A DNA stretch of 64,000 nucleotides from a virus. A program made the translations under genes and the position numbers. This document shows positions 1 through 64,000 of this stretch, in pieces (within the stretch, counting starts at the first letter, position 1; each line of letters begins with the position of its first letter). The stretch is taken from the IMG/VR virus record IMGVR_UViG_3300021378_000004; one strand, 5' to 3'. Below the pieces are notes generated by a model. That model was not told the DNA's origin. It ran no database searches and saw only the letters and a program-made list of their open reading frames with translations.

Positions 1-173
1 TTGACGACGAAGAAACTTTTGCACAAAAGGTATCTCAGTTAAAAGAATCATATTTTGCTAAGACAACTAAAACCCAAGATGAGATTGTTGAAGATGATGA
101 TGCTCCACTAGTGGAATCAACAGGTTCAATGGATCAATATCTTAAAGCAATAAAGAAAACTGCAACAAAATAA
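1..173 (+). CDS. gp22: Prohead core scaffold protein gp22, C-terminal part (truncated by window edge)
   Basis: Frame from nt 3 reads DDEETFAQKVSQLKESYF...SMDQYLKAIKK, stop at 171-173; directly upstream of gp23 as in T4-like phages. Confidence 0.8.
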   Translation, partial: DDEETFAQKVSQLKESYFAKTTKTQDEIVEDDDAPLVESTGSMDQYLKAIKKTATK

Positions 174-187
174 ATAGGGAGTCTTAA

Positions 188-1507
188 ATGACACAATCAT
201 ACGATAGATTGATCGAAAAATGGGCACCAGTGCTGAACGAAGAGTCAGCTGGTACTATTGCGGATCATCATAAAAAAGCTGTAACAGCTGCAGTACTTGA
301 GAATCAGGAAATCGCACTTAGAGAAGAAGGAATGATTACAGAAGCAGCTCCAGGAAATGCTACAGGTTCAGTAGCAAATTGGAATCCAGTATTAATTGCA
401 CTAGTAAGACGTGCTATGCCTAACTTAATGGCATATGACATCTGTGGTGTACAACCAATGTCTGGCCCAACTGGTCTTATCTTCGCAATGAAGTCAAGAT
501 ACGGTGGTGGTTCAACATCAAATAGAGAAGCATTATTCAACGAAGCTGAGACTCAGTTTTCTGGTGACAGTGGTGGCACTCACGATTCTGATAACGTATC
601 AGGTTTAAGAGACTCACAAGGTGGCGGAACTGTTGGAACAGTCGATGACGACAGACTTACAGCTCTTGCTGCAGGTGGTATGACAACCAATGAAGCTGAG
701 AAATTAGGTTCAACTGGAGAATCATCATTCAGAGAGATGGGATTCACTATTGAGAAAGCAACTGTGACTGCTAAGTCAAGAGCATTAAAAGCTGAATACA
801 GCTTAGAATTAGCTCAAGACCTTAAAGCTATTCATGGTCTAGACGCTGAGACAGAATTGGCAAACATCTTGTCAACAGAAATCTTAGCTGAAATCAATAG
901 AGAAGTTATTAGAACTATTAACTCTCAAGCTAAAACTGGTGCTTTACAATCTAACACAGCTATTAACGGTATCTTTAATATTCAAACAGATGCTGATGGT
1001 AGATGGTCAGTTGAAAAGTTTAAAGGACTTGTATTACAAATCGAAAGAGAATGTAATAGAATTGCAATCGAGACACGTAGAGGTAAAGGAAACTTTATCA
1101 TATGTTCATCTGATGTAGCATCTGCACTTTCTGCAGCTGGTATGTTAGACTACACACCTGCAATGTCAACAAACTTAAATGTTGATGACACAGGTAACAC
1201 TTTTGCTGGTGTCTTAAACGGTAGAACAAGAGTTTACATCGATCCGTATGCTGCACAAAACTATGTGACAGTTGGATATAAGGGAACTAACCCATACGAT
1301 GCTGGTCTATTCTATTGCCCATACGTTCCATTAACAATGGTACGTGCAGTTGGTGAAGATACATTCCAACCAAAAATTGGTTTTAAAACCAGATATGGAA
1401 TGGCATCTAACCCATACGTAGGTGCAACACCTGCTGATGGTCTAGCCGCAGTTAAGACTAACCAATACTACAGAATATTCAGAGTTGACAATATTCTAGG
1501 TGCTTAG
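188..1507 (+). CDS. gp23: Major capsid protein
   Basis: KWAPVL, GVQPMSGPTGLIFAM, AKSRALKAEYSLELAQDLKAIHGLDAE and FQPKIGFKTRYG are T4 gp23 signatures. Confidence 0.99.
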   Translation: MTQSYDRLIEKWAPVLNEESAGTIADHHKKAVTAAVLENQEIALREEGMITEAAPGNATGSVANWNPVLIALVRRAMPNLMAYDICGVQPMSGPTGLIFAMKSRYGGGSTSNREALFNEAETQFSGDSGGTHDSDNVSGLRDSQGGGTVGTVDDDRLTALAAGGMTTNEAEKLGSTGESSFREMGFTIEKATVTAKSRALKAEYSLELAQDLKAIHGLDAETELANILSTEILAEINREVIRTINSQAKTGALQSNTAINGIFNIQTDADGRWSVEKFKGLVLQIERECNRIAIETRRGKGNFIICSSDVASALSAAGMLDYTPAMSTNLNVDDTGNTFAGVLNGRTRVYIDPYAAQNYVTVGYKGTNPYDAGLFYCPYVPLTMVRAVGEDTFQPKIGFKTRYGMASNPYVGATPADGLAAVKTNQYYRIFRVDNILGA

Positions 1508-1532
1508 TCTTAGTACTTTAAATTAATATTAG

Positions 1533-1559
1533 AAGAGGGACGAAAGTCCCTCTTTTTTT
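1533..1559 (+). terminator. Rho-independent terminator after gp23
   Basis: AGAGGGAC-GAAA-GTCCCTCT hairpin followed by a T run. Confidence 0.9.
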
Positions 1560-1561
1560 CG

Positions 1562-1569
1562 TATAAATA
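1562..1569 (+). promoter_or_regulatory. T4-type late (gp55) promoter
   Basis: TATAAATA immediately upstream of the gp3-like ATG. Confidence 0.8.
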
Positions 1570-1574
1570 CAATT

Positions 1575-2141
1575 ATGGCATTAACTACAAACTTTAACTA
1601 TCTACAACCAACTGGATTTAAGTTAGTAATAGATAGAAAAAATTATCCGAACTTAGAGTTCTTCTGTCAAGATTTCACCCACGCTGGTGTAATTATGAAT
1701 ACAGCAGATCTTGGCTATAAGAAAATAGCAGCAATTCCATTTATAGGTGACAAACTTACTTATAATGAAATGCTAGCAAATATAATCATTGATGAAGATA
1801 TGAAGACTTATACAGAGATGCACAACTGGATGAGAAGAAATCTTGATCAAGATAACGTAACAGCACTTGATAGATTTAATAACGCAAATGCAATACCTGC
1901 AATGTCTGATATAACGTTATCAATACTTAATAGTTCAAATAACACTATAGCACAAATTATCTATAGAGATAGTATACCAACAGCATTAACTGATATTCAG
2001 TTTCAAGCTACAACTGGTGCTGAATCTTTTCTAACATTTGGTGCTTCATTTAGATTTACTTATTTTGATATTAAGACAATTAATCCAACAACTGGTGCAA
2101 TAACAGATTCATTTGATGTAACTGGTTCTGTAACTGGTTAA
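1575..2141 (+). CDS. gp3: Tail tube terminator / tail completion protein (gp3-like)
   Basis: NYLQPTGFKLVI...PNLEFFCQ, tail-tube fold pattern; synteny between gp23 and uvsY. Confidence 0.75.
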   Translation: MALTTNFNYLQPTGFKLVIDRKNYPNLEFFCQDFTHAGVIMNTADLGYKKIAAIPFIGDKLTYNEMLANIIIDEDMKTYTEMHNWMRRNLDQDNVTALDRFNNANAIPAMSDITLSILNSSNNTIAQIIYRDSIPTALTDIQFQATTGAESFLTFGASFRFTYFDIKTINPTTGAITDSFDVTGSVTG

Positions 2142-2165
2142 TATATATTATTAATTGGAGAGATT

Positions 2166-2612
2166 ATGATAGACTTGAAAAAAGTCCACGATATGTGGCA
2201 AAACGATAGCATTATTAACAATGCAAAATTAGACGAAACTTCAAAAAACACACCGCAGTTACATTCAAAATATTTACAAATATGGTCAACCGCAAAGTTA
2301 GAACTAAAACGCTGTGAGTTTGAACAAAAGAAATTACTTAAAGACAAATGGTTATATTATAATGGTAAGATGGATCATGAAACAATAAAAGAAAAAGGTT
2401 GGGTGCCAGATCCATTTGATGGTTTAAAAGTACTCAAAGGCGAAATGGATTATTACTATGATAGTGATCCGGAAATTCAAAAGTCAGAAGAAAGAATACA
2501 ATATTGGAAAACTGTAGTTGAAACTTTATCTGAAATTATTGATAATTTAAAGTGGAGACACCAGACAATAGGTAATATTATTAAATGGAAACAATTCGAA
2601 TCAGGAAATTAA
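2166..2612 (+). CDS. uvsY: Recombination mediator UvsY
   Basis: TPQLHSKYL, KWLYYNGK, C-terminal RHQTIGNIIKWKQFESG; adjacent to uvsW. Confidence 0.9.
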   Translation: MIDLKKVHDMWQNDSIINNAKLDETSKNTPQLHSKYLQIWSTAKLELKRCEFEQKKLLKDKWLYYNGKMDHETIKEKGWVPDPFDGLKVLKGEMDYYYDSDPEIQKSEERIQYWKTVVETLSEIIDNLKWRHQTIGNIIKWKQFESGN

Positions 2613-4057
2613 ATCATTCTATAATACATGTAGAATGCGAAAGAGGCGTAGGTGCAGAACTACGAGAGTTTTTTTCATTCTATGTTCCTGGTTATAAATT
2701 TATGCCAGCATTTCGTAATCGATTGTGGGATGGAAAAATAAGATTATTTAATCAAATTAATGGACAAATATCTGCAGGACTATTTCCTCAAATAGTAACG
2801 TTTGCAGAAAAACGTGAATATGAAATTGAAATACTAGAATCAGATTATGGTAATCCTAATGAAGGAAATAAAATAAATCCCGAATTTATGATGAAGTTTG
2901 TAGATGCTTTAAAGTTACCATTTAAAATAAGAGATTATCAGTTTGATGCAGTATGCACTGGAATACAAAGAAAAAATGCTATATTGCTATCACCAACTGG
3001 TTCTGGTAAATCACTTATAATATATGTTCTAATGCGTTATCTTATATCGTCATTCGAACAAGACGTTCTTGTGATAGTGCCGACTACATCATTAGTTGAG
3101 CAAATGTATAATGATTTTAAAACTTATGGTTATGACGTTGAAAAATATTGTCATAGAATATATTCAGGTAAAGATAAAAATACAACTAAGAGAATCATAA
3201 TAAGCACATGGCAATCAATATATAGATTTCAACCAGATTGGTTTAGTAGATTTGGAACAGTATTTGGAGATGAGTGTCATGGATTTAAATCTAAATCGCT
3301 TACTACTATAATGAATAAATGCGTAGAAGCTGAATATAGATTTGGAACAACCGGTACCTTAGACGGAGCGCTAACGCATGAATTAGTATTGCAAGGATTA
3401 TTTGGTAAAGTATATAGAGTTACTAGTACACGCGAATTACAAGATAATGACACACTTGCAAAGCTTTCTATAAGAAGAATAGTATTAGATCATAGTGAAG
3501 AAATTAAAAAGAATTTTGGCAAAAAAACATATCAAGAAGAAATTGAATTTATAGTTACTAATATTAAACGAAATACTTTTATAAAAAACTTAACTTTAGA
3601 TTTAAAAGGCAATACATTAGTTTTATATAACTATGTAGAAAAACATGGGAAGCCTCTTTACAATATGATTAAAGATGAAGCCGCAGAAAATCGCAAGATT
3701 TTTTTTGTATCCGGAGAAACTGCAGCTACAGATCGAGAAGCTATAAGAGGAATAGTAGAAAAACAAAAAAATTCTATTACAGTTGCATCACTTGGTACAT
3801 TTAGTACGGGTATAAATATTAGGAACCTACATAATATCGTCTTTGCATCTCCATCTAAATCACAAATAAGAGTTTTACAAAGTATAGGAAGAGGTTTAAG
3901 AAAAACAGATGATGGAAGAAGTACCACACTTTACGACATCATTGATGACATAGTTTGGAAGTCTCGAAAAAACTTTGGCATATTACATGCTGACGAAAGA
4001 CTTAGAATTTACGGAAGAGAAAAATTTAACCACAAGACTTATAGAGTGAATTTATGA
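2585..4057 (+). CDS. uvsW: SF2 DNA/RNA-DNA helicase UvsW
   Basis: WDGKIRLF, SPTGSGKS (Walker A), DECH, QSIGRGLR. Confidence 0.97.
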   Translation: METIRIRKLNHSIIHVECERGVGAELREFFSFYVPGYKFMPAFRNRLWDGKIRLFNQINGQISAGLFPQIVTFAEKREYEIEILESDYGNPNEGNKINPEFMMKFVDALKLPFKIRDYQFDAVCTGIQRKNAILLSPTGSGKSLIIYVLMRYLISSFEQDVLVIVPTTSLVEQMYNDFKTYGYDVEKYCHRIYSGKDKNTTKRIIISTWQSIYRFQPDWFSRFGTVFGDECHGFKSKSLTTIMNKCVEAEYRFGTTGTLDGALTHELVLQGLFGKVYRVTSTRELQDNDTLAKLSIRRIVLDHSEEIKKNFGKKTYQEEIEFIVTNIKRNTFIKNLTLDLKGNTLVLYNYVEKHGKPLYNMIKDEAAENRKIFFVSGETAATDREAIRGIVEKQKNSITVASLGTFSTGINIRNLHNIVFASPSKSQIRVLQSIGRGLRKTDDGRSTTLYDIIDDIVWKSRKNFGILHADERLRIYGREKFNHKTYRVNL

Positions 4058-4545
4058 ATATAAAACAATTTAAGTTAACAAATAATGAAGAGATAATATG
4101 TGAAGTTGTGGAATGGAATACTGGCGATGACACTGGTGATGTTCTAGTAAAAAAAGCTTTTAGAGTTATAACTGTTGAAGATTACCAAAGAGGTTGGAGG
4201 TTCTTTGCTTTTAGACCTTGGATGTCTTTTCAAGATGATCCATCTTCAATGCAAACAATTAATTCATCACATATAATAGTTACTACCAATCCATCAAAAA
4301 ATATATTAAAACATTATAAAACATGTTTAACTAGTGTAGCTAAAGATTTAAAATCAAATAAATCAAGTGGAAAGAAAATATACGCTAACTTTGATGAAAT
4401 ACAAAATGAAATAAGAGATTTAACTGATGAAGAGATGGATGACTTTTTAGAAAATAAGTACGGTGCGGCTGAAGAAGATAGCCAAGTTCCAGATTCAAGT
4501 GATGGCAAGATTATTAAATTCAAACCCCGTGATACTTTTCATTAA
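4054..4545 (+). CDS. Conserved T4-like hypothetical protein (Sm-like N-terminus)
   Basis: IKQFKLTNNEEIICEV...FRPWM pattern; usual position between uvsW and gp55. Confidence 0.6.
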   Translation: MNIKQFKLTNNEEIICEVVEWNTGDDTGDVLVKKAFRVITVEDYQRGWRFFAFRPWMSFQDDPSSMQTINSSHIIVTTNPSKNILKHYKTCLTSVAKDLKSNKSSGKKIYANFDEIQNEIRDLTDEEMDDFLENKYGAAEEDSQVPDSSDGKIIKFKPRDTFH

Positions 4546-4546
4546 A

Positions 4547-4587
4547 GTATATCCCCTTCTCCCCGTATACTCTTTTATTATACCATA
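4547..4587 (-). repeat. 41-bp element (extended -10 plus G-tract), inverted copy of 53857-53897
   Basis: Reverse complement TATGGTATAATAAAAGAGTATACGGGGAGAAGGGGATATAC is identical to 53857-53897. Confidence 0.95.
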
Positions 4588-4605
4588 CTTTTTAACAAAT
4601 GTACA
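4577..4605 (-). promoter_or_regulatory. Reverse-strand sigma70-type early promoter
   Basis: TGTACA-N17-TATAAT with TG extension on the minus strand. Confidence 0.75.
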
Positions 4606-4640
4606 CCATTATATTTTCAGCTAAGAGAGAAATTTAACAG

Positions 4641-4669
4641 TGTACTTTTAATAAAAACTGGTGTATAAT
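4641..4669 (+). promoter_or_regulatory. Sigma70-type early promoter of gp55
   Basis: TGTACT-N17-TATAAT. Confidence 0.75.
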
Positions 4670-4695
4670 AATACTATAAAATAAAGGTTTAAACA

Positions 4696-5280
4696 ATGGC
4701 ACGTAAAAAAAGTATACATTATGTCAACAACTCTGATTTTAGTACAGCTGTAGTTGAATATGTTAAAACAGTAGATCATGCTAGAAAAACAGATATCAAC
4801 ATTCCAACAGTACCAGATTATGTAGCTCAATGCTTTCTTAAAATAGCAGAAGGACTGTCTCATAAAGGAAACTTTATAAGGTATACATACAGAGAAGAAA
4901 TGGTAATGGACGCAGTTGAAAATTGTTTAAAGGCAATAAGTAATTACAATTTAGAAGCAGCTACTAGAACTGGTAAACCAAATGCATTTGCATATTTTAC
5001 ACAGATAACATGGTATGCTTTTTTAAGAAGAATAGCAAAAGAAAAAAAACAACAAGAAATTAAAATGAAATATTTAACTAAATCTGGTTTAGATAGTTTT
5101 GTTGATGTTGGTACCGAAGAAGTAGCAGCTTCGACTGCATTACATTTTGTAGATACATTAAAAGATAGAATTGCAAGAGTACGTAATACAGACAGCGAAG
5201 TAAAAGAAATAGTTAAAAAAGAAAAAAAGAAACGTAAATCAAAATTAGCAGATTCTGATTTAAGTGAATTTATGCAATGA
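4696..5280 (+). CDS. gp55: Late transcription sigma factor gp55
   Basis: HYVNN, IAEGLSHKGNF, YREEMVMDAVENCL, NAFAYFTQI, AFLRRIAKEKKQ. Confidence 0.97.
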   Translation: MARKKSIHYVNNSDFSTAVVEYVKTVDHARKTDINIPTVPDYVAQCFLKIAEGLSHKGNFIRYTYREEMVMDAVENCLKAISNYNLEAATRTGKPNAFAYFTQITWYAFLRRIAKEKKQQEIKMKYLTKSGLDSFVDVGTEEVAASTALHFVDTLKDRIARVRNTDSEVKEIVKKEKKKRKSKLADSDLSEFMQ

Positions 5281-5699
5281 AGGTAGGCATTACAGCATCT
5301 ACATTTGATTTATTACACGCAGGTCATGTTGAAATGCTAAGAGAAGCAAAAGAACAATGTGATTATTTAATTTGTGCTTTACAGATTGATCCTTCAATCG
5401 ACAGAGCAGAAAAAAATAAACCTGTTCAAAGTATAGTTGAAAGATATACACAACTAGCAGCTGTTAAGTTTGTAAATGAAGTTATTCCATATATGTATGA
5501 ATGCGATCTTGTTGATATTTTATCAATGAGAAGTATTGATGTACGTATATTAGGTGAAGAATATAGAGAAAAAGACTTTACTGGTAGAGATATTTGTAAA
5601 GCACGTGATATAGAATTGTACTTTAATAAACGAGAACATAGATTTAGTACAAGTGATTTAAGAAAGAGAATAACAAATGAAAATAGCAATATTATGTGA
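5277..5699 (+). CDS. Glycerol-3-phosphate cytidylyltransferase-like (TagD family)
   Basis: STFDLLHAGH (HIGH motif), C-terminal RFSTSDLR. Confidence 0.85.
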   Translation: MKVGITASTFDLLHAGHVEMLREAKEQCDYLICALQIDPSIDRAEKNKPVQSIVERYTQLAAVKFVNEVIPYMYECDLVDILSMRSIDVRILGEEYREKDFTGRDICKARDIELYFNKREHRFSTSDLRKRITNENSNIM

Positions 5700-6735
5700 C
5701 ACCCATTGCGGTATTAGAAACTCTTCAGAAGTTTTTTTAGATAACGCAGAAGATTTTTACACAAATATATTTTTTCCGGAATGCCAAAAGCAAGGAATAA
5801 CTCAAATATTACACCTAGGTGATTATTACGATCATCGTAAGTTTGTAAATTTTAAAGCGCTTAATCAAAATCGTAGAGTATTCTTAGACCAATTAAGAAA
5901 AAATAATATGACGATGGATATTATACCTGGCAACCATGACACATATTACAAAAATACAAATGAACTTAATTCATTAAAAGAATGTTTAGGACATTACATG
6001 AATGAAATTCATATTGTTATGGAACCAACAGTTATGCAATACGGTTCTTTAAGTATGGGTTTACTGCCGTGGATATGCGCAGATAATTACGATCAATCTA
6101 TGAACTTTATAAGAGACTGTAAAGCTGATTGGCTAGGCTCACATCTTGAATTATCTAACTTTGAAATTGGCAGAGGAATAATGGCGCACAGTGGTATGGA
6201 CCCTAAGCTATTTCAAAAGTTTGAACAAGTTTTATCAGGTCATTATCATACAGCATCCAGAAGAGATAATATTTGGTACTTAGGTAATCCTATGGAGTTC
6301 TTTTGGTCAGATGCACATGATCCTAAGTATTTTCATATACTTGATACTGAAACAAGGCAAATAGAAAAAATAAAAAATACTTACACTTTATTTGAAAAAA
6401 TTGTGTACAATGACAAAGAAATGGATTATAATAACTATAATAAAAACTTATCTAAAAAGTTTGTTAAAGTTGTTGTGGCTGAAAAGACAGATCCATTTAC
6501 GTTTGATAGGTTTATTGATAATATTCAAAACCAAGATATTTATGAATTAAAGATAGCTGAAAACTTTAATGAATTTATGGGTGATAATGTTGAAGATGAC
6601 AATATAAGTTTTGAAGATACTACTGAAGTTGTTGACACTTACATTGAAGCAGTGGATACGGATTTAGATAAAAATAAAATTAAGGTCCAAATGAGAGAAT
6701 TAATGACAGAAGCACAGGCACTTGAAATAGCATGA
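5677..6735 (+). CDS. gp47: Recombination endonuclease subunit gp47 (Mre11-like)
   Basis: DTHCG, HLGDYYD, PGNHD, SGHYH metallophosphoesterase motifs. Confidence 0.96.
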   Translation: MKIAILCDTHCGIRNSSEVFLDNAEDFYTNIFFPECQKQGITQILHLGDYYDHRKFVNFKALNQNRRVFLDQLRKNNMTMDIIPGNHDTYYKNTNELNSLKECLGHYMNEIHIVMEPTVMQYGSLSMGLLPWICADNYDQSMNFIRDCKADWLGSHLELSNFEIGRGIMAHSGMDPKLFQKFEQVLSGHYHTASRRDNIWYLGNPMEFFWSDAHDPKYFHILDTETRQIEKIKNTYTLFEKIVYNDKEMDYNNYNKNLSKKFVKVVVAEKTDPFTFDRFIDNIQNQDIYELKIAENFNEFMGDNVEDDNISFEDTTEVVDTYIEAVDTDLDKNKIKVQMRELMTEAQALEIA

Positions 6736-8432
6736 TAATTTTTAAATCTATTAAGTATAAAAACTTTTTATCTTCTGGTAATTACTTTACAGAAATACCT
6801 TTAGATAAAAACAAATCTACTCTTGTAGTTGGCCAAAATGGTGCAGGTAAATCTACAATGCTTGATGCCATATCATTTGCATTATTTGGTAAACCACATC
6901 GTAGAATAAGTAAAAGCCAACTTGTTAATTCTATTAATCAAAAACAAGCAATGGTAGAAATAGAATTTACAGTAGGGAAAGCACAATTTAAAATTGTAAG
7001 AGGCATAAAGCCAAATACATTTGAAATATGGAAAGATGGTAATATGATTAACCAATCTTCCCATTCATTAGAATACCAAAAGATCCTCGAACAAAACATT
7101 CTGAAACTTAATCATAAAAGTTTTCACCAAGTAGTTGTACTGGGTTCCTCCTCTTTTATCCCTTTTATGCAACTTAATGCTGGTAATCGTAGGAATGTTA
7201 TAGAGGATCTTTTGGATATTAATATTTTTTCTAAGATGAATATAATATTACGAGAAAGAAATTCTGTATTAAAAGAAAATATTAATCAAATAAACAATGA
7301 TACGAATATAATTAAAAGTAAAATAGAACAACAATCAAAATATATTCGTGACATTGCTGCTTTAACTCAAGAAAATAAAAACAAATATGAAAAACAAATT
7401 AAAATATCTCGAGCAAGAATTAATGAACTTCAAAATGAAAATAATCAATTAAGTCAAGAACTAGAAGCAAGCACTGCTAATGATGAATTAAAAGAATTAC
7501 AAACTAGAAAAAATAAAATCATTAGTGAAATAGCAACTATAAAACAAGAAATGAAAGCAATTGCAAAGCGTGGTATGTTTTTAGAAAAAAATGATGAATG
7601 TCCAACGTGTGATCAACCAATAGCAAATAAGGATAAACTTTTACTTGACACTAAAACAGAAGCAAAGCAAGTACAATCTTCTTTAACTACAGTAGAAACT
7701 AATAGCACTTCTGTTGATACTGAAATTTCTTTATTAGAAGCAATAATTACAAAGATAAGAGAAAAAACTAATAATATTAACGCTAATAATAGAGAAATAG
7801 TTTCATTAAACCAAAGTAACGACGAATTACAAAAGTATTTAGAAAGTGAAGTATCTGCTGATTTAACTGGTGCTAGAGAAGATTTACAACAAATGACTAA
7901 TGATAAAGAAAGTTTATTTGAAGAAAAACTCAAGCTCAACGAACAATTTGGTTATAATGGCATTATCGCTGAAATGTTAAGAGATACTGGTATTAAAACA
8001 AAAATTATAAAACAGTATCTTCCAACAATTAATAAACTTGTTAATCAATATCTCCAAACTCTGGACTTCTTTGTATCTTTTAACTTAGATGAAAATTTTA
8101 ATGAAACAATAAGATCAAGACATAGAGATGATTTTACTTATGATTCATTCAGTGAAGGTGAAAAGCAAAGAATAGATTTATCATTATTATTTACGTGGAG
8201 ACAAATTGCTAAAATGAAAAACTCAGTAGCAACTAACCTATTAGTTCTTGACGAAACATTTGATTCTTCGCTAGATCATGACGGTATTGAAAACTTACTT
8301 AAAATATTACATACATTAGATGCTGATAGTAATACTTTTATTATATCGCACAAAGGAGATATACTTGATGGTAAGTTTGAATCCAAAATTGAGTTTATAA
8401 AAGATCGAAATTTTTCTAAGATAAAAAATTAA
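6732..8432 (+). CDS. gp46: Recombination ATPase gp46 (Rad50-like)
   Basis: GQNGAGKS, CPTC zinc hook, FSEGEKQRIDL, LDETFD. Confidence 0.97.
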   Translation: MIIFKSIKYKNFLSSGNYFTEIPLDKNKSTLVVGQNGAGKSTMLDAISFALFGKPHRRISKSQLVNSINQKQAMVEIEFTVGKAQFKIVRGIKPNTFEIWKDGNMINQSSHSLEYQKILEQNILKLNHKSFHQVVVLGSSSFIPFMQLNAGNRRNVIEDLLDINIFSKMNIILRERNSVLKENINQINNDTNIIKSKIEQQSKYIRDIAALTQENKNKYEKQIKISRARINELQNENNQLSQELEASTANDELKELQTRKNKIISEIATIKQEMKAIAKRGMFLEKNDECPTCDQPIANKDKLLLDTKTEAKQVQSSLTTVETNSTSVDTEISLLEAIITKIREKTNNINANNREIVSLNQSNDELQKYLESEVSADLTGAREDLQQMTNDKESLFEEKLKLNEQFGYNGIIAEMLRDTGIKTKIIKQYLPTINKLVNQYLQTLDFFVSFNLDENFNETIRSRHRDDFTYDSFSEGEKQRIDLSLLFTWRQIAKMKNSVATNLLVLDETFDSSLDHDGIENLLKILHTLDADSNTFIISHKGDILDGKFESKIEFIKDRNFSKIKN

Positions 8433-8445
8433 ATGAAATTAACTG

Positions 8446-8474
8446 TGTACATTTACATAAAACTATGGTATAAT
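8446..8474 (+). promoter_or_regulatory. Early promoter of gp45
   Basis: TGTACA-N17-TATAAT with TGG extension. Confidence 0.8.
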
Positions 8475-8508
8475 ACTATTATAAAATCAAAAAGGAAGGT
8501 TATTAATT

Positions 8509-9186
8509 ATGGAATTAAGTGAAAGCACTTTACAAGTTTTAAGAAACTTTTCAGGTATTAATCAAAATTTATTGATTAAATCTGGATCGAATATTAAAAC
8601 AATAAGTGAAGCAAGGAACGTGGTGGCAACTGCCGATGTCACTGAAAGTTTTGAAAAAGATTTCGGCATATACGATTTAAATGAATTTATTGGAGTAATG
8701 GGTTTAGTCGATGCTCCATCATTAAAATTTGATGAAGACTTTGTTACTGTTTCAGATTCATCGGGTAGATCTAAAGTAAAATATTTCTATGCTGCTGAAG
8801 AAACATTAACAACACCCACTAAAGACGTTACTATGCCTGAGGCTGATGTTAAGTTTGTACTAGATAATGATACACTTAACAAACTAAAAAAAGCTGCATC
8901 AACATTAGGTCATAGTGAAGTATCAATAAAAGCAAAAGATGGCATATTAAGTTTGTCAGTTGTTGAAAACCAAAATGCAACATCAAATGCTTTTTCTATT
9001 GATATAGACGGCGAGTTTAAACAGGACGCTGTTTTTAACTTTATTATAAGTATTTCTAATCTTAAAATCCTACCAGGTGATTATGAAGTAGAAATATCTT
9101 CTAAACTAATAACGCAATTCAAAAATAAAGAAGTACCTCTAAGGTATTGGATTGCACTTGAAAAAACATCAACTTACGGAGTGTGA
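8509..9186 (+). CDS. gp45: Sliding clamp gp45
   Basis: LRNFSGINQNL, FGIYDLNEF, C-terminal YWIALE. Confidence 0.96.
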   Translation: MELSESTLQVLRNFSGINQNLLIKSGSNIKTISEARNVVATADVTESFEKDFGIYDLNEFIGVMGLVDAPSLKFDEDFVTVSDSSGRSKVKYFYAAEETLTTPTKDVTMPEADVKFVLDNDTLNKLKKAASTLGHSEVSIKAKDGILSLSVVENQNATSNAFSIDIDGEFKQDAVFNFIISISNLKILPGDYEVEISSKLITQFKNKEVPLRYWIALEKTSTYGV

Positions 9187-9187
9187 C

Positions 9188-9427
9188 ATGTCAGAAAACT
9201 TAACTCAACTAAAAGACCTTGCTAATAAAGCAAGTAGAAGTACTGTAGCAGTAATAGATGCTGTTACTCAAAGAGGCGGATTCAAAGGTGAAGAGCTTTC
9301 TACTATTGGTAGCTTAAGAGACCAATGTATTCAAATCATTCAAATTAGTGAAGCTCTTCAGCAAGAAGACGCTATGAGTGATAGCAGCCCTGCACCGGAA
9401 CCTGCAAATGATAAGCCAAAGAAATAA
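9188..9427 (+). CDS. Hypothetical protein (probable start MSENL)
   Basis: Fills the gap between gp45 and gp44; IDAVTQRGGFKGEELSTIG motif. Confidence 0.6.
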   Translation: MSENLTQLKDLANKASRSTVAVIDAVTQRGGFKGEELSTIGSLRDQCIQIIQISEALQQEDAMSDSSPAPEPANDKPKK

Positions 9428-10365
9428 TGAGTAATGAATTTCTATGGGTTGAAAAGTATAGGCCTAAGATTGTATCAGAAACTATCTTACCTGAATCTTT
9501 AAAACTAACCTTCCAAAAGATAGTCGACGGTGGTGAACTTCCTAATATGTTGTTCACTGGTACTGCCGGCTTAGGTAAGACCACAGTCGCCCGAGCTCTA
9601 TGTAACGAGCTCGGTTGCGATTTTATTCTTATCAACGGTTCTGAAGAAGGTAATATTGATACGTTAAGAACTAAGATAAAACAATTTGCATCATCTGTTT
9701 CATTACAAGGTGGTTATAAAGTTGTTATATTAGATGAAGCTGACTATCTCAATCCACAATCTACACAACCAGCGTTACGCGGTTTTATAGAAGAGTTTTC
9801 CAATAACTGCAGATTTATTCTTACTTGTAATTTTAAAAACAGAATTATCGAGCCACTACATTCACGATGCGGTGTATATGAATTTAATACATCCAAAAAA
9901 TCTATGATTGAATTATGTGAATCCTTTATGGCTAGATGTAAAACTATTTTAGATAATGAAAAAATTGAATATGACGATAAGCCTTTGGCTGAACTTATAA
10001 TTAAATTTGCACCAGATTGGCGTAGAGTATTAAATGAACTTCAAAGATATTCTATTAATGGCCGTATTGATTCAGGCATTGTTGCTAATTTACAAGATAA
10101 AAACTTCGATGATCTATTCTCTCATTTAAAAAATAAAAATTTCAAAAGTATGCGATCTTGGGTAGTAAACAATATAGATACAGATGCAAGCGCTATTTTT
10201 AGAGCTATTTACGACAGAATGTCAGATAAAGTTGCGCCACAATCAATACCACAGCTCGTGCTTTTGCTTGCAGACTATCAATATAAAAATGCATTTGTTG
10301 CTGACCACGAACTCAATGTGGTAGCATGTTTAACGGAGGTAATGTCAGATGTACAATTCACTTAA
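9427..10365 (+). CDS. gp44: Clamp loader large subunit gp44
   Basis: LWVEKYRP, GTAGLGKT, DEAD, PLHSRC. Confidence 0.97.
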   Translation: MSNEFLWVEKYRPKIVSETILPESLKLTFQKIVDGGELPNMLFTGTAGLGKTTVARALCNELGCDFILINGSEEGNIDTLRTKIKQFASSVSLQGGYKVVILDEADYLNPQSTQPALRGFIEEFSNNCRFILTCNFKNRIIEPLHSRCGVYEFNTSKKSMIELCESFMARCKTILDNEKIEYDDKPLAELIIKFAPDWRRVLNELQRYSINGRIDSGIVANLQDKNFDDLFSHLKNKNFKSMRSWVVNNIDTDASAIFRAIYDRMSDKVAPQSIPQLVLLLADYQYKNAFVADHELNVVACLTEVMSDVQFT

Positions 10366-10651
10366 CTTAACGCTATATACTCAAGATGATTGCAACTATT
10401 GTCATGTTTTAAAAAAGAAACTTGCTGAATGGGATTTTAAATGGAGAGAAGTAAATGTAAGTCATGACATGTTTGCTAAAGAATTTTTAAAAGAACATGG
10501 TCATAGAACAGTACCTCAACTTTATTTAGACAACACTCATTTAAATAAATTTCCAACTTTAGAACTTACCAAAAAACATATAGAACAAGAAATTGATTAT
10601 GATAATTATGTTGGTGGCGTAGAAAGCTGGGCTCCTCTTAAAAGTGCATAG
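10349..10651 (+). CDS. Glutaredoxin
   Basis: CNYC active site, RTVPQ. Confidence 0.85.
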   Translation: MYNSLNLTLYTQDDCNYCHVLKKKLAEWDFKWREVNVSHDMFAKEFLKEHGHRTVPQLYLDNTHLNKFPTLELTKKHIEQEIDYDNYVGGVESWAPLKSA

Positions 10652-10659
10652 GACATATA

Positions 10660-11037
10660 ATGAATCCTTTTGAATATTCGAATGCTATAAATTACACAAA
10701 AAAAGATATCATGGTTGACGATGTTGCTGAAAAAGCATATTCGTCATACATGATTAACAGACAGCTATCTTACTTTCCAGATACAGTATTAGCTGCAAAC
10801 GAGATGAATCGTAATCATCACATAGATAACCGCCTTCAATTTGATTTTTTTATAAATATAATAAGAAAACGTAAAAGGTTTTCTAAATGGTTCAAACCTG
10901 AACAAATTAGTGACTTGGATGTGGTTAAAAAATATTATGGCTATAGTAACGAAAAAGCCCGACAGATTTTAACTCTCCTCACCACTGACAATATAAACGA
11001 ATTGAAAAATAAGGTGGCAAAAGGTGGAAGAAAATAA
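10660..11037 (+). CDS. gp62: Clamp loader small subunit gp62
   Basis: MINRQLSYFPDTVLAANEMN, RKRKRFSKW, YYGYSNEKA. Confidence 0.93.
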   Translation: MNPFEYSNAINYTKKDIMVDDVAEKAYSSYMINRQLSYFPDTVLAANEMNRNHHIDNRLQFDFFINIIRKRKRFSKWFKPEQISDLDVVKKYYGYSNEKARQILTLLTTDNINELKNKVAKGGRK

Positions 11038-11440
11038 CATTGTAGAATGGAACCCAGCAAATATGCTCGAGGTTACATTAAACGAACCAGACGATTTTCT
11101 TAAAATAAGAGAGACACTTACTCGAATAGGCGTGGCATCACGTAAAGATAATAAGCTTTATCAGTCTTGTCATATACTACATAAACAAGGACGATATTTT
11201 ATCGTGCATTTTAAAGAGCTCTTTTTATTAGACGGAAAAAAATCTAATCTTGAAGAAAATGATGTTGGACGTAGAAATACTATAGTAACACTGATGAGCG
11301 ATTGGGGATTATTAACTGTAGAAAATAAAGAACAGTTACAACCCATTACTCCATTAAGACAAATCAAAATAATTTCATTTAAAGATAAAGATAAATGGGA
11401 ATTATGTCCAAAATATAATATTGGTAATGGAACAAAATAA
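11024..11440 (+). CDS. regA: Translational repressor RegA
   Basis: DDFLKIRETLTRIGVAS, QSCHILHKQGRYFIVHFKELF. Confidence 0.97.
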   Translation: MEENNIVEWNPANMLEVTLNEPDDFLKIRETLTRIGVASRKDNKLYQSCHILHKQGRYFIVHFKELFLLDGKKSNLEENDVGRRNTIVTLMSDWGLLTVENKEQLQPITPLRQIKIISFKDKDKWELCPKYNIGNGTK

Positions 11441-11624
11441 AATCAAAGAAGCATATAGAATATTCTTTTTAGTAAAAGGTCATTTAGACGTCACTGAAGA
11501 AACTGCTTTGGCTTGTTACAATAATTACTTTAAGAGAATATGGTACAATCAAGAAGCTTGGGTGAGAGAAGAAAAATTTCATGCTGCTTATGAAAAAAAA
11601 TTTGGATCTACTGGTTTAAATTGA
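11421..11624 (+). CDS. Hypothetical protein
   Basis: Overlaps the regA stop; phage-like codon usage. Confidence 0.5.
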   Translation: MVMEQNKIKEAYRIFFLVKGHLDVTEETALACYNNYFKRIWYNQEAWVREEKFHAAYEKKFGSTGLN

Positions 11625-11649
11625 GAAAGTAGATACTATATATATTATA

Positions 11650-11705
11650 GAGGCGCCGATAATCGGGTCTCGTTTAACCTTGCTAGTCAATAGGAGGCAA
11701 TTATG
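11650..11705 (+). promoter_or_regulatory. ROSE-like RNA thermometer in the hsp20 5' UTR
   Basis: 5' hairpin GAGGCGCCGATAATCGGGTCTC, then CCTTGCTA-GTCAA-TAGGAGG, which pairs a U(U/C)GCU motif against the SD sequence. Confidence 0.65.
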
Positions 11706-12113
11706 ACTAAGAACTTTATTTACCCGAGAAATGCTTTCTTGGGTTTCGATCACATTTTTGATCAACTGGAAAATATTCATTCACACGCGAAGGATACTTA
11801 TCCACCGTATAACGTAGTCAAACACGACAATTTAACATATGAAATCGAGATGGCGGTAGCCGGCTTTAAAAAAGATCATATTGATATTGAAGTTAAAGAT
11901 CACGTTATGACTATTATAGGCGATAGGCCAAAGCGAAGAGAAGCAGAATCCTACGTGCATAAAGGTATCAGTGCTCGAAAGTTTAATAGATCATTTAGAC
12001 TGTCTGAATATACAGAAGTAGACGGTGCAGACATTCAGGATGGAATCCTTACTGTTAATTTAAAAGTAGTTCTACCAGAAGAGAAGCGACCTCGTAAAAT
12101 TTCAATTAAATAA
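11703..12113 (+). CDS. hsp20: Small heat shock protein Hsp20 (IbpA-like)
   Basis: YPPYNV, EMAVAGF, YVHKGISARKFNRSFRL, DGIL, PEEKRPRKISI. Confidence 0.95.
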   Translation: MTKNFIYPRNAFLGFDHIFDQLENIHSHAKDTYPPYNVVKHDNLTYEIEMAVAGFKKDHIDIEVKDHVMTIIGDRPKRREAESYVHKGISARKFNRSFRLSEYTEVDGADIQDGILTVNLKVVLPEEKRPRKISIK

Positions 12114-12131
12114 ATTAACGAGGAAAATTAA

Positions 12132-12359
12132 ATGACAACTTTAACTACAACTTACAATATTACGTGTCAAGTATGTGAATACATTGCCGACGCATTTAAA
12201 AAGACATTAAGAGCTATCATAGTAGGTAGACAAATGGCTGCAAATGCTGAAGTGGCAAGACAACTTCAACAGCTTGGATTTTATGGCAGAGACCAAGATT
12301 TAAAGCATATCATTATGCAATTAAATAAGAAAACTGCTAAAGAATACGAAAGATACTAG
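12132..12359 (+). CDS. Hypothetical protein
   Basis: GAGG SD, ORF ends before a terminator. Confidence 0.6.
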   Translation: MTTLTTTYNITCQVCEYIADAFKKTLRAIIVGRQMAANAEVARQLQQLGFYGRDQDLKHIIMQLNKKTAKEYERY

Positions 12360-12385
12360 TATTGTAAAAAATCAAATGAAAAATT

Positions 12386-12409
12386 AGGCGGGCAGTGCTC
12401 GCCTTTTTT
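12386..12409 (+). terminator. Rho-independent terminator
   Basis: AGGCGGGC-AGT-GCTCGCCT plus a T run. Confidence 0.85.
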
Positions 12410-12411
12410 AT

Positions 12412-12419
12412 TATAAATA
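12412..12419 (+). promoter_or_regulatory. Late promoter of lysozyme
   Basis: TATAAATA. Confidence 0.8.
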
Positions 12420-12441
12420 GTATTTTACAAGGAGATATAGC

Positions 12442-12885
12442 ATGAATATAGATGTATTAAGAAAAGAACTTGAATTGGATGAAGGAGTTAAATATGAAAT
12501 TTACAACGATCACTTGGGTTATGCCACTTTTGGGATTGGGCATTTGGTTATTGATTCTGATCCAGAACACGGACAAGAAATTGGAACTGCTGTCTCAGAA
12601 GATCGAGTTATTGAAGCCTTCAACAAAGACGTCCAAATCGTGCTCGCAGATTGTGAGCAATTATATTACGGATTTAATGTCTTGCCAGAAGAAGTCCAAC
12701 TAATCATTGCTAATATGATGTTTAATATGGGAAGACCTAGACTTTCAAAGTTTAAAGGTATGAAAGCTGGTATTGATGCACAAGATTGGAATAAGGCAGC
12801 AGACGAAATGATAGACTCTGCGTGGTATAGACAAGTTCCTAATAGAGCTGGAAGATTAGTTAAAAGAATGAGAGCATTAGCTTAA
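12442..12885 (+). CDS. T4-type lysozyme (GH24 endolysin)
   Basis: LELDEG...YNDHLGYATFGIGHL (E/D/T triad), NMMFNMG, SAWYRQVPNRA. Confidence 0.93.
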   Translation: MNIDVLRKELELDEGVKYEIYNDHLGYATFGIGHLVIDSDPEHGQEIGTAVSEDRVIEAFNKDVQIVLADCEQLYYGFNVLPEEVQLIIANMMFNMGRPRLSKFKGMKAGIDAQDWNKAADEMIDSAWYRQVPNRAGRLVKRMRALA

Positions 12886-13157
12886 TGTCTGACTTAGACT
12901 TTGATTTTGGTTTTACTGCTGTAACTGAAGAAGAGTTAGATGTAGTAAAGAAAACACAAGAAGACGTTAATGATAAACAACACTTATTAACGTCTAAGCA
13001 AGATGCACTTGATAATCTTTATAATGCAATAATACCTTTGTTATCAAATTTAAAGAAAAATCCAGAAAAAGAATATATTCTCTGGCCTAATAGACTACAA
13101 AAAGTTGAAGAATTCGAAGATCATATTAATAAGATATATACAAATAATAATGAATAA
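12885..13157 (+). CDS. Conserved T4-like hypothetical protein
   Basis: DFDFGFTAV, PLLSNLKKNPEKEYILWPNR. Confidence 0.65.
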   Translation: MSDLDFDFGFTAVTEEELDVVKKTQEDVNDKQHLLTSKQDALDNLYNAIIPLLSNLKKNPEKEYILWPNRLQKVEEFEDHINKIYTNNNE

Positions 13158-13171
13158 AAGTAAAATAATCC

Positions 13172-13200
13172 TTTACTTTTGTAAAAAACTATGGTATAAT
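13172..13200 (+). promoter_or_regulatory. Early promoter
   Basis: TTTACT-N17-TATAAT. Confidence 0.75.
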
Positions 13201-13207
13201 AACTATA

Positions 13208-13813
13208 ATGATTAATTTTAAAACATATTTAGAAGAGGCTGCCGGAAAAGGTTTAACTATATTTGACATAGATGAAACTATGTTTATAACTAAAGCAAAG
13301 GTACATGTGGTAAAAAATGGTAAAGTTATTAAAAAACTGGATAATCAAGAATTTAACACATATAAGAAAAAAGCTGGCGAAGATTACGACTTCGGCGAAT
13401 TTAAAAACGCCGAGGTATTTAAGCGGACGTCCACGCCAATCGCAAGAATGATTAACAAAGTTAGAGCAATATTAAAAAATGCTACAAGAGCAGGATCTAA
13501 AGTTATTATTGTAACTGCAAGACCAAACTTTGACAACAAGAAAACATTTCTAGATACATTTAGAAAACAAGGAATCGACATAGACAAGATCTATGTTGAA
13601 CGTGCTGGTAACCTCGGAGGAGGCCCGGCCGCTGATAATAAGAAAGTAATCTTTAAGAAATACCTGGATCAAAAAATATATAAAAGAATAAGATTATTTG
13701 ATGATGCCATGTCTAACTTAAAGATGTTCTTATCATTACAAAAAGACTACCCCGATGTCTCATTCGAGGCATTCTTAGCAAAAGAAAATGGCTCTGTTTC
13801 AAGAGTAAGATAA
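13208..13813 (+). CDS. HAD-family phosphatase (polynucleotide phosphatase-like) with a capsid-targeting-like N-terminus
   Basis: FDIDET (motif I), VTAR (II), K (III), LFDD (IV); N-terminus MINFKTYLEE. Confidence 0.75.
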   Translation: MINFKTYLEEAAGKGLTIFDIDETMFITKAKVHVVKNGKVIKKLDNQEFNTYKKKAGEDYDFGEFKNAEVFKRTSTPIARMINKVRAILKNATRAGSKVIIVTARPNFDNKKTFLDTFRKQGIDIDKIYVERAGNLGGGPAADNKKVIFKKYLDQKIYKRIRLFDDAMSNLKMFLSLQKDYPDVSFEAFLAKENGSVSRVR

Positions 13814-13826
13814 TATAGGAGAAACT

Positions 13827-14846
13827 ATGAAATTCTTTAAGCACGCGGCAGTGCTAATGCTGTCGTTTCTATTCTGCTTTTCAGCTTTCGCAGATAAATT
13901 GAAAGTTGGGTTCGTGTATATTGGACCTGTGGGTGACCACGGCTGGACATATATGCATGATCAAGGGCGCCAGGCTATTGAAAAAGCTTATGGCGATAAA
14001 GTTGAAGTTACATATATGGAAAGTGTTAAATATGGTCCAGATGCTGAAAGAGCTATAAGAGGTTTAGCTAACGAAGGTATGGACATTATATTTGCTACTT
14101 CATTTGGTTACATGGAGCCAATGTTGAAAGTTGCTAAAGAGTTTCCAAACATTAAATTTGAACACGCTACCGGCTACAAGACTAATGATAACATGTCAGT
14201 TTATTCTGGAATGTTTTATCAAGGTAGATATGTTCAAGGTGTAATTGCAGGTCATATGAGTAAAAATGGTAAAGCTGGCTACATTGCTTCTTTTCCAATA
14301 CCTGAAGTTGTAAGAGGCATTAACGCTTTTTACCTAGGTGCAACAAGTGTTAATCCGGATTTCGACATCGACGTAGTATGGGTTAATAGTTGGTATGATC
14401 CGGTTAAAGAAGGTAATGCTGCAAAAGTATTAATCAGTGAAGGAGCTGACATTATTACGCAACATACCGATAGTCCTGCCGCATTGCAGGTTGCTGAAAA
14501 GCAAGGTGTCTTTGCATTTGGACAAGCAAGTAACATGTATCAGTTTGCGCCTAAAGCACAGCTTACCGCTATACTTGATGACTGGGCTCCTTACTATATT
14601 GAGAGAGTAGGTCAAGTAATGAATGGTACTTGGAAGAAATCAGATACTTGGGGTGATATGAAGAGTGGAATGGTTAAGATGGCACCATATACTAATATGC
14701 CAGATAATATTGCACTAATTGCTAAGGATATCGAAAATAAAGTTATGAACGGTGATATTAAACCATTTAATGGTAAATATTCTGTTGGAGAACTATTAGG
14801 CATGAATAAATATGTTAAAGGGATAGATGCGTCATTACCAAAATGA
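13827..14846 (+). CDS. BMP-family ABC transporter substrate-binding protein (purine/nucleoside)
   Basis: Signal peptide; VGFVYIGPVGDHGWTY, FATSFGY, PIPEVVRGINAF, WYDP, QHTDS. Confidence 0.9.
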   Translation: MKFFKHAAVLMLSFLFCFSAFADKLKVGFVYIGPVGDHGWTYMHDQGRQAIEKAYGDKVEVTYMESVKYGPDAERAIRGLANEGMDIIFATSFGYMEPMLKVAKEFPNIKFEHATGYKTNDNMSVYSGMFYQGRYVQGVIAGHMSKNGKAGYIASFPIPEVVRGINAFYLGATSVNPDFDIDVVWVNSWYDPVKEGNAAKVLISEGADIITQHTDSPAALQVAEKQGVFAFGQASNMYQFAPKAQLTAILDDWAPYYIERVGQVMNGTWKKSDTWGDMKSGMVKMAPYTNMPDNIALIAKDIENKVMNGDIKPFNGKYSVGELLGMNKYVKGIDASLPK

Positions 14847-15148
14847 TAACTTTAACAGAAAATGCTAAAAACTATTTAAGCACCACCACCAAAGCACATG
14901 ATAAGAAATATGCTTATCTTGCAGTCAATGGTGGTGGCTGCTCAGGTTTTCAATACGAGTGGAACATGACCAATGATTTGGAAAAAGGTACACTCGTTGA
15001 AAACATATTAGTGTTAGATAAGACGGCAGAAATGTTCGTTATAGGCTGCACAGTAGACTACGTAAAAGAGTTCGGCGGCTCTTATCTTAAAGTCATAAAT
15101 CCTAACGCAACTGCGCAATGTGGCTGCGGAGAATCATTCGCCATTTAA
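14843..15148 (+). CDS. iscA: HesB/IscA Fe-S cluster assembly accessory protein
   Basis: GGGCSGFQY and NPNATAQCGCGESF. Confidence 0.92.
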   Translation: MITLTENAKNYLSTTTKAHDKKYAYLAVNGGGCSGFQYEWNMTNDLEKGTLVENILVLDKTAEMFVIGCTVDYVKEFGGSYLKVINPNATAQCGCGESFAI

Positions 15149-15200
15149 TTAACATGTTAATAACAAAAAGGTGTACATTTACTCAAAACTAGTGTATAAT
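15149..15200 (+). promoter_or_regulatory. TTAACATGTTAA palindrome plus early promoter
   Basis: Palindrome 15149-15160; TGTACA-N17-TATAAT 15172-15200. Confidence 0.75.
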
Positions 15201-15212
15201 AATACTATAAAA

Positions 15213-15419
15213 ATGAGGAGAATCACTTTGACAACATCAAAACTATCAGTTATCTATTCACACTTTCAATCCCTTCCGGATTTCAACGAAAAAATTAAAT
15301 ATCTTCAGGATCAAAAATCTGACCTTGAAAAATATAACATCAATGTTGATAAATTAATCAACTATTATTTAACCCACGGTGACAAACCTTGGACTCCACC
15401 TAAACGAGAAGCTTATTAA
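15213..15419 (+). CDS. Hypothetical early protein (start at 15213, or TTG at about 15228)
   Basis: Follows an early promoter with a GAGGAG SD; abuts gp43. Confidence 0.55.
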   Translation: MRRITLTTSKLSVIYSHFQSLPDFNEKIKYLQDQKSDLEKYNINVDKLINYYLTHGDKPWTPPKREAY

Positions 15420-18148
15420 TGGCATTTTATACCAACCTTTATCGATTCAAAAGTAACATATACTATCGCGGTTATTCATCTAACGGCGATAGAGTTACTA
15501 AAAAAGATCATTATGAACCAAAGTTCTATGTTACTACACCAGACGAAACTGGTTACAAAAGTATTGATGGTCATAATGTTGGATCAATAAATTTTAAAAG
15601 TATGTATGAAGCTGGACAATGGTTACGTGATAACCTCGAAGTTTCAGGTAGAAAAATTTATGGTAATAAAAGATATATTTCTCAGTATGTAATGGATAAA
15701 TTTCCAAATGATATTGAATTTGATCGTAGAGCAATTAACGTTGGTACATTTGATATTGAAACAGATTATGATGATGGCTTTCCACATCCTGATCAAGCTG
15801 CTCATAAAATATTATCGATATCATATAAGTCTAGTAAATTTTCAACATATCATGTGTGGGGTTATGGTGACTTTGATACTGAAACAGCACTTATAAGTGA
15901 TGTTAAATATACTAAATGTAATAGCGAAGAAGAACTACTTGAAAAGTTTATAGAATTCTGGTCACATCCAGAAATTACACCTGACGTCATTACAGGTTGG
16001 AATACAAGATTCTTCGATATACCTTACGTAATCAAACGTACATCAGATGTACTAGGTATAGAATACTTACACAAGTTTTCACCATATGGTTTACAAATAC
16101 CAGAACCTAGAAAGGTTATGTATCGCGGCAGAGAAAATCTAGTTTATGAAATTCCTGGTATTCAAACTTTAGACTACATGGAATTATTTCAAAAGTTTGG
16201 TTACACTTATGGTCCACAAGAATCATATGCATTGAATCATATTGCTTATGTTGTACTCGGTGAAAAGAAACTTTCATATGAAGAATCAGGTTCACTTAAA
16301 AATCTTTATAAAGATGATTATCAAAAGTACATCGATTATAATATGAAAGACGTACAACTTGTTGATAGGCTCGAAGAAAAACTTGGACTTATTACGTTGG
16401 CTATAACTATGGCCTACAAAGGTGGTGTTAATTTTCAAGACACATTTGGTGTAACTGCTATATGGGAATCAATTATTTTCAGAAAGCTTTATCAAAACAA
16501 AGTAATTACTCCTCTTACTCAAAAATATGATGATTATCAAATCATAGGTGCTACCGAAACATCAAAGAAAAATCCATCGCCTGCTTTTCGTGCAGAAGGT
16601 AAATCGCATAATATTGCTGGTGGTTATGTTAAAGATCCTGTCCCAGGTAAATACGAATGGGTAGTATCATTTGATTTAAATTCACTATATCCTAATATCA
16701 TTGTGCAAAATAATATGTCACCAGAAACAATAGTCGAATATCCAAAACAACCTGAAGAACTTGCAAGAGCTGCAAATGAAACATATTATCGTAAAGACTT
16801 TCAAGGTGTACTTCCAAAAATTATTGAAGAATATTATGATGAACGTGTGTCTGTTAAAAATATGATGTTAGCTGCTAAATCTGAAATGCAAAAAGGTTAT
16901 ACATTTGAATTAGATAAAGAAATAAACAATCTAGAAAACAGACAAATGGCTATTAAAATTCTACTTAATAGTTTATATGGTGCTCTTGCTAATAAACACT
17001 TTCTATATTTCAGACCATCACTTGCTGAAGGTGTAACACTTACTGGTCAAAAAGCAATTAAACATGCTCAAACAACAATGAATATTCAATTAAATGATGT
17101 ACTTAATATAAATTGGCGTAAAACTTCACTACCAGCTGTTTTAGATGAAAATTTTCATAAAAAAGGTATAGAATGGATAACTAATGAAAAACGTCACATA
17201 GAAATTCTTAACGATCCTGAACACAATTTACATTATGATAAAGAAAAAGAAATGTATTATACTAAACATTTTGAAAAAAAACCAGGATTTCAGATTTATA
17301 TGCCACTTGAAATATATATGACAGACTATGTTATCGCAATTGATACCGATTCTTTATACGTCAACTTTGGACCATTGGTAGAGAAATTTGCACCAAATAA
17401 TCCAGTTTTATTCTTAGACCAAATTTGTAAAGATCACTTCGAACCAGCAATTGCTAAAGCTTATAATGAATTCTTTAAAATGCACAATGCATATAAAAAC
17501 AGAATGGTTATGGCAAGAGAAGCAATATCAGATGTTGGTATATGGACTGCAAAGAAAAGATATATACTTAATGTACACAATAATGAAGGTGTACAATATG
17601 CTGAACCTAAACTTAAGATTATGGGTATTGAAGCTATCAAGTCTTCTACACCAGAAATTGTACGTAATAAATTTAAAGAAGCATTTAAGCTTATAATATC
17701 TGGTACTGAAAAAGAAACACAAGCTTTCATTGCAAAATTTAAAGCTGAATTTAAAAGTTTAAATCCAGAAGCTGTAGCTTTTCCACGTGGTGTTAGTAAT
17801 ATAACAGATTGGCATGATAGAAAAACTATATTTAAGAAAAGCTGTCCAATACATGTGCGTGGTTCATTACTACACAATTATTATCTTAAACAAAATAAAC
17901 TTAATAACAAATATGAACTTATTCAAAATGGCGATAGAATTAAATTTGTATATTTAAAACTACCAAACTCTATAAAACAAAATATAGTATCATTTAAAGA
18001 TGTATTGCCTAAAGAATTAAAACTACATAATTATATTAACTATGATTTACAATTCGAGAAAACATTTATCGAACCACTAAATCTAATACTTAACCCAATC
18101 GGCTGGTCAGCCGAAGAACAAGCAACACTGGAGGATTTTTTCGTATGA
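15419..18148 (+). CDS. gp43: Family B DNA polymerase gp43, with a ~70-aa insertion before motif C
   Basis: Exonuclease DIETD and GWNTRFFD; SFDLNSLYP (A), KILLNSLYG (B), IDTDS (C), KKRY; C-terminal clamp motif LEDFF. Confidence 0.98.
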   Translation: MAFYTNLYRFKSNIYYRGYSSNGDRVTKKDHYEPKFYVTTPDETGYKSIDGHNVGSINFKSMYEAGQWLRDNLEVSGRKIYGNKRYISQYVMDKFPNDIEFDRRAINVGTFDIETDYDDGFPHPDQAAHKILSISYKSSKFSTYHVWGYGDFDTETALISDVKYTKCNSEEELLEKFIEFWSHPEITPDVITGWNTRFFDIPYVIKRTSDVLGIEYLHKFSPYGLQIPEPRKVMYRGRENLVYEIPGIQTLDYMELFQKFGYTYGPQESYALNHIAYVVLGEKKLSYEESGSLKNLYKDDYQKYIDYNMKDVQLVDRLEEKLGLITLAITMAYKGGVNFQDTFGVTAIWESIIFRKLYQNKVITPLTQKYDDYQIIGATETSKKNPSPAFRAEGKSHNIAGGYVKDPVPGKYEWVVSFDLNSLYPNIIVQNNMSPETIVEYPKQPEELARAANETYYRKDFQGVLPKIIEEYYDERVSVKNMMLAAKSEMQKGYTFELDKEINNLENRQMAIKILLNSLYGALANKHFLYFRPSLAEGVTLTGQKAIKHAQTTMNIQLNDVLNINWRKTSLPAVLDENFHKKGIEWITNEKRHIEILNDPEHNLHYDKEKEMYYTKHFEKKPGFQIYMPLEIYMTDYVIAIDTDSLYVNFGPLVEKFAPNNPVLFLDQICKDHFEPAIAKAYNEFFKMHNAYKNRMVMAREAISDVGIWTAKKRYILNVHNNEGVQYAEPKLKIMGIEAIKSSTPEIVRNKFKEAFKLIISGTEKETQAFIAKFKAEFKSLNPEAVAFPRGVSNITDWHDRKTIFKKSCPIHVRGSLLHNYYLKQNKLNNKYELIQNGDRIKFVYLKLPNSIKQNIVSFKDVLPKELKLHNYINYDLQFEKTFIEPLNLILNPIGWSAEEQATLEDFFV

Positions 18149-18561
18149 GTACGAACTGGTTTAAAGACATGCAAGCCATGCATAAGAAATATGGCGTAGA
18201 TGAATGGATGAAAAAAGAAAAAGTATCTGATTGGTCTAGACTTAATAAGTTTATGGATTTTAGAATTAAGATGATGCAAGAAGAACTTGATGAAACTAAA
18301 ACAGCATTTAAAAAAGGAGATGCTGAAGAAGTTGTAGATGGCATTATAGACATGTGTGTCTTTGCTATCGGTACATTAGAAGTATTTGGCGTTGATGCTA
18401 ATAAAGCTTGGGACCAAGTATTAAAAGCGAATATGTCAAAAGAAGTTGGCATTAAAGAAGGCAGACCTAATCCTCTTGGTTTACCAGATTTGGTAAAGCC
18501 TGAAGGTTGGGAAGGTCCTACACATAAGGGAAATCATGGAAATATCACTGACTCTTTTTAA
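18145..18561 (+). CDS. All-alpha NTP pyrophosphohydrolase (MazG/PRA-PH-like), candidate dCTPase
   Basis: EELDE...EEVVDGIID acidic motif; ANMSK, DLVKPEGW. Confidence 0.8.
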   Translation: MSTNWFKDMQAMHKKYGVDEWMKKEKVSDWSRLNKFMDFRIKMMQEELDETKTAFKKGDAEEVVDGIIDMCVFAIGTLEVFGVDANKAWDQVLKANMSKEVGIKEGRPNPLGLPDLVKPEGWEGPTHKGNHGNITDSF

Positions 18562-19465
18562 GAGCATATTTGATAATAAAACTAAAGAAAAGCTAACATT
18601 CAAAGATTTCGATTCTTTTGAAGAAGCTTTGTATAGACTATCTGAAAGAAGGATTGCTTCTAAGAAAGATGCTCCATTAATGTCACCTGCGCAATTTAAG
18701 CCTGACACTACTCGTGCAAATCATAATGTTACTATATGGTCAGGTTGGTGCGCAGTTGATGTTGATGATTTTATATTTGAAGGAGATCTACATGTCGCAT
18801 TACATACTAAGTTTGGTAATTATAAGTATGTCTGCTATTCTACTGCTAGCAGTACACAATCTTTACCAAAGTTTCGTATTGTCTTTCCACTTACAAAAAA
18901 TGTTCAAGCTGAAAAGATTAGACACTTTTGGTTTGCTCTCCAAACGCTACTCGGCGAAGTTGGAGATAAACAAACCAAAGATCTATCTCGTATGTATTAT
19001 ATTCCAGCAAAATATGATAATGCTTTTAATTTTATCTTTAGTAATGATGGGGATGCTATCGATCCTGATGTAGTAATGACTAAAGTTCCGTATAGAGAAA
19101 AAAGTAACAGTAGTAGTTTCTTTGATAGATTACCAGAAGATATGCAAAAAGAAATTATTGAGCATCGTAAATCTCAATTGGATAATACTAATATAAATTG
19201 GTCATCATATAAAAACTGTCCGTTCTTTCCAAGACAATTAGAAAAAGAATATAGAATGATAAGTAGCACAGGTTGGTATCATAAAATGTATCAAATTATG
19301 GTTGCTACTGCTGGTAATGCTATTAAAAACAAATACCCAATCTCTGCACATGAAATTACTTCTTTATGTAGAGAACTTGATAATGAAACTGGTAATTGGT
19401 ATAAATCCAGACCACTTGAAAAGGAAGCCGATCGTGCACTCGAATACGTCTACAAAAATATTTAA
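18536..19465 (+). CDS. Archaeo-eukaryotic primase (PrimPol-like) protein
   Basis: AVDVDD, YSTASS, PKFRIVFPL, DLSRMYYIP; helical C-terminal domain. Confidence 0.65.
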   Translation: MEISLTLFKSIFDNKTKEKLTFKDFDSFEEALYRLSERRIASKKDAPLMSPAQFKPDTTRANHNVTIWSGWCAVDVDDFIFEGDLHVALHTKFGNYKYVCYSTASSTQSLPKFRIVFPLTKNVQAEKIRHFWFALQTLLGEVGDKQTKDLSRMYYIPAKYDNAFNFIFSNDGDAIDPDVVMTKVPYREKSNSSSFFDRLPEDMQKEIIEHRKSQLDNTNINWSSYKNCPFFPRQLEKEYRMISSTGWYHKMYQIMVATAGNAIKNKYPISAHEITSLCRELDNETGNWYKSRPLEKEADRALEYVYKNI

Positions 19466-19466
19466 T

Positions 19467-19895
19467 ATGAATATGTCATTTAATATTGATGATATTAAAG
19501 ACAAAAACGAATGGTACGAGCGAGCTGTAAACGAAGCTAAACAAATACATAGAAACCCATCAACAGCTCGTGGTAGAACACTTAATGAAATTATTGAGGT
19601 ATGTTTATATGGCCATGCTCCGGAGCAGTACCTACTTGAAACTGGTTGGGGTGACGATAATAGGCCATATAAAGATTTATTAGATCCAACATTAGATCCA
19701 GTAGAAATTAAAACTACAAAACATGCTGGTAATATTCCATATGTGCTTGACAGATGCAGAATAGCCAAACTTGAAAAATGGAGAAATTATCCAGACATTG
19801 TTTACATATTTACAAATGATAAAAAATCTAAAGAATATGTGCACGAAGGCATATATGTATGGAACGGTAATAAGTTTAAAAAATATAAAGTTTAG
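19467..19895 (+). CDS. Hypothetical protein, possible PD-(D/E)xK nuclease
   Basis: E...KDLLD...VEIKT pattern; ATG at 19467 follows the upstream stop. Confidence 0.45.
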   Translation: MNMSFNIDDIKDKNEWYERAVNEAKQIHRNPSTARGRTLNEIIEVCLYGHAPEQYLLETGWGDDNRPYKDLLDPTLDPVEIKTTKHAGNIPYVLDRCRIAKLEKWRNYPDIVYIFTNDKKSKEYVHEGIYVWNGNKFKKYKV

Positions 19896-19967
19896 TTAAC
19901 ATGTTAATAACAAAAATGAAAAAAAGTGAAAATAACTGTGTACATTTGCAAAAAAGTATGGTATAAT
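19896..19967 (+). promoter_or_regulatory. TTAACATGTTAA palindrome, A-tracts and early promoter
   Basis: Palindrome 19896-19907; TGTACA-N17-TATAAT 19939-19967. Confidence 0.8.
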
Positions 19968-19999
19968 ATAGCTATAAGATTAAAAAAGAGGAGTTTCTT

Positions 20000-20356
20000 A
20001 TGGACAAACAATTAGAATTATTTACAAATGACTGGGGAATTAACTCAGGTTTCAAGAATTTAGCTGATCAGCTAAACGATCTCTTACCTTTTCAAGGTAA
20101 AGTCCAATTTTCAAGATCAAAGAATAAACAATTAGAAAAGTTTAGAAAAGCTCAAAACTTATTGTATGATCTTTTTAATAACGCTCTTATGAATAGAAGA
20201 TCCGAATTTAAATCTTTCTTCGGTTTTGTACCAATTAACACTTCAAGATATTCTTATCCTGTTACTGCTGAAAGATGGACACAAGTAGAAAACGAAATGG
20301 CTGTGTACATGAATAAAATTATTTGTGATGCTGCAGCAGAACAAGGAGTTAAATAA
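20000..20356 (+). CDS. Hypothetical early protein
   Basis: GAGGAG SD after the promoter; YDLFNN motif. Confidence 0.7.
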   Translation: MDKQLELFTNDWGINSGFKNLADQLNDLLPFQGKVQFSRSKNKQLEKFRKAQNLLYDLFNNALMNRRSEFKSFFGFVPINTSRYSYPVTAERWTQVENEMAVYMNKIICDAAAEQGVK

Positions 20357-20598
20357 TGGCTAAAGAGATGATTGAAGATGTTGTAAGATTTGATAACATT
20401 ATATATGTTGGCGACTTAGTAGAAACCAAGTATGGCGCTTGTAGAATTAAAAAGATAGAGTTAATGCCTGAAAAAAGACATTTCTCTAAGTGTGGAATAA
20501 ATGTAAATAAAATGTTTACATCCATGATAGATCAGTGTATAATAGATCTAGATAACAGACATTTTGTATATGGAGATGAAATTGAAAGAATCGGTTAG
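20356..20598 (+). CDS. Hypothetical protein
   Basis: TAATG translational coupling to the upstream gene. Confidence 0.6.
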   Translation: MAKEMIEDVVRFDNIIYVGDLVETKYGACRIKKIELMPEKRHFSKCGINVNKMFTSMIDQCIIDLDNRHFVYGDEIERIG

Positions 20599-20905
20599 AG
20601 TATTAAATGAATGTGTTGCATTACAGAATAAAAAGTCTGATGACTATCAGAATAAAGATTCGAATGTAACTCAAGCAATGCATTATCGTCGTGGTGTTGA
20701 TAGCATACACGATATAATTCAAGGTAAATGCTATCGTGCACAATCTATATTAGAAAGTCAAGGTGATCCAAACTTTGAATCACTCGAAGATACTTACAAA
20801 GATATAATTAATTATTGTTCATTTGCAGTATCTTATATGCGTGGTAAGATGGACGGCCAAAAAATGGATAGAGATATGTACAATAAGTTAAAAGGTAAAA
20901 TATAA
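20576..20905 (+). CDS. Nucleotide-modification-associated all-alpha protein (DUF1599/Nmad1-like)
   Basis: KKSDDY...K..R....NFESLEDTYKDIINY pattern; directly upstream of the dCMP hydroxymethylase. Confidence 0.65.
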   Translation: MKLKESVRVLNECVALQNKKSDDYQNKDSNVTQAMHYRRGVDSIHDIIQGKCYRAQSILESQGDPNFESLEDTYKDIINYCSFAVSYMRGKMDGQKMDRDMYNKLKGKI

Positions 20906-21594
20906 TGATTAGTTATGATATGATAAAAACTGATGATATACGATCTTACTTCTATACTGAACTAAGACAAGAAAATTTTATTACTGATAAAAATGGCGGT
21001 AAACTAATTGAAATGCTTGGTGCATGTTTTATTGCAGATAAACCATCTATATTTGGTACACCTAAAGAAGATTATATTAAAAGAGAAATTGCTTGGTATA
21101 GCAGTCAAATTGGTAATGTGAATGCAATAGAAGGTGATACACCTGAAGCATGGAAATTAGCTGCTAATGATTATGGTCAAGTCAATTCAAACTATGGTCA
21201 ACTTATTTGGTCTGATAAATACTTCAACCAATACGGTAGAACATTAGATGAATTGCTACAAACCCCAGATGGCCGTAGAGCCACTATGGTTTATAACAGA
21301 CCAAGCATATGGGAGGAATACAATGAAGAAGGTAAAAGTGATTTCATATGCACTAATGCCGTTACTTATTATATACGTAATGATAAGTTATTCGCCGTTG
21401 TTCAAATGCGCTCAAACGATGTCGTGTTCGGATACAAGAATGACTATGCTTGGCAGCTTTATGTTCTAGAATTATTGGTTGAAGACTACAATCAATGTAA
21501 GAACGAAAGTATAGAACCAATTTCATGTGGTGATATTATATGGCAAGTTCAAAATATGCATGTTTACGAAAGGCATTTTCATCTTGTCAAATAA
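20905..21594 (+). CDS. gp42: dCMP hydroxymethylase (thymidylate synthase fold, T4 gp42-like)
   Basis: REIAWY, NSNYG, SDFICTN (catalytic Cys), MRSNDVVFGYKNDYAW (Asp at the dCMP-specificity position as in T4 gp42), HVYERHF; a separate thyX is present. Confidence 0.88.
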   Translation: MISYDMIKTDDIRSYFYTELRQENFITDKNGGKLIEMLGACFIADKPSIFGTPKEDYIKREIAWYSSQIGNVNAIEGDTPEAWKLAANDYGQVNSNYGQLIWSDKYFNQYGRTLDELLQTPDGRRATMVYNRPSIWEEYNEEGKSDFICTNAVTYYIRNDKLFAVVQMRSNDVVFGYKNDYAWQLYVLELLVEDYNQCKNESIEPISCGDIIWQVQNMHVYERHFHLVK

Positions 21595-22021
21595 GTGGGA
21601 TAAAAGATTTTTAGAAATGGCAAAGCTTGTAGCTTCGTGGTCAAAAGATCCATCAACACAAGTTGGTTCAGTTGCTGTAAGAAATAGAACTGTTATAGCT
21701 CAAGGTTATAATGGTTTTCCTCGAGGCGTAGATGATCATGAATTATATTATTTAAACAGAGCAATAAAATACAAACGTATAGTTCATGCAGAAATGAATG
21801 CAATTTATAATGCAGCAGAAAATGGTGTATCATTAAAAGATTCTACAATATATGTGATAGGATTGCCAATATGCCATGATTGTGCAAAAGGCCTAATACA
21901 AGCTGGCATAAGTAGAGTTGTTACGCCAGAACAAGAAATACCAGAAAATTGGCAAGATTCAATAACAACTTCAATATCAATGTTTAAAGAAGCTGGTGTA
22001 ATATGGGATTGGATAAAATGA
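21584..22021 (+). CDS. cd: dCMP deaminase (probable TTG start)
   Basis: SKDPSTQVG, GYNGFPRG, HAEMNA, PICHDC. Confidence 0.93.
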   Translation: MSNKWDKRFLEMAKLVASWSKDPSTQVGSVAVRNRTVIAQGYNGFPRGVDDHELYYLNRAIKYKRIVHAEMNAIYNAAENGVSLKDSTIYVIGLPICHDCAKGLIQAGISRVVTPEQEIPENWQDSITTSISMFKEAGVIWDWIK

Positions 22022-22034
22022 AAAGGATAACATT

Positions 22035-23147
22035 ATGAAAATACTTGTAACAGGAATGAATAAAAATCAAGTCACAGAGAATTTTTATTTAAAACAACAA
22101 TTAAGAGTAGTGCCTTCACATTATTCTTTACTACGATGTTTAAGAGATATGGGTCATACTGTTGAACAAAGATTAGTGAAAATTGGAGAAGACTTATCTT
22201 CATATGATAGAGTTATTTGTTTCTTAGCTTCACCAAGACAAGCGTTACAACTTACATTTTATAATGGTTTATGGGCAATACACGATACTCCAAAAGATAA
22301 ATTAATATTGGCATTTGATGATTGGCAAACAGATGGAATATTCAAAGGCATTCTTTCATGTACTGATAAAGAATCGCTTTTAAAAGAATTTACTATAAAT
22401 CAAAGCACAACAGATCCAGATATTAGTAGAGAGTTATTAGAACCTCATACTGATGTTTTATTAGATGCAATAAAATACATTGGTGAAAAGAAATCACGTA
22501 TTTTACTTTCTGTATTTGCTGGTGGTGATATGACTAAACTTATTGAATACGATCCAAGTTTGTTATTTGGTTATAATCCAAATCCTTATCATAGAAATAG
22601 AGTACCAGGTAATAGAAGTGATATTCAAAAAAGCGAAATGAATTTCATGGAAGCACAACTTATACCAACTAAAGAAGAAGATGAAGTATCTTGGTTTAAC
22701 AAAGAAAAATGTTTTAACTTTGCTTCTTTAGTTCAAGGTAGAACTGCTAAATGGTTAAAGAAACAAAATATTAGTAAATGGAAAATAGAATATTTTGGTT
22801 CAAGAAAAGAAAAACAAAGACGCTTGTCTGAAGAAGACATGTGTAAAGTTTATGGAGAACAATGGGGTTGCTTAATGCCAGGGTATGAACATGCCGGATC
22901 TGGTTGGTGGAGAGCAAGACCTTTACAAGTTACTGATGCTGGTTCAATCTTGATTGGCGATTACAACGAACTTATAGTATTATTTGATAATGAAGAAGCA
23001 GCATCAGTAAAAGCTTCTGATCTTGAAGAATTATCAGACTACCAACTAATACAGCTAGCCGCACTACAAAAAAGCTCGATATATACTAAACATCCTTTAA
23101 ATAAAGAAACACAACAGAATGAATTAAAGAAAGCTTTAAACATATGA
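22035..23147 (+). CDS. DNA glycosyltransferase, T4 beta-glucosyltransferase-like (GT-B)
   Basis: N-terminus MKILVTGM..VVPS...LRDMGHTV...DLSSYDRVI resembles, from memory, T4 BGT (MKIAIINMG..TVPS...SEMGLNV...DVNDYDRLI); sits in the hmC cluster. Confidence 0.7.
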   Translation: MKILVTGMNKNQVTENFYLKQQLRVVPSHYSLLRCLRDMGHTVEQRLVKIGEDLSSYDRVICFLASPRQALQLTFYNGLWAIHDTPKDKLILAFDDWQTDGIFKGILSCTDKESLLKEFTINQSTTDPDISRELLEPHTDVLLDAIKYIGEKKSRILLSVFAGGDMTKLIEYDPSLLFGYNPNPYHRNRVPGNRSDIQKSEMNFMEAQLIPTKEEDEVSWFNKEKCFNFASLVQGRTAKWLKKQNISKWKIEYFGSRKEKQRRLSEEDMCKVYGEQWGCLMPGYEHAGSGWWRARPLQVTDAGSILIGDYNELIVLFDNEEAASVKASDLEELSDYQLIQLAALQKSSIYTKHPLNKETQQNELKKALNI

Positions 23148-24154
23148 AAATATTAGTAGTAGGTGCAGGTTTCTCTGGTGCAGTAGTTGCACACAAATTA
23201 GCAAACGCTGGCCATGATATACACGTCATAGATGAAAGAAACCACATTGGTGGTAATGCTTATGACTATACAAATAAAAGAGGAATACGAATTCATAAGT
23301 ATGGTCCTCATTTATTTCATACAAACAACGAAAAAGTTTATAACTGGGTTACACAATTTGGCGAATGGGAACCATACAAACATAAAGTCAAAGCACAGCT
23401 TGACGATGGTAGGTATGTAACATTACCAGTTAACAAAGAAACACAAGATATAGTAGGTAAAGAAAATATTGTAAGTACTTTCTTTGCACCATACACATAT
23501 AAAATGTGGGGTAAAACTATAGAAGAATTAGATCCATCTATTCTTAAAAGAGTACCAGTACGTGATGACGATAACGAATATTACTTTCCTAATGACGAAT
23601 ATCAAGTATTGCCAAAAAATGGTTACACCGCGGTATTTGAAGAAATACTAGATCATAAAAATATTAAAGTAGATTTATCAGTAAGATTTAGTAGAAGTAT
23701 GGAAAAAGATTTTGATCATATTTTTAATGCTATGCCAATAGATGATTACTTTAATTATTCTTATGGTGCCTTGCCATATCGCTCAATTAAGTTTCATCAT
23801 GTTGACATACCTATGACAAAAGTATTACCGACTGGTACAGTTAATTTTACACATGATGGTCCTTATACTCGAGTCACTGAATGGAAGAATCTACCGTGTC
23901 ATGGTATAAATAATCAATACACAACACTCACATACGAAGAACCTTGTGATTACCTAGTCAACAATCAAGAAAGATATTATCCAGTAAAAGATGTTGATGG
24001 TAACAACCGAATTAAATACGAACAATATAAAAAACTAATTCGTTCAAATATGACGTTTATAGGTCGTTGTGGAATGTATGTCTACGTAGATATGCATCAA
24101 GCAATTAATTCAGCACTAGCTATATCTGATAAATTTATGGAGAAAAATACATGA
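23144..24154 (+). CDS. glf: UDP-galactopyranose mutase
   Basis: VVGAGFSG, HIGGNAYD, HKYGPHLFHT, YTYKMWG, LPYRS, TRVTEWK, YYPV, GRCGMY. Confidence 0.93.
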   Translation: MKILVVGAGFSGAVVAHKLANAGHDIHVIDERNHIGGNAYDYTNKRGIRIHKYGPHLFHTNNEKVYNWVTQFGEWEPYKHKVKAQLDDGRYVTLPVNKETQDIVGKENIVSTFFAPYTYKMWGKTIEELDPSILKRVPVRDDDNEYYFPNDEYQVLPKNGYTAVFEEILDHKNIKVDLSVRFSRSMEKDFDHIFNAMPIDDYFNYSYGALPYRSIKFHHVDIPMTKVLPTGTVNFTHDGPYTRVTEWKNLPCHGINNQYTTLTYEEPCDYLVNNQERYYPVKDVDGNNRIKYEQYKKLIRSNMTFIGRCGMYVYVDMHQAINSALAISDKFMEKNT

Positions 24155-24900
24155 AAGTAGCAATCACAGGATCAAGAGGTTTCATTGGAAGTCACCTTAA
24201 AACAAGACTTGAATCAGAAGGACATGAAGTTGTTGAATGGGATTTAAAACAAAATCCAGCTAAATGCATAAAAGATTTTACTCCTGATGAAATTAACTAT
24301 TGTATACACCTTGCAGCATACGCTGATGTGAGAGCAAGTATAGAAGATCCTCAAAAATATTGGAGAAATAATGTAGAGAATACTACAAGAATACAATTAA
24401 TTTGTCATCATAATAATATACCATTACTATATGCATCTTCATCATGTATTCATAATTGGTGGTTATCACCATATGGCGTAAGTAAAAAAGTAAATGAAGA
24501 AACAGCTTATGAAAAACAAGTTGGATTAAGATTTACTACAGTTTATGGTGATGGCGCTAGAGAGTCAATGCTTATCGGTAAACTCATTGATGGTACAGTT
24601 CAGTATCTCACGAGACACGTAAGAGACTTTGTACATGTTAGTGATGTTGTAGATGCAATACTTATTCTTATGAGTAAAGATATCGGTATGTTAAAACCTG
24701 CTTATGATATCGGTACTGGTGAAGGAAACGTTGTAGAAGAACTTGGTATCATTGCTGGTTGGGAAGGTATCGAAGTACGAGATGGCGATGCTTGTGAAGC
24801 ACAAGATAATACTGCAGATATAACAGAGATGAAAGCATTAGGGTGGAATCCTAAAGTTAAAGTAGATGAATATCTTATTACTAATACAGTACCTCACTAA
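24151..24900 (+). CDS. NAD-dependent epimerase/dehydratase (extended SDR)
   Basis: ITGSRGFIG, HLAA, YASSS, PYGVSK, LRFTTVYG, RDFVHV. Confidence 0.9.
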   Translation: MKVAITGSRGFIGSHLKTRLESEGHEVVEWDLKQNPAKCIKDFTPDEINYCIHLAAYADVRASIEDPQKYWRNNVENTTRIQLICHHNNIPLLYASSSCIHNWWLSPYGVSKKVNEETAYEKQVGLRFTTVYGDGARESMLIGKLIDGTVQYLTRHVRDFVHVSDVVDAILILMSKDIGMLKPAYDIGTGEGNVVEELGIIAGWEGIEVRDGDACEAQDNTADITEMKALGWNPKVKVDEYLITNTVPH

Positions 24901-26099
24901 TGAGATTCGCCAGTATAATACCACTTATAGGTGGAGCAACACTTGCAATGCAAAATGTTTTGCAAAGAAAGCCAGAGTATTTATTAAGTTATGATGTTTT
25001 TAAAGAAAATGATAATCACTTGGTACAATATTATAAAGGAGCAGTTCCCTATCATCTTTATGGAGACAATGGGGTTCCTAACTTACCTAATGTTGAGGTT
25101 ATTAATACTGTATGCCCATGTGCTGGTCTTAGCAGTCTTAGTCCTTCAGCTAGTAGCGATGCTGCTGCTAACGATTGGATGCTTACCTCTGCTAATCTTG
25201 TCTTGGGTACACTCAAACCTCACGTATTCTGGGGAGAAAACGCACCAGGACTTGCTTCGAACATCGGAAAACCAGTTGTTGCAAAACTTAGAAAAGTTGC
25301 AGAAAAGTTTGGGTACACTTTCTCAATATATAAAACGAAGTCTATCCTTCATGGATTAGGTCAAGTAAGAAACAGAACTTTCTATTTCTTTTGGAAAGGT
25401 GATAAGGTACCTAAGTTTGAATTTATAAAAAGAGAACATGAGAAAATTGATGAGACTATTAGATCAATAAAAAGAAGATCTGACGATCCAATGAATATTC
25501 TTACTAATAAAACAACGCCTTCAGACAATCCATTTTATAAGTACGTTCTAGAAGAAATGTGTGGTGGAATTGGTCATAAAGAATTTGTTGAAAAGAAAAT
25601 AACAAGATCTCAAAACGCAATGGATTACATCGAATGGAACGGTGGAAACTATAAAAGCGTATCAAAATGGATGGATGCTCAAGGATTTGATAAACTTGCT
25701 GAAAGATGTAGAAAAATACATAGTAAGTTAGCTCAAGGCGGAAACATTATGAGAAAGCTTGTGCATTTTCCAAAAGAAACTATTGGTGCATTTGTTGGCC
25801 ATATGCCAAATCAACTTACACATCCAGATGAAGATAGATTTCTGACTGTAAGAGAATGTATGTCAATAATGAAATTACCTGAAGACTTTACGTTACAAGG
25901 TGGACTAAAGAATTTAAATCATATATGCCAAAACGTGCCTGTTACTACAGCCGAAGATATGGCTGAGCATGTACAAAAGTTTGTAGACGGTAGATTAGGA
26001 AATCAAATGCTAGATACAAATTTTTTAATTCAAGATAACACAAATAAAAAGTTAAATTTTGAAAAAAACAGTGTACAATTAGATGCTTTTATGGTATAA
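24900..26099 (+). CDS. C5-cytosine DNA methyltransferase-like protein with atypical motif I
   Basis: Motif IV CPCAGLS, VI GENA, VIII QVRNRTF, IX RFLTVREC, X QNVPV; motif I reads IPLIGG instead of FxGxGG. Confidence 0.75.
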   Translation: MRFASIIPLIGGATLAMQNVLQRKPEYLLSYDVFKENDNHLVQYYKGAVPYHLYGDNGVPNLPNVEVINTVCPCAGLSSLSPSASSDAAANDWMLTSANLVLGTLKPHVFWGENAPGLASNIGKPVVAKLRKVAEKFGYTFSIYKTKSILHGLGQVRNRTFYFFWKGDKVPKFEFIKREHEKIDETIRSIKRRSDDPMNILTNKTTPSDNPFYKYVLEEMCGGIGHKEFVEKKITRSQNAMDYIEWNGGNYKSVSKWMDAQGFDKLAERCRKIHSKLAQGGNIMRKLVHFPKETIGAFVGHMPNQLTHPDEDRFLTVRECMSIMKLPEDFTLQGGLKNLNHICQNVPVTTAEDMAEHVQKFVDGRLGNQMLDTNFLIQDNTNKKLNFEKNSVQLDAFMV

Positions 26100-26100
26100 T
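26072..26100 (+). promoter_or_regulatory. Early promoter of uvsX
   Basis: TGTACA-N17-TATAAT overlapping the end of the upstream gene. Confidence 0.7.
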
Positions 26101-26126
26101 ATAACTATTATTTGTAGGAGAAATGA

Positions 26127-27167
26127 ATGTCGATAATGGATAAACTTAAGAAGAATAGTAAAGTTGATTTTACTTCAATACTTGCTGATTCTAAATTTTT
26201 TAATGATAAAGACATGGTGCCAACTGACGTACCAATGATTAACGTAGCTTTGTCTGGCTCAGTAGATGGTGGTTTAGCACCAGGACTTACAGTACTTGCA
26301 GGTCCATCTAAACATTTTAAAACTTCATTTGCACTTATTATGGCTGCAGCATATTTAAAAAAATATGATGATGCTGTATTATTGTTTTATGATTCAGAGT
26401 TTGGTTCACCTCAAGCATACTTTGAAAATTATGGTATTGATACAACAAGAGTATTGCATACACCTATTACTAATGTTGAGGAACTTAAATTTGATATTAT
26501 AGCACAACTTGAAGGTTTAGATAGAAACGATAAAGTTGTAATAGTTATTGATTCAGTTGGTAACCTAGCATCTAAAAAAGAATTAGATGATGCTATTAAC
26601 GAAAAATCAGTTGCAGATATGTCAAGAGCAAAAGCACTTAAAGGTTTATTTAGAATGACTACACCATATCTAAATATGAAAAACATACCATTAATTGCAG
26701 TTAACCACACTTATCAAGAGATAGGATTATTTCCAAAAGCTGTAGTTTCTGGTGGTACTGGTATTTACTATAGTGCCGATAATATATGGATCCTTGGCCG
26801 TCAACAAGACAAACAAGGTACTGAAATTAAAGGTTACCATTTTGTAATCAATGTGGAGAAATCAAGATATGTTAAAGAAAAGTCTAAAATACCTATTTCT
26901 GTTAGTTGGGACGGTGGTGTCCAGCATTGGAGTGGCTTGCTTGACGCTGCTTTGTCTGGTAATTATGTTTCTAAGCCCAGTGTTGGTTGGTACTGTAGGG
27001 TTGATAAAACTACTGGAGAATTGGTGGATCCAAAGGTTCGAGAAAAAGACACACTAAGTGCAGACTTTTGGAAACCTATTATGGAAGATACTGATTTTAA
27101 ACAATACTTAACAAATAAGTATTCAATTGTAAATAAATCTGCAATGATAGACAAAGAAGTTGAATAA
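26127..27167 (+). CDS. uvsX: RecA-like recombinase UvsX
   Basis: AGPSKHFKT, YDSEFG, IDSVGNLASKKE, SGGTG. Confidence 0.97.
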   Translation: MSIMDKLKKNSKVDFTSILADSKFFNDKDMVPTDVPMINVALSGSVDGGLAPGLTVLAGPSKHFKTSFALIMAAAYLKKYDDAVLLFYDSEFGSPQAYFENYGIDTTRVLHTPITNVEELKFDIIAQLEGLDRNDKVVIVIDSVGNLASKKELDDAINEKSVADMSRAKALKGLFRMTTPYLNMKNIPLIAVNHTYQEIGLFPKAVVSGGTGIYYSADNIWILGRQQDKQGTEIKGYHFVINVEKSRYVKEKSKIPISVSWDGGVQHWSGLLDAALSGNYVSKPSVGWYCRVDKTTGELVDPKVREKDTLSADFWKPIMEDTDFKQYLTNKYSIVNKSAMIDKEVE

Positions 27168-27501
27168 AATGAAACTAAATATTAATGATATTGGCGGTGA
27201 AATCGTAAAAGACAATGATACGTATCTTCTTAAAGATAACACAACTTTAAAAAATCTAGTACTAAGTAGTACTAGATTACATCCATTAAAATCCACAACT
27301 GGTCATAAGCATGATGGCCAAGAAGAAGTATACTTTTTTGTTGATGGCATTGGTAAGATGTATCTAAATGATGTACCGCAAGATATTGCTGCAGGCGACA
27401 TCGTGTTAATTGAAGATGGCATACATCATAGAGTATTAAATACTCACCGAAAAAAACCATTAATCTTTAATTGTATATTTCAAGGAAAAAGGAATCACTA
27501 A
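27160..27501 (+). CDS. Cupin domain protein
   Basis: GHKHDGQEEVYFF...GDIVLIEDGIHHRV. Confidence 0.85.
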   Translation: MNKMKLNINDIGGEIVKDNDTYLLKDNTTLKNLVLSSTRLHPLKSTTGHKHDGQEEVYFFVDGIGKMYLNDVPQDIAAGDIVLIEDGIHHRVLNTHRKKPLIFNCIFQGKRNH

Positions 27502-27803
27502 TGCAAGAAGGCGTAGATTATGAAATTATTCCAGATAAAGCTGATGAGCAATCTTGGAACGTGAGAATTCTTAAAGGATTATTTACCGAAACAGTTCTTA
27601 AATACGGAACTGTACGGTTTAATGAAATACCAAAAAATATGTCATTTAATTTTGATATAATATATTCGCCTGACAGCGAGTTAACCGTAAACGATGTTAA
27701 TTTACAAGACTTTGCTGGAGCTTTACTTGAAAAAGTTATGGCTAGAGGTATTGAAGAAGGAAGTATTGTTACAAAGGAGATAGAAAATGGCCGAAGTGAG
27801 TAA
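27501..27803 (+). CDS. Hypothetical protein (gp40 position between uvsX and gp41)
   Basis: Probable start MQEGVDY; function inferred from synteny only. Confidence 0.55.
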   Translation: MQEGVDYEIIPDKADEQSWNVRILKGLFTETVLKYGTVRFNEIPKNMSFNFDIIYSPDSELTVNDVNLQDFAGALLEKVMARGIEEGSIVTKEIENGRSE

Positions 27804-27972
27804 AACCGCAAGACTATTATTATTAATGGATGAAATTTCCATTGCAAAAAGTAAATTACAACCGCATGATACTGGACATATTCACACATCAATTAGCTAC
27901 TTACAAAGCAGAGTTGATGAAGTGAAAAGTGAAATTGATCAAGAGTTAAAGAAAGTTGCATATGCCCACTAA
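27787..27972 (+). CDS. Hypothetical protein
   Basis: AGGAG SD; QPHDTGHIHTSISYL. Confidence 0.55.
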   Translation: MAEVSKTARLLLLMDEISIAKSKLQPHDTGHIHTSISYLQSRVDEVKSEIDQELKKVAYAH

Positions 27973-29329
27973 TTTAGAACAAACTATATTACGTAATCTT
28001 TTAACAGATGAAGATTACATGCGTAAGGTGTTACCGTTTATAAAGCCTGATTATTTTGTTGGAATATACAGAGTATTGTTTAATGAAGCTGGTAAGTTTG
28101 TTGCTAAATATAATAAGTTGCCAACTGGCGAATCATTTAAGATTGAATTAGATCAATCAGAAAAATTAAGTGAAGAGCAATATAGCATGGCAATTGATAT
28201 TGTACCACAACTTTTTAATAAAAATGATGTTGATGAAAATTGGTTACTTGATACTACTGAAAAGTGGTGTCAAGATCGAGCAATATACAACGCTATTATG
28301 GAATCAATATCAATTATTGATGGTAAACACGAACAATTAACAAAAGGTGCTTTACCTGATTTATTAAGTAAAGCACTTGGTGTAGGATTTGATCTTAAAG
28401 TTGGTCACGACTATACAGAAAATGTGGAAGAAAGATATGACTTCTATCATACAGAAGAAGATAGACTACCATTTGATTTAGAATACTTTAATACTATCAC
28501 TAAAGGTGGTGTTCCACGTAAAACTCTTAATATTGCTTTGGCTGGTACTGGTGTTGGTAAATCTCTTTTTATGTGTCACGTTGCCGCTTCATCTTTAGTT
28601 CAAGGCCATAACGTATTATACATTACAATGGAAATGGCTGAAGAAAGAATAGCAGAAAGAATCGATGCTAACTTACTTAATGTACCTATTGATCAATTAG
28701 ATAAATTATCAAAAGATATGTTTACTACAAAAGTAAATGACATTGCGCGTAAAACAACTGGTAAATTAATCATAAAAGAATATCCTACTGGTTCTGCACA
28801 TTCAGGTCATTTCAGAGCATTACTTAATGAACTTAAATTAAAAAGACAATTTGAACCAGATCTTATCTTTATTGATTATCTTAATATATGTTCAAGTTCT
28901 AGAATGAAAGCAATGGGAGGATCAATCAATTCATACACTTACATTAAAGCAATTGCTGAAGAATTACGTGGCCTTGCGGTCGAATTTAACGTACCGATCT
29001 TTTCTGCAACGCAAACGACTCGTTCTGGTTTTAGTAACTCGGATGTTGGGCTTGAAGATACAAGTGAGTCTTTTGGATTACCCGCAACAGCCGATCTAAT
29101 GTTTGCATTGATATCTACCGAAGAACTAGAAAAACAAGGCCAGTTTATGGTTAAACAATTAAAGAACAGATATAATGATCCAACAGCTCATAAAAGATTT
29201 GTGGTTGGTGTAGATCGTAGTAAAATGCGACTATACGATGTAGAAGAAACAGAACAAACATTAACAGACGATTCGCCAGTATTCGATAAAACTCCAACTG
29301 GCGAAAGATTTAAGGATTTTAAGTTATGA
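27956..29329 (+). CDS. gp41: Replicative helicase gp41
   Basis: LAGTGVGKS, ITMEMAEERIAERIDAN, IDYLNI, SESFGLPATAD, QLKNRY. Confidence 0.97.
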   Translation: MHMPTNLEQTILRNLLTDEDYMRKVLPFIKPDYFVGIYRVLFNEAGKFVAKYNKLPTGESFKIELDQSEKLSEEQYSMAIDIVPQLFNKNDVDENWLLDTTEKWCQDRAIYNAIMESISIIDGKHEQLTKGALPDLLSKALGVGFDLKVGHDYTENVEERYDFYHTEEDRLPFDLEYFNTITKGGVPRKTLNIALAGTGVGKSLFMCHVAASSLVQGHNVLYITMEMAEERIAERIDANLLNVPIDQLDKLSKDMFTTKVNDIARKTTGKLIIKEYPTGSAHSGHFRALLNELKLKRQFEPDLIFIDYLNICSSSRMKAMGGSINSYTYIKAIAEELRGLAVEFNVPIFSATQTTRSGFSNSDVGLEDTSESFGLPATADLMFALISTEELEKQGQFMVKQLKNRYNDPTAHKRFVVGVDRSKMRLYDVEETEQTLTDDSPVFDKTPTGERFKDFKL

Positions 29330-29997
29330 TAGCAAAATTAATTTCATATAGTAAACCATCTGAGTTTGAAGCGTATCAAGATGAATGGAATATAAAATCT
29401 TGTCAAGATCTTATAGCATATTGTGCTAGAGTTTCTAATCCATCTGGTCAAGAAAACACAGCAACAAATGAAAAACTTTTAAAATATTTGATTAAACATC
29501 AGCATTGGTCACCGTTTGAAATGGCGAGTGCTTGTATTGAAATCAATACAACTAGAGATATAGCAAGGCAGATATTAAGACACCGCAGTTTTAGTTTCCA
29601 AGAGTTTAGTCAAAGATATGCAAATCCAGTAAAGGAGTTAGAATTTGTCACACGAGAAGCGAGAATGCAAGATAATAAGAATAGACAAAGTAGTATCGAA
29701 GTTGATGACGAAGCTTTCCAACTCGATTGGGAAAGAGAACAGCAAAGAGTTATCTGGATGTGTAGGCAAGTTTACAATACAGCCATCAAAAAAGGAATTG
29801 CAAAAGAAGTTGCTAGAGCAGTTTTACCAGAAGGATTAACTACATCTAGATTATATATGAATGGTACTATAAGAAGTTGGATTCATTTTATTGAATTAAG
29901 ATCTTCTAATGGTACTCAAAAAGAATGTAGTGAAGTTGCTATGGCATGTGCACAAGCGATATCAAAAATATTTTCAATGGAAGAATTTATAAAATGA
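29326..29997 (+). CDS. thyX: Flavin-dependent thymidylate synthase ThyX
   Basis: HWSPFE, RQILRHRSFSFQEFSQRY, ARAVLP. Confidence 0.96.
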   Translation: MIAKLISYSKPSEFEAYQDEWNIKSCQDLIAYCARVSNPSGQENTATNEKLLKYLIKHQHWSPFEMASACIEINTTRDIARQILRHRSFSFQEFSQRYANPVKELEFVTREARMQDNKNRQSSIEVDDEAFQLDWEREQQRVIWMCRQVYNTAIKKGIAKEVARAVLPEGLTTSRLYMNGTIRSWIHFIELRSSNGTQKECSEVAMACAQAISKIFSMEEFIK

Positions 29998-30176
29998 AAA
30001 AACTATGGCATGTGTGGTGCAAAGCAATGGGAAGTAAAGCTTATGACAATAATAAAAAAGATGATCATATTCATAATACCCTTAGAACGTTTTGGGTACT
30101 ATTGCATATATTAACATGCCTAGCTATTATTCTTAATGCAATACAAAATCATGGAAAAGAATTAATATTTTTATAA
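29995..30176 (+). CDS. Small membrane protein
   Basis: MKKLWHVWCKAMG... with one hydrophobic segment. Confidence 0.55.
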
Positions 30177-30190
30177 AGAAGGATTTAACA

Positions 30191-30328
30191 ATGGGTAATA
30201 AGTATACACAAGATATGACTGGAACTGGTGATCACATTGAAATGGATGACGAAAAAGAACCGGAAAGATATTATGATTGGATGCTTTGGAAATTAAAGCA
30301 AGAAGAAAATAAAGGTGATAGTAGTTAA
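30191..30328 (+). CDS. Small hypothetical protein (45 aa, not in ORF track)
   Basis: AAGGA SD; MGNKYTQDMTGTGDHIEMDDEKEPERYYDWMLWKLK... Confidence 0.5.
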   Translation: MGNKYTQDMTGTGDHIEMDDEKEPERYYDWMLWKLKQEENKGDSS

Positions 30329-30376
30329 CATGTTATGTTTGTTTTCCTTTACTTTTAGAGAAAAGTATGGTATAAT
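30325..30376 (+). promoter_or_regulatory. AACATGTT palindrome plus early promoter
   Basis: TTAACATGTTA at 30325; TTTACT-N17-TATAAT 30348-30376. Confidence 0.75.
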
Positions 30377-30387
30377 ATACTTATAAA

Positions 30388-30612
30388 ATGAAAAAAGGAC
30401 TTTATATGACTCAATCAATCACCAAAATAAACTATAACTTTGACATACCACACGATATTTCTATCACAGATTTCTTAACTGTTTTAAACGATTTTCAACT
30501 TACTCTAATCTCATCCATACCAATAGGACCTGCTGGGGGAAATCCAAATATTACTATTTCTGCCACTCCAACATCCATTACGGCTTTTAAACACTTCTTA
30601 TCTAAAACATAA
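30388..30612 (+). CDS. Hypothetical early protein (G-poor coding strand)
   Basis: Single gene between two promoter repeats; GPAGGNP motif. Confidence 0.6.
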   Translation: MKKGLYMTQSITKINYNFDIPHDISITDFLTVLNDFQLTLISSIPIGPAGGNPNITISATPTSITAFKHFLSKT

Positions 30613-30619
30613 GATTTAT

Positions 30620-30691
30620 TTAACATGTTCATAACAAACTTTAAAATAAGTGAAAAAAAAGGTGTACATTTACTTAAAAATGGTGTATAAT
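30620..30691 (+). promoter_or_regulatory. AACATGTT palindrome plus early promoter
   Basis: TTAACATGTT at 30620; TGTACA-N17-TATAAT 30663-30691. Confidence 0.75.
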
Positions 30692-30702
30692 AATACTATA
30701 AA

Positions 30703-31008
30703 ATGAAAAAAGCGGAGAATACTAAAATGGGAATACACATTGGAAAGCACAAAAGATCAACATCATGGATTGGTAGGTTCGATCCTAAAGATCCAAGAGA
30801 TATGGCTGAATTTGCAATGGTTAAACAAATCGTTAAAGCTTGTAATTCGCCTAATATGAAATTTAGAGTAGAGAAAAAAGGTAGGAAACCAACCAATGGT
30901 TTTACTTACTTTGGTGATTGTGTAGGTGGTATTAAGAATGCTACACTATGGGATGTGTATGTTTATAAACGTACGTACGATTATTATAATCAAAGGAGAA
31001 TTGGATAA
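30703..31008 (+). CDS. Hypothetical early protein
   Basis: GCGGAG SD; coupled to rnh. Confidence 0.6.
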   Translation: MKKAENTKMGIHIGKHKRSTSWIGRFDPKDPRDMAEFAMVKQIVKACNSPNMKFRVEKKGRKPTNGFTYFGDCVGGIKNATLWDVYVYKRTYDYYNQRRIG

Positions 31009-31862
31009 TGATTATTGTTGATTACAGTGGTATTGCACTAGCTAGTATTATTATTAATAAAACTAATGACGAAGATATGATTCGTCATATGATACTAAAT
31101 TCGCTACGAATGTATCATAAAAGATACAAAAATGAATATGGTGAAATGGTTCTTGCTGTAGATGCTGCAAATAACTGGCGTAGATCAGTGTTTCCGCAAT
31201 ACAAAGCCAGTCGTAAGAAAAACAGAAAAGAATCTACATTTGATTGGAATGAAGCATTTCGTTTACTTAATCTAGTAAGAGAAGAAATTGCAGAAAACTT
31301 TCCATATAAAGTTATCAGAGTTGATAAATGTGAAGCCGATGATGTTATTGGTACTATTGTTGCTGATAAATCTACGGTACAATTTAATGTAGAAAAAATT
31401 ATGATTGTTTCTTCAGATAGAGATTTCTTACAATTACAAAGATTTCCTAATGTAAAGCAGTTCTCGCCTCTTCTTAAGAAAGAACTTAAAGAAGATAATG
31501 CTAGATATTATTTATTTAATCATATTATACGTGGTGATAAAAGCGATGGTGTACCAAACATTTTATCTAATGACGATACATTTGTAGAAGGTTTCAGACA
31601 AACGCCTATGTCTCAAAAGAAAGTAGATGGTATCATAGAAGATCTAGAGCAAGGTGAATTACTATATGCTGCTTCTTGGTATCGTAACTATTTAAGAAAT
31701 GAAAGATTAATTGCCCTTAGCGAAACGCCACAAGAGCTAAAAAATGAAATTATAAATACATATGAAAAACAAGATCCTTGGTCTAACAAAAGTAAAGTAT
31801 TACCTTACTTAATTGCCAAGCGTTGTAATAATTTGATTGAAAGTGTACAGGAGTTTATTTAA
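31008..31862 (+). CDS. rnh: RNase H / 5'-3' exonuclease
   Basis: IIVDYS, WRR...YKASR, EADDVI, SSDRDFLQL, GDKSDGVPN. Confidence 0.95.
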   Translation: MIIVDYSGIALASIIINKTNDEDMIRHMILNSLRMYHKRYKNEYGEMVLAVDAANNWRRSVFPQYKASRKKNRKESTFDWNEAFRLLNLVREEIAENFPYKVIRVDKCEADDVIGTIVADKSTVQFNVEKIMIVSSDRDFLQLQRFPNVKQFSPLLKKELKEDNARYYLFNHIIRGDKSDGVPNILSNDDTFVEGFRQTPMSQKKVDGIIEDLEQGELLYAASWYRNYLRNERLIALSETPQELKNEIINTYEKQDPWSNKSKVLPYLIAKRCNNLIESVQEFI

Positions 31863-32278
31863 TGAAACAATATGTTTTTGAAGTCTTAGAAGAAATGGCT
31901 AAGCAAAGAAGTCGTGATGATAAAGTTCGTGTTTTAAAAGAAAACGATACATGGGCTTTGAAAGATATCATAAGAGGATCGATGGATACTAAAATTGTAT
32001 GGAATTTGCCTGAAGGCGAACCACCTTATACTGCTGCAGCAGCGCATAGTCATCCAACTAATTTAACAAGACGAAATGGAGATTTTAAATATTTTGTTAA
32101 AGGTGGCCAAGGCGACGCGTTGCCAAAATTTAAAAGAGAGCAAATATTCATAGGAATACTTGAAGGTATTCATCCAGAAGACGCTAAGCTTGTTATTAAT
32201 ATGATTAATAAAAAGAAAATCCCTGGAATTTCTAGACCAGTTGTAGATGAAGCTTTTCCAAAATTACTTACAGATTAA
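31862..32278 (+). CDS. Conserved T4-like hypothetical protein
   Basis: WNLPEGEPPY, KREQIFIGILEGIHPEDA, AFP; commonly follows rnh. Confidence 0.7.
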   Translation: MKQYVFEVLEEMAKQRSRDDKVRVLKENDTWALKDIIRGSMDTKIVWNLPEGEPPYTAAAAHSHPTNLTRRNGDFKYFVKGGQGDALPKFKREQIFIGILEGIHPEDAKLVINMINKKKIPGISRPVVDEAFPKLLTD

Positions 32279-32306
32279 AATTTTAAATCAATTCAAAAAA
32301 CAACTG

Positions 32307-32335
32307 TGTACAAACTGCAAAAAACATGGTATAAT
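32307..32335 (+). promoter_or_regulatory. Early promoter
   Basis: TGTACA-N17-TATAAT. Confidence 0.75.
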
Positions 32336-32362
32336 TAATATATTATTTAAGAAGGTGAAAGT

Positions 32363-32923
32363 ATGAATATTTTTGTGTTAGACAACGACCCAACAACAGC
32401 TGCAACTATGATGTGTGACAAACACATACCTAAAATGATTATCGAAGCAGCACAAATGCTATGTACATCTCACAGGTTACTTGACGGTACACCTGAAAGA
32501 CGTAGGTCAAAGTCTGGCAAAACTATGCAACAGTATTATACATTTGGTGATCAACGTGATGATATATATTATGCAGCAGTGCATAAGTATCATCCGTGCA
32601 CAGTATGGACTATGGAAAGTCTACAAAACTACAATTGGCATTACACGCACTTTGTAGGTCTAGCCACCGAGTTTGAATTTCGTAGAAAGAAAAAACATGC
32701 AACTTTCGAAAAGCTTGGTGAAGTTCTTGTTAAACCCCCTATAAATATACCGGATGTTGGTCTTACAGAATTTGCGCAAGCAATGTCTCAATACCCAGAT
32801 TGTATAGTTCCTGGCAATGCTGTTCAAGCATACAGAAATTACTATCACACAGCTAAAGAATTTGCTAAATGGGATTGGGGTCGACCAGCGCCTGATTGGT
32901 GGAAAGGATATCAAGGTGCCTAA
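32363..32923 (+). CDS. Pyrimidine-dimer DNA glycosylase (DenV)-like protein
   Basis: MNIFVLD...CDKHIPKMIIEAAQML, HPCTVW, AYRNYY. Confidence 0.7.
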   Translation: MNIFVLDNDPTTAATMMCDKHIPKMIIEAAQMLCTSHRLLDGTPERRRSKSGKTMQQYYTFGDQRDDIYYAAVHKYHPCTVWTMESLQNYNWHYTHFVGLATEFEFRRKKKHATFEKLGEVLVKPPINIPDVGLTEFAQAMSQYPDCIVPGNAVQAYRNYYHTAKEFAKWDWGRPAPDWWKGYQGA

Positions 32924-33146
32924 GTATACAGTAAAACCTCTAGAAGAGGGTGATGAATACGAAATAGATATTAAGTCAGATGAATTACAGGCTTATCTTA
33001 AAGAAAATAATTGTATTAAAGTTCTTACGTTTCCAAATATTGTTTCTGGTCAAGGAAGTTTATTGTCAAAGACTGACAATGGCTGGAAAGATAATCTCGC
33101 TAGAATTAAAGAAAATTCTGGTAGAGGTAACACAATAAAGACATAG
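32916..33146 (+). CDS. Small conserved protein (FmdB-like N-terminus, GTG start)
   Basis: MPKYTVK...KTDNGWKDNLARIK. Confidence 0.55.
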   Translation: MPKYTVKPLEEGDEYEIDIKSDELQAYLKENNCIKVLTFPNIVSGQGSLLSKTDNGWKDNLARIKENSGRGNTIKT

Positions 33147-33155
33147 GAATAATTA

Positions 33156-33422
33156 ATGAATACATTTTTTATAGTAGTAACATTTGTAATGGCATCAGCT
33201 ACTCAGCTTGATAGACCACTATATGTATTTGCTAAACCTAATTTTGATGAGTATATGCAATGTTGGAATTACGTACAAGCAAATAACATGAATATATATA
33301 GAGCTGCAGCTAATGAATATAACTTTAAACATAAGCCTGAAGCTATATTTTGCGTTAACCAAGAAGCAATAAAGGAAATATTTAATTATAATGCACCAAC
33401 AATTGAAAAGAAAAATATTTAG
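33156..33422 (+). CDS. Hypothetical exported protein
   Basis: Hydrophobic N-terminus and two Cys. Confidence 0.55.
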   Translation: MNTFFIVVTFVMASATQLDRPLYVFAKPNFDEYMQCWNYVQANNMNIYRAAANEYNFKHKPEAIFCVNQEAIKEIFNYNAPTIEKKNI

Positions 33423-34083
33423 CCATGACACGATTGATATCGGTTATCAAGACTTGGACGCTACAACTACAAAATCAGGCAGAACTTATAATACTCCTGA
33501 TGGTAAGTCTTATCCTAGTATCACAACAGTTCTAAGCATACTCAGTGAAGATGCTATAAGAGCTTGGCGTGAACGCGTAGGTGTAGAACAAGCTGATATG
33601 ATTAGTGGCAAAGCATCTAGACGCGGGACAAAGGTTCATAGCATATTAGAAAAGTATTTAAATAATGAAGATACATCAAAAGAATTACCGCACATCAGAC
33701 AAAGCCTTGCAAATCTCAAACCTATACTTGATGAAAGTATTGGAACGATATTCGGTCTCGAGGTGCCTTTATTTAGTCATCATTTACAATTAGCTGGAAG
33801 ATGCGATTGCATCGCACAGTTTAATGGCGTACCCTCAATAATTGATTTTAAAACTTCTAAATATATTAAGAAGAAAGAAAGAATCACAAACTATTTCGCG
33901 CAAGGTGCAGCATATGCTATCATGTACGAAGAAAGAACGGGAATGAAAATACCCAATATAGTAATTATAATGGATGTTGATCATGAAAAACCGTGTGTGT
34001 TCGTAGAACATAGAGATAACTGGACTAAACTATTAGAGGATACGATTGATGAATATAGAAAACGAAAGATGTTTGGACACTAA
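33391..34083 (+). CDS. PD-(D/E)xK exonuclease
   Basis: YPSITTVL, RGTKVH, AGRCDCI, IIDFKTS, QGAAYA. Confidence 0.88.
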   Translation: MHQQLKRKIFSHDTIDIGYQDLDATTTKSGRTYNTPDGKSYPSITTVLSILSEDAIRAWRERVGVEQADMISGKASRRGTKVHSILEKYLNNEDTSKELPHIRQSLANLKPILDESIGTIFGLEVPLFSHHLQLAGRCDCIAQFNGVPSIIDFKTSKYIKKKERITNYFAQGAAYAIMYEERTGMKIPNIVIIMDVDHEKPCVFVEHRDNWTKLLEDTIDEYRKRKMFGH

Positions 34084-34330
34084 TATGCCAATAGGTTTAA
34101 CAATGATTGTTCAACTAAGATTTGAGTTTGAAGAACTCACTAAAAGCTATAATATGAAAGTATCTGGTTCGGATATAAATACAATAGAATGGTTTATTGA
34201 AAATGGCCACAGGTCAAATTCACTTCGTAATGGATTTAATGATGCATTAACAATAGCGAAGGTAATAAAGGAGTTCTACGATGGCCGAAGAAGAAATGAA
34301 ACAACCGGGCTTTCATCCCGCAGATACTAA
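34046..34330 (+). CDS. Hypothetical protein
   Basis: ORF fills the gap between neighbours. Confidence 0.5.
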   Translation: MMNIENERCLDTNMPIGLTMIVQLRFEFEELTKSYNMKVSGSDINTIEWFIENGHRSNSLRNGFNDALTIAKVIKEFYDGRRRNETTGLSSRRY

Positions 34331-34628
34331 TGGTGATGGCATTGTAACTGACGAAGAGCAGGCAATGTATTTGGAGTTTAAAAGAAAAGAAATGGAAGAC
34401 GCAGACGCACAAAGAGATGCTATTAGAAAAATGGCATGGTTTGCTTTATTTGGATTATTATTATATCCAATTGCAATATTTCTGACTTCATTACTTGGAT
34501 TATCTGAGGCTGCAGGATTAATTGCCGATATTGCACCAACATATTTTGCATCTATTGCTGTTTTAGTTTCAGCATTCTTTGGCGCTGATGCATTAAAAGG
34601 TAAGGCAAGTAAACCGACTAAAAAGTAA
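34281..34628 (+). CDS. Two-TM membrane protein with an N-terminal EF-hand-like loop (holin-like)
   Basis: ADTNGDGIVTDEE; two hydrophobic helices; basic C-terminus. Confidence 0.6.
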   Translation: MAEEEMKQPGFHPADTNGDGIVTDEEQAMYLEFKRKEMEDADAQRDAIRKMAWFALFGLLLYPIAIFLTSLLGLSEAAGLIADIAPTYFASIAVLVSAFFGADALKGKASKPTKK

Positions 34629-34645
34629 AATAAGAGGATTTTGTT

Positions 34646-35455
34646 ATGAAAAGATTGATATATCAAGTTTATACTGGTAAAAAATCGAGGCTATATGATC
34701 ACTGTACAGCCTCGGTTAAAGCCTATTGCAATGAACTTAATACTAAAGAAAAACCTCAAAATCGCGTTGACTATATAGTTCAAACAATTCCAAAAATGAT
34801 GATTAAACCAGACGTATTTGCCACAAATCGTAGTAAAGAGTCATATGAAAAATATGGTGGATTTTTACCAATATATGAAAAAGAAAATGCATTTGATTAT
34901 TGGGATAAGTACGATCAAATAGCGATTATAGATGCTGATATATGGATAAGACCAGGTTCTCCTAATATATTTGATGAACTAAAACCTGAAACTGATTTTG
35001 CTGGAATGGTCGAAAGGTCAGCACCAATTTTACCTTGGTATCAACAAAAATTAACTGGTTATACTAGAATGCAATATAGTAGTTTAAATGATGTTGATTG
35101 GAAATGGAATAACTCTGGTGGTCATTTTTATAATATGGGTTTAATGGTATTAGATAGAAATATTGTAAAATATTTAAAAGGACAAACAGGAAAACAATTT
35201 ATAGAAAGAAGCGAGTTTAAAAGATTTGTTGATGGCTTAGGTGCATGGAAATGGAGTACAGACCAAACTCTTTTAAACTATTGGGTAAAAAAAGAAAATA
35301 TGGTACAAAAAGAATTAAGTTGGAAATGGAATGCATTGTATACAGCAATACCAAATGAAAAAATAAAAGAAGCTTATTTTGTACATTTCTTTCTTAAAGA
35401 CAAATTACCAAACGGTGGTGAAAACGTAAATGAATTAATGGAGATCGTGCAGTGA
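34646..35455 (+). CDS. GT-A glycosyltransferase
   Basis: IIDAD (DxD), YNMGLMV, DQTLLNY, WKWN, FVHF. Confidence 0.8.
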   Translation: MKRLIYQVYTGKKSRLYDHCTASVKAYCNELNTKEKPQNRVDYIVQTIPKMMIKPDVFATNRSKESYEKYGGFLPIYEKENAFDYWDKYDQIAIIDADIWIRPGSPNIFDELKPETDFAGMVERSAPILPWYQQKLTGYTRMQYSSLNDVDWKWNNSGGHFYNMGLMVLDRNIVKYLKGQTGKQFIERSEFKRFVDGLGAWKWSTDQTLLNYWVKKENMVQKELSWKWNALYTAIPNEKIKEAYFVHFFLKDKLPNGGENVNELMEIVQ

Positions 35456-35793
35456 AAATACAAATTGAAATAAGTATGGCTGAATATATAGATAGATATT
35501 CAATATTATTAATAAAGGAAAATAACGAATTAGATGTTTCAAAAGAGATGAGTCAATACGAAAGTCTTGATTTAGAATATCCGGGATTTGATTATTATCT
35601 AAGCATTATGACATCAATTAATGAACAATTGTGGGATTTAGAAGATCTTAAAAGAAAAGGCGTAGAAAGATTTAGTAAAGAAGAATCTGATACTGCATTT
35701 CTTATTACTCAAATAAATGATTTAAGACATGAAACTAAAAAACGTATTGATACGTTCTTTGGAAGCAATTTTACAGAGAAGAAAAGTCATTGA
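35452..35793 (+). CDS. Hypothetical protein of glycosylation clusters
   Basis: E..D...IL.IK, NEQLWDLED, NDLRH..K, EKKS pattern. Confidence 0.6.
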   Translation: MKIQIEISMAEYIDRYSILLIKENNELDVSKEMSQYESLDLEYPGFDYYLSIMTSINEQLWDLEDLKRKGVERFSKEESDTAFLITQINDLRHETKKRIDTFFGSNFTEKKSH

Positions 35794-36560
35794 AACATAT
35801 AGCCTTAAGATCTAAAAGCATAAGAAGCGGTGATAGACCTTATACCACTCCTGGATTAGGCGACAGATCTCACAGTTTACTGTTGGCATATCAATATGGA
35901 AAAGCACACAATACTCCTGTAACAATTCACATTACAGATGATAAATGGAGTATTGCTGGTGGTGTGCCTTCTGCCAAAAAGAAAAAATCATGGATAGAGC
36001 TTATGAGTCTATTTCCAGCTGGTGCAGTTTATTTAGAACCACATCCTGTTGAAAATTTACCAGAAGTTGATTGGATTAAATATCTAAAAGCAAAAGGTAT
36101 TGATGCATACATTTATCATTATGCAGATACAATTCATATGCATCCTAATGAGACTCGTGTTGGTATTGAAATGTCACAATATATAAAGGAGTCACCTAAG
36201 TTAAAACCTATTGTTGATAATGGTTGGCTGCCAGATGAATTTATTACTGTACAGTGGGATTCTACTGATTCACAAAGAACAATACCAGAAGCAATGAGAA
36301 AAGAAATACACGATAAGTATGGATGTCCAGCATTATATGTAGGTGGCGAAGGTAAGGGACTATTAAAAAGTTCAATACCACATATTGGATTAGCAATGGC
36401 AAACGCAAAGTTCCATGTTGGTAGTGATTCTGGTATGATGCATGTTGCTCAACTATATATGAATTATGAAGACATACATATATATGACAGACCGGGCTCA
36501 TATAGGTCTCATCATTTAGTAAGAGCAATTAATAATGGAAGTAAATATTTTAAGGTATAA
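35790..36560 (+). CDS. GT9/heptosyltransferase-like glycosyltransferase
   Basis: GLGD near the N-terminus; FHVGSDSGMMHVA. Confidence 0.7.
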   Translation: MKHIALRSKSIRSGDRPYTTPGLGDRSHSLLLAYQYGKAHNTPVTIHITDDKWSIAGGVPSAKKKKSWIELMSLFPAGAVYLEPHPVENLPEVDWIKYLKAKGIDAYIYHYADTIHMHPNETRVGIEMSQYIKESPKLKPIVDNGWLPDEFITVQWDSTDSQRTIPEAMRKEIHDKYGCPALYVGGEGKGLLKSSIPHIGLAMANAKFHVGSDSGMMHVAQLYMNYEDIHIYDRPGSYRSHHLVRAINNGSKYFKV

Positions 36561-36565
36561 TTATC

Positions 36566-37168
36566 ATGATGGCAACTCACACAAATAAAGACTCTCGCAA
36601 TTTAATGCACGTAATAAAACCTAATACTGTTGGTGCAGAAATTGGTGTTTGGTTTGGTAATACATCAACACAATTTTTAAAAAAAGGTTTAAAAAAACTA
36701 TACATGGTTGATCCGTATTCTGTTGAACCATATAAAGAAAACTCAGAAATGACGTATCAAGAATATCTTGCAAAATATCAACCAATTACTGGAGAATTTG
36801 CAGAAGTAGGTTTTCAAAAATATTATGATAAAGTTTATGCAGAAATTAATTCAAGATTTAGAACATACAAAGAAGTTGAAATCTGCCGTATGTTGTCTGG
36901 CGAATGGTTTAAAAAATATAGTGACGTTGAGTTAGACTGGATCTATATTGATGGCGATCATTCATACGAAGGATGCTTAAGTGATTTAGAAAATGCATTA
37001 AAAGCAGTAAAAGCAGGCGGTCTTATATTAGGTGATGATTATGGTTGGCCTAATAATAAATGGAATAAACCAGGTGTAACAAAAGCAGTTAACGAATTTA
37101 TAAATACCAATAACTTAACTAATAGCATGTTTAGACATGGTGAAACACAATTTGAGATAAGAATATGA
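36566..37168 (+). CDS. Class I SAM methyltransferase (Methyltransf_24-like)
   Basis: GAEIGVWFG, VDPY, DWIYIDGDHSYE, GDDY. Confidence 0.88.
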   Translation: MMATHTNKDSRNLMHVIKPNTVGAEIGVWFGNTSTQFLKKGLKKLYMVDPYSVEPYKENSEMTYQEYLAKYQPITGEFAEVGFQKYYDKVYAEINSRFRTYKEVEICRMLSGEWFKKYSDVELDWIYIDGDHSYEGCLSDLENALKAVKAGGLILGDDYGWPNNKWNKPGVTKAVNEFINTNNLTNSMFRHGETQFEIRI

Positions 37169-38253
37169 AAAAATATACAGTTACTTATGAAGTAGATGGT
37201 CCAGATATTGCAAAAATAGCACATGAAATTGCTATTGGGCAAAGTATAGGAAATCCAAATATTAGATCTGAAATAGAAAACGCAACAAATGTAAAAGATT
37301 ATATAGCGCAAGTTAAAAGCATAGATAAAAATATCGTTGTTATAGAATTCCCTTTAGGTGCATTTGATTGGCCAAATATTAATCAATTGATGTGCATCAT
37401 TATGGGTGGTCATACTGATATTTTAGGTGTTGATAGATGTAGAGTAATAGACATAGACATACCAATTAAAACAATTGAACCACTTTTAGGTATGAGCGGA
37501 TGGAAAAAAAGATTAAATGCAGAAAATAGACCATTATTTGGCGCTATTGTTAAGCCTAAGTCTGGTCTTAATAAAGAACAGTTGTTATCTTTAGTTAAAG
37601 ATATGATGTATGGCGGAGCAGATTTTATTAAAGAAGATGAGATCATGGCAAATAACTCTTATTTACCTCTGCAAGAAAGAATTGATGCTATTGAACATCT
37701 TAAAACAATATCTGGTTGGAAAGGTTTTTACGCTTATTGTATTAACGCTGATCCTTTAGAGTTAGTAGACAACTGTGCAGCAGTAAAAATGGCTACAAGT
37801 AGTGAAGGAACTGTTGGCGGTGTGCATATTAACTTTTGGTCTGGACTTGGTGCATATACAACTGCTAGAAAATACTGGATTGCAACACACTACCAAAGAT
37901 CTGGCATACGCATTTTGACTGATCCAAGTAATAAATATTCTTTATCATGGCCAGTTTTAGTAAAATTAGGCTGCATGGCGGGGATTGATAGTATGCATGT
38001 TGGCATGCTAGGTGGATATTATCCAGAAGGTGAAAGCGAAACAGAAACACTTGAAGCAATAAAGATTTGTAATGAGTATAATGTTATTCCTTCGTTAAGT
38101 TGTGGTATGAATCCAGTACTTGCAAGAGAAATTAAAGAACGCATAGGTAACGATTGGATGGGATCAGTTGGCGGTTGGTTACACACTGGTGATGGTACAA
38201 CTGGTAATACTTTGTACCATAAAGTAAAACAAATGAGTGAGGCAATGTTATAA
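37165..38253 (+). CDS. RuBisCO-like protein (form IV)
   Basis: IAIGQSIG, RPLFGAIVKPKSGL, GGADFIKEDE (carbamylation motif), HYQRSG, AGIDSMHVG, SCGM, VGGW. Confidence 0.88.
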   Translation: MKKYTVTYEVDGPDIAKIAHEIAIGQSIGNPNIRSEIENATNVKDYIAQVKSIDKNIVVIEFPLGAFDWPNINQLMCIIMGGHTDILGVDRCRVIDIDIPIKTIEPLLGMSGWKKRLNAENRPLFGAIVKPKSGLNKEQLLSLVKDMMYGGADFIKEDEIMANNSYLPLQERIDAIEHLKTISGWKGFYAYCINADPLELVDNCAAVKMATSSEGTVGGVHINFWSGLGAYTTARKYWIATHYQRSGIRILTDPSNKYSLSWPVLVKLGCMAGIDSMHVGMLGGYYPEGESETETLEAIKICNEYNVIPSLSCGMNPVLAREIKERIGNDWMGSVGGWLHTGDGTTGNTLYHKVKQMSEAML

Positions 38254-38987
38254 TGAAAGTGATACTACCTATGGCTGGAAACGGTCAGAGATTTTTTGAT
38301 GATGGATATGATTTACCTAAACCACTAATAGATATTAAAGGAAAACCAATGTTTAAGCGTGTAGTTGATAACCTACACCTTAATGGAAATGTAAAATTAA
38401 CTTGTATTGTAAGACAAGATCATGTTGACGAATACGACATTGATAAAAGAATAAAAGAGCATTATGAAGATGCTAATGTACTAGTTTCACCAGGTCCAAC
38501 TGAAGGAGCTGCTTGTACAGTAAGATTGGCCACTTCTATGTTTGGTGGCGAGGCTATGATAGTTGCTAATTGCGATCAACTTATGGATTGGGACTATAAA
38601 AAGTTTTACAAAATGATTGAAATGAGTTTATATCCTGGTGGTCTTATACCAGTTTTTGAACCTAATCATAACGAACCAAAACATAGTTACTGTAACGTTG
38701 ATTCTAATGACAACTTATTGCAACTTAAAGAAAAAGAAATTATAAGTGATCTTGCTACAGTTGGTGTCTACTATTTTGGCGATGAAGTTAAATGGATTAA
38801 AGCTCATGAAAAACAAATGGATTCAAATGATAGAACTAATAATGAATTTTATTTAGCTCCAACTTATAATTACTTAGAAGAAAATGTTGGTGTGTTTCGT
38901 GTAAAAAAAATGATAGGTATGGGAACTCCAGAAGAATTAAATGATTTAAAAAATAGTGAATATTGGGATAAACTTGAGTACTTATAA
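38253..38987 (+). CDS. Sugar-phosphate nucleotidyltransferase-like protein
   Basis: PMAGNGQRF, PKPLI, ANCDQ, ATVGVYYF, NEFYLAPTYN, MGTPEEL. Confidence 0.85.
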   Translation: MKVILPMAGNGQRFFDDGYDLPKPLIDIKGKPMFKRVVDNLHLNGNVKLTCIVRQDHVDEYDIDKRIKEHYEDANVLVSPGPTEGAACTVRLATSMFGGEAMIVANCDQLMDWDYKKFYKMIEMSLYPGGLIPVFEPNHNEPKHSYCNVDSNDNLLQLKEKEIISDLATVGVYYFGDEVKWIKAHEKQMDSNDRTNNEFYLAPTYNYLEENVGVFRVKKMIGMGTPEELNDLKNSEYWDKLEYL

Positions 38988-39718
38988 TGAAAATAGCAAT
39001 TTGCATCTCTGGTATTGCCAGAGGTAACGTAAAAAGAAATATTGGTTATTTAAAAAAAGCATTTCCTGATGCACATATGTTTTTTTCTTCATGGGAAGAG
39101 CACAAAAATAACGAATCAGAAAAGTATAATTCTACATATTATCCTGAGCCACAAATGCATTATAATCCGTGGAAAGATTGTGTAACCGATAATCCTCATC
39201 CAAAATATCATGCTTACAAAAAAGATTTTGTAAATGGAACTGGTCAATCCAGCCAAGGTAAACTTCTTAACGCTACAAAACAAATTATAGCTCACGCTTA
39301 TCAAGTTGCTGATTTACCAGAAGAATATGATATGATTATAAGATCAAGATGGGATACAGTAGTTTCTGAAATTGTAAATTTTAATAATTACTTAGAGCAA
39401 TCTTATAATGAAAATATAGCAATTGGTTTTGCTATACGTGGAGGCAGATGGACAAATTTAAATCAGTTTAAAGATGTTGATCATGTTTTTATAGATGAAA
39501 ATACTGATCAAATGTGGAGTAGAGATTGGAGTTATTGGTTAAATGATAATTTAATATTTCATCCACGTAACTTGTATGATACTGAATTAGTACATAAATT
39601 ACATAAAGAAAAAAGATTATGGCCTGCTGAGTATGGTTGGTATCAAATGTTAAGTACTTTAGATAATCATCATTGTGTTTATGGCGGCGCAGTACTAGAA
39701 AAATTTTGGCGTAATTAA
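38987..39718 (+). CDS. Putative glycan-modifying protein
   Basis: MKIAICISG...YDMIIRSRWD pattern typical of viral glycan clusters. Confidence 0.55.
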   Translation: MKIAICISGIARGNVKRNIGYLKKAFPDAHMFFSSWEEHKNNESEKYNSTYYPEPQMHYNPWKDCVTDNPHPKYHAYKKDFVNGTGQSSQGKLLNATKQIIAHAYQVADLPEEYDMIIRSRWDTVVSEIVNFNNYLEQSYNENIAIGFAIRGGRWTNLNQFKDVDHVFIDENTDQMWSRDWSYWLNDNLIFHPRNLYDTELVHKLHKEKRLWPAEYGWYQMLSTLDNHHCVYGGAVLEKFWRN

Positions 39719-39719
39719 A

Positions 39720-40145
39720 ATGCTTGATATATTAATGCAAAGGTATAAATCTAATAGACAAAAACATTCTTTATTTTATGAAAAAGAATTATTTCAATAT
39801 AGGCATAAACCTTTAAATGTTTTACAAGTTGGCGTTGAAAATAGTATAGCTGTTTGGCATAAATTTTTAGAAAGATCTAACATTTATTGTGTTGATGAAT
39901 TTGATAAAAAACAACCAGATAAATACAATTATCTAGAAGAAAAAAGAATATTTTGGTCAAGATGTGATACATTAAATCAAAAAAATATTAATGATGTTAT
40001 GATAAACGTATGGAACAAACCAAGATTTGATATTATAATAGATAATGTTAATAATTTTGCATATTCTAGAAAAGATTATTTAAGAAGATATTGTATTGGA
40101 AAATACTATATTGAAGACGAAACAGAAGTAAAGGTAATTAAATGA
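39720..40145 (+). CDS. Degenerate or truncated SAM methyltransferase
   Basis: LNVLQVGV, SIAVW, FDIIID; short for the fold. Confidence 0.5.
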   Translation: MLDILMQRYKSNRQKHSLFYEKELFQYRHKPLNVLQVGVENSIAVWHKFLERSNIYCVDEFDKKQPDKYNYLEEKRIFWSRCDTLNQKNINDVMINVWNKPRFDIIIDNVNNFAYSRKDYLRRYCIGKYYIEDETEVKVIK

Positions 40146-40840
40146 AAGCTTTTGCAATAGTAGTACCAGACAATAAAATTTCAATGGCTGGTTTTAATGA
40201 ACTTAAAGAAAGTTATGAAAAGTATGGCCATGAAGACGGTCTTGAAATGCATGAAGCTATTTCACTTGATAAAGTGGAATTAATAGCAGGCGGTAACGGT
40301 TTAACTTGGAATTATCCATGGGAAGGCAAAGAATCAGATATTAAAAGTGGACTAATTAAATCTGCTTACTCAACAGCAGATAAAAGAAAACGTATTTCAT
40401 GCTTTATGAGCCACTGGTATTTATGGCAAAAATGTGTCAAACTTGATGAAACTATATTAATTTTAGAACATGATTCAAGACTTGTAAAAAGATTGCCAGC
40501 AGATAGTACATTTGAAAAAGCTAATTACGATATTATAGGCATAAACGATCCATCAATGGCAACAAGAAAATCAAAGATTTATCATGATAAAATACTAGAT
40601 AGAATTGATTTCTTTCAACCAGTTCCAAGGATTGACGAATTTAACATTCCGCAAGGATTAGCCGGAAATTCGGCATACGTTATAAAACCAGCAGGTGCAA
40701 AACATATGCTAGAATTATCTCAAGAATACGGCATGTGGCCTAATGACGCGCTAATGTGCTATCAATTAGTACCTAAGCTTGGTGTAACACGTAATTTCTA
40801 TACAAGAATACAAGGATTGAGGTCAACAACAACACTATGA
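40142..40840 (+). CDS. GT25-family glycosyltransferase
   Basis: SCFMSHWYLW, LILEHD, AYVIKPAGA. Confidence 0.8.
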   Translation: MKAFAIVVPDNKISMAGFNELKESYEKYGHEDGLEMHEAISLDKVELIAGGNGLTWNYPWEGKESDIKSGLIKSAYSTADKRKRISCFMSHWYLWQKCVKLDETILILEHDSRLVKRLPADSTFEKANYDIIGINDPSMATRKSKIYHDKILDRIDFFQPVPRIDEFNIPQGLAGNSAYVIKPAGAKHMLELSQEYGMWPNDALMCYQLVPKLGVTRNFYTRIQGLRSTTTL

Positions 40841-41478
40841 AAATGTATGTAATAACAATAACAGAAAATGACAGATCTGTGCAGGTTGCTGATAGATGTG
40901 TTAAAAGTGGTTTAGTATTTGGTTATAAAATAAACAAGCATAAAGCTTACACTCCAGAAAATTGTGATGTTTATGAAGAGTTAAAAAAACTTAAGTATCC
41001 TTCTGCAGCATTTAATGAGATATATAGCAGACCAGAAAATTGTATAGCAGGGTTTTTAAGCCATCACAGTTTGTGGAAAAAATGTGTTAAGTCTAAAGAG
41101 CCTATAGTCATATTTGAGCATGACGCTGTATTAACTGGTGATATTCCACAAATGATGATGTTTGATATTTTAAACCTTGGTAAACCGTCATACGGCAAAT
41201 TCAATACACCGTCGTTTATAGGTTATGGATCACTTGTATCTAAACCATATTTTCCAGGTGCACATGCATATAGATTAACACCAAAAGGTGCACAACAATT
41301 GATTGATGAGTGCGTATTTTCTGCAGGTCCAACAGACATATACATACATTCAAGTAAGTTTACACTAGGTGAATATTATCCTTGGCCAGCAGAAGCAAGA
41401 GACAGTTTTACTACAATACAACAAAAACAAGGATGTTACGCAAAACATAATTATGGTGAAACCTATGAAATTATATGA
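40837..41478 (+). CDS. GT25-family glycosyltransferase (paralog)
   Basis: FLSHHSLW, VIFEHD, AYRLTPKGA. Confidence 0.8.
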   Translation: MKMYVITITENDRSVQVADRCVKSGLVFGYKINKHKAYTPENCDVYEELKKLKYPSAAFNEIYSRPENCIAGFLSHHSLWKKCVKSKEPIVIFEHDAVLTGDIPQMMMFDILNLGKPSYGKFNTPSFIGYGSLVSKPYFPGAHAYRLTPKGAQQLIDECVFSAGPTDIYIHSSKFTLGEYYPWPAEARDSFTTIQQKQGCYAKHNYGETYEII

Positions 41479-42109
41479 TGAAGCATTTATTACTGGTTGT
41501 GATGAAGGTCATGAATGGATGCTCCCTTGGTTTTTTAAAAATTATAAAGCTCATTGTGAAAAGCCATTAGTATTTTCTGATTTTGGTTTAAGTAAAGAAG
41601 GACTTAGGCTAGTTCGATCAAATGCGCATGCTGTTATGAATTTAGGTGAAGTGGAAGAAAAAGGTTGGTTTAGAAAACCATTATCAATGTGGAAATCTCC
41701 TTCGAAAAAAACTGTATGGATAGATTTAGACTGTGAAGTTAAAGATAATATTGATGGTATATTTGATTTATTAGAACCTAATAAGTTAGCAATGGTTAAA
41801 GATGAACCGTGGATATTGCGTCGTAAGCACCTTTGGCACAACTCAGGCATTGTCGGCTTTATAGGTAAACCTACAATATTATCATTATGGTGTGGTGCTG
41901 TCAGAAATAATCATACTACTGATATAGGAGATCAAGAGATACTTGATAAATTATTAAACCCTATTACAAAAATTACTTATATTAAGGATTTACCTAACGA
42001 ATATAACGTAATGAGAATACAAACTGAAGTAGATGGCTATAATGGCAAAATACGAATTATGCATTGGACTGGAAAAAAAGGCAAAGATAAGATTAGGAGT
42101 ATGTTATGA
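41465..42109 (+). CDS. GT-A glycosyltransferase (GT8-like)
   Basis: WIDLD, NSGIV, GDQEIL, EYN, IMHWTG. Confidence 0.75.
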   Translation: MKLYDEAFITGCDEGHEWMLPWFFKNYKAHCEKPLVFSDFGLSKEGLRLVRSNAHAVMNLGEVEEKGWFRKPLSMWKSPSKKTVWIDLDCEVKDNIDGIFDLLEPNKLAMVKDEPWILRRKHLWHNSGIVGFIGKPTILSLWCGAVRNNHTTDIGDQEILDKLLNPITKITYIKDLPNEYNVMRIQTEVDGYNGKIRIMHWTGKKGKDKIRSML

Positions 42110-42726
42110 ATAAGGTAGTACATATTGTTGGAAACGGTGATCAATCTAGTTTGTACTTAAAAGAAACGCGAGTTGGAATGAAACTCACTTGCAATATTCC
42201 CCCTTGGCCTGTACCTGGTGCATATGGTACAATTATGGTTGACTTTAAAATGATGAGAGCTTTACATGAAGGATCATTATCTATTCCTGGCAATTGGATT
42301 TTAGGCATGAGACCTAAAATTTGGATGGATCAACAACCTACATTTTATGTTAAACATTCTTCTCAAGTAAGAGAATTTTATACTGTTTTGCCAAAATATG
42401 TAGCAAATTATACAGATTTTAATTGTGGTCACATGGCAGTACATTATGCAGCAAATAAAGTAAAAGCAGATGAAGTACACTTATATGGATTTGACTCTAT
42501 ATTTGATTTTAATTTAAGAAGTTGTTCTGATTTCTATCTTAATTCGGACAGAGGTAATATGAATAACCACAGATTAGCCAATAATTGGCGCCCAGTGTGG
42601 GAAAATATGTTTAAAGAATTTCCAAATACTAAATTTGTATTGCACCATATACACAATGCTATTAAAGTTAGAATAACAAACAATGTTCATATTGTAACAT
42701 ACGATTCAAAAACTCAAATGGATTAG
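42106..42726 (+). CDS. Sialyltransferase/Maf-like glycosyltransferase
   Basis: HIVGNG.S, CGHMAVHYA, EVHLYGFD. Confidence 0.55.
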   Translation: MNKVVHIVGNGDQSSLYLKETRVGMKLTCNIPPWPVPGAYGTIMVDFKMMRALHEGSLSIPGNWILGMRPKIWMDQQPTFYVKHSSQVREFYTVLPKYVANYTDFNCGHMAVHYAANKVKADEVHLYGFDSIFDFNLRSCSDFYLNSDRGNMNNHRLANNWRPVWENMFKEFPNTKFVLHHIHNAIKVRITNNVHIVTYDSKTQMD

Positions 42727-42798
42727 TTAACATGTTCACAACAAACTTTGAAAAAAGTGAAAAAAAAGGTGTACAAACCTCTTTTTTTATGGTATAAT
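42727..42798 (+). promoter_or_regulatory. AACATGTT palindrome plus early promoter
   Basis: TTAACATGTT at 42727; TGTACA-N17-TATAAT 42770-42798. Confidence 0.75.
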
Positions 42799-42833
42799 AT
42801 ATCTATTAAAATGAAAAAAGCGGAGAAAATAAT

Positions 42834-43022
42834 ATGTCAAAAGTTAAAAGTTTAGTTATGGATTCAATGGAAGAGTTTTACAATAACGCAGAGCATATCG
42901 TTAAGAATGCCAAGTCTTTATCTCAAGCCAAAGAACATGTTGAAATCATGAGAAATAGAGAGTTTAATTGGTTAGATGAATCTCAAATTTCTGATGAAGT
43001 TGAGATGTATTGGTATGCTTAA
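42834..43022 (+). CDS. Hypothetical early protein
   Basis: GCGGAG SD after the promoter. Confidence 0.6.
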   Translation: MSKVKSLVMDSMEEFYNNAEHIVKNAKSLSQAKEHVEIMRNREFNWLDESQISDEVEMYWYA

Positions 43023-43563
43023 TAATACTGATTATTTAAAAGGTTTACTGTTTGGTGTATTTGGTATGCTAGTATTAACCTATTGTACACCAGTAAACGC
43101 TCAAACACATAAACAAGAAGAAACAACCTGCTTAGCAAAAAATATGTATTGGGAAGCACGCAATCAATCTGTGGAAGGAATGATTGCTGTAGCGTATGTT
43201 ACTATGAATAGAGTTCATGATGAAAGATTTCCAAATACAGTATGTCAAGTTGTGTATCAAGGTCAGCATTCTAAATGGTTTTTAGAAAAACATAATAAGT
43301 GGCATCCTCTTAGAGATAGATGTCAATTTAGTTGGTATTGTGATGGAAAAGCCGATGATGTGCCATCTATAGATCATGTATTGTATGATAGTATAAAAGT
43401 TATTGCATCTAAAATAGTATATGGTTATAATTCCATATTAATGTATGATTTCACTAGAGGCGCAACACATTATCATGCTGATTATGTATCTCCAGACTGG
43501 GCATCTAGAAAAACACATACAGTTACAATTGGTAAACATATATTCTATAGATGGGAACAATAA
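43015..43563 (+). CDS. Cell wall hydrolase (SleB/Hydrolase_2)
   Basis: CLAKNMYWEARNQ, VAYVTMNRV, FPNTVCQVV, CQFSWYCDG, GATHYHADYVSPDW, HIFYR. Confidence 0.92.
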   Translation: MLNNTDYLKGLLFGVFGMLVLTYCTPVNAQTHKQEETTCLAKNMYWEARNQSVEGMIAVAYVTMNRVHDERFPNTVCQVVYQGQHSKWFLEKHNKWHPLRDRCQFSWYCDGKADDVPSIDHVLYDSIKVIASKIVYGYNSILMYDFTRGATHYHADYVSPDWASRKTHTVTIGKHIFYRWEQ

Positions 43564-43789
43564 ATGGATAAATGGTTAAAAGCAATGAATAGTTGTTTAG
43601 ATCACGAAGGTAAAGTAATTCCATACTTTTGGAGAAATAACATATGAGTATTGATTCTGAATTAATGATAGCTGAGTTTATTGTAGAACATCACGGCCAT
43701 AAAATAGAACCAGGCAATATACACGAAAACAATCAGACAGTTATTGATTGGGTTAATAACGCAAAGAAAATAATAGAGGATAAGCGTAA

Positions 43790-44164
43790 ATGAGTAATGA
43801 ATTGGTAAAAAGACCAGAAATATCTTATAAATTTAATGAAGATATGTACGTTGATGAATTAATGGACGTTATTAACAGTACGTATAAAGGGCATTACTCT
43901 AGAGAACAGTTTCAAGCAACAGAGTTTATAATTGATGGTGGTCATGGCGCAGGATTTTGTATCGGTAATATAATGAAATATGCGCAAAGGTATGGCAAAA
44001 AAGGTTCAATTGAAGATGCAAGAAAAGATATAATGAAAGTATTACATTATGCAACTATTATGTTACATGTACATGATAGAGATCAATTCGATAATATAGC
44101 CGACATAGATAGTAGATTGTCTATGGGCGATTCAGATGAAGAATACAAATACAACACCGATTAA
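43790..44164 (+). CDS. DUF3310-like (putative nucleotide kinase) protein
   Basis: HY...FCIGNIMKYAQRYGKKG...DIMKVLHY. Confidence 0.65.
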   Translation: MSNELVKRPEISYKFNEDMYVDELMDVINSTYKGHYSREQFQATEFIIDGGHGAGFCIGNIMKYAQRYGKKGSIEDARKDIMKVLHYATIMLHVHDRDQFDNIADIDSRLSMGDSDEEYKYNTD

Positions 44165-44222
44165 TGTCAAAAAATTGACAAATATGTGTGACATATTATT
44201 GCAAGTGTCAATTTTTTGACAT
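44164..44222. repeat. Nested palindromic element
   Basis: ATGTCAAAAAATTGACA...TGTCAATTTTTTGACAT inverted arms with an internal AATATGT-GTG-ACATATT. Confidence 0.85.
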
Positions 44223-44224
44223 GA

Positions 44225-44232
44225 TATAAATA
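44225..44232 (+). promoter_or_regulatory. Late promoter
   Basis: TATAAATA. Confidence 0.75.
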
Positions 44233-44250
44233 ATATGGTAAGGAGCAATT

Positions 44251-44658
44251 ATGCCAAAAATATCTGAAAATACTGGCGTTGAAATGCCAATACGAAATCT
44301 ACTGTCAATTATTCTGGCAGTGGCTGTAGGCGTATGGGCATATTTTGGTATCATAGAAAGACTGAATAAGTTAGAAACAGACATTACACTAATGTCATCT
44401 GACTTAGAGAAAAATACAGAGTTTCGTATCAAATGGCCACGTGGTGATATGGGTTCTCTACCTGCAGATGCAGAACAATTCATGTTAATTGAACATCTTG
44501 CTGGTCAGTTAGAAAAACTCGCAAATAATATTGAAACTGGCAAAGCTCCGTACGATCAACAACAAAAGCTTACACTTGATTTTTATAAGTCGAGAATTGA
44601 AAAACTTGAAGATCAAATAGAGAAGCTAAAAGATAAAGTATTAAACGGAAAACACTAA
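44251..44658 (+). CDS. Membrane-anchored coiled-coil protein
   Basis: N-terminal TM segment, EFRIKWPRG, coiled coil. Confidence 0.65.
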   Translation: MPKISENTGVEMPIRNLLSIILAVAVGVWAYFGIIERLNKLETDITLMSSDLEKNTEFRIKWPRGDMGSLPADAEQFMLIEHLAGQLEKLANNIETGKAPYDQQQKLTLDFYKSRIEKLEDQIEKLKDKVLNGKH

Positions 44659-44876
44659 TGGAAATATTTACAGGTTTTATTTTATTAATGTTTATGAGTG
44701 GAGACGTTAAACCGACTGAGTTTACACCTCGCGACTCGATGATGGAATGTTTGAAAGTGAAGAGAAAGATTAAAAGGACTCAAGGTCCTGGTGGTCCTAG
44801 GTGGGTTTGCAAACAAGGCAAACTTGAAATGGAAATTAAAAACGGTGAAAAACACCCACTGAAAATACTCGAATGA
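44658..44876 (+). CDS. Small exported protein with two Cys
   Basis: Coupled to the upstream gene; CLKVKRKI...WVCK. Confidence 0.55.
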   Translation: MEIFTGFILLMFMSGDVKPTEFTPRDSMMECLKVKRKIKRTQGPGGPRWVCKQGKLEMEIKNGEKHPLKILE

Positions 44877-45091
44877 CACATGCTTTTTTATTAATGGTTT
44901 ACTTAGGTAAACAGGTGACAAGTCAAGATATGTATTTTAGAAATATTGATAACTGTTTATATTATGCTCAGCGTCTTACTAAACAACCATCTGTGCCAAA
45001 TAGAATTGCTGACGATGATGCGCCTAAAAGATTATTTTATACTGCAGTATGCGTACCTAAACGCATAGGTGGTGATCAAAAAGTTTATTAA
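44873..45091 (+). CDS. Small hypothetical protein with two Cys
   Basis: MYFRNIDNCLYYA...TAVCVP. Confidence 0.55.
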   Translation: MTHAFLLMVYLGKQVTSQDMYFRNIDNCLYYAQRLTKQPSVPNRIADDDAPKRLFYTAVCVPKRIGGDQKVY

Positions 45092-45366
45092 CGTTTTTTC
45101 TTTTTAGGTGATGTTTTTACAATACTATCAAGAGCTTTTTGTCTAAGTTGCTCCATATCATCTGGTTGACTAAACTTAGGCTTTTCTCTTAATTTAAGTT
45201 GTGCTTTAAATTTATTTTTGACTGGTTCAGGATCACTACTACTATTAATTAATATGTGTATAGCTTTATAACCGTCTCCCATAAAGACAAGTTTATCTTC
45301 AGAATATAACTTTGCTTTAGTTGCAGCGTTTAAGTCTAATATAAATTTCTCATGTTTGAATATCAT
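45088..45366 (-). CDS. Hypothetical protein (probable start MIFKH)
   Basis: Minus-strand block under the late promoter at 46324-46331. Confidence 0.5.
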   Translation of the reverse strand: MIFKHEKFILDLNAATKAKLYSEDKLVFMGDGYKAIHILINSSSDPEPVKNKFKAQLKLREKPKFSQPDDMEQLRQKALDSIVKTSPKKKKR

Positions 45367-45507
45367 CTTTTTTGTTACTACACTCACAGGTTTGGCACAC
45401 ATCGTTAATACATTCTTGACAACCACTTGAATAACAATGGCACCTATGGCCACAATATGTGCAATGTCTTTCTTCGCCTACGTTAGATTCACCTATCATA
45501 ATATCTC

Positions 45508-45840
45508 CTATTTGTTTTTACCAATTGAATTTAAACTTTCCATAACATTATCTATATTTGGTTCTTTACTGTTTGGTTGATACTTACATTTAAATTGCTT
45601 AGGACAGTTATTATCAAACAACAACTCAAATGTTTTATTACCACCTTCATAGATACACGCTTTATCGCCAGACTTTGATTGTATAAGTTTTTTTAAACGA
45701 CATGTCGTTAACTTAGGTTTAATAACGTCGCCTCTTTGTATCTTCTGTTGGCGAGTATAATCTTTTTTAGTGCCGTATGTTTTAGCACCAGCAATTGCTA
45801 CTGAAGATATTAATAAAAATATTAAAGTCTTGAATACCAT
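45508..45840 (-). CDS. Hypothetical exported Cys-containing protein
   Basis: Signal peptide; TTCRL, CIY, CPKQFKC. Confidence 0.6.
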   Translation of the reverse strand: MVFKTLIFLLISSVAIAGAKTYGTKKDYTRQQKIQRGDVIKPKLTTCRLKKLIQSKSGDKACIYEGGNKTFELLFDNNCPKQFKCKYQPNSKEPNIDNVMESLNSIGKNK

Positions 45841-46301
45841 ACTGATCCAACTATAATTGCAAGGCCTGCAAATATGAGACCCGCAACTAATAAAACCTGT
45901 TTAACTTCTGACCATAACTCCGCATCTGCTTTACGTTTATCAATACGTGCTTGCTTTTGTGCTTCTTTATGTTCCTGTATACGTTTAGCGCGTTCTTCCA
46001 TGATCTCACGCCAAGTATTAGGACCAAACCTTAAGTTAATCATTTGTGAAATTTCTTGTAACTGTTCAGCTGCAAGCCGTGCATCAATCGCTTCACGCGC
46101 AATATGTGCAGTATCAAACTGTTCTTTGATACCCATACCTCTTTTATTAGCACGTTTTTCAACTTCGTCTTTACCTCGAAGTAAACCGTCTATCGCACTA
46201 CCGATTTCGCCTATGTCTTTACACGTGTCTATGTTAGACTTTATGAACTCTACACTGGATTTAACCAACGCAATGCCCGCTAGTATTTCTGCTACTGGCA
46301 T
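45822..46301 (-). CDS. Hypothetical protein with C-terminal TM
   Basis: AGGAG SD; INLRFGPNTW; coiled coil plus TM. Confidence 0.65.
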   Translation of the reverse strand: MPVAEILAGIALVKSSVEFIKSNIDTCKDIGEIGSAIDGLLRGKDEVEKRANKRGMGIKEQFDTAHIAREAIDARLAAEQLQEISQMINLRFGPNTWREIMEERAKRIQEHKEAQKQARIDKRKADAELWSEVKQVLLVAGLIFAGLAIIVGSVWYSRL

Positions 46302-46323
46302 CTCAACTCCTCTTCTTCATAAC

Positions 46324-46331
46324 TATTTATA
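46324..46331 (-). promoter_or_regulatory. Late promoter (minus strand)
   Basis: TATAAATA on the minus strand upstream of the 46301 start. Confidence 0.75.
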
Positions 46332-46340
46332 AAAAAAAGG

Positions 46341-46369
46341 TGTACAAACGGCTATTTTTATGGTATAAT
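46341..46369 (+). promoter_or_regulatory. Early promoter
   Basis: TGTACA-N17-TATAAT. Confidence 0.75.
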
Positions 46370-46418
46370 ATATACTATATAATGATGCTAAAGAAATTTA
46401 TTATATGAGGAGAGATTA

Positions 46419-46607
46419 GTGCGAACTAAGCAAATCAACAGGCCAGATAGTGGTGCACTAGCTCTTTTTGCGTGTCTTCGCTATGAGGAAGCAACATTAA
46501 AAAATGTTACAGACTTTGAAGAACGGTGGGACATAACAGATGCAGAACGTCAAATTATTCTTAAATGGATAACAAAGCGTATGGAAGATATAAAAAGCAA
46601 GTTATAA
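46419..46607 (+). CDS. Hypothetical protein
   Basis: GAGGAG SD, GTG start. Confidence 0.55.
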   Translation: MRTKQINRPDSGALALFACLRYEEATLKNVTDFEERWDITDAERQIILKWITKRMEDIKSKL

Positions 46608-46610
46608 ATA
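46603..46610 (+). promoter_or_regulatory. Late promoter of tmRNA
   Basis: TATAAATA just upstream of the tmRNA acceptor piece. Confidence 0.7.
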
Positions 46611-46615
46611 CTACA

Positions 46616-46952
46616 TAACGATGAAACAAAGCGAAAGGTTTGCTGGACTCGGGGGCGGTACCCGACAGCTCCACCAAAATAAGTCTTATGGATGATGTAC
46701 TACTTTGGGAATATAGAAAGACATTAGTTAAGTGGATATGCATAAATAATTATTCACCACGACACGCAAGACTTATCTTGATGGGGCTGAAATAGGATCG
46801 ACAGGTACGTAATAGCGATGTGGAGTTATCCGGATGTAAGCTCGGTTAATGCGAACAAAACGACAAATGCAAACGATAATTTTGCACCTCAAGAGTTAGC
46901 TCAAGCAGCTTAATTCTTATGAGCCCGGAGGAGCTTGGAAACAGAATCCTCC
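46616..46952 (+). ncRNA. ssrA: Permuted two-piece tmRNA (alphaproteobacterial type), tag ANDNFAPQELAQAA
   Basis: The 3' tRNA-like half GGACTCGGGGGCGGTACCCGACAGCTCCACCA (ends 46676) precedes the 5' half GGGGCTGAAATAGGATCGAC (46783); tag frame 46869-46913; ends approximate. Confidence 0.93.
46688..46795 (+). CDS. 35-aa ORF in the tmRNA intervening segment
   Basis: MDDVLLWEYRKTLVKWICINNYSPRHARLILMGLK; no clear SD. Confidence 0.3.
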   Translation: MDDVLLWEYRKTLVKWICINNYSPRHARLILMGLK

Positions 46953-46954
46953 AC

Positions 46955-47200
46955 AGATTTCCTGAGGTGAGTACGTGTTGCAACACTACTTATAAAAAAA
47001 CCGGGATTCACGTGTGCACTTTACGAGGTGCGGCGACGTAGGTGGGCTACCAAGACGGATAAGGTAGACTCGATATAAGAACGTAAAATTACCTACACGG
47101 CGGGGCGGGCTGGACGCACGAGGGAACTAAAATAGTCCTGCTAAAAAAAGTGTGATGACTTAATACATCCGCGTGGAGGAATTGTTACCTCCACACCTTT
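46955..47200 (+). ncRNA. Unclassified GC-rich structured RNA candidate
   Basis: Non-coding, GC-rich for this genome, several hairpins and a long-range GTAGGT/ACCTAC pairing. Confidence 0.5.
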
Positions 47201-47213
47201 ATAGGAGAATTAA

Positions 47214-47432
47214 ATGGCCGAAGAAAAGAAAAACGGAATAGTACAAAAAGAAGATCATAATGAGTTCGAACTTGCTATGAGATTTCTAGGTAATGAGATT
47301 ATTGCTATTAAGTTGGCTGCAACTAACTTCAGCGGTAAACTCATTGTGTATAGTATTTTATTATTATTTCTTACATTTATGCTAATGGAGGTTTTTGGTC
47401 TTGCAGAAATGTTTGGATATGGGATAGAATAA
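47214..47432 (+). CDS. Small membrane protein
   Basis: AGGAG SD; NEFELAMRFLGNE followed by a TM segment. Confidence 0.65.
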   Translation: MAEEKKNGIVQKEDHNEFELAMRFLGNEIIAIKLAATNFSGKLIVYSILLLFLTFMLMEVFGLAEMFGYGIE

Positions 47433-47582
47433 TATGTTATGGAAAATTATTGAATACTCATCGCGCCAACCCAACAATTGGAACCCAAGGAGAAAGATTA
47501 TGACACCAAATCCACACTATATTAATATGATGATTAATATCGGTATATTTGCTATGTTAGTTTACGTTGCTATACAAGTATC

Positions 47583-48074
47583 TTGATTAGACACTTAAAT
47601 ATTTCTTTTGATAAAGATAAAGTAATAAAAGAAATTGATACACTTCATTTAAAAGCTGGCCATTCTAATAATTGGTGGAGAGCAAAAACAGAAGAAAGTA
47701 AACAATTTTGGTATAAGACTGATACGTGGTTAAAAACTATTATTGAAGACACTAATAGTCTACCTGAGATTAAACGTTTAAATGCAGTTTTTAAATGCGA
47801 TATCATATATGTTTATAAGCAATTAGCAAATTCTTCTTTACCAAAGCACAGAGATTATGACGTTATTACTGCAATTAATTTATTATTATCAGATAACGTG
47901 GCACCTATTACTTTTGATTACGGTGATGAACATTATAAAAATGCTTTGATAGATGTGTCTAAACATCATAGTGTTAAGCCGTATTCTAGTGATAGATTAT
48001 TATTAAAATTTGCTTGGCACAAAAAAACGTTTAAAGAAGTAGAAAAAGAATTAAGGGAAAAATGTTTAATATAA
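47583..48074 (+). CDS. Small Fe/2OG oxygenase-like (DSBH) protein, paralog 1
   Basis: HRD...AINLLL...NALIDV..HHSV...RLLLK. Confidence 0.6.
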   Translation: MIRHLNISFDKDKVIKEIDTLHLKAGHSNNWWRAKTEESKQFWYKTDTWLKTIIEDTNSLPEIKRLNAVFKCDIIYVYKQLANSSLPKHRDYDVITAINLLLSDNVAPITFDYGDEHYKNALIDVSKHHSVKPYSSDRLLLKFAWHKKTFKEVEKELREKCLI

Positions 48075-48775
48075 AGACTACATATAAACTATTAATCAAT
48101 CATAGTTTATGTCACTTTGCATTAATATATGGTGCAATATATGGAACATGGTGGATGTGGATAACAGGCTTTGCATGGTATTATTGCATCACAATTATGT
48201 CATCAAGCGCAGGTTATCATAGATTTTATTCACATGACGCATTTAAAGCTGGTAAATGGTTTGAATACTTTACTAACATTTTAAGTTTATTCATAGGTTC
48301 GGGCCCATACTTGACAAGAGCTGCAATACATAGACAACACCACGCATATTCTGATACAGAAAAAGATCCTCAATCACCAACACACTACGGCTTTTGGCGA
48401 ATTTATTTTAATTTGTGGGGGTTAGAACAAAAGATTGAAAGAAAGTTCTTTAAAGGTCTTATAAACAATAAAATACTTAAATTTTGGCATGATCACTATT
48501 TTAAAATGGTTAGTGTGTTAGTTATATTATTGTTTGTAATAGATCCATTGCTGTTAGTGTTTGCATATGCATTGCCATGCGTGTTAAGCTCACATCTGTT
48601 TGGATTATTTAACGCATACTTACATAAAACTGGTAAGGCAACTAACAATACGCTTATTAATCTTTTTACTGCAGGTGAAGGGTATCATAAAGCACATCAT
48701 GATAATTCAAAGAAATTAAGACACGGTCCGATAGATCCTACATATTTCTTTATAAAATTAATAAGGAATACGTAA
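48062..48775 (+). CDS. Delta-9-type fatty acid desaturase
   Basis: His boxes GYHRFYSH, HRQHH, GEGYHKAHH; TM segments. Confidence 0.9.
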   Translation: MFNIKTTYKLLINHSLCHFALIYGAIYGTWWMWITGFAWYYCITIMSSSAGYHRFYSHDAFKAGKWFEYFTNILSLFIGSGPYLTRAAIHRQHHAYSDTEKDPQSPTHYGFWRIYFNLWGLEQKIERKFFKGLINNKILKFWHDHYFKMVSVLVILLFVIDPLLLVFAYALPCVLSSHLFGLFNAYLHKTGKATNNTLINLFTAGEGYHKAHHDNSKKLRHGPIDPTYFFIKLIRNT

Positions 48776-49479
48776 TGGAAGTAATGATACAAGACTGGAA
48801 AGAAAAAGACCTAGCACCTCTTAAAAATAAAGATACTGACTTGATGGTCATAGAAAATACTCCAGCATCTCAGATTGAAATATTTAAGTTTGTAAGTCAG
48901 TACTATACAGTCGTAGGTCAAAATCCTATGGATACGATATTTCTTGATATTACAAGTAGCGGTGAAGGCCGTGGTAATCTTTATAGTAGTTCTGATTTAG
49001 AGTGGCATATGGACGGTGGTTATATGCAAAATCCAGTACACATAACTGGACTTTATGCAGTCGATGTGAATAATAACTCAGGTAGAACTATGTTTGTAAG
49101 TAATAGAATAGAATGCCCGATACCTGATAGATTAGTATCTGCAAATATGGATAGGTTTACAAAAAGCGAAAGATATGGATATAAATTTAAGACTGAGGCA
49201 GATAGAAGATGGTTTCGTTTAAAATATAGAAACGTAAAACATCAGTTAATACAAGAAGACTCTAAAAGTAAATATGTATTCTATTCAGAAGCCTACACTG
49301 ACTTGCCGCCTGACGAGAAAAAAATAATAGAAGATGTTCTTTATGCACCTGATAGAATATACTACCATAAGTGGAAGAAAGGTGATTTAATGATAAGTAA
49401 TAATCTCACTACTAATCATAAAAGAGAAGGTACTGTTGCTGGTAATAGACATCTATGGAGAATAGCTGGCGTATGTTAA
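48775..49479 (+). CDS. TauD/TfdA-family Fe/2OG dioxygenase
   Basis: WHMDG, GRTMF, HKWKKGDLMISNN..TNHKR, RHLWR. Confidence 0.85.
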   Translation: MEVMIQDWKEKDLAPLKNKDTDLMVIENTPASQIEIFKFVSQYYTVVGQNPMDTIFLDITSSGEGRGNLYSSSDLEWHMDGGYMQNPVHITGLYAVDVNNNSGRTMFVSNRIECPIPDRLVSANMDRFTKSERYGYKFKTEADRRWFRLKYRNVKHQLIQEDSKSKYVFYSEAYTDLPPDEKKIIEDVLYAPDRIYYHKWKKGDLMISNNLTTNHKREGTVAGNRHLWRIAGVC

Positions 49480-50000
49480 TGAAAAACATATATAATGTAG
49501 AAGATATTAAAGATCTCTGCGAACAAGCTACTAACGATAACCACCGTAATTCAGAGAACTACGAATACGATAAAATGAAAAAGAGATGGGATAAGTACTT
49601 ACAGTTTCATGTACTTGAAGACGATGGAATACCAGTAGCAATGGGCGGTATTACAAAGTTTAATGATAAAACAGTGCGAATATGCGATAGATATTGTACG
49701 TTTAGGTCTCATAGAAGATTTGGTATTAATAAGTTTATTAAGAAAAATATAAGATTTTGTGCTGAGAAGTTTGTTCCTACGCAAACGCAATGGTCGATAG
49801 AAAATAACTTCCAACCTTTTATATCAATGAGCGCAGAAGTTGATAAAACTCATTCAATTGAAAGATTTATAGAGTATCTTAATCCACAATATAACTATAG
49901 ACTATTACCAGATTTATATCTTACTTGTGATAGAAAAAGTATTAAGTGTCATCAACATATTATAACAAATAATAACACAATACAATTAATAAAAGTATAA
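49479..50000 (+). CDS. Hypothetical protein, possible GNAT fold
   Basis: PVAMGGI...VRICDRY pattern. Confidence 0.45.
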   Translation: MKNIYNVEDIKDLCEQATNDNHRNSENYEYDKMKKRWDKYLQFHVLEDDGIPVAMGGITKFNDKTVRICDRYCTFRSHRRFGINKFIKKNIRFCAEKFVPTQTQWSIENNFQPFISMSAEVDKTHSIERFIEYLNPQYNYRLLPDLYLTCDRKSIKCHQHIITNNNTIQLIKV

Positions 50001-50470
50001 TGGAAAGCAAATATTTAACACATCTTAATATTAAATATAATAAAAAAATGTTACGTGATGAATTGTTAACATTAAATTATACACAATATTTTACATCTTT
50101 AAACATCAAAGATAGATGGCTACGCTCAACTATAAATGACACTAGTTTATTTCCTAATATTAAAAAACTTCATAATTTATTTCCGGAAAGCGGCGTTGTT
50201 GCATATAAACTTCAATCTAATTCATATGTGCATATGCACACTGATCCATTAACATCATGCGCTGTCAATATTATATTATCTGATAACAACGGCCCCGTCG
50301 TATTTGAAGATTATGGCAAAATTAATTATGAATGTGCTTTATTTAATTGTAGTCTTAAACACGCAGTTCCTGCTTTTGACAATGAAAGACTATTATTAAA
50401 ATACTATTGGCAAAAAAAATCTTATGAAAAAATTAAACTACTATTAGCAGATTTTATAAAACACCACTAA
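50000..50470 (+). CDS. Small Fe/2OG oxygenase-like protein, paralog 2
   Basis: HTD...AVNIIL...YECALFN..KHAV...RLLLK. Confidence 0.6.
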   Translation: MESKYLTHLNIKYNKKMLRDELLTLNYTQYFTSLNIKDRWLRSTINDTSLFPNIKKLHNLFPESGVVAYKLQSNSYVHMHTDPLTSCAVNIILSDNNGPVVFEDYGKINYECALFNCSLKHAVPAFDNERLLLKYYWQKKSYEKIKLLLADFIKHH

Positions 50471-50912
50471 TTTTGTTAAGTGCTTCGTTATAAGTCATAT
50501 CAAATATCGATAACTTAAATAGTACACGGTCTTCTGTAATTGCAGATACTTTATGTTCTTCTTGCACGTTAATTAATGCGCATTCATATGAATAAGATTT
50601 TGATCTAAATTCAATAGGATCTTTTATATCACTTAGCACAAAGTTAATACAGCACTGAGTGCCACGATCTTTATGAAATGGCAGAGTGAAACCTTTCTCT
50701 TGTATATAATATCTCGGACTTACTTCACACTGTAATAGTTTTTTAAAATCAGATGTAATACTTTTACTATAGCAACCTATTGTTTTACTAATACTCCATT
50801 CTGGTATGTCTTTTTTTGTTAAGGGATCATTAAAAGATACGTAACCGTCTGCATATAACGCTTCATCTCGTAATTTTTTTTTACGAAATTTATAATTTAA
50901 TTCTGATAACAT
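50454..50912 (-). CDS. Small Fe/2OG oxygenase-like protein, paralog 3
   Basis: HKD...CINFVL...YECALINV..EHKV...RVLFK. Confidence 0.6.
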   Translation of the reverse strand: MLSELNYKFRKKKLRDEALYADGYVSFNDPLTKKDIPEWSISKTIGCYSKSITSDFKKLLQCEVSPRYYIQEKGFTLPFHKDRGTQCCINFVLSDIKDPIEFRSKSYSYECALINVQEEHKVSAITEDRVLFKLSIFDMTYNEALNKISGVL

Positions 50913-51554
50913 TTATATAACTTCCTTTACAAATTTTATTAATAACCCCATTTTAATACTAAAACCATTATTTGTATTTTCTGAATTGTGTAATTGACAT
51001 GAGTCAAAAACAAAAACACTTTTAGGATCCCATGTGTATTCATTTTCAATTTCTAAATCTTTTATATTAATGTGTGCACCTTTTGCACCTTTTGTACCAG
51101 ACACACTCCATGTCGGATATCTATTCTTATAAAACGTAATCTTACCACCATCACCATCTGACCACAATGGTATTAATATATTTCTCCACGGAACGCATTT
51201 TCCATAATTATTTTTTTTTGATTTGTGATATGAATCAGTGTGATATCCGTATTCAACTGCAGTAATAAAAAAATTACCACCATATTGTATTTTTGGATTA
51301 GGTAAAACATTGTTAATTCTATCTTTGTATCGAGAAATAATATCTTTATAGTCGTTGTTAATAAATATTGTTTTATTCCATACGTTAGTTCTGGCTTCTC
51401 CATTTCGAAAAGCGTACTTCCAAATATAATCTATGTCACCATCATTAAAGAAATTTTTATATTGTACTGAAGATTCGTATTGCGATTTAATAGCATCGCG
51501 TGCAAAATGCGTGTCAAGATCCATGATTATATTATCTTTCATACAATAATCCAA
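50913..51554 (-). CDS. Fe/2OG oxygenase-like protein
   Basis: YHTD, ILIPL, VFVFDSCQLHNS, K. Confidence 0.65.
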   Translation of the reverse strand: MDYCMKDNIIMDLDTHFARDAIKSQYESSVQYKNFFNDGDIDYIWKYAFRNGEARTNVWNKTIFINNDYKDIISRYKDRINNVLPNPKIQYGGNFFITAVEYGYHTDSYHKSKKNNYGKCVPWRNILIPLWSDGDGGKITFYKNRYPTWSVSGTKGAKGAHINIKDLEIENEYTWDPKSVFVFDSCQLHNSENTNNGFSIKMGLLIKFVKEVI

Positions 51555-52014
51555 ATCGATTCAATCGATCGACAACCTCGTCCCATTTATGTCTTAAACA
51601 AAACTTTAGTATTAACCTGTGATTTGTATCTGGTTCAACGCCGTGTAACTTTCCTCCTACATCAATTAACGCACATTCGTATGGATATGGTTTATTCTCA
51701 ATATGTATTATTGGTGTTGTGTCTAACAGATTAATATTAATTGACACCATATTATCTTCATCTCGATGATGTCCGAGTTTTGTGTTAGGAAATTGATACG
51801 AGAATCGAGGAAAGTTATTCATACCATGTATATTTAAATCACGTTCTACAGGCTCAATTAAAGGTTTAAGGTCATGCCCATCAGGTATCATTAACTGATA
51901 CCAAAACAATTCCTGTCGATTCGGCACAGACCAATGCCACTGGCCTCGTTGTATATTATCATAAAAGATTTTTTTATATCGATTCTTATCGATTTCATAG
52001 TCACAATGTATCAT
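51532..52014 (-). CDS. Small Fe/2OG oxygenase-like protein, paralog 4
   Basis: HRD...SININL...YECALIDV..LHGV...RLILK. Confidence 0.6.
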   Translation of the reverse strand: MIHCDYEIDKNRYKKIFYDNIQRGQWHWSVPNRQELFWYQLMIPDGHDLKPLIEPVERDLNIHGMNNFPRFSYQFPNTKLGHHRDEDNMVSININLLDTTPIIHIENKPYPYECALIDVGGKLHGVEPDTNHRLILKFCLRHKWDEVVDRLNRFGLLYER

Positions 52015-52667
52015 GTCATTTTAATAAAACTATCTTTTGATGGTTTAAATTTTCTATTCCATGTAGTCTTAATACGCGAATCAACATTCATATGATCCCA
52101 TCCTATATGAATTCCATCTCTATTATATACTTCAGCTTTCATTATATTTGATTTTGCTGCAGGTACTCCATAACCTATTCCTATTGATATCACTGCCTCT
52201 GCATCTTTATTATAACCAAGTTTCTCTGCTGTTTTTTTTCTGGACATGCAACCACAAAATCCAGTATTTAATCCACGCTCTTCTGCTGCTAACATCGCGA
52301 CTGTTGAACTTGATACACAATCATTAATAATATCATTTTTTTGGTATTTATTTTTAAATTCTGCAACCCATGTCATAACAATTGGTGCCAACACTTGTCC
52401 ATTAAATCTATTAAGTAAAGGATCTCTACTGAGAGGTCGTATATCTTTGTGTCCTTCTACACATACACTGTCTTCCCAATACATCCATTCTTTAATTTCA
52501 TTTGCTTTTTTACTATCATTTAAAACATGTATAGTGTAATTATACTTATTCTGTTTAGAAGGGCATTCGTACAAACAATCAAGTATGTAACGAATTTTTT
52601 CTGGTTCGACTTTTGTTTCTAACCACCACTTAGATGTAAATCTCTTTGTTAATATATCTTTTAACAC
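52011..52667 (-). CDS. Nitroreductase-family protein
   Basis: KRFTSKWW, CPSKQN, AMLAAEERGLNTGFCG, IGIGY. Confidence 0.8.
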   Translation of the reverse strand: MLKDILTKRFTSKWWLETKVEPEKIRYILDCLYECPSKQNKYNYTIHVLNDSKKANEIKEWMYWEDSVCVEGHKDIRPLSRDPLLNRFNGQVLAPIVMTWVAEFKNKYQKNDIINDCVSSSTVAMLAAEERGLNTGFCGCMSRKKTAEKLGYNKDAEAVISIGIGYGVPAAKSNIMKAEVYNRDGIHIGWDHMNVDSRIKTTWNRKFKPSKDSFIKMT

Positions 52668-52684
52668 TGTGTAAATCTCTCATT

Positions 52685-52867
52685 TTACATATTCTCACTT
52701 CGTCTCCAACGACAATACGCGTTAAATAAATTCATATTGAACCACATTAACATTCCTGCGAGTATCGGACTCATTAACATCATCTTATAACATATGAATA
52801 ACATACACGAAGTCACACCAACCATCATATGGTCTCTTGTCTCTAACGTTCTACTCACTGAAATCAT
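52685..52867 (-). CDS. Small membrane protein
   Basis: Hydrophobic; part of a chain of tiny minus-strand ORFs. Confidence 0.45.
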   Translation of the reverse strand: MISVSRTLETRDHMMVGVTSCMLFICYKMMLMSPILAGMLMWFNMNLFNAYCRWRRSENM

Positions 52868-53203
52868 CCTTTATTTTACGTTCCATTATATTATGTTCCT
52901 CCGGATTGTTTCTTCTCCACTCTCTGTCCTTATACCAATCGTACATAAACATATACAATCCTACACATAACGCACTTATTACTCCATACATTAATATTTC
53001 AATCATTTCTTCACACTCTCTTCATACTTCTTTTGGTCTGAATCACTCCAAACTCTCGTCCAACCCGTATTCTTCCATACTTTCAATCCCGAACCATTGT
53101 ATTCCCACGGTCGATTATCAGGATCTAACTCAATTATTTTCATATTTGCAATATCATCCATAAACATATTCCTATCATTATAACATATAATCCTATATAA
53201 ACC

Positions 53204-53392
53204 TTAAACATTCTTCCAATATTCCATTCTGTCATTCCAACACGTACGATTCGTATCATGTTCTATCAATTTCTCTATATAATGGTCATGTTCTACACTA
53301 TATAACTCTCGTTCAGTCTCACCAAACGCTCTCCTATAGACAGTCTTACCCTTATCCGGACTCTCATATATGTATTTCTTATACTTTTCCAT
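53204..53392 (-). CDS. Hypothetical protein
   Basis: YIYESPDKGKTVYRR motif. Confidence 0.6.
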   Translation of the reverse strand: MEKYKKYIYESPDKGKTVYRRAFGETERELYSVEHDHYIEKLIEHDTNRTCWNDRMEYWKNV

Positions 53393-53815
53393 TCATTATC
53401 CTATATAACTTAATCCTTAATTCTTTAATCTTTTCCTTATGTATACGTATAATATCAACAATAGGTTTCTCTTTAATAACCTTATTCTTTAATAAACTAT
53501 AATCAAACTTCTTATTCATCGATTTCTCGTTAGTATTATTGCCATTAGTATACTATAATATAATCTCATTAATAATTCGTATGGAAGGGAGTCATCGTAT
53601 CGTAATAATCTATATAAAAGACTATGTGATATCATATAGTAATGTACCGTAACGAATGACTCATAATACTATATATACGTCCTGCAATGTGTACAATCTG
53701 CACAAACTGTATGTGATTCAGAGAAACTAAGGTATCTCCATGAACGAACGGATACCTTAGTGACCACGGCAGAGCGCCGATTTTTCTCTCATACCACAGA
53801 AAAAGTGCACGGTGG

Positions 53816-53867
53816 TTAACATGTTATGTTCTTTTTCCTTTACATTTACGCGAATCTATGGTATAAT
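53816..53867 (+). promoter_or_regulatory. AACATGTT palindrome plus early promoter
   Basis: TTAACATGTTA at 53816; TTTACA-N17-TATAAT 53839-53867. Confidence 0.75.
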
Positions 53868-53897
53868 AAAAGAGTATACGGGGAGAAGGGGATATAC
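53857..53897 (+). repeat. 41-bp element, inverted copy of 4547-4587
   Basis: TATGGTATAATAAAAGAGTATACGGGGAGAAGGGGATATAC. Confidence 0.95.
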
Positions 53898-53945
53898 ACT
53901 CTGTGACTAATCATTAAATTAATTGCATTTAATTGAAAATAACTG

Positions 53946-53974
53946 TGTACATTCCCTTAAAACTATGGTATAAT
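53946..53974 (+). promoter_or_regulatory. Early promoter
   Basis: TGTACA-N17-TATAAT. Confidence 0.75.
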
Positions 53975-54007
53975 ATAATATATTAAAATAAAGAAAGAGG
54001 AATTAAT

Positions 54008-54217
54008 ATGTCAAAATACTTTACAGTTCTAACCGCCACTGACACTTCACTAGACGGTAAGTCTTATTACTCAGGTCAGGATAAGTCCGAGGACAAATCG
54101 ATTGATATCGCCATACAGAACTATACTATAGGGAAAATGAATACCGACGACCAGGTATTCGCTATTCGCACCTATGATGATATCGGTTCTGTGTCTCTTA
54201 AATCAATACGCCAATAG
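54008..54217 (+). CDS. Hypothetical early protein
   Basis: GAGG SD after the promoter. Confidence 0.55.
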   Translation: MSKYFTVLTATDTSLDGKSYYSGQDKSEDKSIDIAIQNYTIGKMNTDDQVFAIRTYDDIGSVSLKSIRQ

Positions 54218-54459
54218 GGTGTCACAAAGAGGTCCCTCAGACACTCGCTGAGGGACGAAGCGTACAGTAGATAGGTGGTACTACCTCTATATAAAGGGGG
54301 GTCTATATTTGGAAAGTACGAAGGGGCCGTAGATGGTCACTAGTATATCGCGTCTCTGTAATGATTCAGAAGTTTTTTTCAGAAACCTTTTATTTAAATT
54401 TTTTTTCTCTGGAAAATTTCGTCTCTCTACCTTTTTTCAGAAAGCATATAGATAATAGT

Positions 54460-55149
54460 ATGTCACACTTAATATGTAATATCCCCAACCAAAAGGTATG
54501 GGTACGCCGTGAGTATCTGAGAGATCTTCAAGATGGTCATGGAGAATTCGTCGAAGGCCACTGGGTATCAGCAAAGAGCCTGCCAGGTCGTGCCTTTTAT
54601 TTTGAGACTTTCCTGCCAGAATACGGAGCCTTATTTGATAAACTCCCTATAAGTGCATTTGTATCTGATCCTGAGACTCCCTCTATAGATATGGCATTAC
54701 CTGATCTACAGTTCTGGAATTGTATGGACTATGGTGTTACTTGTATACAGAAACAATTCATTGGATCTATGGATTTTGAGATATATACAAAGAATCATGG
54801 ATTTATGAAAGGTCAATACATTGCAACCTTAGATAACTACCATGTACACGCAGACGAGATTGATTATTCTACTGCTGAACAGCCAGATGAACACAAGTCT
54901 TTTAATTTGTTGGAATTGGAGAATGGGCAGTATTGTTTATATCCGAATAACCGAATGAGAGTGTATGATAATAGCCTCACTCCGAAAAATCCGAAGATGC
55001 CAGACTTCCGAGTCTCTACTGAATACTATCAGGTTGAGAACGGAAATGAGTACAGGCTCGGAGATACGGAGGAGTACTATTACGATATCGATAAAGACAG
55101 CGATGATGATACTCTACCATCTACTGTATTATTGAATCAAGGCTGCTAG
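54460..55149 (+). CDS. Conserved phage hypothetical protein (probable start MSHLICNIP)
   Basis: VRREYL, GALFDKLPISAF, LQFWNC, EHKS, NGQYCLYPNNR. Confidence 0.75.
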   Translation: MSHLICNIPNQKVWVRREYLRDLQDGHGEFVEGHWVSAKSLPGRAFYFETFLPEYGALFDKLPISAFVSDPETPSIDMALPDLQFWNCMDYGVTCIQKQFIGSMDFEIYTKNHGFMKGQYIATLDNYHVHADEIDYSTAEQPDEHKSFNLLELENGQYCLYPNNRMRVYDNSLTPKNPKMPDFRVSTEYYQVENGNEYRLGDTEEYYYDIDKDSDDDTLPSTVLLNQGC

Positions 55150-55154
55150 GTTTA

Positions 55155-55250
55155 CTAGGCCGCGTGTTTGCGATAGTTCAGTATCTTATGAACTTGAGCA
55201 CGTCTTCGCGCCTGTACAAACTTCATCCATTGGTATGGTCTGTAAGTCAT
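55155..55250 (-). CDS. 31-aa basic peptide downstream of the glutamine riboswitch (not in ORF track)
   Basis: SD GGGAGG; MTYRPYQWMKFVQARRRAQVHKILNYRKHAA. Confidence 0.65.
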   Translation of the reverse strand: MTYRPYQWMKFVQARRRAQVHKILNYRKHAA

Positions 55251-55277
55251 GTGTCACCCTCCCTGTAGTATGGTTAG

Positions 55278-55327
55278 GTGCGTTCCTTCAGCGATCGCCT
55301 ACTTCCGCCCGTATCGGGTGAACGTAA
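55278..55327 (-). promoter_or_regulatory. Glutamine riboswitch (glnA RNA motif)
   Basis: Minus strand CGTTC-A-CCCG-ATA-CGGG-CGGAAGTA-GGCGATCGCT-GAA-GGAACG: P1, P2, and E-loop P3 architecture. Confidence 0.8.
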
Positions 55328-55330
55328 TAC

Positions 55331-55338
55331 TATTTATA
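55331..55338 (-). promoter_or_regulatory. Late promoter driving the riboswitch transcript
   Basis: TATAAATA on the minus strand, 6 nt upstream of P1. Confidence 0.75.
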
Positions 55339-55398
55339 TTACAGTGAGAAAAAAAATCCTCTTAAGGGAAAAAAAATTCAAATAAGTGAAAAAAAGAG

Positions 55399-55427
55399 TG
55401 TACATTCAGTGAAAAGCATGGTATAAT
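55399..55427 (+). promoter_or_regulatory. Early promoter
   Basis: TGTACA-N17-TATAAT. Confidence 0.75.
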
Positions 55428-55461
55428 ATAAGTATATAAAATTAAAAATAGGAGTTTTTAT

Positions 55462-55659
55462 ATGTATACATCATCACAATCAAACCAATCACCATTAACA
55501 CTTACCATCAAAACTACCTTTCCGGACGGCGATATCGAATATACACAACAAACTTTTCAAAACTATATTCTCGAACACAAACGTCTCGAAAAAGTTCATA
55601 ACCAAAAAATCAAATTCGAAATACTTAACTCACCAGAATTTATTTCTAATAACCTTTAA
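55462..55659 (+). CDS. Hypothetical early protein (G-poor)
   Basis: AGGAG SD after the promoter. Confidence 0.55.
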   Translation: MYTSSQSNQSPLTLTIKTTFPDGDIEYTQQTFQNYILEHKRLEKVHNQKIKFEILNSPEFISNNL

Positions 55660-55670
55660 CATATCGGAGT

Positions 55671-55904
55671 TTGAATCAAATGTTTAAAAACAAAACAGCC
55701 ACTGCAGCTTTAGACCACTATTATACTCAGTTCGATGTGGAGAATTTTAAGTACGGAGATATCGAAGGTAAAGCTGCCTTTGAATGTTTCTGTGCACAGA
55801 ACGATGAATTCTTTCTTGAATTTATTTGTGCGTACCTTGATATCATAAATGATGTTCCTGCTACGTATCCTAAGTGGTCACACTATAAAGATAGTACTGT
55901 TTAA
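55671..55904 (+). CDS. Hypothetical protein
   Basis: GGAG SD; acidic protein. Confidence 0.55.
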   Translation: MNQMFKNKTATAALDHYYTQFDVENFKYGDIEGKAAFECFCAQNDEFFLEFICAYLDIINDVPATYPKWSHYKDSTV

Positions 55905-55972
55905 CATGTTAATCACAAACTTTGAAATAAGTGAATTTTTTCCTTTACATTTGTCTCAAAGCATGGTATAAT
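55901..55972 (+). promoter_or_regulatory. TTAACATGTTAA palindrome plus early promoter
   Basis: Palindrome 55901-55912; TTTACA-N17-TATAAT 55944-55972. Confidence 0.75.
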
Positions 55973-56009
55973 ATTACTATAAAATGAAAAATTAACGGGA
56001 GTTTATATT

Positions 56010-56312
56010 ATGATATCAGTCACAGTCACACACGATGCAGCCATTCCTTACAATGCAGCTTCAGTCGATGTTCCAACTAATGATCTTAACGAGGCTTTAA
56101 ACTATGCCTTTAGATACACTCAGAACACAGATGGTTCTTGGTCTAATAAGATTGGTAGTGACGCTAACGAAAATGTTACGGTCCTTCATTATTTAAATAG
56201 TGGTAATGGTCTTAGAAGTACATCAGTTGGCGATACTTTTACTGTATGGTTTAATGGTAAAGAATTTAAAAAGTTTGAGTGTGCAGGAATTGGTTTCAAG
56301 GAGATTGTGTAA
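56010..56312 (+). CDS. Hypothetical early protein
   Basis: AFRYTQN..GSW, RSTSVGD, GF motifs. Confidence 0.65.
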   Translation: MISVTVTHDAAIPYNAASVDVPTNDLNEALNYAFRYTQNTDGSWSNKIGSDANENVTVLHYLNSGNGLRSTSVGDTFTVWFNGKEFKKFECAGIGFKEIV

Positions 56313-56518
56313 TGGCACATTCTTCTGATGAAATCAATACGCGTAATCATCCATTCGTGGGTGTTACGTGGCCTGTAACTGGATCTCGTGGAGATGATTA
56401 TCAAGTTCGTATGTATGACAGCGGATTTGATTGTAGTTGTATTGCTTATAGAAAGTGTAAGCATATTAAATCTGTTGAAGATAAAATTCTAGGTAAGGAT
56501 ATTCCTTTAACATGTTAA
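56312..56518 (+). CDS. SWIM zinc-finger protein
   Basis: VTGSRGDDY, CSC...CKH. Confidence 0.7.
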   Translation: MAHSSDEINTRNHPFVGVTWPVTGSRGDDYQVRMYDSGFDCSCIAYRKCKHIKSVEDKILGKDIPLTC

Positions 56519-56578
56519 TAACAAAAATGCAAATAAGTGAAAAAAAGCCTTTACTTTTAGATAAAAGTATGGTATAAT
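56507..56578 (+). promoter_or_regulatory. TTAACATGTTAA palindrome plus early promoter
   Basis: Palindrome 56507-56518; TTTACT-N17-TATAAT 56550-56578. Confidence 0.75.
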
Positions 56579-56716
56579 ATTACTATAAGATTGAAAAGGG
56601 AGTCTATATTATGAATAAAATTATTAAACAAGCATTAATCGAAACTGCAGTGTGGGGTACTCTCACTACTCAAGTTCTATTTGTTTATTTTTACGTGTTA
56701 TAAGGAGGATTATATA

Positions 56717-57673
56717 ATGGCACACAACGTTGAAACTATGGCATACGCAGGTGAAGTACCGTGGCACGGTCTTGGAGTTCCTGTATCGAACGATTTAACT
56801 CCAGTTCAAATGATGGAAAAGGCTGGTCTTAATTGGACAGTCGAACAAATCGATTCATACGTTAATGTAGGTGATAAGCGAATTCCTACTGGTATGAAAT
56901 CTCTTGTAAGAAGTTCTGATAATAAAGTTCTTACAAATATTGGTCAAGTCTGGAATCCAGTACAAAACGAAGATGCATTTAACTTCTTCAGTGAGTACGT
57001 GATGAAGGGTGATATGGAAATGCATACAGCTGGTTCACTTAAAGGTGGTCAACTTGTATGGGCATTAGCTAAAGTCAAAGAGTCATTTGATCTCTTTGGT
57101 GGCGATACTGTCGAATCTTACTTATTGTTTTCTAACCCTCATAAGTATGGGTTTTCAATTGATGTAAGATTTACACCAATCAGAGTTGTATGTAACAATA
57201 CACTTTCTTTATCTCTCGAAGGTAAAACTGATAGGTCAGTTAAAGTTGGTCATAGAACAGAGTTCAATGCTAACGAAGTCAAAAAAGCTTTAGGTATTGC
57301 ATCTGCAAAACTTCATGAGTATAAAGATATGGCTGAATTTCTTGGTTCAAAGAGATACAATATCGACAATCTTGTTGAATACTATAATACAGTATTTCCA
57401 AGAACTGCTGATAAGAGAGTTCAAAATCAAGAACTATCTGTTGAAACTTTATCTAAGAATGCAAAGGCTGCATTCGATGCTATCGAGCAACAACCTGGTG
57501 CAAAGTTTGCTGAAGGTTCTTGGTGGCAGGCATTTAATTCAGTGACTTATGTTACTGATCACCTTCAAGGCAGAAACGCTGATAACAGATTATACTCTTC
57601 ATGGTTTGGTGGTAACCAAGTCAGAAAAAGAGATGCTCTTAAAACTGCATTAGCATTCGCGGAGAAAGTGTAA
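56717..57673 (+). CDS. DUF932/TIGR03299-like phage-plasmid protein
   Basis: MAHNVETMAYAGEVPWHGLG, VQN.DAF, TAGSLKGG, TPIRVVCNNTL, WQAFNSVT. Confidence 0.85.
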   Translation: MAHNVETMAYAGEVPWHGLGVPVSNDLTPVQMMEKAGLNWTVEQIDSYVNVGDKRIPTGMKSLVRSSDNKVLTNIGQVWNPVQNEDAFNFFSEYVMKGDMEMHTAGSLKGGQLVWALAKVKESFDLFGGDTVESYLLFSNPHKYGFSIDVRFTPIRVVCNNTLSLSLEGKTDRSVKVGHRTEFNANEVKKALGIASAKLHEYKDMAEFLGSKRYNIDNLVEYYNTVFPRTADKRVQNQELSVETLSKNAKAAFDAIEQQPGAKFAEGSWWQAFNSVTYVTDHLQGRNADNRLYSSWFGGNQVRKRDALKTALAFAEKV

Positions 57674-57858
57674 TGACTGATGGTCCTTTAAAAAGAGCAT
57701 TTGATCTCCTAGATACAGACGGTGTCGTATCTAGAGAGCTCATCACTTATAGAATACGAGACGGAATGGTCCTTAAAGAAACTGCAGCTCGCAGATATCT
57801 CGATGGAGACTATACAGACTCTACAAAAACTGAACCACTAACTAAATTAGGAGAATAA
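57673..57858 (+). CDS. Hypothetical protein
   Basis: Translationally coupled ORF. Confidence 0.55.
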   Translation: MTDGPLKRAFDLLDTDGVVSRELITYRIRDGMVLKETAARRYLDGDYTDSTKTEPLTKLGE

Positions 57859-57859
57859 A

Positions 57860-58045
57860 ATGTTAGCATTAATTTTAGCAACTGCCATCTTTGGTATCGA
57901 TAATAAAGAGTTTATAGATACTTCTAGTAAGCAACTTAAAGAAGGCTATAGCTGGACTTATGTTGGAAAACAAAAACCAGAAGGTGTTCCTGCTCTTACT
58001 ATGAAATCAAATGGTGAAGAATTTATTTTATGGAAACTAAAATAA
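57860..58045 (+). CDS. Small exported protein
   Basis: AGGAG SD; hydrophobic N-terminus. Confidence 0.55.
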   Translation: MLALILATAIFGIDNKEFIDTSSKQLKEGYSWTYVGKQKPEGVPALTMKSNGEEFILWKLK

Positions 58046-58263
58046 TGAATGTAAATAGAAGCGTAGTACGCGACACATTAGCAATGTCTAAAGGTATTGC
58101 TAATGTCGAAAAAGAAATTTCTTTTTGGGAAGCACGATCGAACAAAAATAAATCTATAAAGAAAAGACTTGAAAGATTATATGCAGTTCGAACTCATCTT
58201 GTAGAAAACCCAAAAGAAGCTCTAGATTTAGTCACTCAACTTAAGGAAATAAATAATGGATGA
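58045..58263 (+). CDS. Hypothetical protein
   Basis: Translationally coupled ORF. Confidence 0.5.
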   Translation: MNVNRSVVRDTLAMSKGIANVEKEISFWEARSNKNKSIKKRLERLYAVRTHLVENPKEALDLVTQLKEINNG

Positions 58264-58711
58264 AAAAACTAAAAGCTTTATACTTTATGGTATGTCAATA
58301 ACAGCGTTTGTTCTTGCTGCTATGTTTGCAGTTAAACAAGTACAAGCAGCGCCATCATACGATGCAGATGTACAAAATCATTTTAAAACTGTAATTAAAA
58401 GAACACCGTACACTGTGGAAGTTTGTTCTGAAAGAAAAGTTTCAGGTGATAAAACTGGTGATACACTTTTAGGTGCCATCATAGGCGGTGCGATTGGGCA
58501 AAACATTACAAAAGATTTACCAGACGGAGCAACTGCTGGCGCCATCATTGGTGGTATTTTAGGTAATCAGAATAGTACAGCGTCCGATGGAACAAAATTA
58601 GTTTGTAATACTACGACTCGATATAAAGAGACAATGGATACGATCTACTCGCATTCAACAATTACATTTAATTATAATGGAAAAACTTATACTGTGAGGT
58701 TTAGAAAATGA
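58256..58711 (+). CDS. Glycine-zipper membrane protein
   Basis: LLGAIIGGAIG...AGAIIGGILG flanked by Cys. Confidence 0.75.
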   Translation: MDEKTKSFILYGMSITAFVLAAMFAVKQVQAAPSYDADVQNHFKTVIKRTPYTVEVCSERKVSGDKTGDTLLGAIIGGAIGQNITKDLPDGATAGAIIGGILGNQNSTASDGTKLVCNTTTRYKETMDTIYSHSTITFNYNGKTYTVRFRK

Positions 58712-58886
58712 GTGGAAATAAACATAAGCCTGAAATGATTGCAGCATGGGCAAGAGAAAATGGCATACGCGGATTTGAACATTACGATCCTAATTATCGT
58801 GAAGAAGATAGAAGAAAGAACTCTCAGAAGAAAAGGTTTAACAAAACTGTAACATCTAAGCCACGCCGAAAATAATATATAATAGT

Positions 58887-59354
58887 ATGAATGAATTAAT
58901 TAAAAAGGTGTGTAAGATGGACTTAGGTAATCCTATAATGACTACTCTTGTTGGACTCGTTGTTTTTTATTTAGGTCTTAAAATGTTTTCAGGTGGAATG
59001 AAATCCATGGGAAACTTAGAACATCTTAACTTCTTTATTCATAATCCTTATTGGATGTTTGTTGGAGGAATTGTGATGACGCTGTTATGGCAATCGTCAA
59101 GTCTTTCAACCACCGCAATAATTGCCCTTGTGGCATCAGGCGCTGTCCCCCTTCCTGCAGCAATTGCCGCTGTTCTTGGCGCCAATATTGGAACGACTGG
59201 TACAATTTGGTTGGCGGGACTTCTAGTTTCTGATGGTATGCCTAAAGGTGATACCCTCAGAATAGCTATGGCTCATACTGGAGTCAATCTCTTAATGGCT
59301 GTAGCGTTACTTCCATTTGTTGGACACATAGCAAGATTTCTTCTTAGATTCTAA
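58887..59354 (+). CDS. Na+/Pi cotransporter family protein (single repeat)
   Basis: QSSSLST and LGANIGTT motifs; multiple TM segments. Confidence 0.85.
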   Translation: MNELIKKVCKMDLGNPIMTTLVGLVVFYLGLKMFSGGMKSMGNLEHLNFFIHNPYWMFVGGIVMTLLWQSSSLSTTAIIALVASGAVPLPAAIAAVLGANIGTTGTIWLAGLLVSDGMPKGDTLRIAMAHTGVNLLMAVALLPFVGHIARFLLRF

Positions 59355-59376
59355 ATAAATCTTTATCCTAATTAAT

Positions 59377-59396
59377 GCGCCTTCGGGCGCTTTTTT
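59377..59396 (+). terminator. Rho-independent terminator
   Basis: GCGCC-TTCG-GGCGC plus T6. Confidence 0.9.
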
Positions 59397-59398
59397 AG

Positions 59399-59427
59399 TG
59401 TACAAATTTGTATAAATAGTGTATAAT
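59399..59427 (+). promoter_or_regulatory. Overlapping early (TGTACA-N17-TATAAT) and late (TATAAATA 59411-59418) promoters
   Basis: Both motifs are visible. Confidence 0.7.
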
Positions 59428-59446
59428 AGTACTATAGGAGATTATT

Positions 59447-60253
59447 ATGCAAAGATTCCGAAGTTTTATTAAGGAGATGGCTATGATTAACGCTGCCGAA
59501 CTAGATAGAGAATTTATAAAGCGAGCTCAAAAAGTTACATCATTCAATATATCATCAGGTGACTTTACCACTTTAAAATATAAATCAGAAATTCAATACT
59601 TATTTGGAACTCATTTCTTTCCAAATTTTGATTTAAGTAAAACAATAAAAGGTAAACCAACTAAAGAAAATTTAAATAAAATAATAAAGCAACTTAAGTC
59701 AGAAAACGCTGGTAAATTTAGAGCTTTGCATAGTTACAATCTTAAAGGTGTTGGCCCGGGCGAAGCCACTTTATTTTTCTTACTAGATGACGCTCATTTA
59801 GGTGGCGGCTCTTCTGCTGCAGCAGATATTAAAATTGGTGGCCAAAACTACGAAGTTAAGGCGGGAAATTTCAATGCTAAACAAAATGCCTATAAAGATT
59901 TTAAATTAGGTGGGACAGTTCCTATGGACAAAATGGTAAAGGCTGCGTTTGAATTAAGAAATATTATCGATCCTGATCTAAAAATAGGTACAGAAAAAAA
60001 TGGAGTATCTGGTAGTCAAATTGAAGCTATAATGAAAGATAGAAGCCTAGCTGCAAAATGGAATGCTAGTGTAGAAAAACCATATCGCAAAGCTGCATCT
60101 AAATATTTAAATAAGAACCCATTGATATTAATTATTAATACTACGCCAAAAGCTCAACTAGGAGAAATATATCACATTGGTGACGTAAAAGAAAATCAAA
60201 TTTTTGTTGACGTAGTAACTCAAGGAACAATTAAACCGAAGATTAAAGCATAA
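59447..60253 (+). CDS. Putative head-packaged protein with a PD-(D/E)xK-like core
   Basis: N-terminus MQRFRSFIKE; GPGE...AADIKIGGQNYEVK. Confidence 0.55.
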   Translation: MQRFRSFIKEMAMINAAELDREFIKRAQKVTSFNISSGDFTTLKYKSEIQYLFGTHFFPNFDLSKTIKGKPTKENLNKIIKQLKSENAGKFRALHSYNLKGVGPGEATLFFLLDDAHLGGGSSAAADIKIGGQNYEVKAGNFNAKQNAYKDFKLGGTVPMDKMVKAAFELRNIIDPDLKIGTEKNGVSGSQIEAIMKDRSLAAKWNASVEKPYRKAASKYLNKNPLILIINTTPKAQLGEIYHIGDVKENQIFVDVVTQGTIKPKIKA

Positions 60254-61482
60254 TGATAAACTTTAGAGAATTCATATCAGAACAAAAAAATACTCATATG
60301 ACTCATATAGAAGACAAAGTTCTCTATGGTGGAGTTAATGGAACTCGACAAGCCATATTGGCTTTAAGATCTTTACGCGATATGGTAGCAGGTGTTAAAG
60401 ATGGTAATGTAAGTGTTAAATGGGATGGAGCTCCTGCAGTTTTTTGTGGAACAGATCCTAATGACGGTAAGTTCTTTGTAGCTAAAAAAGGAATATTTAA
60501 TACAAATCCTAAAGTTTACAAAACAAATGCAGACATTGATGATGACACAAGTGGTGAACTTAACAAGAAATTAAAAGCAGCATTATTATATTTACCTGAA
60601 CTTGGTATTAAGGGCGTAATACAAGGCGACTTTTTATTTAATTCTGGTGAAGTTAAAACAAAAAAATTAAAAGGTAAACCTTACCTCACTTTCCACCCTA
60701 ATACAATTGTATATGCTATTCCTTCCGGAACTGAAGCTGCAAAGAAAGTTAAAGCTGCAAAGATTGGCGTCGTATGGCATACAACTTATACAGGCTCTAC
60801 TTTTGAAACAATGAAAGCATCTTATGGCGTAGACATAAGTAAATTTAAACCTAGTAAAAATGTTTGGTCTCAAGATGCAATGCTTAGAGATATGACTCAG
60901 TTTACAATGACTAAAAAAGATACAGAAGAAGTCAATGCGCATTTAAGTAATTGCGGCAGAATATTTAATAAAATATCTAGCACAACATTAAAAACACTTG
61001 AGAATGATCAAACGCTCGCCGGTTATATAGAAACATTTAATAATACATATGTTCGAAAAGGTGAAGTAGTTGGTAATACTAAAACGCATGTTGATAAGCT
61101 TATAACGTACATAAAACAAAAGTTTCAAAAAGAGATAAATAAAAGAAAAAGCGAAAAAGGAAAAACTGCTCAACAAAAAAAATTAGATGATGTATTGCAA
61201 TTCTTTTCACCACAAAATAAAGTTAGTTTACAAATGATGTTTGATTTACAAAAATCTATAGTTCTAGCGAAATTAAAAATTATAAATATACTAAATAGGT
61301 TAAATGGCGCACAAACTTTTCTTAAGACTCGCGATGGGTATAAGGTAACGGGTCAAGAAGGGTATGTCGCTATTGACAAACTTGGTGGTGATGCTGTGAA
61401 AATTGTTGATCGTATGGAATTCTCATACGCCAACTTTTCACCAGAAATTATAAAAGGATGGGATAAGCCGGGGAGGAATTAA
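60253..61482 (+). CDS. Conserved T4-like protein with a ligase-type KxDG motif
   Basis: KNTHMTHIED, VSVKWDGAPA, QGDFLF, EGYVA, VKIVDRMEFS; N-terminus MINFREFISE. Confidence 0.7.
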   Translation: MINFREFISEQKNTHMTHIEDKVLYGGVNGTRQAILALRSLRDMVAGVKDGNVSVKWDGAPAVFCGTDPNDGKFFVAKKGIFNTNPKVYKTNADIDDDTSGELNKKLKAALLYLPELGIKGVIQGDFLFNSGEVKTKKLKGKPYLTFHPNTIVYAIPSGTEAAKKVKAAKIGVVWHTTYTGSTFETMKASYGVDISKFKPSKNVWSQDAMLRDMTQFTMTKKDTEEVNAHLSNCGRIFNKISSTTLKTLENDQTLAGYIETFNNTYVRKGEVVGNTKTHVDKLITYIKQKFQKEINKRKSEKGKTAQQKKLDDVLQFFSPQNKVSLQMMFDLQKSIVLAKLKIINILNRLNGAQTFLKTRDGYKVTGQEGYVAIDKLGGDAVKIVDRMEFSYANFSPEIIKGWDKPGRN

Positions 61483-62448
61483 ATGGCTCGACTAAAAAAC
61501 TTTTCAGAACTTTCTAGAATGAAAATTGCGTATACAGATGCGCCAGGAACTTCTGATATCAAAAAAGCAATAAAAGCAGAAGCAATAGTAGATCCTAATG
61601 ATTTAAAAGGTAGACCAAAAAAGGCAGATCCTAATCCAGAATCTCCTTATGGTATTAAACACCCAATGCATCCAGCTAATTTGAAAAAGAAAAAAGTCAA
61701 AAGCGAAGCTTCTTCTCCTTCAGTTCTTAAACCTACTAAACCATCTGACATAACTAAACACGCTAGAACACTAGCAAAAAATTCTGATGATTACGAACGT
61801 AATAAGAAAAAGTATATTGATAAAGCGCGTTCTAAAGTATTTAAAATGTATCCTAGAGAAAGCTTAAACGGTTTAATGAAAGAAGAATCAGTTGAAGAAG
61901 CAAAAGCTGGAGCAAACTATGCTGATATGAAATATCATTATATGTATCATGACGACGCAAAAGCAGCTCAAGCACACGCAACAAAGGTTGGTGGTAAAGT
62001 TCTAAAAGGTTCAGGGAAACGTGGACCAGAATATTCAGTAAAATATAAAAATAAAAATTACAAAGAATCATTTGACGAAGCCAGATGGCCAGATGAAATG
62101 CCACCTGAAACCGATAAAGATGTAGATGAAGCTTTAAGCATGTCTCAACGTATAAAAAAATCTAGAATAATGAAAAGAATGAAAGCAAGAATTAAAATCG
62201 GTAGAGAAAGAGCCAAGAGAAAAATGGCTCCTAAAGACAAACTTGAAAAAAGAGCAAATAGGCAAGCTAGAAATCAAATTGCTAGTAAGCTAACAAGAGG
62301 AATACCGAAAAGAGAATTATCATTTGCACGAAAGCAGGAAATTGAAAAGAGATTAGATAAACCTGCGTTAAAGCAAAGAATTAAAAGATTAGCTAGAAGA
62401 TTATTTAAAGACGTGCGTAAAAAAGAAGTACAAAGAAAGAAGGGTTAA
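61483..62448 (+). CDS. Basic, probably head-internal protein
   Basis: Repeated ES.(D/E)EA segments; very basic C-terminal half. Confidence 0.6.
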   Translation: MARLKNFSELSRMKIAYTDAPGTSDIKKAIKAEAIVDPNDLKGRPKKADPNPESPYGIKHPMHPANLKKKKVKSEASSPSVLKPTKPSDITKHARTLAKNSDDYERNKKKYIDKARSKVFKMYPRESLNGLMKEESVEEAKAGANYADMKYHYMYHDDAKAAQAHATKVGGKVLKGSGKRGPEYSVKYKNKNYKESFDEARWPDEMPPETDKDVDEALSMSQRIKKSRIMKRMKARIKIGRERAKRKMAPKDKLEKRANRQARNQIASKLTRGIPKRELSFARKQEIEKRLDKPALKQRIKRLARRLFKDVRKKEVQRKKG

Positions 62449-63632
62449 TGGTTAACTCATTTAAACATTATTTGATAGAGGAAGAAAAGACTGTATATTT
62501 TACATTCGGTCGTATGAATCCTCCTACAACTGGTCATGAAAAATTAATGAATGAGTTGTCAAAAAAATCTGGAAATAACTCTTATAGAGTTTACTTATCG
62601 CAATCAACAGATAAGAAAAAGAATCCATTGGATTTTAAATATAAAGTCAAAACTGTTCGTAAGTTTTTTCCAAAGCATGCAAGAAGTGTAATGCTTAATA
62701 AAAAAGTAAAAACAGTTTTTGATGCAGTTACTGAAATGTATAATGACGGATTTAAGAATATAACAATGGTAGTTGGATCAGATAGGATAAACGAATTCAG
62801 CACATTGTTAAAAAAATATAATGGAGTTAAGGGTAGACACGGTCTATATAACTTCAATAAAATCAACGTAATTTCAGCCGGAGACAGAGACCCCGATGCA
62901 GACGATATTAGTGGAATGTCCGCATCTAAGATGAGATCATTAGCAAATGAAGGAGACTTCACGCAATTCTCACAGGGGCTGCCACGGAATGTATCGAATA
63001 CAGACGCAAAAAAAGTATATAATGAAGTGAGAAAAGGTATGGGACTAAAAGAACAATTAGATTATTTTAATAAGTTACATTTCGAGCCTGTCTCTGAGAA
63101 AAGAGAGGCATATGTTAAAGGAAACCTGTTCAATATTGGTGATAATGTTGTGGTCATGGCTACTGACGAAGTTGGTCGTGTTACCAGCCTTGGAAGCAAC
63201 TATGTTATTATTGAATCAAATAATAAACTTCTTCGTAAGTGGATAGATGATGTAGAACTATTAGAAAAAGATTTTAAAGATAAAGTAAAACAAGACAAAG
63301 ATATTAAAGATAAAAAAGGAACTCAGCCTGCGCCGTACTATAAAGGATTAACAAAATCTACAAAAGATAAAAGACTTTCTCATTTTAAAAAACATGCAAA
63401 AATGTCTGATGATAATCCAGCTGCTTACAAAAAAGCGCCAGGCGATGCAACAGCAAAAACAAAATTAAGTAAACACACTATTAAGTACAGAAAAATGTAT
63501 GGTGAAGACGCAGTAGAATTAACAAAGAAAAAAATAGAACGTGAAAAAACAGTCGATAAAATGAAACATGCTCGAATGTTAGACCGTGCTAAAGTAAGAA
63601 AACTTAAAAATAGGAGTAAAGCATATGCTTAA
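62448..63632 (+). CDS. Cytidylyltransferase-like (HIGH) nucleotidyltransferase of T4-like phages
   Basis: FGRMNPPTTGHEKL, KNPL, VVGSDR, SAGDRDPD, MSASKMR. Confidence 0.85.
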   Translation: MVNSFKHYLIEEEKTVYFTFGRMNPPTTGHEKLMNELSKKSGNNSYRVYLSQSTDKKKNPLDFKYKVKTVRKFFPKHARSVMLNKKVKTVFDAVTEMYNDGFKNITMVVGSDRINEFSTLLKKYNGVKGRHGLYNFNKINVISAGDRDPDADDISGMSASKMRSLANEGDFTQFSQGLPRNVSNTDAKKVYNEVRKGMGLKEQLDYFNKLHFEPVSEKREAYVKGNLFNIGDNVVVMATDEVGRVTSLGSNYVIIESNNKLLRKWIDDVELLEKDFKDKVKQDKDIKDKKGTQPAPYYKGLTKSTKDKRLSHFKKHAKMSDDNPAAYKKAPGDATAKTKLSKHTIKYRKMYGEDAVELTKKKIEREKTVDKMKHARMLDRAKVRKLKNRSKAYA

Positions 63633-64000
63633 ATTTTCAACTTATAACGATCTTTTAGAAAATGAAGGTCTTAAAAAGAAAGCAGAAAAGTCTGGCATAT
63701 CGCTTGGCACTTTGAAAAAAGTATATAATAGAGGTATGGCTGCATGGAAGACTGGACATAGACCAGGAACAACACCACAGCAATGGGCCCATGCTAGAGT
63801 CAATTCATATATCACAAAAGGTAAAGGAACCTATTACGGTGCTGATTCAGATCTCAGTGGTAAAGGTAAAAAGGAATCTGTAGATGAAGCGCACGACGCT
63901 AAACATGTTAAACAAGCAATTGGTATAGCATCTGATCCTCGATATAAAAAAGGAAATATGACTGGTGCTGTAAAAGCTATGAATAAAATCTCCAAAGATA
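63625..64000 (+). CDS. Hypothetical head-internal-like protein (partial at window edge)
   Basis: MLKFSTY...KSGISLGTLKKVYNRGMAAWKTGHRPGTTPQQWAHARVNS; open to the end of the window. Confidence 0.7.
   Translation, partial: MLKFSTYNDLLENEGLKKKAEKSGISLGTLKKVYNRGMAAWKTGHRPGTTPQQWAHARVNSYITKGKGTYYGADSDLSGKGKKESVDEAHDAKHVKQAIGIASDPRYKKGNMTGAVKAMNKISKD

What the first reader, a model, noticed from the sequence alone, without database searches (positions are those of the whole stretch)
37165..38987. Phage-encoded RuBisCO-like protein coupled to a nucleotidyltransferase within a glycosylation island
Seen: a compact 362-aa protein with KPKSGL and DFIKEDE motifs, translationally coupled between a methyltransferase and an NTP-transferase, among many glycosyltransferases. 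Established: form IV RLPs do not fix CO2; they do enolate chemistry on sugar phosphates (methionine salvage, branched-sugar catabolism). Inference: here the RLP acts biosynthetically, making an unusual or branched sugar phosphate that the neighbour activates as an NDP-sugar for virion or host-surface glycosylation. It should not be read as a carbon-fixation gene.
Basis: partly seen in the sequence, partly recalled or inferred. Interest (0 to 1): 0.8.

Follow-up and report, generated by a model that had tools for sequence, protein, structure and literature searches.

The report
Phage RuBisCO-like enzyme paired with nucleotidyltransferase
A marine T4-like phage carries a RuBisCO relative that cannot fix CO2; across phages, SAR11, Legionella and tiny archaea it is always next to, or fused with, a sugar-activating enzyme in surface-sugar gene clusters, which points to an untested sugar-building role.

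Summary
ORF 37165-38253 encodes a 362-aa RuBisCO large-subunit homologue. It overlaps a methyltransferase gene upstream (ATGA) and an NTP-transferase gene downstream (TAATG). It lies in a 12-gene block holding five glycosyltransferase(-like) genes, three with direct support, and two methyltransferases, in an uncultured marine T4-like myophage.

It is not a carboxylase. In 68 diverse family members K175, K177, K201, D203 and E204 are invariant. E60, N123, H294 and K334 are invariantly G, G, Q and Y. It is not MtnW or OiaX, because it scores far below their curated cut-offs. In my tree the family is its own clade (SH-aLRT 100).

It appears to be the 'Form IV-like' phage RLP clade of Jaffe et al. 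2018, so a phage RLP is not new.

What I did not find in the searchable literature:
- The NTP-transferase lies within a few kb in 72 of 75 viral loci, and within three genes in 41 of 44 cellular loci.
- Thirty-three protein clusters are natural RLP-NTP-transferase fusions.
- Cellular members sit in LPS or capsule loci of SAR11, Legionella, CPR bacteria and DPANN archaea.

The substrate, the nucleotide and the glycan target remain unknown, and nothing supports a 'branched' sugar.

The parts
34646..35455 (+). 269-aa GT8-like glycosyltransferase candidate (cluster c3). It lies directly upstream of the RLP in many relatives.
   Evidence: Homologues in 41 loci. Conserved IDADIY (DxD-type) motif. 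Atlas feature hits to viral clusters in which 12-13% of members carry Glyco_transf_8 (a lead only). No Pfam or PDB sequence hit.
35452..35793 (+). 113-aa protein of unknown function (cluster c15).
   Evidence: Homologues in 27 loci. No Pfam or PHROG hit. Not related to the cupin of the distant loci by hhalign.
35790..36560 (+). 256-aa GT9 (heptosyltransferase)-like candidate (cluster c20).
   Evidence: Atlas feature hit, score 0.94, to a viral cluster in which 32% of members carry Glyco_transf_9 (a lead). GSDSGMMH-type motif in alignment A6. No PDB sequence hit.
36566..37168 (+). 200-aa class I SAM methyltransferase. Its stop overlaps the RLP start (ATGA).
   Evidence: Pfam Methyltransf_24 4.9e-14 and TylF-like tail. 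hhalign relates it to the methyltransferase next to the RLP in distant loci. Junction read.
37165..38253 (+). 362-aa RuBisCO-like protein of the 'IV-like' clade. It keeps the enolisation residues and lacks the carboxylation residues.
38253..38987 (+). 244-aa sugar-phosphate nucleotidyltransferase. Its start overlaps the RLP stop (TAATG).
   Evidence: Pfam NTP_transferase 3e-12. NCBIfam hits only to sugar-1-phosphate nucleotidyltransferases, all below cut-off. PDB 4evw and HddC-type. G9, G11 and R13 invariant. Linked or fused to the RLP.
38987..39718 (+). 243-aa DUF7796 protein with a GT-A glycosyltransferase fold. Third most conserved partner (63 loci).
   Evidence: DUF7796 in 5 of 14 aligned members, best E 5.5e-12. 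AlphaFold model pLDDT 77.6, pTM 0.82. Foldseek probability 1.00 to GnT-I, SpsA, GfsA and TarS/TarP, TM about 0.5.
39720..40145 (+). 141-aa methyltransferase-like protein (cluster c11).
   Evidence: hhalign probability 96% to cluster c21 and 83% to the Methyltransf_24 cluster. No direct Pfam hit.
40142..40840 (+). GT25 glycosyltransferase.
   Evidence: Pfam Glyco_transf_25 9.1e-13.
40837..41478 (+). GT25 glycosyltransferase, paralogue of the previous gene.
   Evidence: Pfam Glyco_transf_25 1.8e-11. Same cluster c5.
41369..42109 (+). About 220-246-aa conserved protein of unknown function (cluster c14). The start is uncertain, because the listed GTG overlaps the previous gene by 110 nt.
   Evidence: Homologues in 28 loci in the same position. 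No Pfam or PHROG hit.
42106..42726 (+). 206-aa conserved protein of unknown function (cluster c17). Last gene of the block.
   Evidence: Homologues in 26 loci. No Pfam or PHROG hit.

Best explanation
The gene encodes a non-carboxylating member of a distinct RuBisCO-superfamily clade. This clade appears to be the 'Form IV-like' RLPs of Jaffe et al. 2018.

Shown here:
- The protein keeps the Mg2+/carbamate enolisation machinery: K175, K177, K201, D203 and E204.
- It has lost every residue specific to CO2 addition and C-C cleavage.
- Its gene is a conserved two-gene unit with a sugar-phosphate nucleotidyltransferase. The two are often fused into one protein.
- The unit sits inside glycan-assembly loci.

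Inferred mechanism:
- The RLP enolises a ketose phosphate and reprotonates it, giving an isomer or epimer. The substrate is most likely a ketose 1-phosphate or pentulose phosphate, because the proximal phosphate site is kept while the distal site (H298 to D or I) is degraded.
- That sugar phosphate is converted by the adjacent transferase into an NDP-activated donor. This happens either directly or after an aldose-ketose step. In most relatives a small metal cupin could supply that step.
- The DUF7796 GT-A enzyme and the GT8-, GT9- and GT25-type transferases then build a methylated oligosaccharide.
- The most likely acceptor is a lipooligosaccharide-type molecule of the SAR11-like host during infection.
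For: Fold and family:
- Pfam domain hits.
- Model pLDDT 93.1 and Foldseek TMq 0.81-0.84 to form III RuBisCOs and to RLP 3nwr.

Active site across 68 diverse members:
- K175, K177, K201, D203 and E204 are present in 68 of 68.
- E60G, T65N and N123G in 68 of 68; H294Q and K334Y in every member with a residue at that position (65 of 68; 3 gapped).
- Position 295 is K or R in 59 of the 65 members with a residue there.
- S379, G381 and G403 are kept.

Distinct clade:
- SH-aLRT 100 against form I, form III/III-like and OiaX-type sequences.
- 28 representative clusters at E<=1e-30, then a gap to about 1e-22.

Linkage:
- The transferase lies within a few kb on the same strand in 72 of 75 loci with room. 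It abuts the RLP in the close clade and lies on the other side of it in the roughly 40%-identity clade.
- It lies within three genes in 41 of 44 cellular loci.
- 33 clusters of 637-672-aa RLP-NTP_transferase fusions.

Context:
- Phosphomannomutase-like, SDR epimerase/dehydratase, cupin, methyltransferase, HAD, DegT and UDP-glucose dehydrogenase genes in viral loci.
- KpsC/S-type, KdsB, Wzx, WavE, PMT_2 and phosphonate-decoration genes beside the fusions.
- GmhA, HldE parts, GT9 and KdsB beside the RLP in a complete Pelagibacter chromosome.
- LicD diverging from RLP-NT in three Legionella species.

The same transferase family is fused to other sugar-phosphate enzymes in cultured cyanophages: HAD_2 in S-PRM1, and the ribulose-5-phosphate enzyme DHBP synthase in S-SKS1.

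Population: a 2,590-nt contig spanning 36631-39220 (methyltransferase, RLP and NT genes into the next gene) lies at 0 differences in an independent marine metagenome.
Against: - No biochemical datum exists for any member.
- The substrate, the nucleotide, the order of the two steps and the acceptor are all inferred.
- The transferase resembles sugar-1-phosphate enzymes, whereas known RLP substrates and products carry primary phosphates. The window has no cupin, mutase or GDPD-like gene to bridge the two.
- Most relatives also keep a GDPD-like protein that the model does not explain.
- The tree was a quick search. It lacked named MtnW, Photo, DeepYkr and form II references.
- GT8 and GT9 are leads only.
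- The phage also has an hmC/UDP-galactofuranose locus, so DNA cannot be excluded as a glycan acceptor.
Confidence: 0.65

Rival explanations
1. The pair makes an NDP-activated phospho-substituent rather than a glycosyl donor. The RLP forms a ketose, alditol or short keto-alcohol phosphate with a primary phosphate. The transferase makes the CDP/NDP-X diester, as TarI, IspD, AbpA or the C. jejuni CDP-6-fructose enzyme do. X-phosphate is then attached to a glycan by LicD- or sulfatase-type phosphotransferases.
For: - LicD diverges from RLP-NT in three Legionella species.
- Sulfatase-family (EptA/LtaS-type) genes and phosphonate-cytidylyl genes flank the fusions.
- A GDPD-like phosphodiesterase-fold protein co-occurs in 33 viral loci and many cellular loci.
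- A related transferase is fused to DHBP synthase, whose product has a primary phosphate.
- Transferases acting on ketose 6-phosphate are documented (PMC10918830, abstract).
- The N-terminus has weak IspD similarity.
Against: - The window has no LicD, sulfatase-type or GDPD-like gene. It carries only Leloir-type glycosyltransferase candidates.
- The best NCBIfam and PDB matches of the transferase are sugar-1-phosphate enzymes.
Confidence: 0.2
2. The RLP is a salvage enzyme of the methionine-salvage or 5'-deoxyadenosine type. It clears by-products of the radical SAM enzymes that accompany it, and its link to the transferase is incidental.
For: - Radical SAM/SPASM genes lie near the RLP in several loci.
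- One locus has a PNP_UDP_1 nucleoside phosphorylase nearby.
- The characterised RLPs MtnW and the R. rubrum enzyme work in such salvage (established knowledge).
Against: - The MtnW equivalog models score 47-55 bits against cut-offs of 409-514.
- No eIF-2B/MtnA, MtnB or MtnK family appears in any annotated neighbourhood.
- The window has no radical SAM gene.
- Fusion to the transferase in 33 clusters is hard to explain as incidental.
Confidence: 0.07
3. It is a carbon-fixing RuBisCO, acting as an auxiliary metabolic gene for CO2 fixation or the AMP/nucleotide pathway.
For: The best sequence and structure matches are form III and II/III RuBisCOs.
Against: - E60, N123, H294 and K334 are replaced in every member that has a residue at those positions.
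- It scores 110 bits against the form III cut-off of 497.
- The loci annotated with Pfam show no AMP phosphorylase, ribose-1,5-bisphosphate isomerase or phosphoribulokinase.
- The host lineage is heterotrophic SAR11-like.
Confidence: 0.02
4. The island glycosylates phage DNA or virion proteins rather than the host surface. The RLP-NT chemistry is as in the best explanation.
For:
- T4-type phages glycosylate their DNA (established knowledge).
Against: - Cellular relatives of the pair lie in LPS or capsule loci.
- GT8, GT9 and GT25 are lipooligosaccharide-type families.
- The island is about 9-10 kb from the hmC locus and is separated from it by replication genes.
Confidence: 0.2

Closest known systems
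'Form IV-like' phage RuBisCO-like proteins (Jaffe, Castelle, Dupont & Banfield 2018, Mol Biol Evol; PMC6389311)
   Same: Found on phage contigs, some classed as Myoviridae, including IMG/VR contigs. Highly divergent from other RLPs, with only partial conservation of key residues. They group with Beckwithbacteria (CPR) sequences. My tree also places a Beckwithbacteria genome sequence inside the family.
   Different: That paper left the function open and treated the clade as essentially viral. Here the clade is shown in SAR11, Legionella, Francisellaceae, Leptospiraceae, Verrucomicrobiota, Planctomycetota, CPR and DPANN genomes. It is linked or fused to a nucleotidyltransferase. I could not compare with their sequences directly.
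Form III / II-III RuBisCO (e.g. Thermococcus kodakarensis 3a12, Methanococcoides burtonii 5mac, 8vgs)
   Same: Best sequence and structure match: phmmer 6e-26, Foldseek TMq 0.81-0.84. Same two-domain fold. K175, K177, K201, D203, E204, S379, G381 and G403 are conserved.
   Different: About 22-24% identity. It is 362 aa rather than about 420-475 aa. E60G, N123G, H294Q and K334Y. It scores 110 bits against the 497-bit cut-off. There are no AMP-pathway neighbours.
MtnW/YkrW 2,3-diketo-5-methylthiopentyl-1-phosphate enolase and the R. rubrum 5-methylthioribulose-1-phosphate isomerase RLP
   Same: They work alike in principle: non-carboxylating enolisation of a ketose 1-phosphate on the RuBisCO scaffold, with K201, D203 and E204 retained (established knowledge of these RLPs).
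   Different: It scores 47-55 bits against cut-offs of 409-514. There are no methionine-salvage neighbours. The context is biosynthetic glycan loci.
OiaX / apiose-pathway RLPs (3-oxo-isoapionate-4-phosphate decarboxylase)
   Same: Nearest named form IV function by NCBIfam (92.5 bits). They act on sugar-acid phosphates. About 27-30% identity to rhizobial OiaX.
   Different: The cut-off is 700 bits. In the references OiaX has A177, H294 and K334, whereas this family has K177, Q294 and Y334. OiaX sits beside four-carbon acid sugar kinases, which are absent here. It falls in a separate clade.
Bifunctional 'make the sugar phosphate, then nucleotidylate it' enzymes: Bcs1/TarIJ (CDP-ribitol), GlmU, HldE, AlgA-type PMI-GMP, and the C. 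jejuni CDP-6-D-glucitol pathway (PMC10918830)
   Same: A nucleotidyltransferase is fused or coupled to the enzyme that prepares its substrate, inside capsule or LPS loci. The cupin plus NTP-transferase pairing resembles a split AlgA-type enzyme.
   Different: I found no described case in which a RuBisCO-fold enzyme is the partner. The product here is unknown.

Membership tests
RuBisCO large-subunit superfamily | N-terminal alpha/beta domain plus C-terminal TIM-barrel catalytic domain | tested here: met
   PF00016 85.4 bits (cut-off 30.1) and PF02788 24.7 bits (cut-off 20.7). Model pLDDT 93.1 and Foldseek TMq 0.81-0.84 to solved RuBisCOs and RLPs.
RuBisCO large-subunit superfamily | Carbamylatable K201 with metal ligands D203 and E204, plus K175 | tested here: met
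   K156, D158, E159 and K130 in the window protein. Invariant in 68 of 68 family members.
Bona fide carboxylating RuBisCO (forms I-III) | Full catalytic set including E60, N123, H294 and K334 (loop 6) | tested here: not met
   G25, G82, Q244 and Y285 in the window protein. The same replacements occur in every member of the 68 that has a residue there. TIGR03326 110 bits against 497, and NF010002 74 bits against 489.
MtnW / DK-MTP-1-P enolase (methionine salvage) | Score above the equivalog cut-off of TIGR03332 or NF007095 | tested here: not met
   47.1 bits against 513.6, and 55.5 bits against 409.
MtnW / DK-MTP-1-P enolase (methionine salvage) | Neighbourhood with MtnA (eIF-2B family), MtnB, MtnK or MtnX | tested here: not met
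   None of these families appears in any Pfam-annotated neighbourhood or among the window genes scanned with Pfam (the window's remaining ORFs were not scanned).
OiaX (3-oxo-isoapionate-4-phosphate decarboxylase) | Score above the NF042437 cut-off, plus an apiose-pathway context (four-carbon acid sugar kinase) | tested here: not met
   92.5 bits against 700. The kinase is present beside the reference OiaX-type genes and absent here. Separate clade.
'Form IV-like' phage/Beckwithbacteria RLP clade (Jaffe et al. 2018) | Borne by myovirus-type phage contigs; groups with Beckwithbacteria sequences; separate from the classical form IV clades | tested here: met
   The window is T4-like. 176 IMG/VR stretches encode relatives. 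Beckwithbacteria locus L122 falls inside the 100%-supported family clade.
Sugar-phosphate nucleotidyltransferase (PF00483) - the neighbour at 38253-38987 | N-terminal G-x-G-x-R nucleotide loop and a GT-A-like Rossmann core | tested here: met
   PF00483 47.1 bits against 21.2. G9, G11 and R13 are invariant, and K23 and P24 nearly so, in 17 diverse members. PDB 4evw 5.8e-12.
Sugar-phosphate nucleotidyltransferase (PF00483) - the neighbour at 38253-38987 | Assignable substrate class (RmlA, GalU, HddC, MurU, IspD and similar equivalogs) | tested here: not met
   All 12 NCBIfam matches lie far below their cut-offs. The best is 46.4 bits against 292. Specificity cannot be assigned.
GT-A glycosyltransferases - the DUF7796 gene at 38987-39718 | GT-A Rossmann-like fold with an acidic metal/nucleotide motif | tested here: inconclusive
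   Foldseek probability 1.00 to GnT-I, SpsA, GfsA and TarS/TarP, but TM only about 0.5 and about 10% identity. R121 and D123 invariant, D115 nearly invariant. Some nucleotidyltransferases of the same fold class also appear among the hits.

The most novel reading that the evidence does not exclude
This clade represents a new, biosynthetic function of the RuBisCO fold. It would be a ketose-phosphate isomerase or epimerase, with signature G60/N65/G123/Q294/Y334 and K175/K177/K201/D203/E204 retained. It works as one unit with a dedicated nucleotidyltransferase, to which it is often covalently fused. Together they would make a so far undescribed activated sugar or phospho-sugar for the lipopolysaccharide or capsule of SAR11, Legionella, CPR bacteria and DPANN archaea. 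Marine myophages would have captured the unit to rewrite the host surface during infection.
Probability: 0.45. Interest if true: 0.85.

Novelty: new variant of a known kind. Interest (0 to 1): 0.7.

Why it matters
Only a handful of RuBisCO-like protein functions are known, and all are catabolic or salvage reactions. A clade that is obligately coupled to nucleotidyl activation in glycan loci would add a biosynthetic role to the RuBisCO fold.

The clade occurs in the most abundant marine bacterium (SAR11), in Legionella, and in ultra-small CPR and DPANN cells, whose surface chemistry is almost unknown.

The natural fusions and the minimal LicD / RLP / NT arrangement in cultivable Legionella species make the question directly testable.

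For phage biology, it implies that abundant pelagic myophages carry a lipooligosaccharide-type toolkit of about 8 kb. Possible uses are blocking superinfection or masking receptors.

It also guards against annotating such genes as viral carbon fixation.

Tried and rejected
- **Cultured phages:** tblastn of the RLP found no match in 50,697 cultured-phage records, and PHROGs has no family for it.
- **Co-folding:** Complex prediction of the RLP with the transferase gave no verdict (score 0.00). This is neither for nor against binding.
- **Promoters and terminators:** the scan over 33000-44800 found no more sites than shuffled sequence, so nothing can be said about transcription units.
- **PDB profile searches:** the 269-aa and 256-aa upstream proteins gave nothing usable.
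- **Missing partners in the window:** hhalign found no window counterpart of the cupin or the GDPD-like protein that accompany the RLP elsewhere. HMM searches of all window ORFs confirmed their absence.
- **Control genomes:** the named control genomes of the genome search rang for PF00016 but returned no loci. MtnW, R. rubrum, Chlorobium and form II references therefore could not be put in the tree. Plasmid-borne form I and OiaX-type sequences and NCBIfam-labelled form III representatives were used instead.
- **Whole genome:** none is held for this window.
- **RNA libraries:** contigs from two marine metatranscriptomic libraries of one study cover parts of the RLP and transferase genes, and one 743-nt contig crosses their junction. 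Such libraries can hold DNA, so this does not show transcription. Stretches without cover mean nothing.
- **Literature:** searches for an RLP function linked to nucleotidyltransferases, capsule or LPS, SAR11 or Legionella returned nothing relevant apart from Jaffe et al. 2018.
- **Branched sugar:** the idea was considered and dropped for lack of any supporting feature.
Full report
**1. What is there**

The window is a gene-dense, 30-37% G+C stretch of an uncultured marine T4-like myophage. It encodes a gp23-type major head protein, UvsW/Dda-type helicase, gp46/47, gp43 polymerase, gp41 helicase, UvsX and RNase H. Its capsid protein is 67.5% identical to Phage C48C1, 62.6% to Methylophilales phage Melnitz and 61.6% to Pelagibacter phage HTVC008M.

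ORF 37165-38253 gives a 362-aa protein with the KPKSGL and DFIKEDE motifs. It passes both Pfam RuBisCO large-subunit models.

Its start overlaps the stop of a Methyltransf_24 gene (ATGA). Its stop overlaps the start of an NTP_transferase gene (TAATG). That gene in turn overlaps the next one (TAATG).

**2. The island**

Twelve same-strand genes from 34646 to 42726 form the block, in this order:
- a GT8-like candidate
- a 113-aa unknown
- a GT9-like candidate
- a methyltransferase
- the RLP
- the nucleotidyltransferase
- a DUF7796 protein
- a second methyltransferase-like protein
- two GT25 enzymes
- two conserved unknowns

The AlphaFold model of the DUF7796 protein (pLDDT 77.6) matches GT-A glycosyltransferases: GnT-I, SpsA, galactofuranosyltransferase GfsA and TarS/TarP. 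Supporting calls for the block are 6, 41, 43, 45, 48, 71, 75, 92, 93, 96 and 97.

GT8 and GT9 rest on protein-language-model leads and motifs only. GT8, GT9 and GT25 are the classical lipooligosaccharide-core families (established knowledge).

**3. What kind of RuBisCO relative**

NCBIfam gives only sub-threshold hits:

| Model | Score (bits) | Cut-off (bits) |
|---|---|---|
| Form III | 110 | 497 |
| OiaX | 92.5 | 700 |
| Form II | 74 | 489 |
| MtnW (two models) | 47-55 | 409-514 |

The best solved relatives are form III and II/III enzymes, at 22-24% identity. The model is confident (pLDDT 93.1).

I aligned 68 diverse family members with a form I reference (Cupriavidus necator CbbL), a form III representative that passes its equivalog cut-off, and OiaX-type RLPs. 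I then read the canonical positions:
- K175, K177, K201, D203 and E204 are present in 68 of 68.
- E60 is G, T65 is N and N123 is G in all 68.
- H294 is Q and K334 is Y in every member with a residue there (65 of 68; 3 gapped). G380 is C in 62 of those 65.
- R295 is K or R in 59 of the 65 members with a residue there.
- H298 is D in 43 members and I in 13, including the window.
- H327 is H in 56.
- S379, G381 and G403 are kept.

The residues for metal binding and proton abstraction survive. Those that position CO2, stabilise the carboxyketone and cleave it do not. It cannot be a carboxylase. Its signature differs from that of the OiaX-type references.

**4. A discrete clade that is mostly cellular**

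An exhaustive HMMER search of 1.84 billion representatives found 28 clusters at E<=1e-30. After a gap come ordinary RuBisCO and RLP sequences at about 26-29% identity.

A maximum-likelihood tree puts all viral, cellular and fused members on one side of a branch, with SH-aLRT 100 and length 0.47. That branch separates them from form I, form III/III-like and OiaX-type sequences. The tree was a quick search with 110 rows.

The window protein lies in a long-branch subclade of compact (about 350-362 aa) phage proteins. That subclade is nested among viral and SAR11 sequences. The branches that are basal when the tree is rooted on a single form I sequence are cellular (the root was not inferred).

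A scan of one genome per prokaryotic species found the family in these groups:
- Pelagibacterales, including a complete Ca. Pelagibacter chromosome
- Legionella nautarum, L. drozanskii and L. maceachernii
- Francisellaceae
- Turneriella
- Verrucomicrobiota, Planctomycetota and Elusimicrobiota
- Patescibacteria, including Beckwithbacteria and Saccharibacteria
- many DPANN archaea

Two 'MAG' hits at 61-72% identity (Balneola and Sphingobacteriales) have the phage gene order and are probably mis-binned phage contigs.

Jaffe et al. 2018 (PMC6389311) already reported about 80 'Form IV-like' RLPs on phage contigs, some of them classed as Myoviridae. Those proteins grouped with Beckwithbacteria and had no known function. 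This appears to be the same clade, so the existence of phage RLPs is known.

**5. The link to the nucleotidyltransferase**

- In 83 fetched loci I called ORFs and searched them with the window proteins. A homologue of the transferase lies on the same strand within a few kb in 72 of the 75 loci that have room for it.
- In the clade at 59% identity or more, it abuts the RLP downstream.
- In the clade at about 40% identity, it lies upstream, usually with a 108-aa cupin between.
- In 41 of 44 cellular loci, a transferase of this family lies within three genes.
- A search for longer proteins found 33 clusters (at 90% identity) of 637-672-aa proteins carrying both domains. One of them stands for 128 sequences, and another was seen on more than 20 contigs.

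Conservation through rearrangement, across domains of life and as a recurrent fusion is strong evidence that the two enzymes act in one pathway.

**6. What the pathway is about**

Other recurrent partners in viral loci are:
- the DUF7796 GT-A protein (63 loci)
- class I methyltransferases, related to each other by hhalign
- a small metal cupin (39 loci), with remote matches to Cupin_2/7 and to a 113-aa mannose-6-phosphate isomerase
- a protein of about 150-250 aa with the HR...E.D...HD motif of glycerophosphodiester phosphodiesterases (33 viral loci and many cellular ones)
- phosphomannomutase-like HAD enzymes
- SDR epimerase/dehydratases
- DUF6071 proteins
- radical SAM/SPASM enzymes

The fusions lie in loci with KpsC/S-type capsule genes, CMP-Kdo synthase, Wzx, WavE and PMT_2. 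Those loci also hold PEP-mutase phosphonate genes with sulfatase-type transferases.

In the complete Pelagibacter genome, the RLP and its transferase sit among GmhA, the two halves of HldE, a GT9 heptosyltransferase and KdsB.

In the three Legionella species, the pair diverges from a LicD-family gene.

In cultured cyanomyophages, which lack the RLP, relatives of the transferase are fused to other sugar-phosphate enzymes. S-PRM1 gp096 has a HAD_2 domain. S-SKS1 SWZG_00042 has 3,4-dihydroxy-2-butanone-4-phosphate synthase, which performs enediol chemistry on ribulose 5-phosphate.

Everything points to the preparation and nucleotidyl activation of an unusual sugar phosphate for a surface glycan.

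**7. Proposed mechanism, and what is inferred**

Shown:
- The enolisation residues are retained and the carboxylation residues are lost.
- The pairing and fusion with the transferase.
- The glycan-locus context.

Inferred:
- The RLP abstracts a proton next to the carbonyl of a ketose phosphate and reprotonates it, giving an epimer or keto-isomer. This resembles RuBisCO's known misfire reactions and the R. rubrum RLP isomerase.
- The kept proximal phosphate site (S379, G381, G403) and the altered distal site (H298 to D or I) suggest a ketose 1-phosphate rather than a bisphosphate.
- The product then reaches the transferase, either directly or after a cupin-catalysed aldose-ketose step.

A serious variant is that the transferase makes an NDP-linked phospho-substituent that is delivered by LicD- or sulfatase-type enzymes. 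I give this variant 0.2.

The window phage lacks the cupin, mutase and GDPD-like genes. Either its compact RLP and transferase suffice, or host enzymes complete the route.

The acceptor in the phage is unknown. The LOS-type transferase set and the SAR11 context favour the host envelope. The hmC/UDP-galactofuranose locus at 20.9-26.1 kb keeps DNA in play as an acceptor.

**8. Occurrence**

No cultured phage record has the RLP. IMG/VR holds at least 176 stretches encoding relatives.

The island is found at high word share in seawater metagenomes of several studies dated 2014-2024. One 2,590-nt contig is identical across the methyltransferase, RLP and transferase genes. RNA-library contigs cover parts of it, but this does not prove transcription.

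**9. Verdict**

The RLP is a member of a known but functionally blank clade. The chemistry remains open but is now readily testable, most easily with the natural fusions and with the Legionella genes.

Noticed in passing
window 46584-47004 (+): ARAGORN calls a permuted (two-piece) tmRNA with tag ANDNFAPQELAQAA. Permuted tmRNAs are typical of Alphaproteobacteria, which fits a SAR11-like host. An earlier scan note (e1-5659875) already covers it.
   Followed up: partly
window 20905-26099 (+): A thymidylate-synthase-like gene, UDP-galactopyranose mutase (GLF, 5.9e-52), an NAD epimerase and a C5 DNA-methylase-like gene lie in a row. It means the phage has a second sugar pathway.
   Followed up: partly
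L143:6001-7428 (Synechococcus phage S-SKS1, SWZG_00042): A 475-aa protein fuses an N-terminal nucleotidyltransferase, related to the window's, to a complete DHBP synthase (RibB) domain (5.4e-65). It lies beside phosphoheptose isomerase and transaldolase. It is deposited only as 'DHBP synthase'. The function of such a fusion is unknown to me.
   Followed up: partly
L144:5341-6726 (Synechococcus virus S-PRM1 gp096) and L137:2758-4128 (Ca. Pelagibacter sp. Uisw_094): HAD_2 phosphatase/mutase-like domains are fused to the same nucleotidyltransferase family. This is shared between cyanophages and SAR11.
   Followed up: partly
P0159, P0169 (726 and 742 aa): These are natural fusions of an eIF-2B-family domain (the ribose-1,5-bisphosphate/MtnA isomerase family) with a full-length RuBisCO. 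They may place two consecutive AMP-pathway steps in one protein. They are unrelated to the window's clade.
   Followed up: no
P0242 (1265 aa): A RuBisCO-family domain is embedded in a 1265-aa protein that also has an APH-type phosphotransferase domain.
   Followed up: no
L090 (Balneola sp. MAG contig) and L091 (Sphingobacteriales MAG, 142-kb contig): Both carry the phage-type island in the phage gene order, at 61-72% RLP identity. They are probably T4-like phage contigs binned into bacterial MAGs.
   Followed up: partly
L123, L127, L128, L138 (Legionella nautarum, L. drozanskii, L. maceachernii): The arrangement is minimal and conserved. A LicD gene, a 323-aa membrane-like protein and a CMD-family gene lie on one strand, diverging from RLP plus transferase on the other. 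It is a compact system in cultivable bacteria, suitable for genetics.
   Followed up: partly
window 42976-43563 (+): A SleB-type cell-wall hydrolase (Hydrolase_2, 5.1e-24) lies directly after the glycosylation block. The same family is near the RLP in locus L087.
   Followed up: no
L003 (NCBI GCA_902725615.1, 356-kb contig) and the locus: The RLP lies in a large cluster with five or more radical SAM/SPASM genes, an aminotransferase, HAD and methyltransferases, on contigs of 100-356 kb. These may be jumbo-phage or cellular contigs. The nature of the contigs was not established.
   Followed up: no

Follow-up and report, generated by a model that had tools for sequence, protein, structure and literature searches.

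A type 1 glutamine riboswitch in front of an unannotated 31-residue peptide: a putative nitrogen-status unit in an uncultured marine T4-like myovirus

Introduction

Glutamine is the cell's readout of its nitrogen supply, and nitrogen limits the production of phages in the ocean. The locus described here, located on the minus strand at positions 55155–55338 of a 64,000-nt stretch of viral DNA (IMG/VR record IMGVR_UViG_3300021378_000004; the whole stretch is called the window below), raises the question of whether a compact RNA structure in front of a very short gene is a genuine glutamine sensor, how it would control that gene, where the pair originated and what the encoded peptide would do in the infected cell.

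Glutamine riboswitches are known in T4-like cyanophages (PMC9602691, PMC9964418), and they were described in the phages Melnitz and Mosig and in pelagimyophage contigs by Buchholz et al. (2022; PMC9004378). The novelty of a phage-borne glutamine riboswitch, implied by a sequence-only reading of the present locus, was therefore not upheld, phages of heterotrophs being among the carriers already published (PMC9004378, PMC9602691). In Melnitz the switch was interpreted as a part of the tmRNA gene and as controlling tmRNA (PMC9004378). In Synechocystis sp. PCC 6803 the leader of gifB contains a type 1 switch, with which glutamine raises expression in vivo (Klahn et al., 2018; PMC6212724). In the mechanism proposed there, a C located just 3' of P1 and its neighbors are base-paired to the ribosome site as long as glutamine is absent, and binding of the ligand draws this C into a long-range pair (PMC6212724).

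Results

Identity of the aptamer and its promoter

The Rfam scan of the whole window produced a match to the glutamine riboswitch model RF01739 at 55326–55277 on the minus strand with a score of 55.4 bits (E 1.8e-9) at a gathering score of 35 bits, so that the glnA-class identity proposed from the letters alone was borne out by the covariance model. The match spanned model positions 1–53 of 53 and agreed at all highly conserved positions. The type 1 aptamer (glnA RNA; 55277–55326, minus strand) included, by its sequence on the same strand, the stem P1 (CGUUC at 55324–55320 with GAACG at 55285–55281), the P2 hairpin CCCG/CGGG (55318–55308), the junction CGGAAGUA (55307–55300), the P3 hairpin GGC/GCU (55299–55290) and the segment GAAG (55289–55286). 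The sequence-only reading had described a compact three-stem RNA: its P1, P2, junction and GAAG were confirmed, while P3 had been omitted. The conserved junction and E-loop bases (CGGAAGUA ... GAAGGAACGCA, at 55307–55300 and 55289–55279) were all present, including the C just 3' of P1.

In nearly all of the approximately 90 distinct phage hairpins available for each stem, P2 and P3 were closed with at least three pairs of varying identity (TA/AT/CG/GC), in comparison to mostly 0–1 pairs in the shuffled hairpins. Judged from this covariation of P2 and P3, the three-stem junction is kept by compensatory changes, and the element is, by its sequence and conservation, a genuine type 1 (glnA-class) glutamine riboswitch, with the binding of glutamine itself as a prediction.

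A T4-type late-promoter motif, TATAAATA, was located at 55338–55331 on the minus strand, 6 nt upstream of P1, and was recognized by its sequence and by the conservation of its position. The window is AT-rich and contained 15 copies of TATAAATA versus 16.6 expected, i.e. not above chance. The positional profiling showed a difference between viral and cellular copies: of the 136 distinct viral contexts, 98 had TAAATA 5–13 nt upstream of the aptamer (with a mode of 6), compared to 6 of the 28 cellular contexts (Fisher p 1.4e-6), and its position in the viral contexts was kept despite differing sequence further upstream. On account of this conserved position, a late transcript starting at the aptamer can reasonably be inferred for the viral copies; its first nucleotide would be that of the aptamer or located 1–2 nt before it. 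As a motif of conserved position, the late promoter suggested upstream of the riboswitch by the earlier reading gained support. A late-transcription coactivator is annotated in Melnitz. Contigs from the RNA libraries (metatranscriptome) of one study matched 55084–55307 exactly and covered the neighboring genes as well, such contigs showing neither strand nor transcription.

Coding capacity of the downstream sequence

The aptamer was followed by an ORF of 31 codons and a stop at 55250–55155 on the minus strand (ATG at 55250, TAG at 55157–55155), which had never been annotated. Relatives of the encoded peptide were found in 46 viral loci, all of them (46/46) with an aptamer directly upstream. 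The first 27 residues were well conserved, with 14 invariant residues among seven homologues. In the 31 distinct coding sequences the entropy was 0.61 at the third codon position versus 0.35 and 0.37 at the other two, 44% of the codon differences were synonymous, and the peptide frame was the sole frame open in 31 of 31. From the association with the aptamer, the conservation at the protein level, the codon-position pattern and the single open frame, all of them comparative sequence evidence, we conclude that the ORF is real as a coding sequence. The unannotated basic peptide of 31 residues postulated in the sequence-only reading is therefore a conserved product missed by gene callers.

The peptide had a pI of 11.5 with eight K/R and no acidic residue. 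The AlphaFold2 model consisted of a single helix at residues 5–30 (mean pLDDT 84.8), which was predicted not to be amphipathic, its hydrophobic moment being below the shuffle mean. Searches in Pfam, NCBIfam and PHROGs produced no match, the ESM Atlas and the PDB profile search no usable relative, and the exact peptide sequence was absent from a collection of approximately 15 billion predicted proteins. Neither a Pfam match to DUF4278 (PF14105, the IF17 domain) at E up to 0.1 nor a profile relation to the riboswitch-linked DUF4278 peptides (hhalign probability 1.4%) was detected; the YRPxQW of the peptide resembles the YRG repeats of DUF4278 faintly and not significantly. A link to a family of MxLWxxYCR peptides is only suggestive: the two were joined by single linkage in blastp-short, yet the hhalign probability was 19%.

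Leader folding and covariation

The segment directly 3' of P1, CACCU (55280–55276, minus strand), was identified by folding and covariation as a putative anti-ribosome-site element; in the published structure, the conserved base corresponding to its first C takes part in a long-range pair that depends on the ligand. It is separated by 12 nt from the ribosome binding site GGGAGGGUG (55263–55255, minus strand), which was recognized by sequence and fold and was conserved in all 46 related loci, in agreement with the strong SD noted previously. The 3' part of GGGAGGGUG, AGGGUG (55260–55255), is complementary to CACCU, and the ATG is located 4 nt beyond it. In the minimum free energy (MFE) fold of the leader CACCU was paired with AGGGUG and P1 was unformed, the sequestering helix being short (5–6 pairs). 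With these, all the minus-strand elements listed by the sequence-only reading, i.e. the late motif, P1, P2, the junction, the ribosome site and the ORF, were located.

In the 111 distinct leaders of the loci retrieved, P1 was nearly always followed by CA, and the next bases varied in concert with the ribosome site, as judged from counts that ignore kinship: AGUG close to the start codon was a feature of 16 of the 29 leaders starting with CACU and of none of the 82 others (p 8e-12), GAUG of 4 of 14 CAUC leaders versus 1 of 97 others, and GGUG of 33 of 44 CACC leaders versus 18 of 67 others. This covariation of anti-site and site recurred across different peptide families. No terminator-like hairpin was present between the aptamer and the ORF, nor after the ORF. 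The MFE fold, the covariation, the absence of a terminator-like hairpin at these two places and the gifB precedent together suggest that the unit would act as a translational glutamine-ON switch, the direction being adopted by analogy from gifB of Synechocystis.

Distribution in viruses

A DNA pattern of the aptamer core was present in at least 120 viral contigs, and nearly every copy listed had, within approximately 20–35 nt downstream, a ribosome site with a short ORF, the latter belonging to several peptide families; other phage peptides in the same slot matched PF14105 (DUF4278). Tandem aptamers 9–10 nt apart, as in the cellular copies, were observed in the viral loci L013, L053, L080, L095, L101 and L104. 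In the family of the window most phage copies had one aptamer, and two related loci kept a tandem pair.

The insertion site of the cassette in the window was common to the loci L121, L133 and L134 only, of which L133 and L134 alone had the phrog_3704 neighbor. In many related phages the cassette was located near the tmRNA, between homologues of the window genes 44658–44876 and 44873–45091; this arrangement was seen in L130, L136, L149, L152 and L153, and the pair (44658–45091) is adjacent in the window. At this second insertion site the cassette was likewise convergent with its neighbor. The presence of at least two alternative sites in the phage group indicates that the cassette is mobile among related phages. 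In ten viral contigs that were either related or riboswitch-bearing, all of them fragments, no psbA was found; another viral contig (L050) had psbA, which indicates that the aptamer is present also in true cyanophages.

Distribution in bacteria

Bacterial genomes, taken as one genome per species, were searched with a pattern combining the 3' half of the aptamer with the phage-type tail CACYTAAC, and 23 stretches matched. They included peptides from members of the SAR116 order that were approximately 80% identical to the core of the window peptide, started with MTYRPYQW or close variants and were located behind tandem glutamine aptamers. The carriers were a complete chromosome of Candidatus Levibacter (L185) and a 711-kb contig of Ca. 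Marisalimonas, both belonging to Puniceispirillales, i.e. the SAR116 order, as well as single-cell genomes of SAR116 and MAGs of alphaproteobacteria, with one MAG contig of 1.5 Mb. The neighbors of the SAR116 peptides were ordinary chromosomal genes, encoding an EamA transporter, an oxidoreductase, a GST and a substrate-binding protein. From the occurrence of the peptide family both in the phage group and in such ordinary SAR116-order settings, capture from a host is the most likely origin of the phage gene, which was most likely reduced to one aptamer in most phages and placed under a late promoter.

The riboswitch was found in 14 of 121 sampled SAR116-order genomes. As judged from the distinct downstream genes that were obtained, its cargo was the micropeptide in several of them and elsewhere either an Amt-like membrane protein (motif recognized by eye) or gltB (Pfam-confirmed); this use of the same riboswitch in front of Amt-like and gltB genes places the micropeptide in a nitrogen regulon by association. 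The tandem pair before the micropeptide was the sole RF01739 locus in each of five such genomes. The sampled SAR116-order genomes had one riboswitch locus each, with one kind of cargo seen per genome. In the SAR116-order loci L209–L212 and L196/L217, the Amt-like genes were preceded by tandem aptamers with a different, longer leader and gltB by a single aptamer.

Two more groups of marine bacteria had short ORFs in the same position. In six marine genomes of Burkholderiales/Betaproteobacteria (L182, L187, L194, L198, L179 and L197) tandem aptamers preceded a peptide of approximately 35 residues with the motif MN[LM]WxQYC, accompanied by a gene for a 4HBT thioesterase in L182, L187, L194 and L198, the four of the six whose neighbors were annotated. 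If the genomes of the L182 type are relatives of OM43, this would contradict the published view that glutamine riboswitches are absent from Methylophilaceae. In Pelagibacteraceae (L178, L189) a single glutamine aptamer was followed by a protein of 64–70 residues with the motif NGNGTSGY...GKVLGH, which is present as a hypothetical protein in many SAR11 genomes, including strain IMCC9063, and also in many viral contigs (L039, L090 and others; phrog_32989).

Phage affiliation and probable host

The 64-kb window is a part of the genome of an uncultured marine T4-like myovirus, with PHROG matches including the major head protein, DNA polymerase and helicases. No close DNA match to it was found among 50,697 phage records, and searches of isolated phages by megablast/blastn with the region and by tblastn with the 31-residue peptide produced nothing. 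Its major capsid protein was 67% identical to that of phage C48C1, 60–63% to those of Melnitz and Pelagibacter myophages and approximately 59–61% to those of cyanomyophages. The gene convergent with the peptide ORF (54361–55149, plus strand; 262 aa, phrog_3704) ends 5 nt from the peptide stop and was considered as context outside the unit. The phrog_3704 protein is conserved in T4-like cyanophages and had no Pfam match; its deposited labels are inconsistent (PurM, ferredoxin, transcriptional regulator, virion structural protein).

A permuted tmRNA of the alphaproteobacterial type was located at 46562–46955 on the plus strand (124.9 bits), at a distance of 8.4 kb from the riboswitch and on the opposite strand. 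Its tag, ANDNFAPQELAQAA, starts with ANDNFAP and was near-identical to the tags in related viral contigs; the tags were ANDNYAPVAAAA in SAR116-order genomes, starting with ANDNYAP, and ANDNYVPVDYALAA in Melnitz. The DNA similarity of the window tmRNA to the SAR116 genomes was confined to the conserved arm. The alpha-type tmRNA, the tag start ANDN[FY]AP shared with SAR116 and the presence of the peptide relatives in SAR116-order genomes point to a SAR116-like bacterium as the probable host, an assignment based on the similarity of 27 peptide residues and on the tmRNA type. The apparently non-cyanobacterial host of the sequence-only reading is accordingly probably right, given the alphaproteobacterial type of the tmRNA and the SAR116-order relatives of the peptide.

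Related systems

The gifB (IF17) leader of Synechocystis sp. PCC 6803 (PMC6212724) has several key properties in common with the window: the same aptamer class in the 5' leader of a small basic protein, bases 3' of P1 that can pair with the ribosome site, and a glutamine-ON logic, which is predicted for the window. A further resemblance is that the cellular relatives of the peptide are behind the only glutamine riboswitch locus of their genomes. In contrast, the effector there is a DUF4278/IF17 protein and here an unrelated single-helix peptide of 31 residues, and the former system is cyanobacterial and NtcA-controlled, while the latter belongs to a phage, with cellular relatives in alphaproteobacteria, and has a T4-type late motif. 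Short DUF4278 peptides behind glutamine-II (Downstream-peptide, RF01704) and glnA-type RNAs in marine picocyanobacteria and T4-like cyanophages (Weinberg, 2010, PMC2864571; PMC9602691) share with the window the combination of a sensor with a very short conserved ORF and the presence in T4-like marine phages, but the window has the three-stem type 1 aptamer and a peptide without YRG repeats. The tandem glnA RNAs of marine metagenomes precede amt, gltB, glnA and PII genes (Weinberg, 2010; Ames and Breaker, 2011), and the SAR116-order relatives are likewise tandem, with Amt-like and gltB genes in sister genomes; the window differs from them in having a single aptamer and a micropeptide as the cargo instead of an enzyme or a transporter.

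Melnitz, a Methylophilales phage, and Mosig, a Pelagibacter phage (PMC9004378), belong to the same family as the window phage, i.e. Kyanoviridae-like myoviruses of marine heterotrophs, and share with it an alpha-type two-piece tmRNA, the aptamer and a similarly built expression platform. The Melnitz-type peptides, however, form a different family with a weak relation to the window peptide (19% in the profile test against the MxLWxxYCR family). The Melnitz aptamer (46398–46446) is followed by CACUUAAC and GGGGAGAGUG, corresponding to the anti-site and the ribosome site, and by an unannotated basic ORF of 32 codons (L172:1572-1667:+); the Mosig aptamer precedes an annotated protein of 51 residues, Mosig_00116. 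By comparison with the window, the simpler reading would be that the switches of Melnitz and Mosig control micropeptides. In the Melnitz record (MZ577097.1, approximately 46398–46568, plus strand; L174 999–1169) the annotation of ssrA extends at its 3' end into the aptamer. An annotated minus-strand CDS, MelnitzEXVC044M_89, overlaps the 32-codon ORF and looks spurious.

Discussion

The model that we regard as likely in its entirety is that of a self-contained monocistronic nitrogen-status unit in a marine T4-like myovirus. The late-promoter motif would direct a transcript beginning almost exactly at the type 1 aptamer. Without glutamine, as suggested by comparison and folding, CACCU would pair with AGGGUG and block initiation. 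Upon glutamine binding, the first base of CACCU would be held in the long-range pair of the aptamer, the ribosome site would become free and the 31-residue peptide would be made, with gifB as the model for the ON direction. The phage copy would most likely descend from a captured host gene, given a peptide family that occurs only behind glutamine aptamers, in the phage group and in SAR116-order chromosomes. At high glutamine the peptide would most likely bind to an acidic surface of a host protein of nitrogen assimilation or signaling; among such targets, glutamine synthetase alone has a precedent.

Parts of this model can be read differently. The switch might be glutamine-OFF, or might act on transcription or RNA stability and not via the ribosome site: how type 1 switches act is still described as unclear (PMC6212724), and the Amt-like leaders of SAR116 have a different platform, which is plausibly repressing. 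Such a mode is very unlikely for the window, where the anti-site and the ribosome site covary and no terminator-like hairpin is present between the aptamer and the ORF or after it, and gifB with the same aptamer type is glutamine-ON in vivo. The ORF product might even be irrelevant, with the unit acting as an RNA, for example as a glutamine-dependent antisense against the convergent gene at 54361–55149. The ORF stop is indeed only 5 nt from the stop of that gene without a terminator after it, and the cassette at the second insertion site is also convergent with its neighbor. However, the amino-acid sequence is kept while the codons drift, and the downstream neighbor differs between the insertion sites and in the cellular genomes; the conserved protein sequence and the differing neighbors make an antisense role extremely improbable.

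For the peptide itself, a more specific proposal than the preferred partner among nitrogen-assimilation or -signaling proteins is a glutamine synthetase (GS) inactivating factor, analogous to IF7/IF17 and shutting the host GS at high glutamine. Its sensor and regulatory logic would be those of gifB, the slot is occupied by DUF4278 (IF17-like) peptides in related phage contigs, and the peptide is Arg-rich and basic without acidic residues, like the inactivating factors, which bind GS electrostatically through arginines (PMC6316151). Moreover, one type I GS was present in all five riboswitch-bearing genomes tested (four SAR116-type and one betaproteobacterial). On the other hand, the peptide has no sequence or profile similarity to DUF4278 (hhalign 1.4%), the SAR116-order carriers already encode GlnE and PII, the classical GS control, which weakens the need for an inhibitor of this kind, and the host of Melnitz, whose phage has a peptide in the same slot, was reported without glnA (PMC9004378). 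What is shared with IF17/IF7 is the position behind a glutamine riboswitch, by position and comparison only, and we consider the GS-specific role unlikely. The prediction of a complex of two SAR116 GS copies with the cognate peptide scored 0.00, which is no evidence either way. The idea of the peptide as a substitute for a missing GS adenylyltransferase was rejected for SAR116, where GlnE and PII are present. Alternatively, the peptide might be a lysis-timing or late-infection factor unrelated to nitrogen enzymes, such as a nucleic-acid or ribosome binder, with glutamine as a cue only. The promoter position points to late expression, the very basic, non-amphipathic single helix, as modeled, would suit RNA or an acidic partner, and a link between riboswitch and lysis has been speculated on (PMC9004378). 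This role is rather improbable: close homologues are chromosomal in uninfected SAR116-order bacteria, without late promoters, which argues for a cellular ancestral function and against a phage-specific one in lysis, Amt-like and gltB genes are under this riboswitch in sister genomes, and no lysis genes flank the unit in the window.

What is new, compared to the already known sensor class and its carriage by phages, is the effector peptide family and its link to the SAR116-order chromosomes. A broader reading can be put forward tentatively, with rather low confidence: the combination of a riboswitch with a basic micropeptide might represent a widespread, unrecognized nitrogen-status module of streamlined marine heterotrophs (SAR116, the Burkholderiales/Betaproteobacteria group and Pelagibacteraceae), repeatedly captured by T4-like phages and rewired to late promoters, with the peptides acting as post-translational inhibitors of a nitrogen-assimilation protein, i.e. 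as a non-cyanobacterial counterpart of IF7/IF17. If this were true, both the published cyanobacteria-exclusive statement and the tmRNA-control reading for Melnitz would need revision.

The peptide family was missed by gene callers, and in several SAR116-order genomes its members alone are under riboswitch control. The results offer a clue to the host of an uncultured phage group, and they allow the riboswitch of Melnitz, a cultured phage, to be read more simply and in a way that is open to bench testing. In addition, the peptide becomes a candidate small regulator of nitrogen metabolism, new and amenable to testing, in marine bacteria of very high abundance.
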